In this document: piece after piece, positions 1 to 64,000 of the stretch
How positions within the stretch are numbered: the first letter of the stretch is position 1
Layout of the letters: each line of letters begins with the position of its first letter
Assembly (NCBI GenBank): GCA_008690995.1
Contig: VRMN01000006.1
Location: 620,001-684,000 of the forward strand
DNA length: 64,000 nucleotides
Reading direction: 5' to 3'
Source: Porphyridium purpureum
Taxonomy: Eukaryota
The notes under the pieces: model-generated
Told to the model about the DNA's origin: nothing
The model's database searches: none
The model's input: the letters and a program-made list of their open reading frames with translations, nothing else
Position numbers and translations under genes: made by a program

Positions 1-150
1 GTGCAGAAAAGCAATGACCCGCTCGTTCAGGAAATTCGAGGCCTGCAAGGGCCCCACATTGAGCACGTGCAAGTCACAACAGACAACCGAGAAGCGCTCG
101 TGAGTGAGCTTTCGCAGTTGCTCCTAGAGTCATCCGATGCTCCTGCCTAA
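1..150 (+). CDS. 3' end of a CDS entering the window; possibly an NTPCR/THEP1-like NTPase C-terminus
   Basis: Frame 1 reads VQKSNDPLVQEIRGLQGPHIEHVQVTTDNREALVSELSQLLLESSDAPA* (TAA at 148-150). PLVQEIR...VTTDNREAL resembles the NTPCR C-terminal pattern. Only 49 aa are visible. Confidence 0.45.
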   Translation: MQKSNDPLVQEIRGLQGPHIEHVQVTTDNREALVSELSQLLLESSDAPA

Positions 151-801
151 GAATATGCACCGGGCGGAACTGATGTATCAAAGAACGATGCCGGGCATCC
201 GTGTTCTCCTGGTATTGCCGCAGATCACACACGACAGCAAAACACATTGGCGTCCACGCAGACAGGCCGTCGGTACATGGAAAGGACATTCACAAAACGC
301 CTTGGCTCATGATTGAAAGGGTCGTGAAGTTTTTCGACACGCTGAAGATGACGCACGGCGAAATGTGCTGTGAGAGTCGAATTACGACGAAACAGAGTTG
401 CTTTTCAGCGAAGTGGTGTGCAACCTTTTATTACGTTCGCAAGAGCGTCGTTTCAGGATCTCTAGATCCAGGCCTCGAGTTATGAGAGTCGGAACTCATG
501 CCCGGCAGCAAGGCGAAAGGTGGACAGCTTCCGTATATTGCATTCTAAACTCCATCTTGCGAAGCAGAAGTGACAGAACACTGTGGTACTTGGCCGGTCT
601 TCTGAACTTCAATCAATTCGCCCTACAGAGGCCATGGATGCCACTGCTATGGCGTGCGACCAGACGAAGCACGGCATTCTCTATGGGCACTCTGACAAGA
701 CACGCCTCTTCGGGAAGAACAAAGACACACGGATAAGGCTGACCTTGACCTTGTTTAGAGCTTCGTGGACGCGTTGGATGATCCTATTTGACTAGCTTCG
801 C

Positions 802-2226
802 CTAGGAGGTTTTAGAAATGCTATCTTTGAGCCCGTGAGTTTGTCGCATGTGTCGTTTCCAGTTACTAACCACCGCAAACGATCTATTGCATATGAGACA
901 CTCGTGGTCGCGCCGTTTCTCATGAACGACCCGAATGTGCGCGTGCAAGTTTGAAATTTGTGAAAAGATGCGCCCGCATTCTTCGCATGCAGGCATGTTC
1001 ACGCGATCATGGATCGTCCTGATGTGGCGGTGAAGCTCACTTGACCGACCAAAGACTTTTCCACAGTTTTGGCACTGAGGCCTGTGTGTAGCGGAAGCCT
1101 CGACGTGTCTTGATTGAGATCCGGCGCTTTGTTCAGATCTACAGCCATCGATTAGCCCACTCTCATTATGGGCAATGGAGAGATTCTGATCGCCGGTCGT
1201 TGCCTCGCATCCACTGTGCAAACAGTTGGGAGATTTGATCTGGACACGGTGTCGTACAGACGAAGCCGTGGTCAGGCGGTCGAAAAACAAAAATTTCAGC
1301 GCACTCATGCGAGGATAGACAGCACCGGTAGCCACTTGGAGTCGAACCGTTGGAACACTGACTTTGAAGGCAAGCTGTCCATTTCCCAAATAAGCTTGGC
1401 AGTGTGTCATTGGGTTTTCGAGAAAACCGGCACGCAGCCAGTTCTCGAGAAAGGGGCCAAACTCCTTCCAGTCCAGCGACCGCGAAAGCTCGTCGTCGGT
1501 CCGGCAGCTGGACAGTAGCCGCCAGCACTTGCAGCTTCCGGTATCGCAAGAGCCCGTACACAAGCCTGGGCGCTCAATCAGCGTGTAGCTAAGAAGGGGC
1601 GCGTCGAAATCTACGCGTGTCGTGTGGAAGGTTTCAATCTTCCATTTGTAATTGTCCCACATGCGCACCAGGTAAATGAGAATCGTGCCATTGGTGCAGC
1701 CTGACACAGCAATGTAGGCGTAACCGTACCGGGTTCGAAACGCCGTGAGGCGCAGGCCGGGGAAAGCCGTCACACCTTCTGGGAGAGGTGTGATGCACAC
1801 GTTACACATATTCACGCCGTGAACAAAGCGGCTTTGACTTGAATGATAAAGCGTCGGAATTACGGTGGCGCAAGTTGTTCTGCTGACGCGCTCAATATCC
1901 GTGTCCCAAATGACTGCTTGGTCCATTTCATCCTGGCTCGGTAAGTACGGCAAACACGACAGCTCTTGTGGGGAAACGTAATCGTCGTAGCCCTCGCAAA
2001 TTTCGATGTCTGAGGAATGGTCTTTCGATCCCGTCTCGGTGATCGACGTGCCATCTTGCGCATCCGTGCTCAACAAGCCAGACGCACGCAAGTTCAAGCC
2101 ATCATCTCCAGCGACAGAATCCACGTGTGGCTGTAGCCACTTCACCAGCCACGCACTCACTTCGTCGTCATGCAGCAGGACCTTCAGCACTGATCGATAG
2201 CTTGTGGGCGCACCTTCTATCACCAT
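802..2226 (-). CDS. C2H2 zinc-finger protein (three C-terminal fingers), probable transcription factor
   Basis: CQNC..HIRTIH, CEEC..HIRVVH and CLIC..HMRQTH fingers at the C-terminus. First in-frame ATG is at 2226; the ORF is open to GTG 2352. Confidence 0.85.
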   Translation of the reverse strand: MVIEGAPTSYRSVLKVLLHDDEVSAWLVKWLQPHVDSVAGDDGLNLRASGLLSTDAQDGTSITETGSKDHSSDIEICEGYDDYVSPQELSCLPYLPSQDEMDQAVIWDTDIERVSRTTCATVIPTLYHSSQSRFVHGVNMCNVCITPLPEGVTAFPGLRLTAFRTRYGYAYIAVSGCTNGTILIYLVRMWDNYKWKIETFHTTRVDFDAPLLSYTLIERPGLCTGSCDTGSCKCWRLLSSCRTDDELSRSLDWKEFGPFLENWLRAGFLENPMTHCQAYLGNGQLAFKVSVPTVRLQVATGAVYPRMSALKFLFFDRLTTASSVRHRVQIKSPNCLHSGCEATTGDQNLSIAHNESGLIDGCRSEQSAGSQSRHVEASATHRPQCQNCGKVFGRSSELHRHIRTIHDRVNMPACEECGRIFSQISNLHAHIRVVHEKRRDHECLICNRSFAVVSNWKRHMRQTHGLKDSISKTS

Positions 2227-2945
2227 CTTTCCCGCGCAACGACCGTGCAGGCGCCACCCTGGAGGCCGACATGCATATTCCACCCACACGCGCCGTCGCG
2301 GCTCCAACTCTTTGCGTGCGCGAGTTGCCGGAATGCGCCACGACCCAGACACATACGGCGTCAGCTATCACGTGCGCTCACACAAACGCACAAAACGTGT
2401 CTCCTCCCTCACCGAGTCTGGCATACGAGGCGACTATCGCCCCTGCTTAACATGAAGACTTGGCGCTTCGTCCCTTCGTCTGACACGTTCCCCTTATGCC
2501 AGCTTGCGTTCTAAGCCTCCGCACGCGACGTTCTCACTAATTCATGCGGCCTTGTGTTTGCAGAGTGAGCAGGAAAATGGTTTACACTCTAGGGTAGAAT
2601 TCCGGCATTCCCCTTGGTCCAATCGCATTCCCATTTTATAGTAATATAAACGCGCTTATAATTAAAGTCATTTTGGCATTGCAATCGAATGGATGAGCAG
2701 GAGGGGACTCGATACATCGGAATCCACGCTGCATAATTACCAGGCTTCAGTCAAAAGACGTGTTTTAGAATAAACACGAGCTCCACATTGAAAAGGAATG
2801 CAGCATTGACATGGGTCGTGCCTTGGGGCGGACGATGTGCGTCGAGGCGCGACGGGAATGAAAGAGGGAGAAGGGTAGAGAAGAGCGCCAAGTAGACAGG
2901 CAGAGAGTGGATAGGTTTGGGGATACGGCGTGCGCGGAGGTTGCG

Positions 2946-4205
2946 ATGGGGGCAGAAGATGAGGTGGAGACATTTGAACTCGAAGAAGGAGAGGAGCTGC
3001 GTTTCGAGGTGGGCGCATCGGCGTCTGTGGAACTGCAAGTGACCAGCGGGTACGCCGAGGTGTTTGGCGTCGAGCTCGCGCAGAATCGCCGATATGTGTT
3101 TCGTAACGCAAAGCTCGCGCTGTTCACGTGGAAGGGCTGCAGCGTGACGCTCACGGGAGGTACGGAGGTCAGCTACAAGGTCGCCGAGACGCCCATGGCG
3201 ATTTATGTCAACGCGCACTCGGTGCTACAGAGCAAGCGAAAACTCGCCAAGGAGCTGAAGATGAAGGGGCCGCGCTGCATTGTCGTGGGCCCGTCGTCGT
3301 GCGGAAAGACGTCGCTCAGTGCAATTCTGCTGGCATACATGCTGAAAGAGAACCATTCGGCGTTCTTTGTCGAGGCAGATTACTCGGAGGGCGTGTTGGG
3401 AACGCCGGGCTCCATTGGCGCGTGCGCCGTGGAACACATCGATGTCGAGCAAGGCCCGCTCTTTGAGCGCCCGATTTGCTTCTACTACGGTCATTTGGAT
3501 CCTTCGGAGAATACAGAATGTCTCATGCAGCTCTACTCAGTTCTCGGTGCATCGATCGACGCGCTCTTTGGGCAGCATGACGAGCTTGAACGCCGAGGCT
3601 TCGTTGCAAACGGACCAGCAACCACGATCGAAAAAGGGTTTGATGTGCTGAAGCACGCGATCACCGCTCTCAGGATAGACACGGTCCTGGTCATGGACGC
3701 GGAGCGGCTGTATGCGAGCCTGGTGCGCGAATTCAAGACGGACAAGAATGTACAATGCGTGCATGTGCCCAAGTCGGGCGGAGTGGTGACGCGTGAGGAT
3801 GCCTTCATTCGCAAATTCCGCAATGACCGGATTAAGCGGTACTTTTACGGTCCAGAGAACGAGCTGCATCCATTCACATGCGTGCTCGGTTTTGACCAAT
3901 TCAAAGTTCTGCGTGTGGGAGACAGCTATCAGACGCCCGACTCGGCCCTTCCTATCGGTGTTGTGTCCACACTCAACCCGTTAGAGTTGGAAGCGGTCAG
4001 TCCCTCTGCGACGCTTATCCACTCGGTGCTTGGCGTGTCGCAAGCAACGGACGAAGCGGATGTCATGAGCAAGCCGGTGTTTGGCTTTTGCCATGTCACG
4101 AAGGTCGATGTTCCGAAGCGCCAGATGACAGTTTTAGCTCCATCTCCAGGGAAACTGCCGGGCTTTTTCCTCGTGTTGGGCGGGGTGAAGTGGCTCGAGG
4201 GATAG
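2946..4205 (+). CDS. CLP1: mRNA cleavage/polyadenylation factor, polynucleotide 5'-kinase CLP1
   Basis: ELRFEV, GYAEVFGVEL, LFTWKGC, ETPMAIYVNAH, Walker A GPSSCGKT, PKSGGVVTR, SALPIG, LAPSPG. Confidence 0.95.
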   Translation: MGAEDEVETFELEEGEELRFEVGASASVELQVTSGYAEVFGVELAQNRRYVFRNAKLALFTWKGCSVTLTGGTEVSYKVAETPMAIYVNAHSVLQSKRKLAKELKMKGPRCIVVGPSSCGKTSLSAILLAYMLKENHSAFFVEADYSEGVLGTPGSIGACAVEHIDVEQGPLFERPICFYYGHLDPSENTECLMQLYSVLGASIDALFGQHDELERRGFVANGPATTIEKGFDVLKHAITALRIDTVLVMDAERLYASLVREFKTDKNVQCVHVPKSGGVVTREDAFIRKFRNDRIKRYFYGPENELHPFTCVLGFDQFKVLRVGDSYQTPDSALPIGVVSTLNPLELEAVSPSATLIHSVLGVSQATDEADVMSKPVFGFCHVTKVDVPKRQMTVLAPSPGKLPGFFLVLGGVKWLEG

Positions 4206-4515
4206 ATGCAGCAGCCGCGGGGATAGAAAGATGGGAACGGTGTAGGCAGGCATGGAGGCTTCCTCGCGCTTGCGGTAGACGTGCTACCCGCGAGGATGCT
4301 TGAAAGTCCTGTCGTGTATAATAATTAATCTGGCGTCCGTATCTTGGTTCCCGCTCGGATGGAGTAGCCAAGCCAGACCCTGTTTCAGACGCGAAAACAA
4401 CTAATCGACCGTACTGACGAAAAGGCAAATTAAAAGATCTTGATTTGTTTTAGAGTACGAGAAGAACACGCCAAACGCACGCGGCATCTTGCGCTCGTGC
4501 GAGAACCGCACGACT

Positions 4516-5205
4516 CTACACGGCCGCGCTCGGCACAATTCGAGGGGCCACCTCTTCTTTTGGCTCAAAGATGGTGACTGCATCGGGCATGGGCTTCCTC
4601 GGCCCTTGCTTGCCGGTCGGGTCGTGCGGCATCAAGATCTTGACCTTGAGGCCAATGACTCCCTGTCGCAGAAGCACGTGCCTGACGGCTGTGTCAATAT
4701 AAATCTCCTTTGGATATCCGGTTGAAATCATGTATCCGTCCATGAACTTCATGGTCTTTGCACGCTGCGCGCGCAGCTTTCCAGACACGGACACCTCGCA
4801 GCCCTTCGCGCCCGATTCCATGACAAACCGGAGCACACCGTAGCACGCGCGGCGCACGGCGAGGCCGCTCAGCAACTTGTATCGCAGCGACTCTGCCTGC
4901 GCCATGGCGCACAGCCCTCTGTTCTCCACCTTTTCCGCGAACAGCTCGATCGTGCCGGGCTGGAACCCGAACCTCTTCTGCACCAACGCCGTGAGCTCCC
5001 GAATCCTTCGGCCCTCCGTTCCCGTCACCTTGGGCGTACGCGTCGCGCGGATAATCACCTCCGTGCGCTCCGGCGTCACGCGCACCTCCATGCCAGAATA
5101 CCCATCCTGCGCCAGCTCGCGCGCCAGCAATTCCGACAACTCGCTGTAGAACACGCCGTCCGCGACAAACTTGCGCACCTTGCTCTGCTTACGCACGGTC
5201 GCCAT
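4516..5205 (-). CDS. RPS3: 40S ribosomal protein S3 (uS3)
   Basis: [68 protein letters not shown]. Confidence 0.98.
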
Positions 5206-5700
5206 CGTTCCGCCCTCCTCGTAACCAACCCACACACACGCACAGAGAATCCCACCCGCCCGCCTTCCTTCCCCTCGTTCCCAACTCTCACAGCCAAGCT
5301 CTCCTCGCTTTCCCTCTCTCCCTCTACTTCTCCCTCTGCCTCCCCTTCGCCTCCTCGCGGCGCCTGCTCGCTAAAACTCAAAGTCCAAAAACTGAAAAGC
5401 ACGGAGGTTCTGCTCAAACTGTACAAAATCTTATCTAAACACCCTCGATTTACTATGCGTTTTTCCTCGCCCGGTCCACGGCCGCGCGTGCCCGGCGCAG
5501 TTCAGTCTGCGCGCGTGCGCGACTGGCGAAAGGGAGAGAGAACCCCGGATCTAACCTGCGAAGATCAGTTAGAATGAGGGTTGGAGGTTGAGCACGAATT
5601 TGTGGGAGAAACGGGTGTGGAGAATGAGAATGAGAGGGAGACGGAGGGAGGAGAAGCGAGAGGGGGAGAAGGGAAAAGGGAAGGAGGGGAAGGCACGGAG

Positions 5701-7323
5701 ATGGCGGCGTGGGTGGCGAGCGAGCCCGGGATACGAGTGCGCTGCGTAGCATCATGGTCGCGGAGGCAAAGGGCGGTGGATGTGGCGTGCGATGTGGTAG
5801 AGTTGGCGAGTATGCGGCACGCGAAAGCGGAGCGTGTGGCGTGCAAGGCCAGAGTGGCCATGCAAGCCGGGAGCTTGGGGTCTGGGATGGCGGTGAGAGT
5901 CACGCGTCCTCGTGGAACCAGGGCGGCCAGCGCAGCATTGGTCACTGGGATTTATATTTTCGTGGTCGGATCGATTCTGCTGCTGTTTCCGAGCGCAGTG
6001 TTTCGCACAATCATGCCGCGCGTGCAGCTCGTGCCGAATCTGGGCGTCTCGACGCTGTGGATTCGCGTTGGCGCCGTGATGTGCCAGCTCTTTGGGATCT
6101 ACTACCTGGCAGACGGTTGGAGCCACCTGCGCTCCTTTGCGCTGGGAACCGTGGCCGGTCGAGCGTACTTGTTCCTGGCATTTGTCGGGATCATGATCCA
6201 TGAGCGGAATGGAACGGCGGCGCTGGCGGCGTTCGCCGTGCTTAATTTGGTAGGCGCAGCTATCATGTTGCGCGCGCTTGTAGCTGATGGAAAGCTGCTC
6301 CTGCACTACGCCTGGCTTGGGTCCAAATCCAAGCGTCTGCACGACTCGCATCAGGCTCGCGTGGTACAGCTCGCGTGCTCGAACCAGACGAAGAAAACGC
6401 ACGATCTTCTCTCATCCGACACGGACGGCAAGATCATCTTTCTTGAAGCAGGAGTGCGGCATGCGGAGCCGATACGAGTGCCAGCGGGGCATGGAAAGTT
6501 GCTGGACGCGACGTGCTCGCGGACGACGTCCGGCAAGGAATTTGCCGTGTGTACGAAGAGTGGTGAGTATGTCTCTGTCCATTCGCACAGCATCGGCGGC
6601 GGCATCTCTTCCAAGCAGGTTTCTCCGGCGTTGCTGCGGGTGTGGGCACCAAGTGCGGTTGGTGCGGAATTGTCGCCCGACCTGAGGTTTTTAGTCGTGC
6701 GCATGCGCGACGCTTCGGCGCAGCTGTACAAGCTCGGCCCCGGACGTTCAAATCCAATCGAGATTCCCGCTTATTCTGCAGGATGCTACTTTTCGGCGCG
6801 GGCGGTGTGGAGCCAAGACTCAACCCGATTTCTGCTCAGTGTGGTTGACCCGAAAACGTTGCGCGGCAAGCTCGTTGCATACAGTTGCACGGAGACGGAA
6901 AGTGTGGCACCTGTTTGGGTGTTTAGCGCCGACTCGATGTTGTCCAACGTGCGCATGGTCGGTGATGGGAGTGAATCGCGTGTGCTGTGTACAGACTACC
7001 GGTCCATGCTGTATGTGGTCTGTGCGGAGTCTGGTGCGCTTTTACGCACTGTTGGATTGAAAAACCTCATTGGGGAGCACGAGCTGACATGCCTGGATGT
7101 ATGTCAATCGAGTGATCGCACGGTGGTGGCCACGAACAAGGGCGCATTTTGGCTCAAGCCAGACGGAGCCGTCGCGCACAAGATCGAGCTCATGCCCGGC
7201 CGCTGCGTTAATCGTTTATGTGAACTGCCTGACGGTAGCCTTGTGTGCGCGGACCTGGACACGGGAGAGCTATCGCGCGGTCGCATTGGTGTAAGTGGGA
7301 TTTCTTGGCGCGCACCAGAGTGA
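5701..7323 (+). CDS. Hypothetical protein: Arg/Ala-rich presequence-like N-terminus, about 4 TM helices, then a beta-propeller/WD40-like region
   Basis: 540-aa ORF. Hydrophobic segments GIYIFVVGSILLLFP, WIRVGAVMCQLFGIYY, AYLFLAFVGIM, LAAFAVLNLVGAAIML, followed by beta-strand repeats (LLSSDTDGKIIFL, AVWSQDSTRFLL, LTCLDVCQSSDRTVVAT). Confidence 0.6.
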   Translation: MAAWVASEPGIRVRCVASWSRRQRAVDVACDVVELASMRHAKAERVACKARVAMQAGSLGSGMAVRVTRPRGTRAASAALVTGIYIFVVGSILLLFPSAVFRTIMPRVQLVPNLGVSTLWIRVGAVMCQLFGIYYLADGWSHLRSFALGTVAGRAYLFLAFVGIMIHERNGTAALAAFAVLNLVGAAIMLRALVADGKLLLHYAWLGSKSKRLHDSHQARVVQLACSNQTKKTHDLLSSDTDGKIIFLEAGVRHAEPIRVPAGHGKLLDATCSRTTSGKEFAVCTKSGEYVSVHSHSIGGGISSKQVSPALLRVWAPSAVGAELSPDLRFLVVRMRDASAQLYKLGPGRSNPIEIPAYSAGCYFSARAVWSQDSTRFLLSVVDPKTLRGKLVAYSCTETESVAPVWVFSADSMLSNVRMVGDGSESRVLCTDYRSMLYVVCAESGALLRTVGLKNLIGEHELTCLDVCQSSDRTVVATNKGAFWLKPDGAVAHKIELMPGRCVNRLCELPDGSLVCADLDTGELSRGRIGVSGISWRAPE

Positions 7324-7403
7324 ACTTGTTACAATAGTTGGAGTTGTATTTAAATGTAAATATAGTTGTACAGGGCCCTTCTTTTCTTCCTTTGGCAACA
7401 GGT

Positions 7404-7988
7404 TCACGCGGCGCGCTGGGATGAAGGAAGCGCGACCACGACTGAATCAAGCGGCGCATGAGACTGACTGAGTGCGGAATTGCTCCCGAACAACAGGTCT
7501 TCTTGCAGCCGGTTCTTCATGTCGAGGGCATGCTGCGCTGATACAAAGCACTCCCAGCGCAGCTGCTGTAGAGCGATCCGCTCCAGACAACTCATCTCTT
7601 CCTTGCTCTGCACACCGCCCACCTTGGCCATGAAGCTGCATGTCATGAAAAACGCGTCGTCTTCCTGCACCTTGAGAGCCAGCATGAGTGATACCAGCAG
7701 CAAGCGGTGCAGGTTGAAGTCGTTGAGCACCAGCTGGGGGTCACTGTCCTCGAGTCGATGCAGCAGTACGAGCGCGACGGCCCAGACGCCGCTGTTCAAG
7801 GGCAAGTGCTGCACCAATCTCCGGATGTAAAACTCGGTCGTAAAAGCATGCTTTGATTGCGCATAAAACAGGCTCAAGTCGCTCTTGAGCGGCGTGTTTT
7901 GCAGGTCGAAGGAGCTTCGCGCGAGGCGAGAGTCCAGGTAAGCAGAAACCACCATGGCGTCGGGCGGAAAGCTCGCGTCATGCATCAT
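7404..7988 (-). CDS. PHO80-like (P/U-type) cyclin
   Basis: FYIRRLVQH..VALVLLHRL..FNLHRLLLVSLMLALKVQEDD..MAKVGGV..EMSCLE cyclin-box pattern. The frame is open upstream to 8102, so the start is uncertain. Confidence 0.85.
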   Translation of the reverse strand: MMHDASFPPDAMVVSAYLDSRLARSSFDLQNTPLKSDLSLFYAQSKHAFTTEFYIRRLVQHLPLNSGVWAVALVLLHRLEDSDPQLVLNDFNLHRLLLVSLMLALKVQEDDAFFMTCSFMAKVGGVQSKEEMSCLERIALQQLRWECFVSAQHALDMKNRLQEDLLFGSNSALSQSHAPLDSVVVALPSSQRAA

Positions 7989-9611
7989 GGCTTGCTCTTC
8001 TGGGTTTCCCGCCAAATCTGTCGTCCAAACAGCTTGCGCGGACCACTGGCTCGCCAAACAATCCAGTGTGCGACTCGTCGCGTCCTCGCACCCTTGTACC
8101 ACCTCTTCTCAAATCTCCGCACTTCGCACTTTGCGGTACTATGTCCCGAACAGCCATGTTTCCGTCCCCCGCTCAACGCCCCGCGCCTCCGCACAGCTAA
8201 ATACCCCTCTCGAATGACGCGTGCCCTTCCCGCTCCGCACCGCACCGACTGTGACTCATCCTGCTCGGACAGCCATCCACCACGCCCGTGAGCCTTACCA
8301 ACAGACTGGCTCAAACGCTCCGAGCGTGCCAACCGGACACTGACGCCCGAATTCACGCACGGCCATTCCCGACCGCATCGATCCACTCACCCCGCCAATA
8401 TGCAGCTTTTTGGGACACACCCCCTTGCACCAACCGAGCCCGCGCGGACGCCCTTCCACGAGCTCGTTCAGTCAAGGTGATGCGAGTCTGATTTCACGGA
8501 TTTCACTGATTTCACCGCGTCACATTTACCGAACACTCACACACACCCGCGCCCCATTTACAGCGCTGACGTCCGGTTTCGCTCACAACTGACTCATCCA
8601 CACACACAACGGGCGCGTGTTTCCGTCCTTGTTCGCCCGCATGCTTCATCCGCAATCGTCATCAGCTTCTCTCCTCCCTTCCGTTCTTGCTTCTTCCCAT
8701 CACTTTGTCATCCCCACTTCCGATTTCTCATTTCCTAGCCCCAATTTCTCATTTCCGATTTCCGATATCCGAATTCCGATTTCACCCGCAAGCCCAGTTC
8801 CAGAGCACGCCACGACACTCAATTTCCCACTAATATTTTTTCACACCCCACTTTGTTTTTTTTTTTTTGATTTCGGACTTTCAAGCTACAAAAAAGGAGG
8901 CTTCAAACACACAGACACACACAAACGACTTGAATTCTTTCCGCTGATTTCTTGGCTATTAAAAACCAGTGGGAATATGGACCATCAATAACAAAAGTCC
9001 GCATCACGATGAATTCATTCATCGCCAACCCGGTTCTTTTGGAACAAAAATAGTGCCTGCGAGTTTGAACAACGTTTTATACGAGCGGTGCGGGGCGAGG
9101 GGCCGCCACGGCAGGAAGGAAGAGTGTGTAACTAACCCAATTTTTCGGATTAAAAATATGCGGCAAAGAGGGAAGGGCGCCGCTTCGGCGGACGAGCGGA
9201 GTGGAACACGTGCAAGCACCGGAGCTCTTAGCCGGGGGTGGCTTGGGTTCAGCGGTCGTGCACAGTGGACTGTACTTTGATGTGGGGTGTACTCGCTGTA
9301 CTTGTGGGTGTTCAGTAAGAAGGTTCTGTGATTGGCATGAGTGAGGTCGGCGCGGCTGGTGCGACTTGGATGTGGGTGGGCCACGCACAGCAGATCAATG
9401 CGGGCCGATGTGGCAGCTGACGCCGAGCCGGCTTGCGGTGGCCTGTGGCTTGTCTGTGTGGCATGAAGACGAGGAGCGCCGCACGCGCGGCAAGACAGTT
9501 TGGGCCTGACCGAGACGACACACGCAGAGGCGCTTGGTCGGTCTTCTATAGACATTGGGTTTCAAATTTTTGAAAATTGGGCGCGAAAGGTGGTGGGTGT
9601 TGGCGAGTGGG

Positions 9612-10022
9612 ATGGAGGTTTGGGGGGCGAGAGCGGTGTCGCTGGAGGTGGCGCGGATGGAGACGGAGGAATGCTTGTACGCTGCGTGGTACGCGCACTA
9701 CATGGATGAGCGCGTGAAGGAACGGCGCGAAACGTATAGCGCGCTTGGCGCGGTGCACAGCGTCGCGCGCGGCGATGATCATGATAGAGGGGGTGTGGCG
9801 GCCATGTGGATTGATTCGGGCGAGACTCGCCCGCACGAGACGCGTGACAGTTTCGCGCAAGGGAGCGGGTTCTGCGTGGCTCGCCTCGTGTCGCGAAAGA
9901 GGCCGCACGGCGACGGGCGTGGTACCTTGGACGCACGGTCCTCCCCGGCAAAGAGGCACCAAGATGGTGCGAGGTACGCGAGGCCTCATTCACCGACGCG
10001 CATAACATGCACCAAAGCTTAA
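9612..10022 (+). CDS. Possible small hypothetical protein
   Basis: ATG-initiated ORF (MEVWGARAVSLEVARMETEECLYAAWYAHYMDERVKERRE..) after a G-rich leader like those of neighbouring genes. It ends 1 nt before the convergent GDPD stop. No family recognised. Confidence 0.3.
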   Translation: MEVWGARAVSLEVARMETEECLYAAWYAHYMDERVKERRETYSALGAVHSVARGDDHDRGGVAAMWIDSGETRPHETRDSFAQGSGFCVARLVSRKRPHGDGRGTLDARSSPAKRHQDGARYARPHSPTRITCTKA

Positions 10023-10023
10023 T

Positions 10024-11250
10024 TCACCCAGCAACGTCGCCCGCGATCCAGCGTTTCATGAATGGCTCAAGTTGAGCTGGCGTATTTGTAATAATAGCAC
10101 CGAATCCTGCCCGCAATAAAGAGTAAACGTCCTCGGCTCGATCGACCGTCCATACAAACACGGGACCACCGCGCTGCTCGTACACGCTCCGCAGCAGCCG
10201 CGGTCGCCGCAGCGCAAACAGGTAGTATGCGGACACTCCGTCCGCCCGCGCATCATCGAGCCGCTGCATTAAGCGCCTCCGCGAATACCAAGCGTGCCGA
10301 AGATCGCACGACAGCGTCGCCAGTGCCGGGCCCAGCCCCCGCTCCTCGGCCACTTCTTTGACACGCCGAGTGACGAATGGTTCTTTTGTGCTGAACACGA
10401 CGCGCGCCAAGGGCACGTGCGCATTGGAAAGCTCGTCGAGCGTGGCCTGTATCAAGCGCTCGCAGCTAGGGCACGCCGCGTCGTGATGGCTGCGAGCGTC
10501 GACATCTGTGCCCGGAGTTGTTGGTTCCGAAGGGACGCACGACTTGAAATCGACCATATACACAGCCAGAGGCGCACTGCCCGGAACGGCCTTGAGAAGC
10601 TCAAACTCGTTCAACAGTTCCTTGAGTGTTGCCGGTCTGCTTGCGGATTCGCCCACTAATTCTAGCGCCTGAAGCTCCCGTGCGGACAGCTCGCACGCGC
10701 GACGATTGCCAAATGCGGCTTTCGCGTCCGACGTCTTCAGGAGCCGGCCAAGCGTCTCATCGTGCCATAAAACGACCTGTCCATCGCTAGACAAGTCGAC
10801 ATCTAATTCCATAAACTGCGTGGTCCTGTTGCCCCACCGAAATGCGGGCAGCGTGTTCTCCACAAAGCGGTCGCCCGCGCCGCCGCGATGCGCCACCAGC
10901 ATGGCATGATGGCCCGACACAAACGGCGTGGCCCGCTCCGGGCTTTGCAAGGCATACAAATGCGAGAAACACCCTACGCAACGATCCATACTCGAGCTTC
11001 CAAACGAGCTGCGCGCCGAGTTGATCATATATCCCAGCATCCCCCCGCCAATGTCTAATGCAACCTCATACACGGATAACGCGACCACCAGAACCAGCGC
11101 AACTGCAACCAACCACATACTAAACCATACTATTCGCCGCGGCGCGCGATTCTGCAGTCGCAAGCCCGCTACTGACACCGCCGACAGCGCGGGCAGCGCG
11201 GGCAGCGCTCGCCCATCTCCACTCATCGTCCACACGCTTCTGCCCGACAT
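10024..11250 (-). CDS. Glycerophosphodiester phosphodiesterase (GDPD) with N-terminal membrane anchor
   Basis: AHRGG..VENTLPAF, ELDVDLSSDGQVVLWHD, VFVWTVD, GAIITNTP. Hydrophobic helix WFSMWLVAVALVLVVALSVY. Confidence 0.92.
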   Translation of the reverse strand: MSGRSVWTMSGDGRALPALPALSAVSVAGLRLQNRAPRRIVWFSMWLVAVALVLVVALSVYEVALDIGGGMLGYMINSARSSFGSSSMDRCVGCFSHLYALQSPERATPFVSGHHAMLVAHRGGAGDRFVENTLPAFRWGNRTTQFMELDVDLSSDGQVVLWHDETLGRLLKTSDAKAAFGNRRACELSARELQALELVGESASRPATLKELLNEFELLKAVPGSAPLAVYMVDFKSCVPSEPTTPGTDVDARSHHDAACPSCERLIQATLDELSNAHVPLARVVFSTKEPFVTRRVKEVAEERGLGPALATLSCDLRHAWYSRRRLMQRLDDARADGVSAYYLFALRRPRLLRSVYEQRGGPVFVWTVDRAEDVYSLLRAGFGAIITNTPAQLEPFMKRWIAGDVAG

Positions 11251-11505
11251 CTCCGCCCCAACCAACACGTTGAGCCTCCACAAAATACCCGATAAACCAT
11301 TAAACCATTACGCCGATAAGCTGATAAGTCAACAAGCTGATAAACCGTTTAGAATTTTTTTTCGCGGTTTGGTGTTGCGAAGTGCGTCGGCGGCAAGAAG
11401 TGGGTTGAGGCGGAATCCTGGCGAAGCGTGTTGGATGGTGGCGCTGCACAGGGACAACGTTGGGTTTGCGCGACGGTACGGAAGCACGGAGACGCCGCCG
11501 GCAAG

Positions 11506-12939
11506 ATGGGAGACAAGCGCGCGCAGTTCTTCGACGCGATCCGGGATGAAAAGTTGCAGACGATTCGGTGGTCTCTGCGGCACGGTGGCATGACACCGAC
11601 CAACCCGTTCAGTGACGATGACCTTCCGCCGCTGCATGTGGCGGTGCAGCTGGGCAAGCTCAAATCGTTGCGCACGCTGCTGGAGCATGTGGACCGAACG
11701 CGCGACCAGGCCACGGTAGATGTGCCGGACGCCACGCATGCGAATCGCACGCCGCTCATGCTGGCGGCCGCCGGTGGTTGGGAGGATGGTTGCCGAGTGC
11801 TGCTGAAATCGGGCGCCTCGCTGAGCGTCAAGGACGACAAGGGCCGCACTGCTCTCGAGTATGCGCAGATTAAAAAGCGAGCCAAAATTGTACGGCTCTT
11901 CGAAGAGGCCCTGCGTGAGCCAGAAAGCGCGGACGAGGCCGAAATGGATCCCGAGGTGCGCAAGCAGCAGAAGCTCGAGCGCGAGGCGGAGGACCGCGGT
12001 ATCTCAGTGGGAAAACTCGTTGAGGAGAAGCAAGCACAGCAGCAGGTCGCAGAGTCGTCGCGAGTTGAGCAGGACATCCAAGAATACAAGCAGGAACAGC
12101 TACTCAGTCAGGTGAAGAACACGGCAGCCTGGGACGAGATCCAGCGCGCCGCGGCCGAGCGCTATCACGATTTGTCCGTTCCGGAAGGCCGGCATAACGA
12201 GCTTGATTCTACGCTCTGGTTATGTGGGTGGCTGAAGACGCTGACGATCAGCGGGCTCGGTGCAGAGCTCGGAGCGCTACCACGCGACGTTTTCCAGCTG
12301 AGCAGCCTCACCGAATTGACGCTGCGCAACTGCGGCATCAGCTCGCTGCCGGAAGACTTTGGTGATAAGATGCCGCAGCTCAAGGTACTGGATCTTGAAG
12401 GCAACGCGCTAGAGACACTGCCGCGCTCGCTGGGCAAACTGGATGCGCTCGAGGTGGTCAATTTGAATCGCAACGCGCTCCGTTCGGTGGCTGCTTTAGA
12501 AGGCTGCAGCAGCCTCGTCACGTTCAAGGTAGCGTACAATCAGCTTGAAGCACTCGATCTCGACTTTGCAAAGATGCCTCGCTTGCAACTTGTCGGAGTC
12601 GAGGGAAATCGGCTCGCTGCGCTTCCAGCCGAACTTGGCGACCTGCAGAACTTGCAGGAGCTGAATATTGCTGACAACCAATTAGTGGAGCTGCCTCCGG
12701 AGCTTGGCAACCTGAACGTGAAAAAGTTCCAGACGATCGAGTTGCGAGGAAATCCGCTGCGCGACAAGAAAATCGACCGCATCATGGACAAGGGCGCCAA
12801 GCCCATGAAAGAACTATTAGCGCACTTGAAGAAGCAGCAATCCAGCAGCGCACGTAAAGGCGGCGGAAAGAAGAAGAAGGGCAAGACGGGCGCTGGCAAT
12901 GCCGCCCGCGAAGAGAGCGAGGACGATCAGAGCGAGTGA
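11506..12939 (+). CDS. Ankyrin-repeat plus leucine-rich-repeat protein
   Basis: ANK repeats PPLHVAVQLG, RTPLMLAAAGG, GRTALEYA. LRRs LxxLxLxxN (LTELTLRNCGI, LKVLDLEGNAL, LQELNIADNQL). Lys-rich C-terminal tail. Confidence 0.9.
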   Translation: MGDKRAQFFDAIRDEKLQTIRWSLRHGGMTPTNPFSDDDLPPLHVAVQLGKLKSLRTLLEHVDRTRDQATVDVPDATHANRTPLMLAAAGGWEDGCRVLLKSGASLSVKDDKGRTALEYAQIKKRAKIVRLFEEALREPESADEAEMDPEVRKQQKLEREAEDRGISVGKLVEEKQAQQQVAESSRVEQDIQEYKQEQLLSQVKNTAAWDEIQRAAAERYHDLSVPEGRHNELDSTLWLCGWLKTLTISGLGAELGALPRDVFQLSSLTELTLRNCGISSLPEDFGDKMPQLKVLDLEGNALETLPRSLGKLDALEVVNLNRNALRSVAALEGCSSLVTFKVAYNQLEALDLDFAKMPRLQLVGVEGNRLAALPAELGDLQNLQELNIADNQLVELPPELGNLNVKKFQTIELRGNPLRDKKIDRIMDKGAKPMKELLAHLKKQQSSSARKGGGKKKKGKTGAGNAAREESEDDQSE

Positions 12940-13187
12940 AAATTTTCAATTAGCCATGAATTAGCCCGTAGTTTTCTTTGCTGTACATTCGTGAAAGAAT
13001 TCAAATCTTCTTGTGACTTGGGCCTTGCGGGTCCACAATCCACAGATCGGCGGTCTAAAGTGACACACCTTGTCTCGACCGCACTTGATTTTCCCTTCAA
13101 AACACCGGCTTCCTCCCTCCGAGTACACGAGGGACAAGGAGCGCGACAGAGAGACTGTCTGTGAAGAGGACTTGCTGGATGGCCGCT

Positions 13188-16100
13188 TCAAGAGTCAGCC
13201 GAGCTCGCAAAGAGCTGCTGCATACGATCCGCGATGGCGATGGCGCTTTCGCGCGCCGAGTGCGCGTCTCTGTGTGAGTGATCAGAAGGGTTTCGTAGAG
13301 CATCAACCAACGATTCAATTGCGAGATGCGGTAGACAGACCACATCCCTTGCAGGGACGTCAGTACTCTCTCCATCCTTGGCTGTCCGTATAGCCAATTC
13401 TGCACGAGCTAAAAGCTCAAACACCAGCGGTACGGCAAGATCGGCACGCCCTGCGCCTACAAGCACTCGCAGGACCCTATTCAACTCGCCATCTGACCCA
13501 AAAAAGTCCGACTTTGCTGCGACATCGTCGGCACGCTTCCTGCTACTCTGCTCGCCTCCGGAAGCGGATCCCCACGCCGCGCGCTGAATAAGCCAAAAAG
13601 GAATTCGGCTCAGCTTGTCCTTCGGCAGCGCTGCTACAAGGAACTCCAGCGCTTCGGCATAGTACGAGCGCGATGCCGGCAGCATGGCGGCGGCGTCACG
13701 CCGCCACTCCTCGAGCTTACTCAGCAGCGTGCCAGAGTCACAAGCGGTTGTCGACAACGACGCGTAGCTGACGGAGAAGACGGTACTGTTGTTGCCTGTG
13801 CGGCACGCCTCACAGGTGACGCTGGCGCGCTGCACGCCCGACCCTGAACACACACCCAGTGCGAGCGCGTGCACAACAAAGCGCACGGTGCGATCGGAAT
13901 GATGCTGTACGGCACTGCGCGTTGCGAGCTCGATGGCGAGCCGAATGCATGCCGCGCAAGGCGCTACGATGTCGGGTGCCTCCTGTGTCGCCGAAGACGC
14001 GCTCAGCGCACAAACCGCCCACTCAACGGCACCGCGCTCTTCCTCCAGCAGCCCCAGATGCTCCAGGACGGAGCTGCAGGACAAAGCTGACGCTGAAGAA
14101 TGACTGCGGTTGTCAGCGAGCAACACTCGCCGCGCGAGTGTCGCAAAAGCCTTGCCATGGATCCTCATCCGATCCACATCCTCCAACAGACAGATGCGAA
14201 CAGGTGCGGTGCGATCCGCGCTCTGTCGCCGCTGCCGCTGAGTACGGCGATGAAGACCGAGGCTGTTCGTTCGCGCTTGCTGAGCTGCATTTCTTTGACC
14301 ATCATCGCGACCGCTCGCCTCAAGAGCAACTTCGTCTTGTTCCTGGTCGTCATCATCAAACGAAAAGCGAACGACGTTCGGTTCACGATGTTGGTCCTGG
14401 TGCTCGTCGACCATGTTGGTTTCTTCCTGAGTTTGGTGCAGGTGAGCAGTCCCGCTGTCGGCGCTCGCTGCGGTTGCACGACGCGAGGGGTGCAGGACGA
14501 ACGGCTCGTTGCCAAAGCGAAGTGCCGAGCACGCTGTGGTCAGGGCGGAAACATACGTGTCAACCAGCGTGATCAGGAAGAACGCTGCGTTAGCCTTCGT
14601 GGCCGTGGCAAAAAGGCCACTGGTCTCTGAGCGGCGGGCAGATTCGAGCGCAAGCAGGACTTTATCCGCAAGCTCCAGTGCAGCTTGGGCGGCACTTACC
14701 GCGTCGCCGCGGTACATTTCCCAGCCAATCCACTGCTCGTATGCGTTCAGCGTGTTATTGCTGCGGTTGTCGTCCCTACTGCTCTGGCCTTTGCCGCTGA
14801 ATCCACCGAGCTCGAGCTCACCCAGCCGCGCGCGCTTGGACAAGGCCCACGCAATCATGCGCGTCGCCGGGGCGTGCAAGTCCTTTTTCATGAGCGCACT
14901 CAACTGGGACTGGTCGGCTACCGCATTCACAAGAACAATAACTGCGTCCTGCAAGGCTGCCCTTTCCTCGTCGTACTGCGATCGCCGCTGCGCTCGCTCC
15001 TCCGAAGACCGCGCTCCCAGTGTCTCAGCAACGGCAATCGAGCTCGTCGAAGCTGGCATGAGCAGAACATCAAGCGCAGCAGACAGGTCGTTCATGTCAA
15101 GGAATCCCTGAAACGCAATGTTACGCATGGTCTCGAATGCGCGTCGTGAAAGGGAGCGAACCTGGACATCTTCCTCTGCGGTGGCCTCCACGTCCGTGTC
15201 GGTGCGCACGTACGTGTGATCCTGATGAAGCGCCGTCGTTGCAATGAGAGCGCATGCCTGCGATGCACCGTAAGCCTTCAAGGGCTCTAGAGTCCGAATC
15301 AGAAGGACTTTTGTACGAAACGCAATCGTTTGTGCCATGTCATTTTCGTACTCGAGTTGGCTTCCACAGGCACTCAGCATCGCCTCAAGTGCCGCAGAAT
15401 CTGCATCGCTCATCACGTCGCACTCACTCACCACCAAGCTCGCGTCAGTGCACAATTGAATGACACCTGAAGCGTCAACACGATGGCGATCTTCTTCATC
15501 CTCTTGCCATGCCTTGGGCGTGGTACCCTCAACGCGCAGTCGGAACATGTGCACACCGCTTAGCGCCGCCGCTACCTGTGATGCACACGGACATAGCTCA
15601 ACACTCATGCTCCCAAGTGCGGCCAGGGCTGAGTACTCGCCGTGCGCCAGCAAAAAGCCGAAAATCGCCGGCTGTGTGGGATCAAGTAAAAGCTCAAAAA
15701 CATCTCGCGCGGCGTCTATAAGCGACCATGCATGGGCACCACTACTATTCATGGCTCCGCCGCCAGCTCCTTCAAGCAAGATGAGCCGACTCGCCTCCAC
15801 GGCGACGTCACGTACACATGGAAGCTCCGGCGCATTCCACGACGCCAACATAGTCGCGCGCTGATGCTGCTGCTGCTCAAGCGAGAGATTGACGGTTGCC
15901 CGTGATAAGGCGCTTTCTGATGCTGCAGGAAATGGCGCTGAACTGAATGCAAGAAATTCAGACCTCCACTGCGCTGTCAAAAGTGCCTCTGACGGAAGGC
16001 TGCTGAGGAACAAACTCATGTTAAAGCTCAGAAAGGATTCAATCGTTGTCGCTTGGACCGCACTGGTAGTCTGGCGGCGGTGGAAGTGAAGTCGACACGC

Positions 16101-18590
16101 CGCTACCTGTAGTCCCGCATTACTGGCAAGGTGCATTGCGAGCCTCCCAAAGATTGCGTTTCCGCTACTGTAAGTGTCACTGTGAGCCATCAAGGAAAAG
16201 TCTGAAGAAGCAAAAGCCTCGGTTTCCTCTGCCGCCATTTCGCGCAGTACACCCATTGCACCGTCTCGGTGGACAATAATTGGAACTGAACGAAGCTCAT
16301 TGCCATTCGGACTCGCCGGCTCTGACGCTCCGCAATACATCGGGAATGACAACACGTCAAGCATGGCCGCGTCCATTTCTATCGACAGCTTGTCGGCACG
16401 CTTCAGGATTCTCTGCGCTGCATCTTCTGCCGATACGCCAGCGTCCATAAGCGTTTTCAACGCTTCGTCGGCCGCAGGTAAAAGCAGCGAATAAGGTAGT
16501 AATGGGCATGAACTCACATGCAACGCGAAAAACCGCTGCCACTCTTCCAGGCGATCAGGGCGGACTCGCAACGCTTTCGCTACCACAGCGTATGAGTATC
16601 TCCCCGGCACCAGTAACTTGAGAGCCATTGTGTTCCGCACGCCTATCTGTTTGTGATCGTGTTCCAAATTTCCGGGATGAGGTTCTGAAGACGAAATTCC
16701 CACAATCGCATTCAGGGCAGTTACACCGAGCAGTCTACAAACTTCGTCGATTGAATGATCAATTGCGGACCACACGGACTCTGTACTTAAATCGCGGTAT
16801 TCGTCGACGCGCGTCCACGCACGCAGTGGCACGGCAGGCCGAGCGGTGTCTGAGATACTGCCTTCCTCACCGCTGGTCCCACCATCAACCCCAAAGGAAA
16901 GAATCGTTCCGTCTGAAAGCGCAACAACTATACCCTGAGTATCGTCTAGAACGCATGCGCTTGCCAAGGGCTGCCGGAGCTGCGCATACGTAAATGAGCG
17001 CACCAATACGACTTCAAAGCTTGTGACCCTCCCTGAAATGCGCGGCCGTACGTTCAAAACCGACACACACAGCGAGCGCGGCTGTGACGATACACCCATC
17101 GATTTGCCGCGCTGGACATTTATCACCACAACGTCCCGACCGGGCCCGTCGCCTGCATCAGAACCACGTGTAACAGGCAAGCATTCCAGACGAATGAATT
17201 CTGGCGCATGGTGCGCACTGAATGAAGGATCCATTTGCTTGAAATCAATCTGCATCCCTGTATATGCGGCTGCCGTTGTCGCCGCTGGTGCCTCACTCTC
17301 GAGCGATTCATCGGAAAAACTGGACTCGGCGTCTGCTATGCCATCGTCCGCAGAAGATCGTAAGTTATGGCACGAGATGGTGCCATTGCGCCACAAAAAG
17401 AGACAAGAGTGGAAATTCAGAAGCACTGCGCCCAGTACATCGCACCCGGCCGAAGAAGGTCCCGCAGACTCGTCTGTGTCCAGCACGGGCTCGATACTAT
17501 CATATCCAGAAACGGATGCAACTGCGGTGCCTGCTTCAGCTCGTCGGTCGGTACGCGTACGTCCAGCAGCTTTTTCTTTGCGCCGGAAAAAGAAAGAGCT
17601 TAGAAGCGACGGGCGCGCTCTTGATTCCAGGTTTTGCTCCTCGGCGGGCCGCTTTTTGTCCCGCAAGCGTCCACGAAAGGCCTGACAAACCACCCGAGCA
17701 CGGACGGGCCCTTGATTGCCGTCTGCTGGTCCAAGACTTAAACACTCGCACTCACCGTCACGGTCAGCAAGGACAAACTGGAGCCGTTCGCGGGGACGCG
17801 ATTCGGAAGTAGCTGTGTCGATGTCCATCGCGTCTTGAGAAGGCACGTATGCCACAAGCTCAGAGAATAACGTCAGCTCACTCAAGTTCACCTCACCGGG
17901 CACCGCAACGTTTGACACGATCTGGACCGCGGACTCAACGTCGTTGGCCACCGCATCGATGTCGACGCGTAATACTGCAATAAACGGACATCTTGGCGGC
18001 TCTGCGGGACTCTCTGACGACTCTGCGTCATTCGATACGCCAGCGTGACCGGATTCAGCCTCAACAACATCATAGAGGATAGCCACCATGGCGACGTCCT
18101 TTTCAACGGACGACATCCAGACCACCGGCGTGTGGAATAATGTCCGAGGTAAGCCAAGTAGCACCTCTCTACGACGTTGCTCGCTGGCATTCCAGTTTTG
18201 GTCAAGGACTGGCCTCGTCCTCAGACTCAGTGCCACCCGATCGGAGTGTTCTTGTCGACGGTACCCGTCCCACCGACCTGGTGCGGCGCGCACACCTTCC
18301 AACCGCGCAATCACCAGCTGCGCATGCTCTACCGGCGCTACGCGAGGATGAAGCTCCATTCCCAACATCGCTGCGCGTGGTAACCTCACCACCTGAGGAA
18401 CGGGCGATCGCGCAAATCTCGGCGCACGGCTCGGCGCATCCAACCGGGCCGTGCCGGAACGGTGCTGCGAAAGTACATCCTGCACGTCGACGCTGCACGA
18501 GCGCGCTCGCGACCCTGCGAAGCCACCGTATCCGGAAGCCACATCAGTAGCTCCGAGCGGCCGCAGCAGCGTCTCTCGCAGCGGCATCAT
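13188..18590 (-). CDS. NUP160: Nucleoporin Nup160/Nup120-like (Y-complex) protein
   Basis: About 1800 aa with a beta-rich N-terminal half and a helical C-terminal half. YEQWIGWEMYRGDAVSAAQ, IPFWL..ELNRVLRVLV..DLAVPLVFELL and CLPHLAIESLVDAL resemble the Nup160 C-terminal blocks. Confidence 0.65.
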   Translation of the reverse strand: MMPLRETLLRPLGATDVASGYGGFAGSRARSCSVDVQDVLSQHRSGTARLDAPSRAPRFARSPVPQVVRLPRAAMLGMELHPRVAPVEHAQLVIARLEGVRAAPGRWDGYRRQEHSDRVALSLRTRPVLDQNWNASEQRRREVLLGLPRTLFHTPVVWMSSVEKDVAMVAILYDVVEAESGHAGVSNDAESSESPAEPPRCPFIAVLRVDIDAVANDVESAVQIVSNVAVPGEVNLSELTLFSELVAYVPSQDAMDIDTATSESRPRERLQFVLADRDGECECLSLGPADGNQGPVRARVVCQAFRGRLRDKKRPAEEQNLESRARPSLLSSFFFRRKEKAAGRTRTDRRAEAGTAVASVSGYDSIEPVLDTDESAGPSSAGCDVLGAVLLNFHSCLFLWRNGTISCHNLRSSADDGIADAESSFSDESLESEAPAATTAAAYTGMQIDFKQMDPSFSAHHAPEFIRLECLPVTRGSDAGDGPGRDVVVINVQRGKSMGVSSQPRSLCVSVLNVRPRISGRVTSFEVVLVRSFTYAQLRQPLASACVLDDTQGIVVALSDGTILSFGVDGGTSGEEGSISDTARPAVPLRAWTRVDEYRDLSTESVWSAIDHSIDEVCRLLGVTALNAIVGISSSEPHPGNLEHDHKQIGVRNTMALKLLVPGRYSYAVVAKALRVRPDRLEEWQRFFALHVSSCPLLPYSLLLPAADEALKTLMDAGVSAEDAAQRILKRADKLSIEMDAAMLDVLSFPMYCGASEPASPNGNELRSVPIIVHRDGAMGVLREMAAEETEAFASSDFSLMAHSDTYSSGNAIFGRLAMHLASNAGLQVAACRLHFHRRQTTSAVQATTIESFLSFNMSLFLSSLPSEALLTAQWRSEFLAFSSAPFPAASESALSRATVNLSLEQQQHQRATMLASWNAPELPCVRDVAVEASRLILLEGAGGGAMNSSGAHAWSLIDAARDVFELLLDPTQPAIFGFLLAHGEYSALAALGSMSVELCPCASQVAAALSGVHMFRLRVEGTTPKAWQEDEEDRHRVDASGVIQLCTDASLVVSECDVMSDADSAALEAMLSACGSQLEYENDMAQTIAFRTKVLLIRTLEPLKAYGASQACALIATTALHQDHTYVRTDTDVEATAEEDVQVRSLSRRAFETMRNIAFQGFLDMNDLSAALDVLLMPASTSSIAVAETLGARSSEERAQRRSQYDEERAALQDAVIVLVNAVADQSQLSALMKKDLHAPATRMIAWALSKRARLGELELGGFSGKGQSSRDDNRSNNTLNAYEQWIGWEMYRGDAVSAAQAALELADKVLLALESARRSETSGLFATATKANAAFFLITLVDTYVSALTTACSALRFGNEPFVLHPSRRATAASADSGTAHLHQTQEETNMVDEHQDQHREPNVVRFSFDDDDQEQDEVALEASGRDDGQRNAAQQARTNSLGLHRRTQRQRRQSADRTAPVRICLLEDVDRMRIHGKAFATLARRVLLADNRSHSSASALSCSSVLEHLGLLEEERGAVEWAVCALSASSATQEAPDIVAPCAACIRLAIELATRSAVQHHSDRTVRFVVHALALGVCSGSGVQRASVTCEACRTGNNSTVFSVSYASLSTTACDSGTLLSKLEEWRRDAAAMLPASRSYYAEALEFLVAALPKDKLSRIPFWLIQRAAWGSASGGEQSSRKRADDVAAKSDFFGSDGELNRVLRVLVGAGRADLAVPLVFELLARAELAIRTAKDGESTDVPARDVVCLPHLAIESLVDALRNPSDHSHRDAHSARESAIAIADRMQQLFASSADS

Positions 18591-18721
18591 CGCATCTGTT
18601 TCCGCGTCCACCTCCTCCCTCCTCCCTCGCCTTTGCCAAGCCGCAACAGCCGTGACACAAGAATGCTGTGGGTCTGGCCGACAAAGACGGTCAGTGACAT
18701 GAGCATGGAGGTGGACTCGAG

Positions 18722-20467
18722 ATGGAGCTTGGGATCTTTGATGAGCGATTCGATGAACAATTACTGCGTCTGCACGAGCAGGTGCAGCTCATGCAGGCCG
18801 CAGACGAGCGCGTTCGAAGTGTGCGGGCGACAGGAGCGACTGTGTCGTCGGCAATGAGGAGTTCTGGCGCCGGCCTGGACCATGATGTGTTTGCGGTGCA
18901 CGCGTGCCGGCGGAGCTTGCTGCAGAAAGATGAGACTCGGACCCTCGAGTGGCTCCGGATTTTGTACGGAACTAGGCCCCCCGTATCACGAAGTAGCTCG
19001 GCTGCGGCAACACGCGGACGCGCCCGCGCAAATCGCGCAAATTATGCGCGCACCGAGAGCGACGTTCGACAACAGCAGCAGCAGCAGCAGCAGCAGCTGC
19101 AGCTCGACGCTGTGGTTATGATTAATCCGCTGGCAGAGGTTGATATGCTGCGAGGAAAGTTTTGCATCAAAGTGCCACATTTGAGAATTCCTTGGGCTCG
19201 CGCGCTGGCCGAGGCATTGTGGAACCAGCTCAATGTCTCTCTGGAAAAGTACGACGTACCACGGCGCTTCGAGGGTCTGCTTGTAAGCGAGCCCTGCGTC
19301 ACGCTTGATCAGTGCCCGGCGACTGTCGGGTGCCTTTTATGCTCAATTTGTCCCCGCTGTGCAGCCCCAAACGCACAGAGCAGGCTGCACGACTGTGCGT
19401 GCTCATGCCCTCTGTACGAAGCCTTAAACATAGAGGCATTGGAGTACAATGCCGCTGTATTGCGCGGAATCACGCGCTCAAAAGGTCAGCTCCCAGCAAG
19501 TCGGCTCTGTGGAACGGTCAAGAGGCAGTTTCTGCGCGGCATTGCACGCCGGTGCACAATGGGCATGGCTTGCGCCCAAAATGAATACACCCGTTTCTCG
19601 ATGGAATACGACAAGCATCGCCGCGCCGTAGAGAATATCAAGACGACGTGCGAGCCCAGCATACTCCTTTTGTGCAGAAGGAAAGAAGTTCAAATCTCTT
19701 TCGATGACGCAAGCTTACTGGTACCTGGTGAAGAAAGCCCGAGTGACTTCACCGACTGTGTGTGCTCAGAATCATGCCGAAATTGGAAACCATCAAGCCA
19801 CACCTTGACGGTGTGTGCTGTGGACACAAGCGCAAACGCGTCAAGGCGGCCTTCACTTTACATCAAGGCGCAACTTTTGCCCCCAGCGGCGGCACCATCA
19901 AATGTGCTTCTCGGCGGCGGCGGTGCAAAGTGTCTCATCAACGGCTCGTTGCTGGACATGGATTGTCTCGATATTTTGCGTGGAATCCTGTACCGGCTTT
20001 TCCACATTGATGTGATGCTGGACAATACCGGTGCGATGGCAGGTCCGTCTTTGTCTGCCTCTCATTGCGCTGGCCGCTCCCTTAAAGTGGCCTACAACAG
20101 CGATGAGGTGGATTCATATCTCGAGTCGCGCTTCCTGCTTAGGTGGAGCCAGATGTTCCCTCTGGCGGCGGAGCTTGCAAAGATGCAGCGCGTGCTGGTG
20201 ATTCTAAAGGAACTCGAGCGGCACATCCAGCGCTACCAGCTGTGTCACCGCGAGATATCAAACTTGAACGAGGAACTGACACGGGCCGCAATCTATTATG
20301 AAAGGCTCAACGCAAGGAGTCTTCTGGAACTCGCAGCACTGGAAGTGGCGATACAGAGGCAGCCGAATGCAGACTTGTCCGACCTTGAGGGGCTGTTGCC
20401 ACCGGACGTCATTTCCGTCGTTCGTCAGAAGAGTGACATCTTGCAGGCAAGCAAGCTTGTTGCTTGA
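18722..20467 (+). CDS. Hypothetical protein with a polyQ tract, a Cys-rich middle and a C-terminal coiled coil
   Basis: 581-aa ATG-initiated ORF, divergent from the Nup160-like gene. Contains CLLCSICPRC..HDCACSC. No family recognised. Confidence 0.7.
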   Translation: MELGIFDERFDEQLLRLHEQVQLMQAADERVRSVRATGATVSSAMRSSGAGLDHDVFAVHACRRSLLQKDETRTLEWLRILYGTRPPVSRSSSAAATRGRARANRANYARTESDVRQQQQQQQQQLQLDAVVMINPLAEVDMLRGKFCIKVPHLRIPWARALAEALWNQLNVSLEKYDVPRRFEGLLVSEPCVTLDQCPATVGCLLCSICPRCAAPNAQSRLHDCACSCPLYEALNIEALEYNAAVLRGITRSKGQLPASRLCGTVKRQFLRGIARRCTMGMACAQNEYTRFSMEYDKHRRAVENIKTTCEPSILLLCRRKEVQISFDDASLLVPGEESPSDFTDCVCSESCRNWKPSSHTLTVCAVDTSANASRRPSLYIKAQLLPPAAAPSNVLLGGGGAKCLINGSLLDMDCLDILRGILYRLFHIDVMLDNTGAMAGPSLSASHCAGRSLKVAYNSDEVDSYLESRFLLRWSQMFPLAAELAKMQRVLVILKELERHIQRYQLCHREISNLNEELTRAAIYYERLNARSLLELAALEVAIQRQPNADLSDLEGLLPPDVISVVRQKSDILQASKLVA

Positions 20468-20829
20468 GATAACAACCGAAGGATACAAGATATGGAGGTT
20501 GGAGAAAGGAATAAAAAGAAAAGAAAAAAAAAAAAGAAAAAAAAAAGAGAAGATAGAAGAGATAAGAGAGAAAACGAGCTGGAGGATACGCGCTCGGTCC
20601 ACAGGATAGCAAGTGTGAATCGGTCGCGAATGTGCCTTTAACCTGCCATGAGTTTCATACCAAGACACAGCCTCAAGGCGGACTTCTGCATTCTTTTTTA
20701 TTTTCTTCTCCTTTCCTTTCAAGGAATACTCCAAAGGGCGACCGCGAGCGTCTCGGTTGATGAATGCTCTGGAGAGAACCAAGCACAAACTTGTTACATG
20801 GAGAATATAATTTTGAACTGCCGCCGCCA

Positions 20830-20942
20830 TCATTGTTGCTTACATTCCTCTTGAGTAGTTGCTGGATCAAGCAGCGGAGCTGGAGCTCCGTTTCGACCAG
20901 AACTTTTCGCACCACCTTTCTTTCCGCGAGGTCTGACCGGAA

Positions 20943-20973
<31 letters not shown>

Positions 20974-21921
20974 ATCATCAACATCGTCATCATCGAAATC
21001 ATCATCCTCGTCTGGGTCCAAATAGTCATCGCCGTAGTCTTCATCCTCCTCAGAATCTTCTTTGGCTTCCCCGAGAAACCAGCGGATCGCGTTTGGCACA
21101 ATCTCCGACCCGATCAAATCACCCACCTCAAAATCAGCTTCGAGCAGGTCACTGACCTGTGCCTCAAGTTCTGGATCCAGCGAGCCCGGTGCAGGCGTTT
21201 GTGGCGGTTGGAAAAAGTTGAAAAAGCTATCGCATGGCTCCAGCTTACTGATTGTGCGCGAATTGTTCTTCCCCTTACCCTTGATAGTCTTGCGCACGAC
21301 CTTGACCGTCACGTTTTTGCCTTCCTTCCACTCGATCTTTGTTCCCTTGACTCCAGACAGCGTGTCTGACCATTGCTCGTTGTCCATGATGTATGACTTT
21401 GAAAGCGATGTGTTCTTAAAGAACGGATTCTCCTTGAAGTCAAAAAACAGCGTGAACGAGCCGTCTGCGACGGGACTCTGTTCCGAACTTTCCAAGGCGT
21501 CGTCCTTCTTCCGAATGCAGGTCAGGTATTTGAGCACTTCTTCGTCCTTGTCGGTGATATTATCCGCCACGGTGGGACAATTGAGCAAAGTGCGCAGCCA
21601 AAAGTCCTCCACCTTGCCACTGTTTACGGCCTGCGTGCGCTTCTCCAACACCGCATCGAAATGCGGCACAAACGACCGGCGTAGCTGCTTGACCGCCGCG
21701 TCCTCCTCTGCCTGCTTCGCGTCAAATTCCTCCTGTATCTTCACCAGCTCCTCCACCGCCAGCGCCTCGTCCTCATTACGAGGCTCAAACGCAGGCGCGC
21801 CTGTCACGCCAGCAGCACCCAGCGCACCATCGCCACTCCCATCCACCATACCCGACACATTCGCGCCGGCCAGCGCCGCGGCCAGCGCCTGCTCGTACGC
21901 AGCCTTGCTGCTACCGTCCAT
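20830..21921 (-). CDS. NAP1: Nucleosome assembly protein 1 (NAP1) histone chaperone
   Basis: FWLRTL, DEEVLKYL, FDFKENPFFKNTSLSKSY, GTKIEWKEGKNVT, SFFNFF, acidic tail, C-terminal ECKQQ prenylation motif. Confidence 0.95.
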
Positions 21922-22216
21922 ACCGTCGTCGCGTCTCAAACCACGTTCCCGCTGTGCTGCTTCCGATCCTTTCCTTTCCTAAAACCCACAACCGCCGCCG
22001 CTCCCACATCGCCCGCCCCGCGCGCCCACACAAAAACCCCGTTCCTTTTTTAATCTTAAAATAAATCATAAACTATGATGATAAATGTGTTAAATTAATG
22101 GACCAGAGGAGTACAGTATGTACATTGGGTACAGTTGATGAAGGGGAGGAAGAGAGGTGGCTGTGGGGGGAGGCTGTGGTGGTGTCGGTGTTGAGGAGAG
22201 GAACCAGGTGTTGGTG

Positions 22217-23185
22217 ATGGCGTTCGTGAGCGCAGTGCAGGTTGACGCCGTAGGGCTTCGCGACTTGGGTGCGCGTCAAGTTGCGGCGCAATGGCGTGTG
22301 CTGCCGAAGCGCCGTGCGCAGAACGCGCTGCGCGTGCCGTGCATGGACGCGGCGCGTGCCAGTGGGATGTCGCTGCGCGAGGTTGGGATCGATAGGGTGC
22401 ACGACGCACTGAAACGCATTGGGCTGGGTTTGAATAGAGACATTGACCTGGATGCGCCGCCGTACACGAACGCGAGGGTGCTTCATCTCGAAACGCCGTC
22501 AAATGCAGACCTCATTTTGAGTTTTGAAGAGTTCCTGTCACCTGACGAGTGCGAGTTCATTATTGAGGAGGCCACCAGGCAGCACGACAAGCCGGGTGCA
22601 GAGGCAGACTTGTACCTTAATTACCGCGTCAATCGGGAGCTCGACGCGGGGGGCTATTCGAGCGAGGCAGACGCGCTGTCAAGCGACGAGGAGCTTTCTT
22701 CAGCCGAGCTTGAGACGTCCGCTGGCAGCGGGTTTCGCGTGCAGCTCAACCACGAGCTGGTCAAGCAGGTTGTGGTCCCCAAACTCATGCGCTTGTTCGG
22801 TATGGAGGAGCGCGCCGCCGACTTTAGCGAGTGCTTGAGTGTCAAGCCGGACCCACGCACGCTGGTCATTCGCGACTGCACCTGCGTGCTCTACAAGCTA
22901 GCTGAAGGCGTGGCGCCCCACGTTGACGGCAAGGACGCCACGCTGCTTGTCTACTTGTGCGATGGCCCCGAGCAAGGTGGTCATACCGTTTTCATTGATC
23001 AGGCGCTCTCGGTGCCTCCAACACGTGGCACGGCGCTGCTGTACATGAGCAAGACGCAGCTTCCGCACTACTCGCAGCGTGTTGGCGAGGGCACCAAATG
23101 GATCATGCAGCTACTGATCGACCACCGCGTCAGGCACGCCGGGCCTTACTTTGACCGCCGCACAGGCGAGGTGTTTACCAACTAG
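22217..23185 (+). CDS. 2OG-Fe(II) oxygenase (prolyl-4-hydroxylase-like), probably plastid-targeted
   Basis: FLSPDECEFII, HVD..ATLLVYL..GGHTVF..PHYS..VGEGTKW (HxD...H triad). N-terminus MAFVSAVQV resembles a plastid presequence. Confidence 0.8.
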   Translation: MAFVSAVQVDAVGLRDLGARQVAAQWRVLPKRRAQNALRVPCMDAARASGMSLREVGIDRVHDALKRIGLGLNRDIDLDAPPYTNARVLHLETPSNADLILSFEEFLSPDECEFIIEEATRQHDKPGAEADLYLNYRVNRELDAGGYSSEADALSSDEELSSAELETSAGSGFRVQLNHELVKQVVVPKLMRLFGMEERAADFSECLSVKPDPRTLVIRDCTCVLYKLAEGVAPHVDGKDATLLVYLCDGPEQGGHTVFIDQALSVPPTRGTALLYMSKTQLPHYSQRVGEGTKWIMQLLIDHRVRHAGPYFDRRTGEVFTN

Positions 23186-23253
23186 GCAAGATTCCTTTTC
23201 ATTTCCACAGGGAGATATGTTAAAAATGTGATAGTCAGCATCACAAACTGCGA

Positions 23254-24828
23254 TCATCCGACGTTACCGCCGCTGCGACTGCTGCCGGTGGGAGCTTCAT
23301 GACGGCTCGAATCTTGCAAATTGAGCGGTAGTGGCAGGGGAGACGGCTGTTTTCGCGCTGGTGGTACCGCGTTGCCCGAATCAAGATACGTTGCCTGCTC
23401 AGCGAATCGCGCTGTATTCGCCGGCGGCGGCGAGGTGGTTCCCTTGTCTTCACCTCGAGCTGTCACAGGACGCTCAGGTTGCCGCTGTTGCGGTGGCGAC
23501 TGCGGCCGAAGCAGACGCGGCGATCCTTCCTTGCTGAGCACGTTCAGGATTTGAAGCTCTACCGGTGTATCCGAGCTGTGGGACAGCGAACTCATATTCT
23601 CGTCGTCGCCGAGAGTAACATAGTCAAACGACATCAAGCCGGTGTCTGGCTTTTGCATGGTAGGCTTGGGCTGGCTCGCATCGGAGTGCTTGGTCCACGT
23701 GCGCTCCTCCACTACGTCGTGGCACACGCAGGTACAGTCATCACTGTCGCAGGTACCGCACAGGCACGATACGTCCTGCTCGCGGCTTGGCGGCCGGCCT
23801 AGCTTGCTTGCGTCCGATCCCGCGCGCCCAAACACAAATTCTAGCATGTCGCCCAAGTGGTCGCAAACCCACACCTCGACTACGCCGAGTTTGCGCTTCT
23901 CGCCGCGGTTTCGCTTCCGGCGTACAAGCTGCGCAGTGTGGTGCAAGTACAGCAGCATGGCGCCGAAGAAGAGCACGCCAGATGTCACTGCGGTCAGAAT
24001 AAACGACCAGCTATAATTCACCACCAGCACACCGTCGCGCCATGGAATCATCAGCGGGTTCTTGATGCGGTTCACGACTGAAGAATAAATAATCACAGCG
24101 CTCGCCATCAGCGCGGCCACCAGCATGAGCAACAGGGCCCCCACACGGGGCCGAAACGCGCCAAACAACACCGACAAAAAGTACACACCTAATCCCGTAT
24201 ACATCATGATGTGCGTATAGTATCCAGCGTAGCGGTAGTAGCGCAGCCACCGAATCTGCTCGCCGTCAATCGTAAAGTACTCTGCAATCTGCAGGATGGG
24301 GAGCGGCATCCCGCCAAATTGTGCGCGGCGCCACGTGCGCGCGACTGTGTTCCCCAGATCAGAAAACCCCACGCGCCCCTGGAACCATACGTTCCCGCGG
24401 CCCCACAAAAATTGCTCGTTATAGTTGATACGCTGTCCGAGCTGGTACTCGGGCTCGCCTAACATGGTAACGTTAAAGCCGCGCAGGCCAATCTTGATAC
24501 CGAGCGTCACCTCGACCTCGTGCGAGTCGTACCCCGCATACGGCGTGCGCGTCTGCACTTCGCCGTACTGCCAGTTGTAGGCAAAATTACAGAAGAGCAG
24601 CGTGAACATGATGTACACGCCGAAGAGCAGGCCAACCGTCTTGCGCACCGCGTCCGCCTTGCTTTCGAATGAAAAGATGGTGAACAAGCCTGCAATCGCA
24701 ATGGTTGCGCTTGCGACCGCCGCGCTAATCATCCACAAATCCAGACCTACTGCTGTCTTGTTTGGCCCATAGTAGGTAGGCCCGACGCCATCGCCGGGCA
24801 GTGTCTGCGGGACACATGTGTCCGCCAT
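23254..24828 (-). CDS. DUOXA: Dual oxidase maturation factor (DUOXA/NIP family) with a long C-terminal extension
   Basis: 5-TM pattern. LGIKIGLRGFNVTMLG, INYNEQFLW, GMPLPILQIAEYFTIDGEQIRWLRYYRYAGYYTH and YSWSFIL are hallmark DUOXA blocks. Confidence 0.92.
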   Translation of the reverse strand: MADTCVPQTLPGDGVGPTYYGPNKTAVGLDLWMISAAVASATIAIAGLFTIFSFESKADAVRKTVGLLFGVYIMFTLLFCNFAYNWQYGEVQTRTPYAGYDSHEVEVTLGIKIGLRGFNVTMLGEPEYQLGQRINYNEQFLWGRGNVWFQGRVGFSDLGNTVARTWRRAQFGGMPLPILQIAEYFTIDGEQIRWLRYYRYAGYYTHIMMYTGLGVYFLSVLFGAFRPRVGALLLMLVAALMASAVIIYSSVVNRIKNPLMIPWRDGVLVVNYSWSFILTAVTSGVLFFGAMLLYLHHTAQLVRRKRNRGEKRKLGVVEVWVCDHLGDMLEFVFGRAGSDASKLGRPPSREQDVSCLCGTCDSDDCTCVCHDVVEERTWTKHSDASQPKPTMQKPDTGLMSFDYVTLGDDENMSSLSHSSDTPVELQILNVLSKEGSPRLLRPQSPPQQRQPERPVTARGEDKGTTSPPPANTARFAEQATYLDSGNAVPPARKQPSPLPLPLNLQDSSRHEAPTGSSRSGGNVG

Positions 24829-25831
24829 CTAGCGCTCAACCCGGGCCGGTCGCCACAAGGTTTCCGCTGGCCTCACCCAATGCGCACGCCTCTCTTTGTC
24901 CAAAGTATCACACTCTCGCTCTTTTCAAACCTCGTTCTTCACGTACACACTTTGCTGCTTCGCTACGTCCTGATGTCCGCTACTGTGCGTAACCCCCCTT
25001 ACCGTGCTTAAGAGCCAACCCTCGCGAAAGCCCGCCGGCGGTCGGAGTGGAAAAGGAAAACCACCTCTGCACGCCCGCTACCGCACGCAGAATCGTCGCA
25101 CCGTTTCTCCCTCTCCCTCTCACGTGCACCGGGCCCACTAGCACTGACCCCGACGGACTGCTTTGAGGTGCACCGCGCGCGCACCCGCTCTCCACCAAAA
25201 TCCACTCGCGTCCGTGCGACACGCGTGCGTCTTCCACTCCACCCACCTCAACTTACACCGCTGCGCTTGCTCTCTGCCACGCTCGAGTGCCACACATATC
25301 CACGACCACGTCTTTACCACACGCGCGCATCCAGCCCTCCAGCGTTGCTACTGCCTCGTTCTCTTTCCCTTCATCGCTCGTTCGCTGTTCCCGCTTCCCG
25401 CGTCCCGCTTCCCTCTTCCCTCTTCCCGCGTGTTATTTTTGCCTGCTTGCTCAAACGTGCTGGCACGCCCACCGCGCTCCACCTATCCTTTGGCGCTCAT
25501 CCGCCTCAAATCTTACGCGGTCACGTCACGCCCTTTGAGCCTTCCCTCCGTTCCGCGCAGCGTGTCCGTGATCGTGTTCGTTCCCCCGTTCTCGCACCGC
25601 TCCGCTTGTTCCACGCCACATTCCCTTATCGGGATCGTCTTTTTCCATAGCCACAAATCCAACCCATCCCATTTAGTCACAACCCCCTCAAGTCAATTAA
25701 TTCACTTCATCGTTATTCCCCCGTCCCCCAAAATTCACATCGTTTCGTCACCCGACAGTCGCCCGCAAATGCATGATGCATGTGCCATGTGTATCATTGA
25801 AAGCTTACTCTAAATCAAACGCATCTTATGC

Positions 25832-25921
25832 ATGCCATGCATGCCATGCATGCCATGCATGCCATGCGTGCCATGTATGCCATGTATGCCATGTATGCCA
25901 TGTATGCCATGCATGTTATGC
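25832..25921. repeat. 9-bp tandem repeat (ATGCCATGY) x10
   Basis: Read directly: atgccatgc x4, gtgccatgt, atgccatgt x3, atgccatgc, atgttatgc. Confidence 0.95.
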
Positions 25922-26873
25922 ATGGTGTGTGTCCTTGAGCGTGAGCGTGTCTGGTTTGGGGGTGTCTTGCACACACGCGCGCTATTTTCGACACTGGTGC
26001 TTGATCCATCACCGCCACGCCGGATGGTGCTGGAAGCGGACAATAAGGTTGTGTGTGTGTGTGTGTGTTTTTCAGCGTGCGAACACTCAAAATAGATCGG
26101 TCTCGACGGCTTGTTCTTGCCCTTCTTGGGGTTTTTAGAGCGAAGAAAATACGAAGGCGGGTGTGTTTTGCTACGGAGCGGTCTATGTAAGCCTGTTGAA
26201 GAGGCGTGTTGGTCGTGGCAGATCTTCAGCGGATCGCCAAAACGCGCGTGTGCGGCAACGCGCTATTCCTTCGTTGATTGTCGTTGGTCCGTGTGGGTCG
26301 ACTTGATTTGTGGCTTGTTTTGAGGGTCGTGGTGGTGAACGTGGCGTGACGGTTGTGATGCGCCATGCCTCGCGTTCGGCGGTGTGTGTGTGTGTGTGTG
26401 TGCAAGTGCGTGCGAGCGCGGCAACGACGGCTTTTAGAGTGCACAAGTGCGCGGGTAAAGGTGGGCGCGGGAGACAGACGGCGGAGAGACGGAGAGAGGG
26501 GGAGGGAGGGAGAGAGAGGGAGAGAATCTGTGCTGTGTGATCGGTGTGGCGTGTCGCTCACTGAGTTATCGTGTCGAGCGTGAATGCTCGGCGTGCAGGC
26601 GGGGTGAGTTCGCAGTGGGGCGTTTGGGTTTGGCGACCGCGCAGCTGGGAAGGGAGAGAGCAAGGGCGTGTGCGCGAGCGAGAGTGCATGATATTGTCTC
26701 GCGCAGAGTTGATTGGGGGACGTGCACGTTCTCGTTAGACGCGAAGTGTGTGTGCGAGGTGTGGAGGGGGCTGGATTGGCAGGAAAGGTTGAGATTGCCG
26801 GCGCAGGGCGTGCCACGCGTTTCGGCATTGCGTGCGCGCGGTGGCACTGTATGGCAGCTGAGCGCGTGCCCAC

Positions 26874-29800
26874 ATGGACGCCTATTTCCGCGTGACGCTG
26901 CCGCGCAGTGCGGCCGGCGGCGTCAAGGATATTGACGATGAGGGCGTGTACCGAGACGAGGAGTTTGAGGAAGCCCAGTTCTTGGACCATGTCGAGCAAG
27001 GAACGCTCCGGGCGGTCTTGACGCAGCAGCGCATCAAGAAGCGCTTCTCAGCGGGCGGCGTGTTTGTGATCACGCTGCTGCTGATGGTCTCGATGCTGGG
27101 ACCCATGCTCCTCGTGCATACATCAATGTCCACGTCGCGCAAGCGCATGCACAGCTCCCATCTGACTGCGAAGCGCCTGTTGGCAACGCATAACAACAGC
27201 AGTCACGTGATGCGCAACGCGATGCTCGCGCGCCAGGGCGGTGGCCCCGAGACGAGCAACATTGAATGGACGCCTTGGGATGGCGCGTACAACAACATAG
27301 CTCACCCTGAGTACGGCGTCGTGGATGCCCGCATCACGCGCCCGTGTCTTCCACGCTACTCGGACGGCGCGTACCAACTGTCCAACCCAGACGGTCCGAA
27401 CCCGCGCACCGTGTCCGAGCTCGTGATGGGCGGCGACACGGGCCACGGCTCGCTCACGAACAAGACCGCGTTTCTCGTCTTTTTTGGGCAGCAGGTGGTC
27501 GAGGAAATTCTGGACGGGCAGGCTTTCCAGTCGGCTGAGCCCTACGTCAACATCCCCGTTCCGGCGTGTGACCCCTTGTACGACCCGGACTGTAAGGGGA
27601 ATTTGTTTATCCCGCTGCCGCGCAATCGCTACGACTTGAGTACGGGCAACGCGCCCGGCGTGCCGCGTGCGCAGCTCAACGAAATCAGTGCTTGGATCGA
27701 TGGCACGCTATTTTACGGACCGTTCAAAGCGTGGGCTGACACACTGCGCGCGCACGACGAGTCGCGACCGGGCCGCTTCGCGTGCTTGGTTGACGAGAAA
27801 TCAGGCGCAGAAAACTGCAATCTTCCGGCACTGAACACGATTGGTCTACCGATTGTGAATCCGCCGCCACCCACGCTGCGTGACGTGCGCTCCGCCGAGC
27901 GCTTTTTCCGGCTGGGAAACCCGCGCACCAACGAAAATCCCATGCTCCTGTCGTTTGCCGTGCTGTGGTTCCGCTACCACAATGTTGTGGCCGACCGTAT
28001 TCACGGACAGTATCCCGAGTACGATGATGAAGAGGTGTTTTTACTGGCGCGCCAGTGGCTCATCGCCGTGTACCAGAAGATTGTCTTTTACGACTGGCTC
28101 CCCGGATTTCTGGGGCTTAATCGGGATGAATTTATGGAGGAGTATCGCTACCGCGGGTATCGATCAGTCGATCCAGCCATTACACAAGAGTTCCAAGTCG
28201 CAGCGATGCGGTTCGGCCACACACTGGTGACGCCCGGAGCGTACCGACGTGACCTACACTCGTGCACCGCGGGTTCGTTCGAATCACTGCGTACGTGCAA
28301 CTCTTACTTCCGCGGCGAAGAAGTGCTGCTAGAAGACGACGGCCCCACGCGAATGCTGCTTGGACTGGCGTCTCAGCTTGCGGAGCGCGAGGACTCGACA
28401 ATCACTCCAGATTTGCGCGGCTTTGTGTTTGGCGTCGCGCTCGACGCTACGCGCCGCGACCTCATGGCCATTAACATCCAGCGTGCGCGCGAGCACGGCG
28501 TGGGTACGTACAACCAGGTGCGCGAATGCTTCGGTCTCCCGCGCGTGGAATCGTTTGACGACATTTCTTCACTCACGGAGAATGAGCTGTTCAACACTTG
28601 CACCGACGCGCAGGGCAATACAGGCGTAAACTGCATGAAGCTTGCCATTGAAGGCCTAAAGACGGCGTACGATAACGACATTGAAAAGTGCGACTTGTGG
28701 CCGTGCGGGCTGCTCGAGGTGAACGTGACGGGCCCGGGCCCGCTATTCCGCGCGATTCTCCTTGACCAGTTTCTCCGCATTCGCGATGGCGACCGCTTCT
28801 GGTTTGAAAATGACAAAGCCGAAGCGCCCATCAAGAAGATCATGACTCCGGCTCAGATCGACGAGATCTGGAACACGACCATTCGCGACGTGATGGTGGA
28901 GGCGCTGGAGCTGGATGACGATGTAGTGCTGCAGGAAAACCCGTTCAAGTATGATTCGTCGGTATGCGAACAGCCCTATCAGCTCAGCGAGTTTAATCTT
29001 GAGGACTGCTCGGCACCGTCGACGTACAACTGGTACCGTGGGAACGTGCCGCGCCGCGCCGCCCCGGCAATGTCGTCGAGTCGGCTGGGTCAGGAAGGAT
29101 GTGAACCGGACTCGCTGCGAAAAATTTTGTTCGGGTCGGAAGATGGGCCCGAGCATGATGACCGCCTGACTTTGGCTTCGCAAGACGATCAGTTGTCCAT
29201 GGAGCAGCGCGCTGCCGCGGCGGGCTGTCCCGTGTATAAGGCGAAAACAAAGCTCGCTCGACTTTTAATCATGCAGCAAGTGATGATGGAGCGCGTGAAG
29301 ACAGGCCTTGTGAAGCTCTCACCCAATGCAGGCTCGGTGCAGCGCTACGTAAATTATCTCAGCACAGATGAGTGCGGTTTCATCACGAACGCTGACTCGC
29401 TCGCGCAGCTGGCGTGGACCATCGCCGGCATCGTGATGTGGCTGATTCTGAACATGGTGCTGGTATACGGCATCGTTCACTGGATCCGACATCGCAAGCA
29501 ACTGCGCACTGCCGGCGGCCTTGCATTCAGCAAGAGTACCAAGCATATCCCGCTGGACATTGAGACAAATGTGAGTGCGCGAGCGTCATTGCGCGTCCAG
29601 GCTGCGTCTGCGAAAAGCATGTCGCGAGGCAAGCCACGACCCACCACGGGGTATGGATGCCTAATTTATCATTCCTTCACGGAGAACTCTAGCTTGAACG
29701 GCGTATCTGTGCAGCTGGGTGAGCCGGACCAGGCGCATTTGTTCTTGTTCGGGACTGACGGAATCGACCGAGGCAGCCTGGAGGACGGGCCACCGACCAG

Positions 29801-32800
29801 CAGTTTCAAGACTGGAAAAGACGTAGGCATGGGCGCGCGCACCAAGACTGAGCGCGCCTCGTGTGTGCCGCTAGAAGTCCGTGAGATTCTTAGCGGCGAC
29901 ATAACGATGATTTCGCCCGGCAACATTGAGGAGTTGCGATTGTTTGACAACTTCATCATGATCAAGTGCAAGATTGGCTCTGCTCGACTTTTTGAGTTTG
30001 AGTCGCCGGGCAAGGCGCGCACGGTAGCTCGAGAGTTGCTCAGTATCAAGGGCCTCAAGGCGCAGGAGGCAAACATGGCGACCTTGGAAGAGCTCGTTGA
30101 GGACTGCATGTCGCGGGCCGAGCGGCTAGATGAAATCAATTGGTTCTTCGAGAAGGTGAAGCGCGATATCCGAATCAAGTGCGAGCAGGATGCGAGCTAC
30201 AAGCGTACCCGCTCGGTCGCGGACGCCGCGAAAGACATCGCGGACAACCAGAGCCCCGACGAAATCCTTGCGGATAACCCAGATCTTGTGCACGATACCG
30301 TACACAAGGTCGCTGACTATAACATGTCGAAGCTCGTGTGGTACACAAACGAAGAACTTAAAAGCGACAGCATTCTCGGGGCCGAGCGCTACGGTGAGCC
30401 AAATTCAATGGGCTCGCCGAGGGAGTTCGCAGGCGCGGCAGCTGCGAGTCCACATCGAAACAAGGGCAAGCGAAGCACGCCCTCCTCACCGCGCCTGACT
30501 GCGGGTGGGTTTATTTCGCGACGTGCGGTTGCCAACGCGCTGAGTGGCGGGCTGTCGAAGAAGGGTGGCGTCACGGGGACGCGTTCGAAGTCCAAATGGG
30601 GCAGGTCCCAAGGACAGCACGGGTCAGAAAGTTCGCAGTTTTGGCGCAACCATTCTCGCCCGGATTACGCTGATGAGGACGATGTTGTTTTCACAAAGCA
30701 TGAGGTTGCAGCGGTGCTCCGCATCCACCCGTCGTCGTTTGTGTTATCGCGCATGTTCTACGAAGGCTCTCACACATTCAGCACGATCATTACGGCACGC
30801 CAGTTCCGCAGGGCTGTAGAAAATTTGGTGCTCGCTGGAGAGTCGCCTGGTCGCTTTTTGGCTGGACTTGCCATTGCACCAGGCGGGAACGATGAAATCG
30901 ACAAGGAATTGTTGATGGATATCGTGCGCGATCTGCAGGGCTCCGGGCTTGGGGCAGGAGGGATGTCCCTGGATGGCGACCAGACGGACGTTTTGGCGGT
31001 GCCGATGAGCCGTGTGGACGAGAAGATAATCTCCAAGTACATGAACGAGACGGACTCCCCAACTCTACCAATGGAACGCTTCGACAAGATGATTGAAGAA
31101 ATGCAGGAGAAGAAGTTGAAGTATCGCGCCGTGGGATGGCAAATGTACTTTAGGCAGACGAGACGGCGTGCGCAAGAAGACATGGCACGCGAAAACATGT
31201 CGAATGTCTCAGTCAAGCTGTACTCCTGGCGCGACAGCTTTGTGGATGTTTGCAAGGACCATCGGCTGGACATCTTCTGGGGTACAGCGTATGTGATCAC
31301 CGTGGCGCTCATCTTTTTGTACACATGGTGGTACTACTACTCGCTCCGGGAAGTGTACGGTTTGCGTGGAATTTTGACAGTTGGACTGTGCGTCACGCGG
31401 TCGTCGGCGTCGGTTGACATGTTTGTGTACAGTATCACGCTGTTGCCCATGTGCCGAAATCTGATTACATTTCTTCGCAGTACACGGCTGCATCAGTACG
31501 TGCCTTTTGATCGAGCATACGAATTTCATGTGATCACCGCGCTCACAGGCGAGTTCTTCACGGCGTTGCACGTCGTGGGACACTGTGTGAACTTTTACAA
31601 CATCACCACGCAGCGTTCAGGCGACTTGACCGGATACTTCCGCGCCGTCAACTGGAACTCAGACTTTGTGCCATCATTTGCATTTTGGATGTACGAGACG
31701 ATTACCGGCATGACGGGCCTCTTGCTTACGTTTGTAATTATCACCATGATGGTTTTCGCGGTCCCTCAGGTACGCTCCGCAAGCTTCCAGTTGTTCTGGG
31801 TGATACACCATGTGTGCTTCACCTTGCTATACACCATGATCGTGCTGCACGGCTCGTACGTTCTCGTGCAGAGGCCCATCTTCCATTTCTTTTTGCTGGG
31901 CCCGCTCATTATCTTCATTTTGGACAAGCTCTATACGTTTGCGCGGGAATCTGAGAAGCTTCAGATTGTGGATATGAAGTTACTGCCCAAAGGCGTGACG
32001 GCCATCTACGTCCGTGTCAGTCCGAGCTTTTCGTACACTTCGGGTCAGTGGGCGCGTCTCAAGCTTCCGGCTCTCGGTACGACTGAGTTCCATCCCATGA
32101 CGATCTCATCCGCGCCGCATGAGAGCTATTTATCCTTCCACGTTGCGGCGGTGGGTCCGTGGACGCGTGCAGTGCGCGAGCTGGCAACCGAGACGCAGGG
32201 CAAGCCCTTGTCACAGATGCCTACGATCCGCATCGATGGCCCGTATGGAGAGGGCCACCAAAACTGGATGCTGTACGACACAGTGCTGCTAGTGGGCGGC
32301 GGGATTGGCTGCACACCATTCGTGTCGGTGCTCAAGGATATCCTGCACCAAGTGCGGATCAAGGCTTTCCGCACCACCAAAGTCGTTGCAGTGTTCATTT
32401 GCAAGAATCTTCAGGACCTTGCGTGGATCACAAATGAGGTGAGCCAGCTCGAGAATAACGCACCAGCCGGATACCTGGAGCTTCTTTTCTTCCAGACCGG
32501 TCAGAAGCGCAGTGGCAAGGAGTCTTCTCTCGATGCGCAGAACTTGGCATTCGAGCAGGCGTTTCAGCGCCACGTCGAGTTCATTTCCCAGATCATGGCC
32601 AATCGCTCGTCGCTTGCGCGTGTCAAAGGTTTTGTGCTGGACGGTCGACCGCAATTTGACGAGTTGCTCCGGGACATCCAGGCGGACCGCAAGGCGAACG
32701 ACGAAATTTTAGAGTCTGGTTCGGGAGCGAGGCAAACTTCAGAGCTTGAGGTTGGCGTCTTTGCGTGCGGTAGTGCCTCCATGACGCTCGACCTCAAGCG

Positions 32801-33665
32801 CGCATGTGTGCGGCGCAATCGCGAGACCTTGCGCGAGATTGCCGACAAGGAGCTCAGTGCCGCGCGCGCTGGAAAAGGCTCGCACAGCTCTGCGGGGGAA
32901 GAAGTCGAAATGTCTATGGACTCGGTGGGAGGGACGCCAAAGCCGACCGGGCTGGGTGGTGTGTCAGGTAATGTCGATCCGAAAATGTCCACCAAGCCGA
33001 ACGGCATGTCTCCTGGCCCACGCGGTGAGCTCACGACATCAGGTAGGTCGAACGGCTTGGGTGCGTCGTCTAAAAGTGCCGAGCTTGCGGCATCGGGCCG
33101 TTCGGACGGATTTGGGCGAGCGGGTGCTGGTGCTAGAGGCCCGAGCGATCCTGCACCGGAGATCAATCCGTTGGGCACTGACCGCGTCTGCACGTCAACG
33201 TCTGGAGCAAGTATGGCCACGAGTCCCACCGCAGGTCCTGCAGGAAAAAGGCGCGCCTCGCAGATTTCCCTGGGGCGCATGTCTGGCATCGAAGGAAGCC
33301 GAGACGTGCAGGGCCAGACCGGAGCGACCGCAGAGGTCAGCGGCTCAGCGCGCCAGAGCTCGACGCGTATGATGTCCAAGATGGCGTCGATGGACACGCA
33401 AGTATTCAAGGACGTGGCCGCGAAAATCACAAGCCGCAAGCCAAAGCGCGTACGCGGAGAGCGACCTGTGTTCTTTGCGTTCTATGGTCAAGTGTTTTCG
33501 TCGGACTCGTCGTTTGACTTTTGGTCGAGGTGGAAGAAAGGGTGGGCGGAGCGGCGTGCGGCCAAGGCGGCCGCGCGCGCCGCCGCGCTCAAGACGGGTG
33601 TTTCCAGGACCAGCAGCACGGAGGACACTGAGCTGGACCTCCCCGAAGCGCTGCGCGAGGCGTGA
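26874..33665 (+). CDS. DUOX: Dual oxidase (heme-peroxidase-like ectodomain, TM, degenerate EF-hand region, ferric-reductase TM domain, FAD/NADPH-binding domain)
   Basis: DGAYNNIAHPEYG, FFGQQVVEEI, WIDGTLFYG, GNPRTNENP, AAMRFGHTLV, INIQRAREHG, QFLRIRDGDRFWFEN. Also LLPMCRNLIT, heme His pairs FHVI..LHVVGH and FWVIHH..LHGS, HPMTISSAP, DGPYGEGHQNW, GGGIGCTPF, VGVFACG. Confidence 0.95.
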   Translation: MDAYFRVTLPRSAAGGVKDIDDEGVYRDEEFEEAQFLDHVEQGTLRAVLTQQRIKKRFSAGGVFVITLLLMVSMLGPMLLVHTSMSTSRKRMHSSHLTAKRLLATHNNSSHVMRNAMLARQGGGPETSNIEWTPWDGAYNNIAHPEYGVVDARITRPCLPRYSDGAYQLSNPDGPNPRTVSELVMGGDTGHGSLTNKTAFLVFFGQQVVEEILDGQAFQSAEPYVNIPVPACDPLYDPDCKGNLFIPLPRNRYDLSTGNAPGVPRAQLNEISAWIDGTLFYGPFKAWADTLRAHDESRPGRFACLVDEKSGAENCNLPALNTIGLPIVNPPPPTLRDVRSAERFFRLGNPRTNENPMLLSFAVLWFRYHNVVADRIHGQYPEYDDEEVFLLARQWLIAVYQKIVFYDWLPGFLGLNRDEFMEEYRYRGYRSVDPAITQEFQVAAMRFGHTLVTPGAYRRDLHSCTAGSFESLRTCNSYFRGEEVLLEDDGPTRMLLGLASQLAEREDSTITPDLRGFVFGVALDATRRDLMAINIQRAREHGVGTYNQVRECFGLPRVESFDDISSLTENELFNTCTDAQGNTGVNCMKLAIEGLKTAYDNDIEKCDLWPCGLLEVNVTGPGPLFRAILLDQFLRIRDGDRFWFENDKAEAPIKKIMTPAQIDEIWNTTIRDVMVEALELDDDVVLQENPFKYDSSVCEQPYQLSEFNLEDCSAPSTYNWYRGNVPRRAAPAMSSSRLGQEGCEPDSLRKILFGSEDGPEHDDRLTLASQDDQLSMEQRAAAAGCPVYKAKTKLARLLIMQQVMMERVKTGLVKLSPNAGSVQRYVNYLSTDECGFITNADSLAQLAWTIAGIVMWLILNMVLVYGIVHWIRHRKQLRTAGGLAFSKSTKHIPLDIETNVSARASLRVQAASAKSMSRGKPRPTTGYGCLIYHSFTENSSLNGVSVQLGEPDQAHLFLFGTDGIDRGSLEDGPPTSSFKTGKDVGMGARTKTERASCVPLEVREILSGDITMISPGNIEELRLFDNFIMIKCKIGSARLFEFESPGKARTVARELLSIKGLKAQEANMATLEELVEDCMSRAERLDEINWFFEKVKRDIRIKCEQDASYKRTRSVADAAKDIADNQSPDEILADNPDLVHDTVHKVADYNMSKLVWYTNEELKSDSILGAERYGEPNSMGSPREFAGAAAASPHRNKGKRSTPSSPRLTAGGFISRRAVANALSGGLSKKGGVTGTRSKSKWGRSQGQHGSESSQFWRNHSRPDYADEDDVVFTKHEVAAVLRIHPSSFVLSRMFYEGSHTFSTIITARQFRRAVENLVLAGESPGRFLAGLAIAPGGNDEIDKELLMDIVRDLQGSGLGAGGMSLDGDQTDVLAVPMSRVDEKIISKYMNETDSPTLPMERFDKMIEEMQEKKLKYRAVGWQMYFRQTRRRAQEDMARENMSNVSVKLYSWRDSFVDVCKDHRLDIFWGTAYVITVALIFLYTWWYYYSLREVYGLRGILTVGLCVTRSSASVDMFVYSITLLPMCRNLITFLRSTRLHQYVPFDRAYEFHVITALTGEFFTALHVVGHCVNFYNITTQRSGDLTGYFRAVNWNSDFVPSFAFWMYETITGMTGLLLTFVIITMMVFAVPQVRSASFQLFWVIHHVCFTLLYTMIVLHGSYVLVQRPIFHFFLLGPLIIFILDKLYTFARESEKLQIVDMKLLPKGVTAIYVRVSPSFSYTSGQWARLKLPALGTTEFHPMTISSAPHESYLSFHVAAVGPWTRAVRELATETQGKPLSQMPTIRIDGPYGEGHQNWMLYDTVLLVGGGIGCTPFVSVLKDILHQVRIKAFRTTKVVAVFICKNLQDLAWITNEVSQLENNAPAGYLELLFFQTGQKRSGKESSLDAQNLAFEQAFQRHVEFISQIMANRSSLARVKGFVLDGRPQFDELLRDIQADRKANDEILESGSGARQTSELEVGVFACGSASMTLDLKRACVRRNRETLREIADKELSAARAGKGSHSSAGEEVEMSMDSVGGTPKPTGLGGVSGNVDPKMSTKPNGMSPGPRGELTTSGRSNGLGASSKSAELAASGRSDGFGRAGAGARGPSDPAPEINPLGTDRVCTSTSGASMATSPTAGPAGKRRASQISLGRMSGIEGSRDVQGQTGATAEVSGSARQSSTRMMSKMASMDTQVFKDVAAKITSRKPKRVRGERPVFFAFYGQVFSSDSSFDFWSRWKKGWAERRAAKAAARAAALKTGVSRTSSTEDTELDLPEALREA

Positions 33666-33919
33666 CGCGCCATGCCGCACCATACTGCACCACCATACTG
33701 CACATTAAATGTATCGCATGGATTCTGTTAGGAGCTTCGAAGCGCCACGTTGGTGCCTTTGCGCACAGAGCTTGTACAGTGCCGCTGTACCGCGGCATGC
33801 GTTTGCCGGTGTAAGCGCGCGCACGCGCCCTTTTTGGGCGCAGCGCGCGTGCTGCGCGGCGTGATGGCGTGTGCCCACGCGTCAGGCGACAAGGGGGGAA
33901 AGGGGACGTGCGTGCGTGC

Positions 33920-33942
33920 GTGTGTGTGTGTGTGTGTGTGTG
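33920..33942. repeat. (GT)n microsatellite upstream of the HDAC gene
   Basis: Direct reading. Confidence 0.9.
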
Positions 33943-34068
33943 TCCGCGAGAGCGTGCGTGTGGATATCGGCGCGCAGAGTGCATGGCGCAGCGGACGGCG
34001 CGCGGTGCCAGTGCTGCTTGTTGAGTGTACCGCGCCGGGTCGCGCGGTGGGATCGTGCGCGCGCGCCG

Positions 34069-36048
34069 ATGGACGGCTGGCGCGAGCGCGGCGCGCGCCG
34101 CAACCGCGTGTCCTTCTACTACGATCACGAGATCGGAAACTTTTACTACGCGCAGGGCCACCCCATGAAACCGCACCGCGTGCGCATGGCGTACGACCTC
34201 CTCGCCGCGTACGGCATGACGGAGAAGATGGAGGTGCTGCAGGCGCCCAGGGCAACAGACAAGGAGTTCACCCGCTTCCACGCCGACGAGTACGTCCACT
34301 TTCTCAAGACAATCTCGCCCGAGACGCTCAAGGACCACGCGCTGTCTGTCGCGCGCTTCAATACCATCGAAGACTGCCCCGTCTTTGACGGGCTCTGGGA
34401 GTTCTGCCAGATTTCCAGCGGCGGCTCGCTCGCCGCCGCGTCGCGCCTCATGTCGGGCCATGCGGACGTCGCCATCAACTGGGCTGGCGGCCTGCACCAC
34501 GCAAAGAAGGCGGAGGCGTCTGGATTTTGCTTCACAAACGACTGCGTGCTCGCCATGCTGGAGCTGCTCAAGGTGCACGCCCGCGTGCTGTACGTGGACA
34601 TTGACATCCACCACGGCGACGGCGTCGAAGAGGCCTTTTACACCACGGATCGCGTCATGACAGCCTCCTTCCACAAATTCGGAGACTACTTCCCCGGCAC
34701 GGGCTATGTCGGCGACATCGGCGCGGGCCGCGGTAAAAATTACTCGGTCAATTTCCCGCTGCATGACGGCATGGACAACGAAATGTACATACATGAGGTG
34801 TTTGTGCCCGTGATGGAAAAGGTGCTCGAGTGGTACAGGCCGGGCGCCGTCGTGCTCCAGTGCGGCGCCGATTCGCTTAGTGGCGACCGTCTAGGCTGTT
34901 TTAATCTGTCCACGCGCGGACACGGAGCGTGTGTCGACTTTTTCCTGCGCCAGAACTTACCGCTCATTCTGCTCGGTGGCGGAGGATACACTATTCGCAA
35001 CGTCGCGCGCTGCTGGACGTACGAGACCGCCCTGGCCATTGGGGAGACACTACCGGAAAGCCTGCCGTATAACGAATATTATGAGTTTTACGCGCCGGAC
35101 TTTCAGCTTCACACGACGCCGTCCAACATGGAGAATCTCAACTCGAAAGAGTATGTGCACAAGATCCGTACGCGACTACTGGAGCAGCTCCGGCACATGC
35201 CATTCGCACCGAGCGTGCAATTTCATCACGGGCCGCGCCCATTCGTGATGCCGCCGCCGGCCTCTCACCCAGATGTTCGCGAAACAGACGAGGAGAGGGC
35301 GCGCCGCCGGATACACCCGAGCGAGTATGTAGACGACGAAGCAGACAATGCCATGATGGACGGCAGCAATGCGTCTGGTCTGCCAGGGGCGCGTGAGAAG
35401 AAAATGAGGTTGGTGGACCATCCATTGCCAAGACAAGAAGGTCCTTCGCCACGCATCACCGCGCCATTGGAGGCACTACAGAAGGTCATGCCGACGGCTG
35501 TGTTTCCACCCATCGAATCTAAACTGCAGAAAACGTATGAAGAGATGGAGGTCAAGGTCGCAATTCCGCCCACGGCTGGAATCAGCAGCGGTGCGAGCCG
35601 AGCCCCTTCGACAATAGCCGCAAAAGAAGTGCCATCTGCCGAAGGCGAAGGGGCGAAAAAGGATGCTCCGGCGTCTGATAATGCGCCAGCAGGGGTGTCA
35701 GAAACAAAGCAAGCGACGGAGCCTCAGCACGGCTCAGGTTCCTCGCAAGCAGCAGTGCTCATCGCTCCTGACGAGCGGGAAGAAGAATCTCGGGAGGGCA
35801 AGGAAGCGAATGGCATGGATACTACCATGCAAGTGGATAGTAGCGTAGTACGCGAATATGCGGGGCCGAATGTCCAAGATCCGGAGCATGCTGACACGAA
35901 ACCTTCAACACCCGCCGCAGAGGCCAAGGGTGCGGAGAATGGGAAATCAGCACTCGAAGCGTCGGAAGCACATCCGGGAAATGGCCCGGCGGAAAGTGAA
36001 CCTATGGAAGTTGATACTGAGCCGTCCAAACCAGTCGACACATCATAG
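34069..36048 (+). CDS. Class I histone deacetylase (RPD3/HDAC1-like) with a long acidic low-complexity tail
   Basis: [71 protein letters not shown]. Confidence 0.97.
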
Positions 36049-36341
36049 CGAAGGGAGAGATTAAAAAGGACAAGAAATCGCGCCTATCAATTTTGTAAAG
36101 AGAACATGTGACTGCTTTAAATTCTCAGCTGACAAGCGACTGATCACAATGGCCGACTGTGACGCAATCCCGACTTGCTGCCTCGTTTTCTCCCTTGCTT
36201 CTGTACCGCGGAAGCGCACATTTAGAATGGTCCGGCAATGCAACTTGTGGCACGCGTACGCGCAATGTCCAAATGGAGCGCTGAGAACACCTGCGTTACA
36301 CATGCGACACGTTTACGCGGAATCTCTCGCTTGTTCTCCCA

Positions 36342-37112
36342 TCATTGCTCTGCGCTGCATGATACGAGCTTGCTCTTGAGACTGTCGTTTGCGACTTCGC
36401 GAGGGAGAAGCTCGGCATTGTTTCGGGCCATACGCAGCGCCTTGCCATGCTCACTTGTCCACAGGAGTAATGCGGCAGCCTCGTGTGCATTTTCACACGC
36501 CACATGCAACGCATTATCTCCCTCATTGTTAATTGGCCGTGTATCTGCTCCAGCGTCCATCAGCAGGGACATGACCGCGGTGTATCCGCTGCCAGCCGCG
36601 CGCATGAGCGGGGTATTCTGGTACTTGTCCTTTGCGTCCAGGTACGCGCCCGCCTGAATGAGCTCATTCACAACGGCTGCGTGTCCCTTTGAAGCTGCGC
36701 GGTGCAGCGCAGTAAGTCTTGCGTCGTTACTTCTTGCGTTGATGAGCTGCGTTTTGCGCTGCCTCTGCGGAAGCGCCTCGTGCAGCGGCATGAGTCTCTG
36801 CAGGAGCGCGCGCACGGTCGATAGCGCGCCGACAGTTGCTGCGACATGCAGCGGAGTCAGCCCCGCGCCGTCCGCGACGCGTACATCGCATCCAGCGCGC
36901 AACAACAGCTCCACCATCTCGCCGCCATTCTTATGCACGCACGCCTCATGCAGCAAGGTGCGTCCGTCTTCATCGGCCTCGTCCAGCATCAACGCCCCGT
37001 CCGCAACCCCGCTCCCAGCCGCACCTTTGCCCATCACCTTTTCCAGCTCGGACTCCACATATCCCACCTCATTCCGCTCCACGGCGCCCCTCAGATCCAT
37101 GCCAAGCCCCAT
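36342..37112 (-). CDS. Ankyrin-repeat protein (gankyrin/PSMD10-like)
   Basis: GRTLLHEAC, GLTPLHVAA, TALHRAASKGH, NTPLMRAA, GDNALHVACE. Confidence 0.85.
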   Translation of the reverse strand: MGLGMDLRGAVERNEVGYVESELEKVMGKGAAGSGVADGALMLDEADEDGRTLLHEACVHKNGGEMVELLLRAGCDVRVADGAGLTPLHVAATVGALSTVRALLQRLMPLHEALPQRQRKTQLINARSNDARLTALHRAASKGHAAVVNELIQAGAYLDAKDKYQNTPLMRAAGSGYTAVMSLLMDAGADTRPINNEGDNALHVACENAHEAAALLLWTSEHGKALRMARNNAELLPREVANDSLKSKLVSCSAEQ

Positions 37113-37903
37113 CCTTCCTTTCTCTCTTCCTCTTCTTCTCTGCTTGTCTTGCTCTCTCCCCTCCCGTCCGCGTCCGACTCGGGCTCCCTCCTCCACTTGG
37201 AGGTACAGTCATCTTCCACCAAACACTGAACCTTCACTGAACTTCCACTGAACACCAACAAAACGCCTGCTGTACCTTGTGCGATTGAAATTGCCGTCAC
37301 AAGAGGTACACTGAACGTTCAGTGAGCGGCCTTTTTTTTTTGAGACGCCGAGTCGCGTTGCGGCAAACGACTCGTTAAATTCGCACGCGCGCTGCCTGTG
37401 CGGCTCTAGGCTTGGCCGGCCGCTACAAACGCCTTTGGGTCTGCTTGGCGATTGCAGTCGCAGTCGTCTGCTGCGATGCGCCGCGGCGCGGAGTCGCAGT
37501 GTGGCATCGAGCGATGCACTGCACTGAAACGCTGTTGCGCACCCACTCACACACACGCACTCACGCATACACAACGGCATGCGCGCGGCATGCACTTTCA
37601 CGCGTCGGTGACTCCCATCAGCCGCACCGCGATCCGTTCCATTTTCCGACAGAGCCGTCTTCCAGTCTCATCTGTCGCGCGCAGAGTCCTGTTCCATCGC
37701 GGTCTTCACCACGTCCGCTCCCCGTGCCGTGCGCGCACCGCGTTTGGCGCGAAAGCGTGCTCGACACCCGTTTTTGGCGCGAACGGAGTCTATAGAAACA
37801 GTGGCGTTTTACTATAAATCCTGAAATACATTGGTCATAGGGGGGGGGTTGCAGGCGGGAAGGACATTTGGGACGTGCCGGTGTGGCTGGTGTGTCAAGG
37901 AGG

Positions 37904-38020
37904 GAGAGAGAGAGAGAGAGCGAGAGAGAGCGAGAGAGAGAGAGAGAGAGCGAGGAGTGTGAGGAAATAGATGAACGTGTGTCTCTGTCTGTCTCTGTCT
38001 CTGTCTGTCTCTGTCTGTCT
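37904..38020. repeat. (GA)n and (GTCTCT)n-type microsatellites upstream of MCM3
   Basis: Direct reading: GA run at about 37904-37950, GTCTCT/GTCT units at about 37980-38020. Confidence 0.9.
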
Positions 38021-38102
38021 TTGTGTTTGTGTGTGTGTTCAAGTGGGGTGAAAAGGTGGATAAAGTTTGGCGGGTGTGTGAGTGCGCGAGGAGAAAGGAA
38101 GC

Positions 38103-40724
38103 ATGGCGGGACAGGGCGGTCCGTCGGATCGGCTCGTGCATCATTTTACAGAGTATTTGCGGCAGCTGCTGGAGGAGGAAGGGAGTGTGGACGCATGGTT
38201 GGCGGGAGGTGATGATGGCGCTTCGCGTAAGAGGCGGTTCACGGTGAGTTTGGATCGGCTGCGTGCTTTTGATCCAGAGCTCGCGCAGGGGCTGCTCAAG
38301 CAGCCGCTCACGCACTTGGCCCCGTTTGATCAGGCGCTGCAGGATGTCGTCGCAGAGCTGATGCCCGAGCTCAAGTTTCAGGACCGCAGGCTGGCCGACT
38401 TTCGTGTCGGCATCGACGGCGCATTCGGAGGACATAAAGTCGGCCCGCGCACCCTCTCGTCGCAGCTGGTGGGCAACCTGGTCGCAGTCGACGGCATTGT
38501 CACGCGCTGCACCACAGTGAGGCCCAAGCTCGTGCGTTCAGTGCAGTATTGCCCACAAACCAAGACCTTTCACGACCAGTACTACAAGGACGCCGTTAGT
38601 CTGGCCAACTACGTCACGCTATCAAGCGTGATTCCTGTGGGCAGCTCGCTCAAGAACAAGGATTCAGAGGGCAACCCGCTTGAAATGGAGTACGGACTAT
38701 CATGGTTCAGCGACTCGCAACGCATCACGCTGCAAGAAATGCCCGAGTCGTCGCCTCCGGGCCAGCTACCGCGCTCCATTGAGGTTCTAGTCGAAAACGA
38801 TCTCGTCGACGAGTGCAAGCCGGGTGATCGCGTCTCCATTGTGGGCGTGTTCCGCGCGCTCGGCGGCGTGGGCGCAGCGTCCGGCAATGGTATCTTTAAG
38901 ACGGTCGTGGTAGCGAACAATGTGCGCCAGCTCGCCAAGAACTCGGGCACTGGCAAAGCGCTCAAAATCACCGCGAAGGACATTGAAAACATTCGCAAGC
39001 TCGCCGCGTCAGCCAGCGGCATTGACACGCTGGTGCGCTCCATTGCGCCGTCGATTTGTGGCTTTGGCGAGGTGAAGCGCGCACTTCTGCTGCTGCTACT
39101 CGGCGGCGCCGAAAAGAACCTGGAGAGCGGCACGCACTTGCGCGGAGACATCAACATATTGATGGTGGGTGACCCCTCCACAGCCAAGTCACAGCTGCTG
39201 CGCTTTGTGCTCAAAACTGCGCCGCTCGCCATTTCGACCACGGGTCGCGGCTCGTCTGGCGTGGGCCTGACGGCGGCAGTCAGCTCTGACCCGGAGACCG
39301 GAGAGCGCCATCTCGAGGCCGGCGCCATGGTGCTTGCGGATCGCGGCGTGGTGTGCATCGACGAGTTTGACAAGATGAGCGACGAGGACCGCGTCGCCAT
39401 CCACGAGGTGATGGAGCAGCAGACCGTCACCATTGCCAAAGCAGGCATCCACGCGTCGCTTAATGCGCGCTGCTCAGTGGTTGCAGCAGCAAACCCTCTG
39501 TACGGTTCGTACGACCGGGCGCGCAAACCGCACGAAAACATTGCGTTGCCCGACTCGCTGCTATCGCGTTTCGATCTGCTGTTTATTGTGCTCGACCAGA
39601 TCACGCCAGAGAACGACATGCGCGTGGCTGAGCACGTGCTACGCGTGCACCAGTGGCGTGGTAACCAGAGCGCGAACCTGGCCGGCGACGCACAGGAGAG
39701 CATTGCGGAGCTCGAGGCCGCCGCTGCCGTGAGCGCGTCGCAAAACCAGAACCACGACGGCACGTCACCCGTGTACGAGCGTGTTGCGGCACACTTGTAC
39801 TCTGGTTCGAGCGCAGCGCGTGGCAAGCGCACGCTCAGCATCGAGTTCCTGAAAAAGTATATCCAGTACGCCAAAAGCCGCATCAAACCGCAGCTGACGG
39901 CCGAGGCAGCCGAGTTCATATCGGCAGAGTACAGCGAGTTGCGCACGCAGCAACCCAACCTCAGCTTGCCCATCACCGCCAGAAGTCTCGAGACCATCAT
40001 CCGTCTGGCCACAGCTCATGCCAAGGCCCGGCTTAGCGGCACCGTGGAGAAAAAGGACGCCACCGCGGCGTGCGGCATTCTGAAGGCATCGCTGGGCATG
40101 CAGACTGAGCTGCAAAGCGAGGCCAAGGACCTCAAGAAGCGACGCGCGCAGAAGAAGAAGCGCGATCGTGACGCGCTGCTCGCTGCTGCGGGCGACGAGG
40201 GCGACCCGGCCTCTCCGGAAGAGGACGTCGCTGCGCAGGATGATAATAACAAGGTCGATGTCGCCTCCCCCAACAAGCGACCGCGCCCGACAAGAAGGGC
40301 GACTCAGGTCGAAGCACAATTTGGGGAAGACACTGAAGAAGAGGAGGATGAGGAGGATGGAGACGACGATGATGGTGACGAGGGCGCCGAACAGGCGACT
40401 GTCGAAATGGGCACAGAGACCGCGGATCTCAACGAGGCCGAGACGCAGCCGCCGTCCGTGTCGGACCCCATGCACGACGCGGCAGCACAAACCGGGCCGT
40501 CCTTGGACTCGCAGGATTCGATGTCGCTGGCTGATGCCAAGCAGCTGCTCCGATCGCACATCCTGGATCTCATGGGCCGGCATGCGTCGGTTTGCTCCAA
40601 ATCTGAGCTTCGGACGCGCGTTCGCGGCGACCTTCCTTCCGACGCTCTCTTTGAGCGGGCCCTGGAAAGCCTGGTTCAGGAAAACCTGATCCTCGTGCAC
40701 GACGACAGTGTCTTTCGCGTATAA
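38103..40724 (+). CDS. MCM3: DNA replication licensing factor MCM3
   Basis: QEMPESSPPGQLPRS, GDINILMVGDPSTAKSQLLR, IDEFDKM, AIHEVMEQQTVTIAKAGIHASLNARCSV, LLSRFDL, TARSLETIIRLATAHAK. Confidence 0.97.
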   Translation: MAGQGGPSDRLVHHFTEYLRQLLEEEGSVDAWLAGGDDGASRKRRFTVSLDRLRAFDPELAQGLLKQPLTHLAPFDQALQDVVAELMPELKFQDRRLADFRVGIDGAFGGHKVGPRTLSSQLVGNLVAVDGIVTRCTTVRPKLVRSVQYCPQTKTFHDQYYKDAVSLANYVTLSSVIPVGSSLKNKDSEGNPLEMEYGLSWFSDSQRITLQEMPESSPPGQLPRSIEVLVENDLVDECKPGDRVSIVGVFRALGGVGAASGNGIFKTVVVANNVRQLAKNSGTGKALKITAKDIENIRKLAASASGIDTLVRSIAPSICGFGEVKRALLLLLLGGAEKNLESGTHLRGDINILMVGDPSTAKSQLLRFVLKTAPLAISTTGRGSSGVGLTAAVSSDPETGERHLEAGAMVLADRGVVCIDEFDKMSDEDRVAIHEVMEQQTVTIAKAGIHASLNARCSVVAAANPLYGSYDRARKPHENIALPDSLLSRFDLLFIVLDQITPENDMRVAEHVLRVHQWRGNQSANLAGDAQESIAELEAAAAVSASQNQNHDGTSPVYERVAAHLYSGSSAARGKRTLSIEFLKKYIQYAKSRIKPQLTAEAAEFISAEYSELRTQQPNLSLPITARSLETIIRLATAHAKARLSGTVEKKDATAACGILKASLGMQTELQSEAKDLKKRRAQKKKRDRDALLAAAGDEGDPASPEEDVAAQDDNNKVDVASPNKRPRPTRRATQVEAQFGEDTEEEEDEEDGDDDDGDEGAEQATVEMGTETADLNEAETQPPSVSDPMHDAAAQTGPSLDSQDSMSLADAKQLLRSHILDLMGRHASVCSKSELRTRVRGDLPSDALFERALESLVQENLILVHDDSVFRV

Positions 40725-40879
40725 GCGCACGTACATGCTTTCGTGCAGAGCAACAGCAATAAACCATAACAAAAAAAAAACGTGTGCATCACCCCGACCA
40801 GTGGGTCTTGCCCTGATCTCGCGCACCGCTCGTACCACAGCCCACATCTTGAGCTCAACATCACAGCGCGCCCACTTTC

Positions 40880-41089
40880 TCACGAGATTGCGACGTAGTG
40901 GTTTTCCTCGTACAGCTTCTCGAGCTCCTCGCGAATGAGGTCCAATGCCCACGTGTGCACGAGCACGTGCGTTTCGTCCAGGTCGCAAATGATGAAGCGG
41001 TTTGGCGCGTGCTGCTCATCCAGATGACGCAGAAACTGCTTCATCGGCTCATCGCATGTCACCAGCGTGCCATACGTCGCGTTCACCAT
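40880..41089 (-). CDS. TFB5: TFIIH subunit p8 (TFB5/GTF2H5/TTD-A)
   Basis: 69 aa: MVNATYGTLVTCDEPMKQFLRHLDE..FIICDLDETHVLV. Confidence 0.92.
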   Translation of the reverse strand: MVNATYGTLVTCDEPMKQFLRHLDEQHAPNRFIICDLDETHVLVHTWALDLIREELEKLYEENHYVAIS

Positions 41090-41223
41090 GTCCAGGCTCG
41101 CAATGTCCAACGGCCAAACCTCACCCAACCCACCACCACCATTCCCTCTCCTTCTCTCTCTCCCCCTCCCCCTCACCCCGACACTTAAACTTTCTCCGAC
41201 CACCGAAAATACATTAATTACAG

Positions 41224-41231
41224 TATATAAA
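41224..41231 (+). promoter_or_regulatory. TATA box upstream of the permuted tRNA (candidate Pol III upstream promoter; may also serve the divergent TFB5)
   Basis: TATATAAA about 30 nt upstream of the predicted tRNA leader at 41263. Confidence 0.6.
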
Positions 41232-41278
41232 GTTTAATAACTCCTTCCGCAGCACATGCTTTGCATGGTGAACAAGGC

Positions 41279-41372
41279 ATGCCGCGATCCAGGGTTCAAA
41301 TCCCTGTATGCGCTTCTCCTCGAGTACTCGGGGAAGGCGCATGTGGCCAAGTGGTAAGGCGCGGCACTTGTA
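41279..41372 (+). tRNA. Circularly permuted tRNA-Thr(UGU): 3' half 41279-41314, 22-nt spacer, 5' half 41337-41372
   Basis: 5' half: GCGCATG-TG-GCCAAGTGGTAAGGC-G-CGGCA-CT-TGT-A. 3' half: A-TGCCG-CGATC-CAGGG-TTCAAAT-CCCTG-TATGCGC-T. Acceptor, anticodon and T stems all pair when the halves are joined at position 37/38. Confidence 0.92.
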
Positions 41373-41387
41373 CGTTCCGCCATGCGC

Positions 41388-41397
41388 TTTTCTTTTT
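41388..41397 (+). terminator. Pol III T-run terminator of the permuted tRNA
   Basis: TTTTCTTTTT immediately after the trailer sequence. Confidence 0.7.
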
Positions 41398-41653
41398 GTT
41401 GCCGCTGGATATACTCGCCTCTGCTTTCCCCTCTGCTCTCCCCCTTTGTTCCTTCGCGCTTGGATTTATTGTCGGGTAAATGACACGCCGCATGAAGCGC
41501 TGCCCGGTTTCGCGGTCTGAAGTTCATTCATTGTCGCTGCTAAATTTGGCGCAGCTCGTTGGCTTTTTTTCTTTGTTGAGGGGTAAATAAAAAGAAGAAG
41601 CGCGGATCGCAAGGTCAAAGGTAAAGCCAACACAGGTTTTGTAGGTTCGGTAC

Positions 41654-44446
41654 TTAATTCTCCTCGTCGTCGGAACTTGAGCTGGCGAGCGCCTCGCTTT
41701 CAGATGATGACTCAGCTTGGTCGCTGAGTTCCAGCTGTGCGACATGGTCGCTCTCGTCTTCGCTGTCCATGGAAGGAACCGCCGCGATGGCGCCGGCTGG
41801 GCCTTTGGCGTGCAAATCTCCGACGTCTTTTCTGGAAGCGCGCGGCGCGGCACGCATGAGTGCGTCTGTGTCTGCTTCGGCGGCAGTGTCATCATCATGA
41901 ACGTCGTCTTCTTCTGCATAACTGGAATGCGCGCCACCGAGACGCCCGACCAGATCTGCATCCGTTTTGACGCTCGCATCCAAAATTGCGCTGCGCTGCG
42001 CGGTCGCGCGCATTTCGGCCTCGTACCAGCATTCCATGGGCAGCTTTTTCGCCTTACTGACCACTGCAAACTCAGCATTACTGAGAAACACGCGAAGGTT
42101 CTCCTTCTGGCTCGCGCTCTGCTGCGGAGGGGCTGCATTTGTCAAAGCGCCGAAAATAGAGTTCGGTCCTTGCTTTAAAGCAGCACGTGCACGCGTCACG
42201 AGTTCGCTCTGCTCCTCTACTGCACGTATCAAATCCCTCACAAACTCTTTTAGCTCCGCATGCTTGCAATCTTTGGCCAACGGCCGCAGCGCGCGAAGCG
42301 CCGGGTGCGCGAGTTCCGGGAAGGCCGGTGAGCGCGCCATGGTATTCAAGTGTGCACCCAGCAAATACGCGAATCGGTGCACGACCGAACGCGCAAAGAC
42401 AGCCGATTGCTGGTCATCCGCGCTGGCACGAAGAACAAAGCGCCAATCGTATGTATCCCGCAACGCGCTCATACCCTGTTTCCTCTTCTTCGACGTGCGT
42501 TGCTGCTGGTCAGCCGCGCTCAAGGCACGCTTGCGCAGTGAAGCATTCCGATCCAAAAGCGCCACGCAAGACGCAGACAACGGGATGTAGACACCCGTGT
42601 TGGCCTCCAGATCAACCAAGAACCCAATCACATGAAACTGAACGCCGACGTTCCGCGGGCCGCTCGCTGCGCGTACGAGTTCCAGCGAAACTTGTACGTA
42701 CGGGTAAATGAGCGGCCGTAGCTGGTTCTGCAGCGGGAACTCGCACAAAATCGAACCGATCACTCTAAGGATGTTCACCACGTTCCAGCTAAACATCCGC
42801 TGCATCTTGTCCTCCGTGCGATTGTTCTTGGTCTTTTCTGTCGAGTTTTTGGTAGCCAAAGAAGCCGAACTGATTGCGCTTTTGATCTGGACCGCCAGCT
42901 CGCGCACATAGGTGAACACCAGCGCGTAGCTCACTTCCAAGTCAACGCCAAAAACTTGCGTAATACATTTGCACGAAAAAAGCAGCCTTGCGATATTTCG
43001 AGAACTTGCAGCGGCACGCCCAAGCTCCCTTGACGCAACGAAAGAGCGAAACATGCTCTTGGCCACACGCTCTGCGTATAGAGCATCATGCGCCGCAGCA
43101 GCGGAAAGGAGGAAAAGGAACGCTCGCATGGCCGTTGCGTCCGAAACGGCCAGCGTGGCCCACACGCGGCATGCGGACCGAATGCAGCGGAAAGCCAGTT
43201 TGGGAATTGCCTTGAAGAATGGAGTGAGCCGTGCGTAGCTTTGCAGAATCCTGCGAGTCAGACGTGCGTCTGACACTACCTCAAGAAAACGAACCAGGTC
43301 CAGTCCAAAGAACTTGATCACTGGCTCGAACTTGTTCCACTGGACATTTTCCGTTGGATCCACCCCTGAACCTGCCTTTTGAGCTGACGCGCCGCGGCGG
43401 GTTAGCAGCGCTGTTTCAAAGCAGTCCAGCATCTTGAACCACGAGAATGTGACAGCGCGACGATACACTTTCTCGGACGCAAAACGAATTAGCACAGATC
43501 CGCGAGCTCCTGCACGACCGCCCTGCAGCCCCAATTCCATGTCTTCTTCTGCAGAATTTTCCTCTTCCTCACTGCCATCGTCAGTCGACGTACCCGCATC
43601 CTGGTCGTCCGATTCGGATCCATCGTCCTGGCGCCTACCACGCTTCTTGGCCTTCGTCTTGGTTTTGGTCTTGCTTTTACGCTTACCTCCGCCTGCAACC
43701 GACACGCCTCGCTCTGCAATATCCACACCCGCACGAAAGACATGGAGCATGCGTTTGCACGCCTTGTTGAAAACATCTGGGCGGGTCCGCCCACTCGAAA
43801 TTTCCATTTCCAGCTTTTGCAAGTCAGCCATGGTCAACAATGGGACTGGAAGTTGCTCGGATTTAGCTTTTGCATCAGCGAGCCGGGATTGCTTCCGCGC
43901 CGCCTTTCCTTCTTGTGGACCGTCACTATCACTATCTCCATCTCCTTGCGTGCCGTCCAGCTCGCCGTCAGACGACGAAAGATGAAAGTCGAGCAGCTCT
44001 TTGTCATTCTCTTTCAAAAATTCATAAAACTCAGGGTCAGCTTCATGCAGCTGCTGCAGCTGCGCCTCGTGGTCACGCTCGTCCAGGTCGTCGTCGTCAC
44101 TGCCACTGCCGCCACCACCATTTCCTCCCTCGTCCACCATTTTCCCTATCATGCCATCGTTCTTCCCGTTTCGCTTCCGCGAGTTTCCAAGCTCACTTCG
44201 ACTCCGTCTCCCGGGCGCAGCATCCGATCCTGACGCGCGCATCTGTTGCAATTCCCGTGCCTCACTGCCTGTCCCAGCGTCCACTCCAGGCGCCACATTC
44301 CCATCTCCCGGGCGCTTCTGCCGCTGCTGCTGCTGCTGCTGCTGATGCCGCCGCCGCGCTTTCAGCATCAGGCGCGCGCGCGCGCGATCTGTATTCACCA
44401 CCATCACGCCCACAGTCCCTCCCAAACCTCTTCCTCGTTCTCTCAT
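41654..44446 (-). CDS. NOC2: Nucleolar complex protein 2 (NOC2/NOC2L)
   Basis: LQQLHEADPEFYEFLKENDKELLDF, FTYVRELAVQIK, LRPLIYPYVQV, SPAFPEL. Start uncertain (alternative ATGs at 44404 and 44368). Confidence 0.92.
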   Translation of the reverse strand: MRERGRGLGGTVGVMVVNTDRARARLMLKARRRHQQQQQQQRQKRPGDGNVAPGVDAGTGSEARELQQMRASGSDAAPGRRSRSELGNSRKRNGKNDGMIGKMVDEGGNGGGGSGSDDDDLDERDHEAQLQQLHEADPEFYEFLKENDKELLDFHLSSSDGELDGTQGDGDSDSDGPQEGKAARKQSRLADAKAKSEQLPVPLLTMADLQKLEMEISSGRTRPDVFNKACKRMLHVFRAGVDIAERGVSVAGGGKRKSKTKTKTKAKKRGRRQDDGSESDDQDAGTSTDDGSEEEENSAEEDMELGLQGGRAGARGSVLIRFASEKVYRRAVTFSWFKMLDCFETALLTRRGASAQKAGSGVDPTENVQWNKFEPVIKFFGLDLVRFLEVVSDARLTRRILQSYARLTPFFKAIPKLAFRCIRSACRVWATLAVSDATAMRAFLFLLSAAAAHDALYAERVAKSMFRSFVASRELGRAAASSRNIARLLFSCKCITQVFGVDLEVSYALVFTYVRELAVQIKSAISSASLATKNSTEKTKNNRTEDKMQRMFSWNVVNILRVIGSILCEFPLQNQLRPLIYPYVQVSLELVRAASGPRNVGVQFHVIGFLVDLEANTGVYIPLSASCVALLDRNASLRKRALSAADQQQRTSKKRKQGMSALRDTYDWRFVLRASADDQQSAVFARSVVHRFAYLLGAHLNTMARSPAFPELAHPALRALRPLAKDCKHAELKEFVRDLIRAVEEQSELVTRARAALKQGPNSIFGALTNAAPPQQSASQKENLRVFLSNAEFAVVSKAKKLPMECWYEAEMRATAQRSAILDASVKTDADLVGRLGGAHSSYAEEDDVHDDDTAAEADTDALMRAAPRASRKDVGDLHAKGPAGAIAAVPSMDSEDESDHVAQLELSDQAESSSESEALASSSSDDEEN

Positions 44447-44616
44447 GCATGCACTTTCACCGCCACTCGGTCGCCGGCCGACCGCGTTCGCCAAAAATTC
44501 GCGTCTTGTTTTTTAACATTTATGTTTAACATATTATTAACAATCTTTTTAAATTAAAAAACAAAACCGGTCGCGCTCGTGTTTTGCGTGTCGCTTGCCG
44601 CTACGTTCCGACGCCG

Positions 44617-44928
44617 CTACTGCTGCTGTTGGTGTTGGTGTTGTTGTTGCTGCTGCTGCTGCTCGGCGCGCGCAATGCGGTATCGAATGGGTCCGCGCGC
44701 AGTCCGCGGGTCCACGCGCTGGTTTTTCTGTAGCACGTGAATGCGACCGTCGTGCGCGAGCTGCGCGCCCTGTTCGCGCACCACCGCCATCAAGCCGCGC
44801 CACGCGTCGTGGTGTCCTTCCGCCAGCCGGCGCGCGCACTCAGACGGACACACGCTCTTCTCGGTGCCGCGCTCTGCGCACATCACCAGAATGCACGCGC
44901 GCACTTGCTCGTCTGACACACATGACAT
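44617..44928 (-). CDS. DUF3253-family small winged-helix protein with a polyQ tail
   Basis: SVCPSECARRL..WRGLMAVVRE..GRIHVLQKNQRVDP..RGPIRYR matches the DUF3253 pattern. Confidence 0.8.
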   Translation of the reverse strand: MSCVSDEQVRACILVMCAERGTEKSVCPSECARRLAEGHHDAWRGLMAVVREQGAQLAHDGRIHVLQKNQRVDPRTARGPIRYRIARAEQQQQQQQHQHQQQQ

Positions 44929-45114
44929 CGAAGGATGCTGATGCTGGCCCACTCAGACTCGCCTTCCTCGCAGAAAAAGGGAAACGTGCGGAAACACCGG
45001 AAGCCGCTGAGTGACTTGAAGGCCACGCGAATGAGTGTCCGCAAGAGGGAGGGAGAACGTCAGGGGAATCGGTCACAGAGAGGGGGGTGAGAGGGCGAAC
45101 GGGGATCGTTTGGG

Positions 45115-47685
45115 ATGGCGCAGGTCCGTGCGATCGTGCCCGGCAAGACGGATGTGCACTCGATGCTGTACTACGCGGCGACGGCGGCGCAGAGTCGGCC
45201 GTTGGAACCGTTGCGCGCGCAGAAGCTGACCAAGGCGTGTGAGAGTATGCAGACTCTGCGCATGGGCATGTATACCGTCTGCGCGGACAGGCAAGGCTTA
45301 CCTGCGTCCGAGATGGCCAAGACAACGCTGCTCAAGTACTTTCGCGCGCTTGATATGGTCGCGGCTCACGTCGACACAGGCAAGCAGACGCGCGTCATGT
45401 TTCGCTGGATGGCCAGTGCGCGCGATCCGAACGAGATGTGCGAGTCGAATCAGATCATCGCGGAGAAGGCCTCCGTGCTTTTCAACCTAGCGTGTTCGTG
45501 TTCACGCATCGGCGAATGGCAGTTTGATTCGCGCGGCACCGACTCGCTGCGCGAGGCCGCGAAAGAGTTTCAGCAGGCCGCCGGTTTCTTCAAGACCTGC
45601 TCGGAAATGCTTGTGCAGCGCTCTGCAGCGAGTGACGATTGGCAAGTGCAGTTTACCAAGTTGTCCATCGATTACGTTCGCGCGCTCGAGATCCTCATGC
45701 TGGGCAACGCGCAGGCCGCGTTCTACGAGGTGGCGACCACGAGCGGTTTGGCGGATGATCAGACAGCGCGCATTGCGGGCGGTGCGCGCAATCTGTTTTT
45801 GCTGTGCTCGCGCAAGCTGGAACAGTGTCCTGAGAAACCCGAGGATCTGTTCATTGCGTGCCAGATTCTCGAGTCGTACTTTGAGGCCGAGCTACAGTCC
45901 AAAATGGCACTGCACCACCGCGCCAACCATGACATGGCGCCCCGACTGACGCGCCTGCAGCTCAGTCTGCATGCGGTTTACCGCGCGCGCGGCTCTCTGC
46001 TGCCCATGTTGCGCTCGACCAGGATGCACTCTAATGGGCTGCTAGACAAGCCCAACTTTATTTCGACGATGGAGAGAAGGCTCGAATTAATCGACAGGGA
46101 GCTGCGCGAGCGGCACGCAATGGCAAAAGACGAAAATGACAAGATTTACTTGGCGGTGCCGGCGTCAAGAGTGGATGATGTCGAGGCGCGCGTTTCAGTC
46201 AAGAGCTCACCGGTGCAGAGCCTGATCGACTCGGTTGAAATCGAGCCCGACGTGATCTCTGGTTTTTCGCAACTCATGTCGGTGGGGAAGTCTGGGCCTG
46301 CGCTCGAGTACGCCAACATGGTGTCACAGATGCTTTCGTCCAAGACGCAGAGCGTCAGCAGCGCTCTCGCGCCTGTTGAGGAGCTGTTGAGCCTAATCCA
46401 TATCCAGAGCGACAAACTGCGCGACCCAAGCGTGCTTGCGACATCTTCGAACGATAGTACACGCCTTACGGCCATGAACGAAGCCAAATTGAAGTCGGCG
46501 CTTGAAGCCGTGAAGGGCGGCGGAATTCAACGCCTGCGCTCGCTGGAGGCCGAGGTAATGGTCCAGTCAGAGGATTGCAAGCGCCACCTGGCAGAAATCC
46601 TAGCAAGTATCAGCCGAGAAGAGGCGGATGACGCAACGCTTTTCCATCAGCTCTCAACAGCAAACGCGACCCTTGCGCAGGACCTTTTGCGCACGCGCCG
46701 CCGGTCGCAGGAAGTTTCTGCGCACTACCGTGCCACGTGCGACCGGATTCGGAGCGAACTGAACGCCGCGGGGCGAGCTGACGAGCAGCTTCGCACTCGG
46801 CTTGCGAGTCACGCCGACATGTTAAGCAAGCTGGAAGACGTCAGCCCTGCCGATCTTGACGTGTCCGCGGTGAGCACGGTCGCGCCGTTCAAGGCAAAAG
46901 CATTGGAGCAAATTGGAGCCGAGATGCGCCTGGCCGAGAGCCTTTCCGACTCGCTTATAGCGAAATGCAAAAAGAGCCTTGAGACGCTCGAATCCATCGC
47001 AGCGGCGGACGAATTGACGTCGGACGAGATTCCGGCAGACGCGAGCAAACGCGCCGAGTTTTTCGCGAAGCGCATGGAGTCTCAGTACGGAAAGGTGCAT
47101 GCGAACATAGCACAGCAGAAACGCGAATTGTTTGATGTGGAGCAACAGTTGATGGGTATCATGGATCGCACACTAGAGCAGAATGCGAGCGGCCGCAACG
47201 CGCTAGAGGAGAAGATTCAGTTGGCCGATGCGTTGGAGGAGAGCGCGTCCGAGTGGGCGACGCTGTGCTCATACCTCAATGAAGGGCTCAAATTTTATGC
47301 CTCGGAAAAGAAAAATTTGGTGAAGCTTGCGCAAGATGTGCTTGTGTTTACTGAAGCCCGAAAGACAGAAGGGGACCAGATTTCGAATGAGCTCAATCGC
47401 CGAATGGCTGGTATGTCGCTGGCGGGAGCGGGGTACCCGCAACATTCTGAACAGGCACCAGCGTCGGGGGCCCATGCGTATGGTCACAATCCGTACGGTC
47501 ACAACCCGTACGGGCAGCCGTCGTCCAATCCTTATTCAGGAATTGCGCCAAGTTTTTCATATCCCGGAGCGGGGCCTGGACAAGGGCAACCGCCGCAGCC
47601 GCCGCACGGAGGTGGTTTTGGAGGATACCAGCCCCCTTCGTACCAGCCATTTTACCCGCAGAATCGCCCGCGGCCACCACCCTAG
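45115..47685 (+). CDS. BRO1/ALIX-family ESCRT-associated protein (Bro1 domain, V domain, Pro-rich tail)
   Basis: EKASVLFNLA, FQQAAGFF, LMLGNAQ, AKDENDKIY, LNEGLKFY, Pro/Tyr/Gly-rich C-terminus. Confidence 0.9.
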   Translation: MAQVRAIVPGKTDVHSMLYYAATAAQSRPLEPLRAQKLTKACESMQTLRMGMYTVCADRQGLPASEMAKTTLLKYFRALDMVAAHVDTGKQTRVMFRWMASARDPNEMCESNQIIAEKASVLFNLACSCSRIGEWQFDSRGTDSLREAAKEFQQAAGFFKTCSEMLVQRSAASDDWQVQFTKLSIDYVRALEILMLGNAQAAFYEVATTSGLADDQTARIAGGARNLFLLCSRKLEQCPEKPEDLFIACQILESYFEAELQSKMALHHRANHDMAPRLTRLQLSLHAVYRARGSLLPMLRSTRMHSNGLLDKPNFISTMERRLELIDRELRERHAMAKDENDKIYLAVPASRVDDVEARVSVKSSPVQSLIDSVEIEPDVISGFSQLMSVGKSGPALEYANMVSQMLSSKTQSVSSALAPVEELLSLIHIQSDKLRDPSVLATSSNDSTRLTAMNEAKLKSALEAVKGGGIQRLRSLEAEVMVQSEDCKRHLAEILASISREEADDATLFHQLSTANATLAQDLLRTRRRSQEVSAHYRATCDRIRSELNAAGRADEQLRTRLASHADMLSKLEDVSPADLDVSAVSTVAPFKAKALEQIGAEMRLAESLSDSLIAKCKKSLETLESIAAADELTSDEIPADASKRAEFFAKRMESQYGKVHANIAQQKRELFDVEQQLMGIMDRTLEQNASGRNALEEKIQLADALEESASEWATLCSYLNEGLKFYASEKKNLVKLAQDVLVFTEARKTEGDQISNELNRRMAGMSLAGAGYPQHSEQAPASGAHAYGHNPYGHNPYGQPSSNPYSGIAPSFSYPGAGPGQGQPPQPPHGGGFGGYQPPSYQPFYPQNRPRPPP

Positions 47686-47852
47686 CCCGTCTGGTGCCAA
47701 AGTGCTATTTGTTGAGATCAGGTAAAAGTGAAGACATTGCACACACAACGCGCAACGCAGTCCCTACATTTTGTTTTTTTTATTTATTCGGCAACGAGGG
47801 AATTTCACTGGAGGTGCCGTTCGTGCACACTCAAGGCATGGTTGTCTCCATT

Positions 47853-49064
47853 TCAGTCCTGCTGGAAAAACGGAAGCGTGGGACTGTTATCCGTCTTGAC
47901 GCCGAGCGTCCGCACACATTGCCACAAGTTTCGCCCGTCCATAAGCTTCTTACCAATCTCCGAACCGCCACGCGTGTCATCACCGGCAAATTCGCTCTTG
48001 CTCGACTGCATCCACTTGATCGTAGCGCGAATATTCTCTTCCAGCTTCTGCACGCCCATACCGGCATAACCGACGCGTATGCTCAAAGACGAACCGCCGC
48101 CGACCATATCGAAGCGCGTGCCGCTTTGCACGGTTCTCAAAAGGTCCGCCAGTTGGCTTGGATTGTTCTTAGCAAGCCGGTTGACGCTGGCGACGATAGG
48201 CACCTTTTTCGTAGAGTAGAATGCCTTGCTCAACAGACTTGGTAGCATGGTCACGACGGCTTCGTCCGCGATGAAAAAATCATGCGACCCGCACAGCTGT
48301 CGTTTGGCCTCAAAAGTCTTGTAACGCTTCTTCAGCTTGCTAACAGCCAGTACGCGATGCACACCATAGTGAAAGTCTCCGCTTTTGAACCATTCGGCGT
48401 CCTGTCCGGCGGCATTTTCCTCGGGACACGACAGCGCCAGCAGCGCGTCCTTTACCTCTCGCTGCGGATCCTTCGTGAACAAGCAGACATCCATGGCGCT
48501 GGCGTTGGGCGCGTGCGGAAGTCGAATCAGTACCGGCGCGGCTGCTTTCTTCAGCGGCAACGCTTTCAAGGTGACTGTCACCCACACGCGTTTCAAGGCG
48601 TCATCGGATATACCTGCGGTGAGCTGCGCACCCAGCAAGTCTTGCGCAGCCGCGCCTGCAACTTTCTGTCGCTTTCGCCTCTGCTCGGCGACCAGTTCCT
48701 GCACTTGCTGCTCCAGTTCCGGGCATTCATGCCGCAACAGCGCGCTCAGCGCCTTGTCGAGCTGCGACGCCATCGCATCAGAACCACAACCGGGCTCAGC
48801 AGTCTCCTTCTTCACCTTCTTCTCATCCTTCTTCTTTGCCGCCGGCGGCTGCTCACCAGCGTCATCGATATGCTCCGTCGCATGCTCTCGACCTGGCGGC
48901 TTGTCGTTGTCGTTCTCGTTGTCGTCGTCGTGATGGCGTGCAGACTTGCGCTTCATTCCCTTTGGCGTCGCCTGCTTGTCCACCACCTTTGAGGACTTTG
49001 CCTTATCCAGCAAAACCTTTGCAGCGGCGCCATTCTCCGCTTCTACGCGCTTCTTCACCCCCAT
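47853..49064 (-). CDS. Ribosomal L1 domain-containing protein (RSL1D1/UTP30-like)
   Basis: IRLPH, VCLFTKDPQ, SKLKKRYKTFEAKRQLCGSHDFFIAD, LLSKAFYSTKKVP, SLSIRVG, VKTDNSPTLP. Confidence 0.9.
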   Translation of the reverse strand: MGVKKRVEAENGAAAKVLLDKAKSSKVVDKQATPKGMKRKSARHHDDDNENDNDKPPGREHATEHIDDAGEQPPAAKKKDEKKVKKETAEPGCGSDAMASQLDKALSALLRHECPELEQQVQELVAEQRRKRQKVAGAAAQDLLGAQLTAGISDDALKRVWVTVTLKALPLKKAAAPVLIRLPHAPNASAMDVCLFTKDPQREVKDALLALSCPEENAAGQDAEWFKSGDFHYGVHRVLAVSKLKKRYKTFEAKRQLCGSHDFFIADEAVVTMLPSLLSKAFYSTKKVPIVASVNRLAKNNPSQLADLLRTVQSGTRFDMVGGGSSLSIRVGYAGMGVQKLEENIRATIKWMQSSKSEFAGDDTRGGSEIGKKLMDGRNLWQCVRTLGVKTDNSPTLPFFQQD

Positions 49065-49309
49065 CACATCCACGCCGCGCCCTGCTCTTTGTCTCTCCCC
49101 ACTCTTCTCCTTCCGTCGTCATCCACCCGTGAGCTTCTGCGCACGCGGCCGCACGGCCGCATGGCTATCGGTTTAACGGCTACTTCGGTTTAAAGGCGTG
49201 AACCAATAAACCAATAAACCAGTAAACCGACCTGTGTGAATGTGGTGAAAGCGGTTCGGCAGAATGCTGGGCGAGGTGGTGAGCGAGGGAGGAGGCGCAG
49301 GGAGTGAGC

Positions 49310-50152
49310 ATGTTCAAGACGCGGAAGCGGAGAGCGGTGAATGGACGCGACGCTGCGGCTGGTGCCCTGCGCGCTGATGCCGGTAGCTGTGGAGAGAATT
49401 CTGCGGAAGTGTCTGAGCCGCGAGCGTGTGAGCTGCGGCTTGGAAGGGATGGCGAGCGGGCGAGTGACGAAGAGGAGGAGCAGGGCGACGAGGATGACAG
49501 ACAGTTGGCAGAGAGATTGATGATGCGGCGGCACGATACTGGTCATAGACGTAAAAGACAGCTTGCTTTTACGAGGCATGTAGGGAAAGCAGATGTATTG
49601 GGGAACATGGACGGAATGGAGGAGGCGCCTCGTGAAGAGGGGAACTCTGGCAGCACGCAGGCCGTCAGGAATACCGAGGCAGAGCTTGAATGGGAGCATG
49701 CGGCCGTCTCCGGACAGAAAAAGAATGCCAAGCATTCGTTTGCGCCTCAGCGGTCGAGTCTGCATATTCGCAACACAGTGACATTCGACTTCCAGCCGCA
49801 TGTGTGCAAGGATTACAAAGAAACCGGATACTGCACGTTTGGGGACGCATGCAAGTTTGCGCACATACGCGGCGACGCAAGCGCACCGCTACGAGTTGCG
49901 AAAAAGAGCGACCCAAAAGCGTCGGAGTCTTCCGGGTGCTGCATATGTCAGAAAGAGCCACGCGAGCCCGTGCAGACCGTGTGTCTGCACACATTTTGTG
50001 AAGGCTGTGCTCTTGCTCGATTCGATTCGGACTCCACATGCGCCACATGTTCCGCCGAGACATACGGCATTTTTAATCGTACACACAGGCCATCAAAACG
50101 GGCATCGAAGCATACTTCCGACAAGGATCATCTGCGTTCCTCCGACATGTAA
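49310..50152 (+). CDS. CWC24: Pre-mRNA splicing factor CWC24/RNF113A (CCCH zinc finger plus RING)
   Basis: FDFQPHVCKDYKETGYCTFGDACKFAHIRGD, then CCICQ..PVQTVCLHTFCEGCA..CATCSAETYGIFN. Confidence 0.93.
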   Translation: MFKTRKRRAVNGRDAAAGALRADAGSCGENSAEVSEPRACELRLGRDGERASDEEEEQGDEDDRQLAERLMMRRHDTGHRRKRQLAFTRHVGKADVLGNMDGMEEAPREEGNSGSTQAVRNTEAELEWEHAAVSGQKKNAKHSFAPQRSSLHIRNTVTFDFQPHVCKDYKETGYCTFGDACKFAHIRGDASAPLRVAKKSDPKASESSGCCICQKEPREPVQTVCLHTFCEGCALARFDSDSTCATCSAETYGIFNRTHRPSKRASKHTSDKDHLRSSDM

Positions 50153-50191
50153 ATGAAATTACGTATACGTTTTCTCCTGCGTCCCGTCCGC

Positions 50192-50761
50192 TCAGATCCC
50201 TTGCTTGGCTAGAATATGCGCAATGATTCCCCGAAATGCTTGCGTGCACATCCCGTACCACGCAAAGGCAGATAACGCGCAGCGCTCGACGCACGCATGA
50301 GACGACAGCAGTTCGTCGCACCCGAACGCGTCGAATCGCGCTGCGCCCGTCGGCGAGCTGAACAGCGGCAAGTAGTTCAGAGGCCACACCAAACGACAGT
50401 CAAACTCCAGCACGGTAAATCTTCTCAGCGCCCACCACAGCAAGAATGGAGACAGTGACGTGACAACGCGCAGAATCCTCGATTGGTTGCCTTGCTTGAA
50501 GCGAACGAGATCTGTTGCGCGCCGTTCATTCAACGTCTCGAGCTGCTTCTCCAGGTCCGCGACAATCCGCATAACCTTTGAGTGCTGCACAAACGTCGCG
50601 ACAGTATTCAGACTCTCAGCGCGTGCGCGCTGCTCTGCGAGATCTGCCTTGAGTCTTCGCGCTCTTTCATCGTACTTACGTTTCAATTGCACCACACTCA
50701 CCAGCTGCGCGCCCGAACCCAACACCACCAGAGCCAAGCTTATCACAAGCACCCATTCCAT
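50192..50761 (-). CDS. GET1: GET1/WRB-like tail-anchored protein insertase subunit
   Basis: TM1, then a coiled coil (AESLNTVATFVQHSKVMRIVADLEKQL), TM2, LVWPLNY..SSP and a C-terminal LSAFAWYGMC helix. This is the Get1 topology. Confidence 0.7.
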   Translation of the reverse strand: MEWVLVISLALVVLGSGAQLVSVVQLKRKYDERARRLKADLAEQRARAESLNTVATFVQHSKVMRIVADLEKQLETLNERRATDLVRFKQGNQSRILRVVTSLSPFLLWWALRRFTVLEFDCRLVWPLNYLPLFSSPTGAARFDAFGCDELLSSHACVERCALSAFAWYGMCTQAFRGIIAHILAKQGI

Positions 50762-51197
50762 GGCGTGCGGACCTTGTAATGCCGTCCATGGCGCCCATGC
50801 CGTTCCAATCGTCATCATCCTCATCTTCTTCCTCGTCTTCTTCGTCCTCTTCCTCTTTGCCACACAAGCTCCGCAAAACCTCAAGAAAGAAGCGAAAGAG
50901 GTACAGTTACATCATAGTAAAATGGGATATTGTGATAGTGTACAGCGGTTGAAGATGCACGTCAATGTTCGAGCACGGAAAGATACTGGTGGCGCGTGAC
51001 GAACTGGTTTCAGCTCGAAGGTTGACAATCAACGGCGTCCGTCTTCATGACAGACGGGCTTCGTGGTCTGCGCGTTGGAAGCCTGCCACAGCGCGCGTCT
51101 CGCTCAGCTTCAGTGCGGCCACCGCCCGGACATTCGTTCTCACGCAGTTGAATTCGGCGCATTGGGTCATCGACAAGGTTGGCGAGATTCGGGTGTT

Positions 51198-51869
51198 ATG
51201 GCTCCCCCAGATGCAGAGGAGGAACAATGGCGGCGGTTGGAGACGCATATGAGTTTGCTGGGAAGGCAAGTGGATGCCTCGCGCGAGGCGCTGATGTTGG
51301 GCCCGGCAAATGGCGTGGCGCAGCGTGAACTGCAGCGTGATGTGCCAGCGCTGGCAGGGTTGATGGCAAGGTGCGATGCGTGGCTCGGGTCAAATGGCGA
51401 TGCGCTGGACAAGACGGAGCGCACGCGCCGAACACAACTGGTGGATGGAGCGCGCGTGAGATGCTCAGCAGCGTCGGTCCGGCTGCATGGCGTATCGCAG
51501 TACGGCGCAGTGAACACAGTTTATGAAACGTCCGAACAAGAACACCAGCTCAAGATCCTGGTGGAAAAGCAGCGACGCGTAATGATGCAGCACGATGCGC
51601 AGGTTGGCGGACCGCTCATGTCTCAGGTGCGAAATATCAAGGACATTGCGCTGGCGACGCATTCCGAGGTCTCGGAGCAGAACGCATTGCTTGACAAGAT
51701 GGATCTAGAGACAGGCCAGGCCGCGAGCCGGGTCGCGGTTGCGAGACAAGAGGCAGAGCAGCTCAAACACAAGAACTCATTCTATACGCTGAAGAATTTT
51801 TGCGTGCTCACAGGCGTCAGCGTCGCCGTGGTGGTCATCGGAGGCTACGTGCTGCTTCGTCATCTGTAA
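51198..51869 (+). CDS. Qc-SNARE (syntaxin-6/8-like)
   Basis: SNARE heptad QHDAQV..IKDIALATHSEVSEQNALLDKMD with a central Q, and C-terminal TM VLTGVSVAVVVIGGYVLL. Confidence 0.8.
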   Translation: MAPPDAEEEQWRRLETHMSLLGRQVDASREALMLGPANGVAQRELQRDVPALAGLMARCDAWLGSNGDALDKTERTRRTQLVDGARVRCSAASVRLHGVSQYGAVNTVYETSEQEHQLKILVEKQRRVMMQHDAQVGGPLMSQVRNIKDIALATHSEVSEQNALLDKMDLETGQAASRVAVARQEAEQLKHKNSFYTLKNFCVLTGVSVAVVVIGGYVLLRHL

Positions 51870-52480
51870 TGGCACTCCGGGGCGAAAGCAGCTCGAGCAG
51901 GTCAGACAAAACCAAAAGAAGAAGAAGAAGAAGAAGAAGAAGCAATATGGCAAGCAAAGAAATGGATGGCAGTTGAGCGCTTGACGGCCCTGTGCATGGT
52001 TCTCTACACGCGAGACACTGGGGATCCGACGCGACCTTCCAAATTCCCCATCATGGCTGTCATTGACTGGTTGATGCGCTGCACGCGACGCTGCAGAACG
52101 CATCGACAATGCTCGTTATGCTTTCGCAAGTTGCTCGAGCATTCGTCGAGGCGTGCTAGCAAGGCGTGTATTTGTTCCAAATGTACCCACACATGCTGCA
52201 CGAAGCACTCGTGCATAGCTAAACGCGCTCATGTTCGCAGACAGACACACACGTATGCAATTTGTTTCCCGTCAGTCTCGTCACGTTCGTCTGTCGCTCG
52301 TCGATAGAACTTTCACCTCACCCTTGCACCAGACTCGCCACGTGCGCGCCGTACCTTGCAAAATCTCTGGAATCCCGCCGCCGCCGCTGCTCATGCATGC
52401 AGCAGCTTCGTCGGCGCTCATGTGCGGACACGGAATCATCATGTTATGCTCCATCGCCTCTGCTTGGTCGACAAACGATT

Positions 52481-53641
52481 TCATGCGCCAAGACGAGCGC
52501 TTGCCACACACACGGGCGTCTTGACATGCACGTCGAACGCCTGATGAAGAAGAGTGCCGCACGGACTGACACGGAACGATACAACCGAGTCTGTATCCTG
52601 GTTCGCGACGAGCATCCAGTCCGCGGAAGAGACCAGCCAGATGTCGCGCGGCGTGCGTCCGCCACTTGGCACGCAGGACAAGAGCGACATCTCGCGACCG
52701 TCTGCGGACAGCGCAAAGACTGAAATGGAGTCGTGGCCGCGGTTGGACACGTACAGAACGGAGTTGTTGGGATGAATGCGGATGGCTGCCGCCGTCGACG
52801 AGGCAGACGAGGCACCGACGGGAGGCATGGTTCCAGTAACCGAGACAGGTGCTCGAGCCAGTGAGCCGTCCTCCGGGCTGTAGGAGTAGGCGGCCACGGT
52901 CGAGTCGAGCTCATTCACAACATACATGATTGGTACTGAACCGTGGAACACTATGTGCCGTGGGCCTGCTCCTGTGGCGTGCGCACGAGCGCTCGACACG
53001 TGCTCCAACCCACCTGCCGATCTGATCACAAAAGAATAGATTTCGTTCGTACCCAGGTCAGCCACGACCATCATGTGCGGATTCAGCGGTGAGAATACGA
53101 CACAGTGCGGGTGCGATCGTTCTTGCCGGCCACCTGCGAACGAGCCTGAGAACAGCGATGGAACCACGGTTTGGGAAGCGCAGAGCTGCAAAGATCCATC
53201 AAGTGAATCCACAGTCATGATACCAAAGCCCGTGCCACCCGCATAGTTGGCAAATGCCACCAAGCGGCCGCTCGATGCTGGTAGCTCTGCCACATGGCAG
53301 GCACCGGCGCCGCCGGTTTCAAGGCGGCACGACTCCAATAAATGAGGTGCGACGCCGTTGCTCTGATCGGATGCCACAATGTCTAGCACGACGAGCTTCG
53401 AGTTCAAGTCCTCTGCCTCTTCGACCACATACAGGCGCCGCGCATCGGAGGACACGGCCAAGTAGCTTGGGTTCTTGACGGGCGGCTCCAAGCGAATGCC
53501 ATCCGCGCTGCATGCAGACAGATGGCCATCAGAGGTCCTCAGAGAGACAACATGAGGACCGACGGCCTTACCATGCACGTGCGGTAGAGACTCGGTGTAC
53601 GAGCCCACAAACACGGTCACGACGTGCGGCGTGTCGCTCAT
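52481..53641 (-). CDS. 6-phosphogluconolactonase-like 7-bladed beta-propeller lactonase (Pgl/YbhE family)
   Basis: VFVGSYT, NPSYLA, ANYAGG, HPHCVVFSP, VADLGTNEI, GAGPRHIVFH, YVVNELDSTV, YVSNRGHDSI, GGRTPRD, VANQDTD. Confidence 0.92.
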   Translation of the reverse strand: MSDTPHVVTVFVGSYTESLPHVHGKAVGPHVVSLRTSDGHLSACSADGIRLEPPVKNPSYLAVSSDARRLYVVEEAEDLNSKLVVLDIVASDQSNGVAPHLLESCRLETGGAGACHVAELPASSGRLVAFANYAGGTGFGIMTVDSLDGSLQLCASQTVVPSLFSGSFAGGRQERSHPHCVVFSPLNPHMMVVADLGTNEIYSFVIRSAGGLEHVSSARAHATGAGPRHIVFHGSVPIMYVVNELDSTVAAYSYSPEDGSLARAPVSVTGTMPPVGASSASSTAAAIRIHPNNSVLYVSNRGHDSISVFALSADGREMSLLSCVPSGGRTPRDIWLVSSADWMLVANQDTDSVVSFRVSPCGTLLHQAFDVHVKTPVCVASARLGA

Positions 53642-55005
53642 CTTTCCCTTGGGTCTGCCGAGCAGAGTCTCAAGACCGGCAGCTGGTGTGAACGCTTGTG
53701 GCGAGTGAAGCGATTGACTGTACACCGGACATGGACGAAGCCTGCAAAAGCGAGGCACACGGCTCAAGGATGGGTCTCCGTTCGTTTCGTGCTGCGTTGC
53801 CCTCTCGCTGCGTGTGCGAGCAGTGACTGCATGTGGAAGGTTGTACGGAAGCTTCTTTGGATCCCTTTGCCCCAGATTGTCGCTGCTTTTCTTTCGTCGA
53901 AAGGCATGATGGCAGACGATGGTCGCAGGCATGAAAGGAGGCCATTTGTTGGACAGTCCGCTAGGCCAGGCAGATGAGAAAATGGGTGAGCGGACTTCAA
54001 TTTAGATAAGTGACCTGCGAGATACAGTCTCAATGAGTTTCACGTCGTCGGATATAAATGCTGCGGCGGGAGCTCTGCGGTTTCGGCTACCAATCTAGCG
54101 AATGTGGTGTAGCCAGGCGTCCGCTGCACCTTGGGCGAAAGGCCGACGGGAATGGTCGCCCATGACGCTGTCCGTACAGGTCACAAGTTGGGCACGGCTA
54201 CTTCGTAGCCACTGCGGGTTTGAGAAGAGTGAGCTACTAGTCTCAACAACTCGAGTCATGGGAACAAACACCCAAGGGAGCAACGACACGAAGGTTTTGC
54301 ATGGTCCTCGCATGCGACCGGTGAGGCGTCAGCCGCTGTGTCGCGCGGCAAATCCTCTGCATTTGGATTCTCCAATGGAAACGCTGCGATACATGCACGC
54401 TCGCTAGTCGTCTCATCGACCGTGCCGCTCTGTCGATTGCCAACTCCGACGCGAGAACGACGCGTTGGCCCAGCGTTCGTTGGGTGCGTCGAGCTACTGC
54501 ACCAATGGTTTCATGATTATGTCTGCGACCGACTGCCGCGGCAATTGTGTCGATCCAGAAAATCTTTCCTGTTCAATCTCCAGCTGGCGAAATGGAGTCG
54601 CATTGGCGCTATAATGGTCAGACTTGCAGTGACCATTGCAGTGCGCCGTCAACTGCACGGGGATAAGTAAGAAGGTCCGAGAGTTCGCACATGATGCAGC
54701 TGAATGCATGCGCTGCTGCCAGCGGAGCGGGCTCAAGCACAGAACGTTTAGTGAAACTCTAAGGTCTCATCATCACAGCTCACAGCCTCGCGTTCTTCAA
54801 TGTCACCGCTTCTCTCTGCACAGCATCGAGTGCAAAGATGGGGTAAAAACGAAAGAAAAGAAAGAAAAGAAGAGAACACTTACGAGTTGTAACCCCACAA
54901 GTCTTCGATCTGCAATCCAACCAACACCCGCCATTCTCTTCGGCCGTCCACAAGTGAGCTGCGTATTTTGCTATAATAACTTTGTCTTACGGCATGATAC
55001 GCAAA

Positions 55006-56472
55006 TCATCGTGGCACGCTCGGTTTTAAAGGTGCCGAGGGCTTCACCTGGACGGCGAGCAAACGCTGCATCATTTCCAGACGCTGCGAAAGCGTCTCCA
55101 GACGGCTTTTAAGCTGCTGATTTTCCACAAGCACGCCGTCAATCATGGTTTCATAGTCCTTGTTCAGCACTTTCTTTCGTTCCCGAGACTTCTTCGCACT
55201 TTCCCGATTCTGAATTTTCCTCAACTCGGCGCGCTGCTCTTCCGTCAGCTCTGGGAATTTCCGCTTTCTGCCACGCTTCTTGGGCTGCCTCGCGTCTGCA
55301 CCTGAAGGGCCATTCATCCCATGGTGGTCTCCACCGGCTTCTGAGGACGGCGCGCCGCCGTCTGTGCCTTCGTACTCTTGACCAGAATAGTATCGTCCGT
55401 CCTCCTCATCCTCGTCTTCCTCACATCCGCGGTCACCTTCCATGTCCAGCTCTTCCGCGTTTGTAAGATCCGCTTGCCACGTGTTTTTCAGCTCCTCTAC
55501 CCACGTCCCGTGCCCTGCAGGGGAGGGCTCACCTTCCTGCGGACGAACACCGGACGCGGCTGGATCAGAATGCCGCTCCATCGTAGGAAAGCCTCCCGTT
55601 GTACCAGCACCCCATGTCATGTTGGACAATCCACGCAGAAGCGCAGAAGGTGGTGGCGGCGGGGTTTCACCCGACGCGTACGCCGACATGAACTTGTCAA
55701 CCGTCGACTTCCGGTAGAGGTCTGGGTACGACTCGCCTAAAACGGAGACAAGTTTGACTGGATCATTGACGAGCTCGCGCGTTGAGGAGGTCTGCTGTCT
55801 TATGCTTAGGTTTGAGCTACTTGTTTTCTTCGAGTTGGCTTCGGATGCCTTGCGGCGCAGGCGCGTGTGCATCGCTCCTGGGGGCGTGGTGCCGCGTGTC
55901 GGACTATCGCTATATTCTCCCGACGTTGCGTGCAGCCGAACCGTCTCCTCGCCGCGTTGCATTGCGTCCATCACCTTGAGCACTGGTTTGAGGGCGCGCT
56001 CTTTATCCTGCCCACTCAGCTCGTCTGCGACCCAGCACGCCGCGCCGGCCGCATTGTACATTTGCGGAATGCCGTGTTCCTCGAGTGTGGAATTGTCTGC
56101 CATAGTCTCTCCGTTCCCGATGCTAATATCGACGTTTTTCATGTTCAGCTCACTTGCGAGCAGCCACTTGAGCTGGCCAATAGTTGCAGACGACGGCACC
56201 TCGACCTGCTGAAACTCGGCCGAGTCTGGCGTACTAACAATCAACGGGATGCTACCGGGCGTCATCGACATTGAAGGCAGCGGGCTGAAGAACTGCATGG
56301 CAGACGCAGGCATGGACGCAGACGCAGAGCCAAGCGCGGGCAATCCAAACGACATTTGCCGCGGGACGCCCAAGTCGACCCCTGCAAGTTCTCCGTCGTC
56401 CAAATCCAGAGGCGCTGGCACCTGCAGCGGAGCTCCCGCCGGCGGTTTCCCGCTCTTACCCCCTTCTAGCAT
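55006..56472 (-). CDS. bZIP transcription factor with an internal ubiquitin-like domain
   Basis: C-terminal RKIQNRESAKKSRERKK plus leucine zipper. VEVPSSATIGQLK..GETMADNSTLEEHGI is a ubiquitin-fold pattern. Confidence 0.85.
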   Translation of the reverse strand: MLEGGKSGKPPAGAPLQVPAPLDLDDGELAGVDLGVPRQMSFGLPALGSASASMPASAMQFFSPLPSMSMTPGSIPLIVSTPDSAEFQQVEVPSSATIGQLKWLLASELNMKNVDISIGNGETMADNSTLEEHGIPQMYNAAGAACWVADELSGQDKERALKPVLKVMDAMQRGEETVRLHATSGEYSDSPTRGTTPPGAMHTRLRRKASEANSKKTSSSNLSIRQQTSSTRELVNDPVKLVSVLGESYPDLYRKSTVDKFMSAYASGETPPPPPSALLRGLSNMTWGAGTTGGFPTMERHSDPAASGVRPQEGEPSPAGHGTWVEELKNTWQADLTNAEELDMEGDRGCEEDEDEEDGRYYSGQEYEGTDGGAPSSEAGGDHHGMNGPSGADARQPKKRGRKRKFPELTEEQRAELRKIQNRESAKKSRERKKVLNKDYETMIDGVLVENQQLKSRLETLSQRLEMMQRLLAVQVKPSAPLKPSVPR

Positions 56473-57032
56473 CCTTCCATACACGCACACACACACACAC
56501 TCTCTCTCGCCCTCCCTGTCTCCTTATCTGCTTCGGCGTCCACAGCCGTTTTCCTCGAGGAGACGAACCATTTCATAACAAAACAACCCATTTTATATAG
56601 AGCAGGCGATGCGCATGCGCGTGCGGGTTTGCGGGCGACGAAGGTGCGAAGGGCGCGAGAGCGCCGATATCGGCGGCACGACGCTGTCGCATGGACCGCG
56701 CCGCGTCGATAAGCTCCGCGATCATGCTCGATTCGCAGCACTGTGTACTTGCCGTGCCTTGCTTTTGTGCATCGTTGAGAAGGGCGTTGCTGCTACATGA
56801 AACTCTGGCTCCATATTTTCTGTTCCGTGCGGGCTAAGTGATCATCCACCCGCCGCGGAGCAATGTGCTTGTTGCCAACATACCATTTCTTTATTCACTT
56901 TCTCTTTTAGCTTTGATTCACGCGTCGTGACGCGGGCGCGCTCGGTCGTCTGCCGCTGTCTCTCGACTCGCGCAAGGCGAACAAGAAAATCAAATCGTTC
57001 GCGCTACGAAACACGCCGGCCACACCCACGCA

Positions 57033-58571
57033 CTACATCTCGGCCAGCACCGCTTGGCAGATCGCGCTCGCCTCGGCGTCGCGAAGGCGCAAGCGCTCTA
57101 CATTTTGCAAAGCTCCGCGAGTCGCGCGCGACTTCACGAGGCTCAAAAGCAAGTTGATGGACGGATCTGACGACTGCTCCAGCACACCCGTGATCTCGAA
57201 AACGGGTCCTTGTCCGTGCAGGTGTGCTGCTGTTTCGTATTCCTTTTTGCCTTGCAGTGGAGCAACCCAAGTCTGGCGCTCCTTCTTCGACGGCGCAAGC
57301 ACACAGTCTAGGCACGGAAACACTTCTTGCTGTGCTGCACCATGGTCCGCCGCGACCGTCTTGACTCCCAAAAGGTTGATCTCTGACTCTGACCTCGGAG
57401 CTCGGAACATTAGCTCGCACGGCTCGCCCGAGCAAGACTTTACGAGGCCCACGCGGACAGCATCCGGATCAGACTCGTCTGCACGCGTCAACATCACACG
57501 AATCGACGCGGTGCACGGGTGAACGACACCACCGACAACAATGTTGAAAGCGTAGATTTCCGACATGGAGTCCAATCCCATCAAAATATCTTCAAACACG
57601 CAGGCGTTCCCGCCATCCTGTGAAATCAGAGCCTGCCACATTTCACCCGTCATATCTGTGGAGACGCGGCATCTATTCGTCTCCTTGGCCTCCTGCATCA
57701 GCCACTTCATGCGGTCGTACTTATCCGCCGCGGCGTCCACCAAGTACGCATCTCCACTGCGGGAATAGAGAAAGCACATGCTGCTCTTGCTGGACGCAAC
57801 CTCGACTGGCGTTCCTGACGCGATGCCGTCCAACGCTTCGTTCAAATCCAAGCGGAGCACGCGCTGGGGCTTGACGTACGCCTTTTCAAATGCAAACTCA
57901 CCCGCGAAAAGATTCTGGCGTGCTTTCCAAAGCACCGTAGCTCGACTGGAGCTCATCAAAAAGCCTTCGCCTACCATGAACGCCTGAAAGCGGCGCGCAT
58001 CAAGCGAGTCGCGAATCGCCCAGTCTTCCGACGCGTGACGAGCGATGCTGCGCGCAATGATCGTCGCAAAAGCCTCCGCGAGCTGGAGCTTAGCCCCACC
58101 GTTGTCCTTGCGACTCTGCACCATGAGTGTATATGCTTTCGAATACTTGACGTAGATACGTCCGCCAAAGCCCGACTGGCGAGCGTACACCCATTCATCC
58201 GAATCTGTCAGCTTATCCACTAGATATCCATCCGACACCTCGAAATGCCAGCGCTTGTCCAGATTCTTGGGCACATACGCGCCAGCGTTCTGTCCGAGCT
58301 GCTCGAGTCGGGACAGCACCTCTGCGCCGACCTCCTTCACAAAGTCAGCTACCGCCGTCTCCGCTTTGGTATCCTGCAACTCCGCAAGATTACGCGCGCT
58401 GACACAGTCATCGATCTGCTCCAGCGCGAGCTCTACCTTTTCCGGCATCAGGACCACGTGCCTGCGATGCGAGACCGGAACCCTCTGACTCAGCAGGTGC
58501 CTGCCGAACCTCGCCAGTAGGAAGCCCCCGGCCACAAGCCCGCCCAAGACCGGCGAAAAGCCCGGCTCCAT
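57033..58571 (-). CDS. Hypothetical protein with an N-terminal hydrophobic/targeting segment
   Basis: 512-aa ATG-initiated ORF with ordinary globular composition. No family recognised. Confidence 0.7.
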   Translation of the reverse strand: MEPGFSPVLGGLVAGGFLLARFGRHLLSQRVPVSHRRHVVLMPEKVELALEQIDDCVSARNLAELQDTKAETAVADFVKEVGAEVLSRLEQLGQNAGAYVPKNLDKRWHFEVSDGYLVDKLTDSDEWVYARQSGFGGRIYVKYSKAYTLMVQSRKDNGGAKLQLAEAFATIIARSIARHASEDWAIRDSLDARRFQAFMVGEGFLMSSSRATVLWKARQNLFAGEFAFEKAYVKPQRVLRLDLNEALDGIASGTPVEVASSKSSMCFLYSRSGDAYLVDAAADKYDRMKWLMQEAKETNRCRVSTDMTGEMWQALISQDGGNACVFEDILMGLDSMSEIYAFNIVVGGVVHPCTASIRVMLTRADESDPDAVRVGLVKSCSGEPCELMFRAPRSESEINLLGVKTVAADHGAAQQEVFPCLDCVLAPSKKERQTWVAPLQGKKEYETAAHLHGQGPVFEITGVLEQSSDPSINLLLSLVKSRATRGALQNVERLRLRDAEASAICQAVLAEM

Positions 58572-60380
58572 GCTGATTCAGTACCGCTCTGTCAAGAGTA
58601 GATGCCTCTGTCGGTCTTTGATGTACGCTTGTCCTGCAAATGTCGCTGTCTCTCACTTTGTTCGACGCCTCGTCCAATACTCTGACTCTAGATGAAGACA
58701 CGCCCACACGGAAAAGCGCCGACTCGGCCCCTTTTATACCCCTTTGTGCAGCTCACAGCAGGTGGTCAAGGCATCAACCAATCCAGCGAGCAGGCGTGTG
58801 CGGCGACAGAACCGGAGTCGGACCTCATCACTAGCCGGCTTCTTCATTCGGCGCTGAATTCCTCCCACATAGCAAGTCACCGTCCATCCATCCATCCATC
58901 TTGGTTAAAGGCAGTCAAACACTGGGCAAGCCTCGAAAGCAGTGCAAGCTTCAAAAGCTGCCCTTCCGGCAAGCCAAGACATCGAGATTCATTCTGTCCG
59001 TTCCGATCAGACGGCGTGCCAAAGAAAACAAACCCACTCATCAAGCGGCGAACGAAAGAAGAGGGTCAAGCATCCAGATTGCGGGCACAGAACCATTGCA
59101 GCGAGTCTCGCGTGCAGCCATCTGCTGCGCGATTACTTCGTGTGTTGTTCTGAAGCTCGCGCGCTGAAACCACGCCGTTCCGTTCGAATCTCCATCGAGT
59201 CTGCTGCATCCGTGAGGCGCAAACGTACGCACGCACGATTTCAACACAAATCGGTTTATCGGTTTATCGGAGCACCGGGGTATCAGTTTATCAGCTCATC
59301 ACTGCGCACAAAGTGGTTCTGAGCGCGGCGTGCGGTGTGGCTCACGCCAGTCAACAAGCCTTCCCGCGCGGGGCCCTTCCACCTGTGAATGACTCTGCAG
59401 CAGCTTGGCTCCTCGGGCTTAAAGGTCTCACCGAACAGCAACCAAGTGCGCCGCATGCGCGCATCGCACATCAGCAGTACATATGCTATTGAAGCTGTCC
59501 TCTCCGGATTCAGAGAAAGACGACAAAGTCGGCAACCACACAGGCTATCACATGTGTGTGTGCATGTGTGTATTTGTTATCCTTCCTGTCACGCTGTGGC
59601 AAGGCGTCAACCCGTGCCACAAACTACCGGCAGTCTACACGCGGAATCTCCGCTTGCGCTGCCGCCGCGCCGCAGTCCAACCACGCGACCGCCTAGGTGC
59701 CCAGCGCTGCGGTCAACCGACACGCGGTGTATCTGCGTGCAACACGGTTGGCGCTTTCCACATCCACCAGCGCGCGTCTGTACACGCACACATACTACAC
59801 GATCTCCCCCGCGTCGTTTGCGGGCAACGCGCGCGGCGCCAAAGCTGAACACCACCGTACATTCCAAGTCTCCACTACGCACCACAGCTCATGCTGCCTT
59901 TGCGCTGCACGTCTTTGCGTCATTGTGCCTGCGCCATGCCGGCGGCGCGTGCGCATTCGGACAGCACAGATGTCTGTGCCTCTGCGTGTCCACAAGCAAG
60001 TTTGCTGGTTTGAGCTGCGCGCCGCGCGCCAGATCATCGTCGAGATGCCGCTGCGTTGAACTCGGGAGCTGCTGCCAGGTCCGCATCCGTATCCATGCCC
60101 ATTTCTACACGCGTGTCCATGTTTGTCCGTGTCCGTGTGCGTGTGCATATGCATGTGTTGGTCCTAAACTGTGTTTGATACCGTGCCGTATTCTCTATCT
60201 ATATCCATGTTCGTGCCGATGTGCGTGTCTGCTTGCGCATCCGTGCGCGTGTCCATGTGTGTGTCTGTCTGTTTCCAAGTGCGTGTCCGTTTGTATGCCT
60301 GTCTGTGTCGGTGCCCATATCGATGCCCATCTCCATCTCCATGTCTCCATATCTATGTCCGTGTCTATCCGTGTCCGTGT

Positions 60381-60430
60381 CCATCCGTGTCCATCCGTGT
60401 CCATCCGTGTCCATCCGTGTCCATCCGTGT
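60381..60430. repeat. 10-bp tandem repeat (CCATCCGTGT) x5 within a roughly 500-bp degenerate CCGTGT/CCATGT region
   Basis: Direct reading. Degenerate flanks extend from about 60080 to 60570. Confidence 0.9.
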
Positions 60431-61659
60431 CCGTGTCTATTCGTGTCCGTGTCCGTGTCCGTGTCCATCCGTGTCCATGTCTATCCGTATCCGTGTCCAT
60501 GTCTGTCCATGTCAACTTCTCTATCCACGTGCGTGTCCATACAAATCTTCACGTGCGTGTCCACACCCATCTGTATCTGTGCGACCGCAGAAATCGCCAC
60601 ACTCTAACGCGGTTCGACGGCTTTGCACTCGACTCCACCGCCACCCCCTCACTTTATTCATGTGCCTCCCACCCACCCACCCACACCCACGTCTATAAAT
60701 GAAATAACAACCCCCCTCCCCTTCGGCTCCTTTCAAACACAAACACACAACCTCCAGTTCGTTGCATCGTCGAAATCCCAACCCGACCCCAACGCCACCC
60801 CACACAGCTGCACTCCATTTTTCACCTTACCGGTTATATACTGATCATGACCATTAAACCATTAAACCATTAAACCATTCAACGCGAGTCGCGGCGAAGG
60901 AGGAACGCATCCATAGTGAAAAGTGGAACAGGTCAAGACGATAGTACTGTGGAGTAGGTACTGTGGATATAGTAGGTACAGTGGACGTAGTGTGGCCGTT
61001 TGGTGGACCAATTTGGGGTTGACAGGAGGAGAACACAAAGGTGGGGCGAATCAAAAAATAGGACGGAAAGGAAGGAAGAAAAACGGGGTTTGTGGGTGAG
61101 AGAGAGAGGAGAGGGGTGGGAGGGGGCGAGGAGAAAGGGAAGGGGAGGGGTGGGGTGGAAGGTGGTGGGGTTGGTGGGGTTGGTGGGGGGGAGGGAGCGA
61201 TGTCGTCCGCTCGGGGAAGACGGCGGCAGGCGGGCGCAGGCGCGCGCGCGTGTGCGCGGTGTCGCCGCCGCCGCCGCAGAAGAGGGTCGTGCTGCTGCAT
61301 GACGAGTCGCATCTGTCGCCGCTGAGCAACGCCGCGCACCAGCGCCCGCTCGACGTCCCGCAGAATGAGCCGTGGCAGTCTGCGCCGGAGCTCGTCGTGG
61401 AGGAGAAGAACGCGTCCAGCGCGTGGCTCAGTCGCGACGACGCGCAGGACGGCGGCGCGCTCGCGCGGCGCGCGTCCACGCTAGGAGGCAAGACGCCGCT
61501 CTTTGGCAGGCTCAGGGCGTCAAGAGCGCGGCGCGCACGCGCTCGGCGCGCAAGCAGCAAAGGCGGCCGAGCCCGGCGGAGGCGCGGGCCGGCGCGGACG
61601 CGAGAGCCGAGCCGCGCGCCGGCCCAAACACAATACCGGCCGCCGAGGAGCTCGCGGCA

Positions 61660-64000
61660 ATGAGAGATTCAAAGCAGGCAGGTCTGTGGAGCTCCGTGTC
61701 GCGCATGCTCAAGGGCGATACCAGCACGGCGCCAGCGCTCACCGCCCAGCACTCGGCCTCGGCCTCGTCCTCGTCCTCGAATCGCCCGCTCGAGCCGCGA
61801 GCCCCAAGCGGCGGCGAACCTCGCGCGACCGCTGCCGCAGTGGCCTCGGAAGTTCTCGCAGGCGACGCACACGCCGTACGCAAGTCGCTGCGGTCCATGC
61901 ACAACGACGTGCTGTTGCACGCGTCCCGAGAGATCAGCCGAGTCGAAGGTTCGAGCATTGGGAGTCCGGACGGCATGCACCGGCTGCGCGGGCGGGACTT
62001 ACTGTCGCCGGTGAAGATCAGCGAACACGACGCGGCGTTCCAAGATCTCGAGGGTTCCGACGACAGACCCGGCGCCTCAAGTTTGTTCAGCGGCCTGGGT
62101 ATCGGCAAGCGGAACAGCTCGCTGAGCCGGCGAGAATCTGGCTCCCGATCGCGCACACCCAAGTCAAAAGAAGCGCCTGGCCCGCGCAGTGGTTCGCGAA
62201 GTCGGACCGAGCCCATTACCAAAGAGAAGGATGCGAACTTTAAATTGCTCGGCTTCTTTTCTCGGCAGCGCAGCGGGAACAACCGGAGTGATTCTGAACG
62301 CGGCAGCATAACCTCGTCTTCGGCAACTGCAACAAAACGCTCATTACACCAGCCGCACTCACGAAGTGACCTGGATTTCGGCGACGACAATGCGAGTGGT
62401 TCTCTTGCGGGAGTTCGCGGCGGTGCGGCAGGCACCACGGGCGCCGTCGGCCCGCGTCATCACGTTGTCAGTATGGGAGGCACAGTTGACAACAACCATC
62501 AGCGCCCTCTGATACCGCCGTTCCCCGATGCTGACGCACAAGCAAACTCGATCGGACGGGCACCGTTCGGGCCAGTTTCGACGGAGAATGGCGTACTGCC
62601 AAATGAGGTTGCAAATGAAAACTTTAAGCCCATTTGGCATGATCAAAAGCGAAACATGAATGTGCCGCAGCGTAAAAAGTCTCGCGACGAAATTTTGATC
62701 GAGGCCAAGGCGCAGCTTGAGCTGCTGAACGAAAATCGCGCGAAAATGCCCCTCCTGCTGTCAAAACGTGGCGTCTCGCTCCGCAAAATTCCGGTCCACC
62801 GCGAGGATCTCCAGAGTGAAGCGCGTTTCTTTTCTGAAGGGTATACGTATGAGGTTCTTCCGGTAGCTTCGACGGTCACGAGTACGAGCGTCGTATCGGG
62901 AGCTGGACATGGGTCGGCAGGCGCCACGGATGAAGGAAACGTGGCATCCAGGGAGGGTCCGAGTGCATCTGCCCAGGGCGTTGCTTTGAAATATGCCAGC
63001 AACAGGTCAGGCGGTGGGTTAGATCTTGCACCAGACAGCGGCCAGCTGGCCAACTCGCTGAATGTTTTCCGATACGGGTCGGACCAGCTGCGGAAGTCGT
63101 TGCTGTCCTCGTTGATCTCGGACGAGCGCATGGCTGATGAGCGCATCACAGACGGTCGCGAGCAATGGCGGAAGCTGCAAGAAAGTGCTCTCATGATGAT
63201 GGAGAATGCAGCTGCATTGCTCGATGCATACGAGTGCGAGAAAATCACAGGCCAGCCTTCATTCAGTGCCACTGAGCGACTTGCAAAATTTGGATCGCCC
63301 GTATTTGGGACGGCTGGGACCAACGCTGCGGGCGCAGAACACCAAACGAAAGCGCAAGAGCAGAGAATATCGCACGCATGGTCCGGCGCGCCGCCCTCGC
63401 GCGCCGAGGAGAACAACGGCTTCCCGGACGCTCATGGTGCGGACGAAACTGGCAATGATGCGTCAAGTGACGACGATTTCAAGACGGCTCGTGGTTCAAC
63501 AATTGAAGGCGTGGATCCCCTGGACCATACACGCACACTGTGGCTGAAACAGAGCGCCGACCTGCGTGACAAGATTGACAAGTCGGTGGGTGTGGAAGTG
63601 TTTGAGCGATACGCCGAGTACGTCATGTCGCGCGAAAAGCAAGAGTCGGAAGTCGAGGCGCGTTTCTTCCTCGGAATGGAGGAAACATGGCTGCGTGATC
63701 TAGAGACCTTCCTTATTGTATATAAGATGATCGAAGGCGTGCGTGATATGATGCTTGTCTTTGATGCCGGCAAGGGGTTATTGTCGCGCGAGCATTCGAA
63801 ACGGAGCCTGAGCTCGTTTGACTCGAAGCATCACTCCTTGGACGGGAGAGGAGGCGCTTCTGCCGCCAGAGTGGCGAGTGCGGGAATGGCGCCGACCCCG
63901 AGCACCCTTGTAGGACGTGGCGTGCAGGATCGTGCCGTGCACGACGCCGCGCATGCGGGGGCAGAACCAGCGTTGCCGTTCTCAGAGGGTGGAGGCACGG
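61660..64000 (+). CDS. Large Ser/Gly-rich hypothetical protein, truncated by the window end
   Basis: Frame 1 is open from 61369 to the window end (MRDSKQAGLWSSVSRMLKGD...KSRDEILIEAKAQLELLNENRAK...). It is absent from the ORF track because it has no stop in the window. The true start may lie upstream. Confidence 0.75.
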   Translation, partial: MRDSKQAGLWSSVSRMLKGDTSTAPALTAQHSASASSSSSNRPLEPRAPSGGEPRATAAAVASEVLAGDAHAVRKSLRSMHNDVLLHASREISRVEGSSIGSPDGMHRLRGRDLLSPVKISEHDAAFQDLEGSDDRPGASSLFSGLGIGKRNSSLSRRESGSRSRTPKSKEAPGPRSGSRSRTEPITKEKDANFKLLGFFSRQRSGNNRSDSERGSITSSSATATKRSLHQPHSRSDLDFGDDNASGSLAGVRGGAAGTTGAVGPRHHVVSMGGTVDNNHQRPLIPPFPDADAQANSIGRAPFGPVSTENGVLPNEVANENFKPIWHDQKRNMNVPQRKKSRDEILIEAKAQLELLNENRAKMPLLLSKRGVSLRKIPVHREDLQSEARFFSEGYTYEVLPVASTVTSTSVVSGAGHGSAGATDEGNVASREGPSASAQGVALKYASNRSGGGLDLAPDSGQLANSLNVFRYGSDQLRKSLLSSLISDERMADERITDGREQWRKLQESALMMMENAAALLDAYECEKITGQPSFSATERLAKFGSPVFGTAGTNAAGAEHQTKAQEQRISHAWSGAPPSRAEENNGFPDAHGADETGNDASSDDDFKTARGSTIEGVDPLDHTRTLWLKQSADLRDKIDKSVGVEVFERYAEYVMSREKQESEVEARFFLGMEETWLRDLETFLIVYKMIEGVRDMMLVFDAGKGLLSREHSKRSLSSFDSKHHSLDGRGGASAARVASAGMAPTPSTLVGRGVQDRAVHDAAHAGAEPALPFSEGGGT

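What the first reader, a model, noticed from the sequence alone, without database searches (positions are those of the whole stretch)
23254..33665. Head-to-head DUOX + DUOXA pair in an apparently non-animal (red-alga-like) genome
Seen in sequence: a 2263-aa dual oxidase and a 524-aa DUOXA are divergently transcribed with about 2 kb between start codons, and both are intronless. Established knowledge: DUOX/DUOXA form an H2O2-generating complex characterised in animals (thyroid hormone synthesis, mucosal defence, nematode cuticle cross-linking), and vertebrate DUOX/DUOXA genes lie head-to-head around a bidirectional promoter. Land plants use RBOH enzymes, which lack a peroxidase domain. Inference: the flanking genes and permuted tRNA look algal. 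This would then be a complete co-regulated DUOX system outside Metazoa, either ancient with conserved linkage or transferred as a unit, possibly acting in extracellular ROS production or matrix cross-linking. I cannot verify whether it has been reported.
Basis: partly seen in the sequence, partly recalled or inferred. Interest (0 to 1): 0.92.

Follow-up and report, generated by a model that had tools for sequence, protein, structure and literature searches.

The report
Red algal DUOX–DUOXA gene pair
A Porphyridium-type red alga carries, back to back, a dual oxidase gene and its maturation-factor gene, a pair usually described only in animals, and the algal enzyme lacks the usual calcium-binding residues, so it likely makes hydrogen peroxide at the cell surface without a calcium switch and the pairing is likely far older than animals.

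Summary
An intronless 2263-aa DUOX (26874-33665, +) and a 524-aa DUOXA (23254-24828, -) diverge with 2045 bp between start codons. The closest relatives are Porphyridium purpureum proteins with consecutive accessions on one scaffold, so the pair is likely adjacent there too. DUOX and DUOXA of the fungus Gonapodya also have consecutive accessions, and a second red-algal class (Compsopogon) has DUOXA. Trees place both algal proteins outside Metazoa. Contamination and transfer from an animal are unlikely. Ancient inheritance versus exchange with a choanoflagellate-like protist is unresolved. The oxidase core is intact (four heme His, oxygen site, most FAD/NADPH contacts). The enzyme is a variant: both EF-hand loops have lost their calcium ligands, the PHD-TMD disulfide is gone, and it likely has an extra N-terminal membrane anchor. 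Best reading: a DUOXA-chaperoned, likely calcium-independent surface H2O2 generator; activity is untested. The P. purpureum proteins are auto-named in GenBank, but ten paper searches turned up no description, and the surveys I read treat DUOX as metazoan. Verdict: new variant of a known kind, interest 0.66.

The parts
23254..24828 (-). DUOXA (dual oxidase maturation factor), 524 aa: 5 TM helices, claudin-like domain, conserved N119 glycosylation site, Cys cluster at 355-369 in the cytosolic tail
   Evidence: Pfam DuoxA E 5e-52; human DUOXA1 E 1.5e-20; 5 hydrophobic segments; Atlas model TM 0.84 to a DUOXA cluster; N119 in 70 of 70 aligned rows; 86% to P. purpureum KAA8490679.1 over residues 1-305
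24829..26873 (.). 2045-bp spacer between the start codons, holding both 5' UTRs and the presumed shared promoter; contains a 9-bp tandem repeat at 25828-25924 and GA/GT repeats
   Evidence: Sequence; tandem repeats; longest of the 7 divergent gaps measured, the others being 131-990 bp. Promoter function not tested.
26874..33665 (+). DUOX variant, 2263 aa, single ORF
   Evidence: 68% overall to P. purpureum KAA8490680.1; covered by single 7.1-7.2 kb contigs in 3 of 4 RNA-type runs
26874..27128 (+). Conserved 60-aa N-terminal segment plus a hydrophobic helix (aa 63-81); likely an uncleaved signal anchor in place of the usual signal peptide (inferred)
   Evidence: Hydropathy; aa 1-60 are 65% identical to P. 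purpureum against 19% for aa 86-128
27258..29039 (+). Peroxidase-homology domain (aa 129-722): Q206, R351, E354 and proximal H449 kept; distal His replaced by E210; first ester Asp replaced by V209
   Evidence: motif definitions from PMC4420034
30681..30938 (+). Degenerate EF-hand module (about aa 1270-1355): helix-loop-helix fold predicted, calcium ligands lost
   Evidence: Alignment register; no match to an EF pattern that 115 of the other 118 hits match; model aligns to human DUOX1 from residue 794; 71% identical between the two algae against 15-26% for the large insertions
31206..33497 (+). NOX core: TM domain with H1552, H1566, H1645, H1659 and oxygen-site R1509/H1570; dehydrogenase domain whose last strand (aa 2203-2208) follows a low-complexity insertion of about 205 aa
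   Evidence: residue roles from PMC7794343; best fold match 7d3f_A, E 1.2e-37, Z 26.5

Best explanation
This is a native, adjacent DUOX-DUOXA gene pair of a Porphyridium-type red alga whose products likely form a plasma-membrane complex that is predicted to make extracellular hydrogen peroxide without calcium activation. Shown: identity of both genes, divergent adjacency, an intact heme and oxygen site, loss of the EF calcium ligands, and placement outside Metazoa. Inferred from the animal complex: DUOXA escorts DUOX out of the ER and stays bound; electrons pass from cytosolic NADPH through FAD and two hemes to O2 outside. The EF module is likely kept as a fixed scaffold against the dehydrogenase domain, so output would be set by expression, NADPH supply or phosphorylation of the Ser/Arg-rich insertions. 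The peroxidase domain may bind heme but lacks the distal His, as in most DUOX hits, and is likely a poor peroxidase. The most likely use is oxidative defence or modification of the mucilage capsule at the cell surface (inferred; the capsule is recalled knowledge). On origin I slightly favour an ancient pre-animal pair kept patchily (about 0.5) over transfer from a protist (about 0.4).
For: Family identity. Native to the genome: GC3 0.704 for both genes and codon fit inside the range of 17 neighbours; 20 of 24 listed runs from 8 studies hold at least half the words, 3 of them flagged as possible sources; contigs in 3 of 4 RNA-type runs run from DUOXA into its left neighbour. Linkage elsewhere: P. 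purpureum KAA8490679.1/80.1, both scf243_20; Gonapodya KXS19340.1/41.1 with the same longest contig and consecutive EukProt numbers. Catalysis: the 4 heme His, R1509, H1570 and R1634 are identical in 58 of 58 other rows; R1535, R1691, D1788 and R1925 are kept. Calcium loss: EF1 positions 1, 3, 6, 12 read S, T, T, Q; no register of EF2 is canonical; human ligands listed. Outside animals: Metazoa form a clade without the algae at 98/97 (PHD), 99/97 (core) and 99/98 (DUOXA clade with the 2 named animal rows); algae plus Metazoa rejected, AU p 0.026. Age: Compsopogon DUOXA is the next-best hit among 393 and groups with Porphyridium at 91/45.
Against: No activity, localisation or binding was measured. 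Departures from the DUOX consensus could change the chemistry: HPFT Phe to Met/Ile, CGP to CGS/CAS, the terminal Asn (human N1550) lost, both disulfide Cys lost (kept in 50 of 50 and 57 of 58 other rows), and a long insertion before the last strand. The EF fold in the model may be biased by canonical EF-hands in its alignment; a single-sequence model failed (pLDDT 36). Adjacency in P. purpureum and Gonapodya rests on accession order, orientation there is unknown, and the P. purpureum POR and EukProt numbers are not consecutive. The PHD tree joins the algae with choanoflagellates at 100/99 and rejects the species-tree split (p 0.001), which argues against plain vertical descent. No Compsopogon DUOX was identified. 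Red-algal monophyly of DUOXA has weak SH-aLRT support (45).
Confidence: 0.7

Rival explanations
1. Same biochemistry, but the linked pair came as a cassette from a choanoflagellate-like or other protist into an ancestor of Porphyridium and Compsopogon, then lost calcium control.
For: The PHD tree groups the algae, unnamed P0073 and Salpingoeca at 100/99; the core tree does so at 86/84; the species-tree split is rejected for the PHD (p 0.001). Signature motifs are shared almost only by these rows. No other named red alga appeared among the 120 and 98 listed DUOX hits. Physical linkage makes co-transfer easy (inference).
Against: The rooted core tree does not reject opisthokont monophyly without the algae (p 0.26). 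The DUOXA link between red algae and choanoflagellates (SH-aLRT 94 under LG+G) disappears under the mixture model. The algal branches are long. The direction could be the reverse: the abstract of PMC4046809 reports 405 genes likely from algae and prokaryotes in Monosiga.
Confidence: 0.4
2. The DUOX has been repurposed as a surface metal reductase or other electron exporter, or makes superoxide only, and no longer acts as an H2O2 generator.
For: Loss of the EF ligands and the PHD-TMD disulfide, and changes in FAD/NADPH motifs.
Against: Oxygen-site R1509 and H1570 are kept. The PHD and TMD are each 87% identical between the two algae. DUOXA is retained beside it with the N-terminal Tyr and N119.
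Confidence: 0.15
3. Transfer of the pair from an animal.
For: Most top hits are animals, up to 48% identical over the peroxidase region.
Against: The algae fall outside the animal clade in all DUOX trees and in the DUOXA trees; AU p 0.026.
Confidence: 0.04
4. Contaminant or chimeric assembly.
For: No whole genome is held for the window; a DNA-read check across the locus is missing; flanking genes were typed by Pfam only.
Against: Orthologues sit on one scaffold in an independent P. purpureum assembly; codon use matches the neighbours; the stretch is held by runs of 8 studies; contigs bridge DUOXA and its neighbour.
Confidence: 0.02

Closest known systems
Animal DUOX1/2-DUOXA1/2 complex (human 7D3E/7D3F, mouse 6WXR; head-to-head gene pairs)
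   Same: Domain order PHD, TM0, cytosolic loop, 6-TM heme domain, dehydrogenase; heme and oxygen-site residues; 5-TM DUOXA with the N109-equivalent glycan site; divergent adjacent genes (PMC2871058 passages).
   Different: EF calcium ligands lost; C118-C1165 disulfide lost; likely N-terminal signal anchor; three large insertions and a C-terminal tail; proximal heme His kept in the PHD (lost in human); Cys cluster in the DUOXA tail; photosynthetic unicellular host.
Porphyridium purpureum KAA8490680.1 and KAA8490679.1 (GenBank names: Dual oxidase; Dual oxidase maturation factor 1)
   Same: Orthologues with the same degenerate EF loops, N-terminal anchor and Cys cluster; consecutive accessions on scf243_20.
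   Different: 68% (DUOX) and 65% (DUOXA) overall identity, so the window is a different Porphyridium-type lineage; database names only, no description found.
DUOX/DUOXA of choanoflagellates (Salpingoeca) and early fungi (Gonapodya, Chytridiales JEL 0842)
   Same: Same PHD motifs; non-animal hosts; the Gonapodya pair has consecutive accessions.
   Different: They keep at least one canonical EF loop and, where checked (S. rosetta, Gonapodya), the disulfide Cys pair.
Red-algal RBOH/NoxC-D enzymes
   Same: NOX core without a calcium-binding EF-hand (PMC9322803 and PMC9524095 passages).
   Different: Those lack a peroxidase domain and DUOXA and have four extra TM helices in the dehydrogenase region; this protein belongs to the DUOX clade.

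Membership tests
DUOX (canonical, calcium-activated) | N-terminal peroxidase-homology domain (PF03098) | tested here: met
   E 1.5e-117, aa 135-682
DUOX (canonical, calcium-activated) | Extra TM helix (M0) after the PHD | tested here: met
   Hydrophobic segment aa 850-868, aligned with M0 of other DUOX
DUOX (canonical, calcium-activated) | PH-like domain in loop 0 | tested here: inconclusive
   Own HMM from 24 loop-0 sequences: both algal loops outscore 102 shuffled or reversed controls, but weakly (14.5 and 5.9 bits against at most 4.0); no Pfam hit
DUOX (canonical, calcium-activated) | Two EF-hands with calcium ligands at loop positions 1, 3, 5, 12 | tested here: not met
   Ligands replaced in both algae; the fold appears kept. 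It is therefore filed as a variant, not a canonical member.
DUOX (canonical, calcium-activated) | Six-TM domain with four heme His and the oxygen site | tested here: met
   H1552, H1566, H1645, H1659, R1509, H1570
DUOX (canonical, calcium-activated) | FAD and NADPH dehydrogenase domain | tested here: met
   PF08022 and PF08030 above cut-off; fold match; some motif substitutions
DUOX (canonical, calcium-activated) | PHD-TMD disulfide (human C118-C1165) | tested here: not met
   S220 and G1587 in the window protein; P and G in P. purpureum
DUOX (canonical, calcium-activated) | Cleavable signal peptide | tested here: inconclusive
   The first hydrophobic helix is at aa 63-81, behind a conserved 60-aa segment; no signal-peptide predictor was available
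DUOX (canonical, calcium-activated) | H2O2 production that depends on DUOXA | not testable with these tools
   Needs an assay
DUOX clade (by descent) | Branches with DUOX to the exclusion of NOX5 and RBOH | tested here: met
   100/99 in the 30-row core tree
DUOXA (PF10204) | DuoxA profile, five TM helices, claudin-like domain | tested here: met
DUOXA (PF10204) | Glycosylation site equivalent to human N109, and N-terminal peptide Tyr | tested here: met
   N119 in 70 of 70 rows, Y20 in 60 of 70; roles
DUOX/DUOXA operon-like pair | Head-to-head adjacency | tested here: met
DUOX/DUOXA operon-like pair | Shared bidirectional promoter and co-expression | not testable with these tools
   Only contigs were available; they cannot give start sites or levels
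Active peroxidase-cyclooxygenase peroxidase | Distal GQxxDHD motif with catalytic His and ester Asp | tested here: not met
   V209 and E210, as in 51 of 51 and 49 of 50 other rows with a residue
Red-algal NoxC/D (RBOH-like) | No peroxidase domain; four extra TM helices in the dehydrogenase region | tested here: not met
   PHD present; no hydrophobic peak after aa 1682

The most novel reading that the evidence does not exclude
DUOX and DUOXA were already a linked two-gene unit in an ancestor shared by animals, fungi and red algae, making this one of the oldest operon-like gene pairs in eukaryotes, and Porphyridium has turned it into a natural calcium-free, constitutively poised DUOX.
Probability: 0.35. 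Interest if true: 0.85.

Novelty: new variant of a known kind. Interest (0 to 1): 0.66.

Why it matters
Recent surveys treat DUOX as an animal clade and tie the DUOXA partnership to animals and fungi needing finer control (PMC9421330, PMC9524095, PMC7730656 passages). The linkage itself was, as I recall from Grasberger and Refetoff 2006 (not read here), dated to before echinoderms. A complete adjacent pair in a red alga, with apparent adjacency in an early fungus, moves both the complex and the linkage much deeper, or documents transfer of a two-gene module between eukaryotes. The algal enzyme is also a natural test of how DUOX is switched on: it keeps the EF scaffold but not the calcium ligands. 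Porphyridium is easy to grow (recalled), so the role of DUOX in a single cell can be tested directly.

Tried and rejected
Whole-genome search: none is held for this window. A check with DNA runs across the locus is missing, so continuity between DUOXA and DUOX rests on word shares and on the P. purpureum orthologues. The bin 25661-26311 has almost no cover in all 4 RNA-type runs; this fits an untranscribed promoter core, but repeats lie there and no DNA run was laid, so I do not use it as evidence. Contig depth was not used to rank expression. The single-sequence fold of the cytosolic loop was useless (pLDDT 36). A scan of viral contigs for a DUOX carrier found none among 256 pattern matches, and a scan of prokaryote genomes none among 39; both used narrow patterns. 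A metagenome scan with P0133 found nothing; the alignment scan gave 4 short loci, none with a DUOXA match. The grouping of red-algal and choanoflagellate DUOXA was dropped because it vanished under the mixture model. Divergent orientation alone was rejected as evidence of co-regulation. Earlier scan findings: nothing. Three papers were not held, among them my two tries for the 2013 P. purpureum genome paper, so a mention there or in its supplements cannot be excluded. Rows left out of trees: 4 partial PHDs; 18 of 48 rows for the careful core tree; 28 of 159 short DUOXA rows; 42 of 131 rows chosen.
Full report
Observation. The + ORF has the peroxidase, ferric reductase, FAD and NAD domains above Pfam cut-offs and no EF-hand family; the - ORF is DuoxA at E 5e-52. 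The best solved relatives are DUOX1 and DUOXA1. In 4 RNA or probable-RNA runs, contigs cover both genes with no joints and no variant letters; three runs cover nearly all of DUOX in one contig of 7.1-7.2 kb. The tool cautions that such contigs do not prove transcription or give levels. Divergent orientation is ordinary here (7 of 18 pairs among 19 genes I picked). Adjacency of two given genes by chance is about 2 in the gene count, roughly 2e-4 for 8,000-10,000 genes (count recalled).

Whose genome. The nearest proteins are P. purpureum DUOXA (86% over aa 1-305) and DUOX (80% over aa 125-900; 68% overall). The window is therefore a Porphyridium-type red alga but not that reference. Both genes have GC3 0.704 and codon fit within the range of 17 neighbours. 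A permuted tRNA-Thr(UGU) lies at 41279-41372; such genes are known from the red alga Cyanidioschyzon (recalled). Twenty of 24 listed runs, from 8 studies, hold at least half the words of the stretch; three may be the source. I did not obtain named relatives of RPS3 or MCM3, and no DNA run was laid.

Linkage elsewhere. P. purpureum DUOXA and DUOX are KAA8490679.1 and KAA8490680.1, both labelled scf243_20 with the same 165,934-bp contig. Gonapodya prolifera DUOX and DUOXA are KXS19340.1 and KXS19341.1, with the same 808,289-bp contig and consecutive EukProt numbers. Consecutive accessions usually mean neighbours (general knowledge); orientation is not given, and the POR and EukProt numbers of the P. 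purpureum pair are not consecutive.

Distribution. Named non-animal DUOX among the 120 listed hits: P. purpureum, Salpingoeca rosetta, S. infusionum, Chytridiales JEL 0842 and Gonapodya. The exhaustive DUOXA search gave 393 hits and listed 150; after P. purpureum (86%) the next is 38%, and it is from the red alga Compsopogon caeruleus. Of the 10 hits looked up in that call, 3 had species names (Compsopogon, S. infusionum, Gonapodya). An unnamed JGI fragment, P0133, is the closest core relative (482 bits against at most 384 for single animal matches) and has no name.

Trees. PHD (35 rows, 615 columns, mixture model): Metazoa 98/97 without the algae; algae plus P0073 plus choanoflagellates 100/99. 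The split expected from the species tree is rejected (p 0.001), and so is algae plus Metazoa (p 0.026); both tests were set up after I had seen the trees, and the algal branch is long. NOX core rooted on NOX5/RBOH (30 rows): Metazoa 99/97; algae plus P0133 100/100; with choanoflagellates and P0073 86/84; opisthokont monophyly is not rejected (p 0.26). DUOXA (42 of 131 rows): a clade with the 2 named animal rows at 99/98, red algae together at 91/45, and an open base of many unnamed lineages. An animal donor is therefore unlikely, while ancient inheritance, protist-to-alga transfer and alga-to-choanoflagellate transfer all remain open. The abstract of PMC4046809 reports 405 Monosiga genes likely from algae and prokaryotes.

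Anatomy. Against the human residue list (PMC7794343, passages and one part of section 3), the four heme His, the oxygen-site Arg and His and R1214 are identical in all 58 other rows; R1113, R1270, D1367 and R1495 equivalents are kept; R1131 is Val and R1424 is Lys. The PHD keeps both cation sites in main and the proximal His, but has Glu for the distal His like 49 of 50 other rows. Four features are special. First, EF loops: 115 of the other 118 hits match a recalled EF pattern, and the two algae do not. In register, EF1 has S, T, T, Q at positions 1, 3, 6, 12, and no EF2 register is canonical. The region is still 71% identical between the algae against 15-26% for the large insertions. The model (mean pLDDT 80.7) aligns to 7d3f_A from residue 794 (Z 26.5, rmsd 5.3, 592 aligned), and an alignment-free feature search lists EF-hand-bearing clusters at 0.89-0.90, a lead only. 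Second, both disulfide Cys are lost together. Third, a conserved 60-aa segment precedes the first hydrophobic helix, suggesting an uncleaved anchor. Fourth, an insertion of about 205 aa sits before the last dehydrogenase strand, with a tail after it. DUOXA keeps N119 and Y20 and adds a Cys cluster seen in only the 2 Porphyridium proteins of 177 sequences scanned.

Mechanism. By analogy with the animal complex (inferred), DUOXA brings DUOX to the surface and stays bound, and electrons move from NADPH through FAD and two hemes to O2, giving H2O2. With no calcium ligands, the EF module likely acts as a fixed brace and control moves to expression, NADPH supply or modification of the insertions. 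The likely use is surface defence or oxidative modification of the capsule. None of this is measured. A shift to metal reduction or superoxide-only output has about 0.15.

Literature. Porphyridium plus DUOX: 0 papers. Porphyridium plus dual oxidase: 1, where the term occurs only in the reference list (passages). Dual oxidase plus DUOXA plus red alga: 3 listed; I read passages of one (PMC2871058), and it does not describe the pair. PMC9421330 (passages, supplements searched) lists DUOX as a metazoan clade and has no Porphyridium, Rhodophyta or Salpingoeca entry. PMC9524095 (passages) places non-metazoan NOX in three other groups. PMC7730656 (passages) finds DUOX almost only in animals. [quoted passage not shown] PMC3591440, PMC8327215 and PMC13527155 (passages) add nothing on this. 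Searches were otherwise seen as listings only.

Verdict. Real, native and apparently undescribed as a system: a DUOX orthologue by descent that fails the calcium-EF test for a canonical DUOX, paired with a true DUOXA. New variant of a known kind; interest 0.66.

Noticed in passing
window 41279-41372 (+): Circularly permuted tRNA-Thr(UGU): the 3' half precedes the 5' half with a 22-base spacer, junction at positions 37/38. ARAGORN recognises it only after the halves are put in order.
   Followed up: yes
window 23722-23766 (-), DUOXA aa 355-369: Cluster of six Cys followed by a His in the cytosolic tail, conserved in both Porphyridium proteins and absent from the other 175 DUOXA sequences scanned; a possible metal or redox site.
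   Followed up: partly
window 27024-27057, runs X15 and X19: Loose ends translate by eye to the P. purpureum-type DUOX N-terminus, so two Porphyridium types appear to be mixed in these libraries.
   Followed up: partly
P0008, P0009 (unnamed JGI proteins): Protist-like DUOXA proteins; P0009 carries a C-terminal PF00567 domain (Tudor, name recalled) and P0008 has a similar tail.
   Followed up: no
P0073/P0234, L002, L003: Canonical DUOX with two intact-looking EF loops from an unnamed eukaryote; sister to the algal PHD at 95/81. Its taxon would help decide the origin question.
   Followed up: partly
L001:176-5337: Chytrid-like DUOX with introns on a 36% GC metagenome contig, closest to Gonapodya among the 9 queries tried.
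   Followed up: partly
window 25828-25924: 9-bp tandem repeat, 10.8 copies, nearly self-complementary, in the middle of the spacer between the genes.
   Followed up: no
window 13188-18590 (-) and 18722-20467 (+): ORFs of 1800 aa and 581 aa with no Pfam match.
   Followed up: no

What the first reader, a model, noticed from the sequence alone, without database searches (positions are those of the whole stretch)
41263..41397. Circularly permuted tRNA-Thr(UGU) gene with a BHB-like junction
Seen in sequence: the 3' half (41279-41314: A38, anticodon 3' strand, variable loop, T arm GGGTTCAAATCCC, acceptor 3' strand) lies upstream of the 5' half (41337-41372). Joining them at 37/38 gives a canonical 72-nt cloverleaf. 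The leader GCATGGTGAA-CAAG-GC pairs with anticodon-loop CTTG and with the trailer GTTCCGCCATGC. This leaves a 3-nt GCA bulge whose second/third boundary is exactly the 3' junction, and a bulge at TAC(G) for the other junction, forming a bulge-helix-bulge-like substrate. A TATA box lies upstream and a T-run downstream. Established knowledge: permuted tRNAs mature through a circular intermediate and are known from Cyanidioschyzon merolae and a few other algae and archaea; standard tRNA scans miss them. Inference: this is a functional and probably unannotated gene in this organism.
Basis: partly seen in the sequence, partly recalled or inferred. Interest (0 to 1): 0.9.

Follow-up and report, generated by a model that had tools for sequence, protein, structure and literature searches.

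The report
Back-to-front threonine tRNA gene in Porphyridium
A red alga, likely a Porphyridium species, carries a threonine tRNA gene with its back half written before its front half, a layout known from a few other algae but not found reported for this group, and it would explain why a standard scan of the Porphyridium purpureum genome found no threonine tRNA at all.

Summary
Confirmed. The 3' half (41279-41314) precedes the 5' half (41337-41372); swapped, they give a 72-nt tRNA-Thr(UGU) with all stems paired (ARAGORN). A permuted-tRNA descriptor hits only this site, and 0 of 300 shuffles. The leader and anticodon loop form an exact-register relaxed BHB (3-nt bulge, 4-bp helix, 4-nt bulge), though it is 1.9 kcal/mol above the best predicted fold. 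TATA and T-run flank it. Neighbouring proteins place the host in or near Porphyridium, not Cyanidioschyzon. A published tRNAscan-SE run on P. purpureum lists 0 Thr among 30 tRNAs. Thr(UGU) is not among the permuted genes catalogued in 2014, and C. merolae keeps its Thr(UGU) unpermuted. Expression and the circular intermediate are not shown: about five mRNA-type reads cross the locus, with no junction. The scan has noted permuted tRNAs on other DNA (C. merolae, a diatom, phages) but not here. Verdict: new member of a known kind (type II), in a red algal order with no report that I could find.

The parts
41224..41232 (+). TATA box, likely the upstream Pol III promoter, 47-55 nt before the 3' half
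   Evidence: Sequence; 1 of 13 TATA[AT]A[AT] sites in the window; of 32 looser TATA sites only the two overlapping ones here give a tRNA after circularisation. Could also serve the divergent TFB5 gene.
41263..41278 (+). Paired part of the leader: outer helix strand (41263-41272), central-helix strand (41273-41276), first two bases of the 3' splice bulge (41277-41278)
   Evidence: Pair list; leader-trailer duplex -15.0 kcal/mol, reached by 201 of 20,000 shuffles
41279..41314 (+). 3' half of tRNA-Thr(UGU), positions 38-73
   Evidence: ARAGORN on swapped halves; only 5-of-5-pair T arm among 6 candidates in the window; aligns to the 3' half of 8 conventional tRNA-Thr
41315..41336 (+). 22-nt intervening sequence; predicted hairpin (-9.5 kcal/mol) that continues the acceptor stem
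41337..41372 (+). 5' half of tRNA-Thr(UGU), positions 1-37, anticodon TGT at 41369-41371
   Evidence: (Rfam tRNA 23.3 bits, below gathering 29)
41373..41385 (+). Paired part of the trailer: end of the 4-nt 5' splice bulge (41373-41374) and outer helix strand (41375-41385)
   Evidence: reads of another strain differ at the unpaired 41374
41388..41397 (+). T4-C-T5 run, likely Pol III terminator; the only runs of 4 or more T between 41200 and 41560
40880..41089 (-). Divergent neighbour TFB5 (context only)
   Evidence: Pfam Tfb5 E 4.8e-24
41654..44446 (-). Convergent neighbour NOC2 (context only)
   Evidence: Pfam Noc2 E 6.5e-47

Best explanation
This is a type II (junction 37/38) circularly permuted tRNA-Thr(UGU) gene of a red alga likely of the genus Porphyridium, predicted to be transcribed as one RNA and to mature through a circular intermediate into a working tRNA. 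Inferred pathway, by analogy with C. merolae: RNA polymerase III starts downstream of the TATA box and stops in the T run; the precursor folds into a cloverleaf closed at the acceptor stem by the 22-nt spacer hairpin and open at the anticodon, where leader and trailer form an hBH motif; the tRNA splicing endonuclease cuts at 41278/41279 and 41372/41373; ligation gives a 94-nt circle; RNase P (41336/41337) and RNase Z (41314/41315) remove the spacer; CCA is added. The product would read ACA and, by wobble, ACG. Shown: layout, pairings, motifs. Inferred: transcription, every cut, charging.
For: Swapped halves give a complete 72-nt tRNA-Thr; 0 of 300 shuffles give a permuted descriptor hit; precursor folds with z -4.3, 0 of 200 shuffles as good; exact-register 4-bp central helix and 3-nt bulge; only the 37/38 junction gives Y32-U33-R37-A38 (1 of 8), and A37-A38 is invariant in 8 of 8 conventional tRNA-Thr aligned (A37 was fixed by my search pattern, A38 was not); TATA, T run, 22-nt spacer (range 7-74 in C. 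merolae) and absence of encoded CCA match the published description (PMC3978253); P. purpureum has 0 Thr tRNAs among 30 found by tRNAscan-SE (PMC10496412 Tables S4d, S6c), while 12 hand-picked ORFs of the window use 386 Thr codons, 72 of them ACA; the three strain differences near the gene (41374, 41402, 41415) all fall outside the halves, and the one at 41374 raises the predicted share of the central helix from about 0.05 to about 0.48.
Against: No junction-spanning, circular or mature reads: two raw RNA-seq runs (about 20-25% read) put only about five reads over the locus, running on past the T run, with no joints; such libraries are poorly suited to 75-nt RNAs. ViennaRNA prefers a shifted register; the hBH form is 1.9 kcal/mol above the minimum and its central helix has pair probability about 0.05. 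The 5' bulge has 4 nt, not 3. Flank pairing is only modestly beyond chance (34 of 1,500 flank shuffles fold as well). No homologous permuted gene was found: all 17 pattern hits in metagenome and viral contigs are ordinary tRNA-Thr genes behind another tRNA, so there is no covariation evidence. The 3' half alone scores only E 0.53 against a Thr profile (4th of 11 hits). The window is not formally shown to be the genome of the published table, and tRNAscan-SE also misses genes with atypical introns. Strain coverage of the halves is 1-4 reads, so 'no differences in the halves' is weak.
Confidence: 0.87

Rival explanations
1. Functional permuted gene, but matured without a circle: RNase P and RNase Z cut out the spacer first, the halves stay base-paired, and splicing at 37/38 comes last.
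For: The top half (acceptor plus T arm) is fully formed in the linear precursor, while the hBH register is a minority fold, so end processing could come first.
Against: Circular intermediates were detected for permuted tRNAs of both red and green algae (PMC3978253); the spacer hairpin continues the acceptor helix, including a predicted U73 pair, which may slow end processing (inference).
Confidence: 0.06
2. Non-functional relic of a tandem duplication of an intron-containing tRNA-Thr gene whose outer halves were lost; the working Thr(UGU) lies elsewhere.
For: No expression evidence; whole genome not searchable; such duplication is the proposed origin of permuted genes (PMC3978253).
Against: All 20 stem pairs and the conserved loop bases are intact; TATA, terminator and exact-register helix are kept; no remnant or second copy of either half (12-mers) elsewhere in the window; no Thr tRNA in the published P. 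purpureum scan.
Confidence: 0.05
3. Assembly artefact or chance juxtaposition of tRNA-like hairpins.
Against: 20 runs from 9 studies hold half or more of the sampled words of 40700-41900, 3 of them flagged as a possible source; the few RNA reads cross spacer, 5' half and trailer with no joint; leader and trailer pair with each other and with the anticodon, which a mis-join would not create; 0 of 300 shuffles.
Confidence: 0.02

Closest known systems
Type II (37/38) circularly permuted tRNA genes of Cyanidioschyzon merolae, especially tRNA-Thr(CGU) and tRNA-Thr(AGU) (Soma et al. 2007, not held; as tabulated in PMC3978253 Table 1)
   Same: 3' half before 5' half, junction 37/38, spacer 22 nt (31 and 24 nt there), no extra intron, upstream TATA, downstream T run, relaxed BHB at the junction, no encoded CCA.
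   Different: Different host: nearest named proteins are from Porphyridiales, and the Cyanidiococcus CLP1 is only 31% identical. Different isoacceptor: Thr(UGU) is absent from the 2014 table, and tRNAscan-SE finds C. merolae and C. yangmingshanensis Thr(UGU) as ordinary-order genes of 104 and 103 nt (an intron is inferred from the length).
Type II permuted tRNAs of Mamiellophyceae (Ostreococcus, Micromonas), the Bigelowiella nucleomorph (PMC3978253) and Auxenochlorella (PMC12633428, passages)
   Same: Same junction and hBH-type motif suited to a eukaryotic splicing endonuclease.
   Different: Green lineage; the 2014 table lists Ser, Leu, Cys, Arg, Asn and iMet there, no Thr; upstream AT-rich element described as ambiguous, whereas here it is a clear TATA box.
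Ordinary eukaryote-type tRNA-Thr genes (loci L001-L017, tRNA arrays of metagenome and giant-virus contigs)
   Same: Same 72-nt body plan, G1-C72, A37-A38, variable-loop GATC, T loop; U73 in 5 of the 7 aligned rows that include position 73. The shared D arm was demanded by my search pattern and is no evidence.
   Different: Halves in normal order, no BHB flanks.

Membership tests
Circularly permuted tRNA genes, type II | 3' half encoded upstream of the 5' half on the same strand, separated by a short intervening sequence | tested here: met
   spacer 22 nt
Circularly permuted tRNA genes, type II | Swapped halves form a canonical cloverleaf with conserved tRNA bases, joined at 37/38 | tested here: met
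   ARAGORN tRNA-Thr(tgt), 72 nt; 37/38 is the only one of 8 junctions with Y32-U33-R37-A38
Circularly permuted tRNA genes, type II | Leader and trailer can form a BHB or relaxed hBH motif at the junction | tested here: met
   3-nt bulge, 4 Watson-Crick pairs, 4-nt bulge, outer helix; relaxed, not strict, and a minority fold in ViennaRNA (pair probability about 0.05)
Circularly permuted tRNA genes, type II | Upstream TATA-like element and downstream T run, none between the halves | tested here: met
   41224-41232 and 41388-41397; sequence match only, promoter use untested
Circularly permuted tRNA genes, type II | Transcribed and matured through a circular intermediate | tested here: inconclusive
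   About five reads, no joints, in 150-nt cDNA libraries
Circularly permuted tRNA genes, type II | Mature tRNA is CCA-tailed and aminoacylated | not testable with these tools
   Needs tRNA-seq or acid-urea northern
Circularly permuted tRNA genes, type II | Sole gene for its anticodon in the genome (usual, not required) | tested here: inconclusive
   No genome held; published P. purpureum scan has no Thr tRNA, but identity with this window's genome is inferred and that scan misses atypical introns
Strict archaeal-type hBHBh' motif | Two 3-nt bulges separated by a 4-bp helix | tested here: not met
   The bulge at the 5' cut has 4 nt (41371-41374)
Split (trans-spliced) tRNA genes | Halves at separate loci, each with its own promoter | tested here: not met
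   Halves 22 nt apart, no TATA or T run between them

The most novel reading that the evidence does not exclude
Porphyridium hides a whole set of permuted tRNA genes (its published scan lacks Thr, Asn, Asp, His, Cys and Trp altogether), so permutation is not a quirk of hot-spring Cyanidiophyceae but occurs on both sides of the deepest red algal split; and because C. merolae permutes Thr(AGU) and Thr(CGU) but not Thr(UGU), while this alga permutes Thr(UGU), tRNA genes flip between intron-containing and permuted form repeatedly and independently, a process that can be dissected in a transformable mesophilic alga.
Probability: 0.5. Interest if true: 0.65.

Novelty: new member of a known kind. Interest (0 to 1): 0.5.

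Why it matters
Among red algae, permuted tRNAs are reported for C. merolae, while Chondrus crispus is stated to lack them (PMC13578239, passages). A case in Porphyridiales widens the distribution and bears on the question that review calls unresolved: ancestral retention or repeated invention. It supplies a missing threonine decoder for a biotechnologically used alga whose published tRNA set is incomplete, which affects codon-usage and tRNA-adaptation analyses built on that set. The mechanism itself is not new.

Tried and rejected
ARAGORN and Rfam in genomic order: nothing at threshold; lowering the ARAGORN score to 85% gave 64 calls across the window, treated as noise. Whole-genome search for a conventional Thr(UGU) or further permuted genes: no genome held. 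Pattern scans for related permuted Thr genes: 15 metagenome and 2 viral loci, all 17 ordinary tRNA-Thr genes in tandem arrays (two are cut at a contig end, two viral loci repeat metagenome ones); the pattern was tied to one D-arm sequence and these collections hold few eukaryotes, so this is no evidence of absence. A first pattern had a spacing slip and matched nothing. RNA reads for the circular junction: none, depth too low. A comparison with DNA contigs of other strains was not obtained, so strain conservation and a second copy stay open. Other permuted genes in the window: none by the type II descriptor or by circularising the DNA behind 32 TATA sites. Blind circularisation at this locus yields many false anticodons (Leu, Ala, Tyr, Gln and others), so ARAGORN alone does not fix the junction; loop consensus and bulge register do. 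C. merolae as host: rejected. Sequence-only Thr profile: 5' half E 1.4e-07 (partly circular, the D arm was selected for), 3' half E 0.53. Literature: 'Porphyridium'+'permuted'+'tRNA' gave 2 papers, neither on this (listing; passages of one); 'permuted'+'tRNA genes'+'Rhodophyta'+'Galdieria' 2 papers (listing); 'permuted tRNA' 74 papers, 40 listed, and 46 since 2015, 40 listed; listings showed no nuclear tRNA study of Porphyridium other than PMC10496412. PMC6811547 has 0 occurrences of 'tRNA' in its main text; the 2013 genome paper was not held under the DOI I tried. Subscription papers, bioRxiv supplements and tRNA databases were not seen.

Full report
Observation. The window holds, on the + strand, a tRNA 3' half at 41279-41314, a 22-nt spacer, and a tRNA 5' half at 41337-41372. 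In genomic order ARAGORN finds no tRNA in the 64 kb and Rfam nothing at gathering score; a permissive Rfam search of 40500-42200 gives a 23.3-bit tRNA hit starting at 41337. With the halves swapped in a script, ARAGORN reports tRNA-Thr(tgt), 72 nt, with 7 acceptor pairs (one G-U), 3 D pairs, 5 anticodon pairs and 5 T pairs. A descriptor for 37/38-permuted class I tRNAs finds this one site on both strands and none in 300 dinucleotide-preserving shuffles; I wrote it after seeing the locus, from general tRNA rules. The stretch 41255-41397 folds at -61.8 kcal/mol, z -4.3, better than all 200 shuffles.

Junction. Eight junctions keep the 5-bp anticodon stem and a 7-nt loop; only 37/38 gives Y32, U33, purine 37 and A38 together. 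At that junction leader bases 41273-41276 pair with tRNA positions 32-35 in four Watson-Crick pairs, 41277-41279 form a 3-nt bulge with the junction after its second base, and U36, A37 and two trailer bases form a 4-nt bulge, followed by an outer helix of 3 plus 7 pairs. This is the relaxed hBH/BHL type described for nuclear tRNAs (PMC3728597, passages), not a strict BHB. Random window 16-mers give the four pairs in register in 0.6% of 200,000 draws (2.9% with G-U); the leader-trailer duplex is matched by 201 of 20,000 shuffles, the whole fold by 34 of 1,500 flank shuffles. Against: ViennaRNA's best fold uses a shifted register; the hBH form lies 1.9 kcal/mol higher, with pair probability about 0.05 for the central helix. 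With the base read at 41374 in another strain that probability is about 0.48. In C. merolae the 37/38 motifs are also reported as the least stable (PMC3978253).

Signals and setting. TATATAAAG lies at 41224-41232 and T4-C-T5 at 41388-41397, the only T runs of four or more between 41200 and 41560. Of 32 TATA-like sites in the window only the two overlapping ones here give any tRNA when the downstream DNA is circularised. The gene sits in non-coding DNA between divergent TFB5 (40880-41089, minus) and convergent NOC2 (41654-44446, minus), with an MCM gene further left. The TATA box could also serve TFB5. The spacer is predicted to form a hairpin that continues the acceptor helix.

Host. The long, apparently intron-poor ORFs are eukaryotic. 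CLP1 (2946-4205) is closest to Timspurckia oligopyrenoides (49%), then Gracilariopsis (42%), with Cyanidiococcus at 31% (78 hits). RPS3 (4516-5205) is closest to an entry with taxid 2792, Porphyridium aerugineum, at 84% (best 120 of 121 listed). Window GC is 0.52-0.61 per 2 kb against 0.559 given for P. purpureum. So the host is likely a Porphyridium other than P. aerugineum, P. purpureum being the obvious candidate; this is inference, and no genome is held for the window. The stretch 40700-41900 is held by 20 of 24 listed runs, from 9 studies, 3 flagged as a possible source.

Need for the gene. In PMC10496412 (passages and supplements 7 part 1 and 9 read) tRNAscan-SE 2.0.9 lists 30 genes for P. 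purpureum and none for Thr, Asn, Asp, His, Cys or Trp. The same gap in C. merolae led to the discovery of permuted genes (PMC3978253). Twelve ORFs I picked in the window use 386 Thr codons: ACG 178, ACC 93, ACA 72, ACT 43. No 12-mer of either half recurs in the window. That scan also misses genes with atypical introns, so it does not prove this is the only Thr(UGU).

Expression. Two raw RNA-seq runs (about 20% and 25% read) and two contig sets were laid on 40900-41800. TFB5 and NOC2 are covered. About four reads in one run and one in the other cross the tRNA locus, on the strand expected for the tRNA if the TFB5 reads set the library orientation, but they run past the T run, show no joint, and similar counter-strand reads occur in NOC2. 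Three differences (41374, 41402, 41415) lie outside the halves, at depth too low to weigh. Expression, circle and charging are therefore untested. DNA of other strains was not compared.

Relatives. A pattern for a T loop followed by a Thr-type D arm and anticodon found 15 metagenome and 2 viral loci; all 17 are ordinary tRNA-Thr genes behind another tRNA. Eight distinct ones align with the two halves end to end, the 5' half over columns 2-37 and the 3' half over 38-73, with G1, A38, the variable-loop GATC, the T loop and C72 shared; the D arm and anticodon loop up to A37 were fixed by the pattern. A sequence profile of the eight scores the 5' half at E 1.4e-07 and the 3' half at only E 0.53, fourth of 11 hits. 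No permuted homologue, hence no covariation test.

Mechanism. By analogy with PMC3978253 (parts 1-4 of 11 and passages read): TATA-driven Pol III transcription, since A and B boxes are inverted; endonuclease cuts at 41278/41279 and 41372/41373; ligation to a 94-nt circle; RNase P and RNase Z remove the spacer; CCA is added. The join would create the G35-U36-A37 context that carries t6A37 and directs m3C32 in yeast tRNA-Thr (PMC10275265, passages). All enzymatic steps are inferred. I put this at 0.87, a non-circular order at 0.06, a relic at 0.05, an artefact at 0.02.

Known and new. The 2014 table lists permuted genes of C. merolae, four prasinophytes, the Bigelowiella nucleomorph and Thermofilum; the only Thr entries are C. 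merolae Thr(CGU) and Thr(AGU), both type II. Later additions seen: Auxenochlorella (passages). A 2026 review names C. merolae as the red alga with permuted genes, says Chondrus lacks them and has 0 occurrences of 'Porphyridium' (passages); PlantRNA 2.0 and PMC13437025 likewise have 0 in their main text. C. merolae and C. yangmingshanensis Thr(UGU) are found by tRNAscan-SE in normal order. My searches found no report for Porphyridium; Soma 2007, Maruyama 2010, the 2013 genome paper, preprint supplements and tRNA databases were not seen. The scan's own notes hold permuted tRNAs from other DNA but nothing on this sequence or genus; they are unchecked leads.

Verdict. Real feature, correctly read. 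New member of a known kind, in a new host order and with a new isoacceptor. Interest 0.5.

Noticed in passing
window 26874-33665 (+): A 2263-aa ORF joins an animal haem peroxidase domain to ferric reductase, FAD- and NAD-binding domains, a dual-oxidase-like architecture in a unicellular red alga.
   Followed up: partly
window 2946-4205 (+): CLP1 gene (Pfam CLP1_N, CLP1_P, Clp1). CLP1 is linked to tRNA splicing in animals (recalled); it lies 37 kb from the permuted gene, probably by coincidence.
   Followed up: partly
window 41315-41336: The spacer holds a perfect 10-nt palindrome (41322-41331) and is predicted to extend the acceptor stem by two pairs including U73; this could affect where RNase P cuts.
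   Followed up: partly
PMC10496412 Tables S4d and S6c: The published P. purpureum tRNA set also lacks Asn, Asp, His, Cys and Trp, and many listed genes are 100-220 nt long; more disrupted or permuted genes are to be expected.
   Followed up: no
L005 and L013/L017, just upstream of the tRNA-Thr: ARAGORN calls a tRNA-Gly with the rare anticodon ACC in AT-rich contigs, one of them a giant-virus bin.
   Followed up: no
L002, L004, L006, L007, L009, L015, just upstream of tRNA-Thr(AGT): An intron-containing tRNA called Gln or Glu abuts tRNA-Thr(AGT) with a 2-nt gap in AT-rich marine contigs.
   Followed up: no
window about 60849-60880: Four tandem copies of an 8-nt unit just right of a minus-strand TATA site at 60840; no tRNA found there.
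   Followed up: no
window 41140-41180: Pyrimidine-rich tract between TFB5 and the TATA box; it attracts unrelated low-complexity reads.
   Followed up: no
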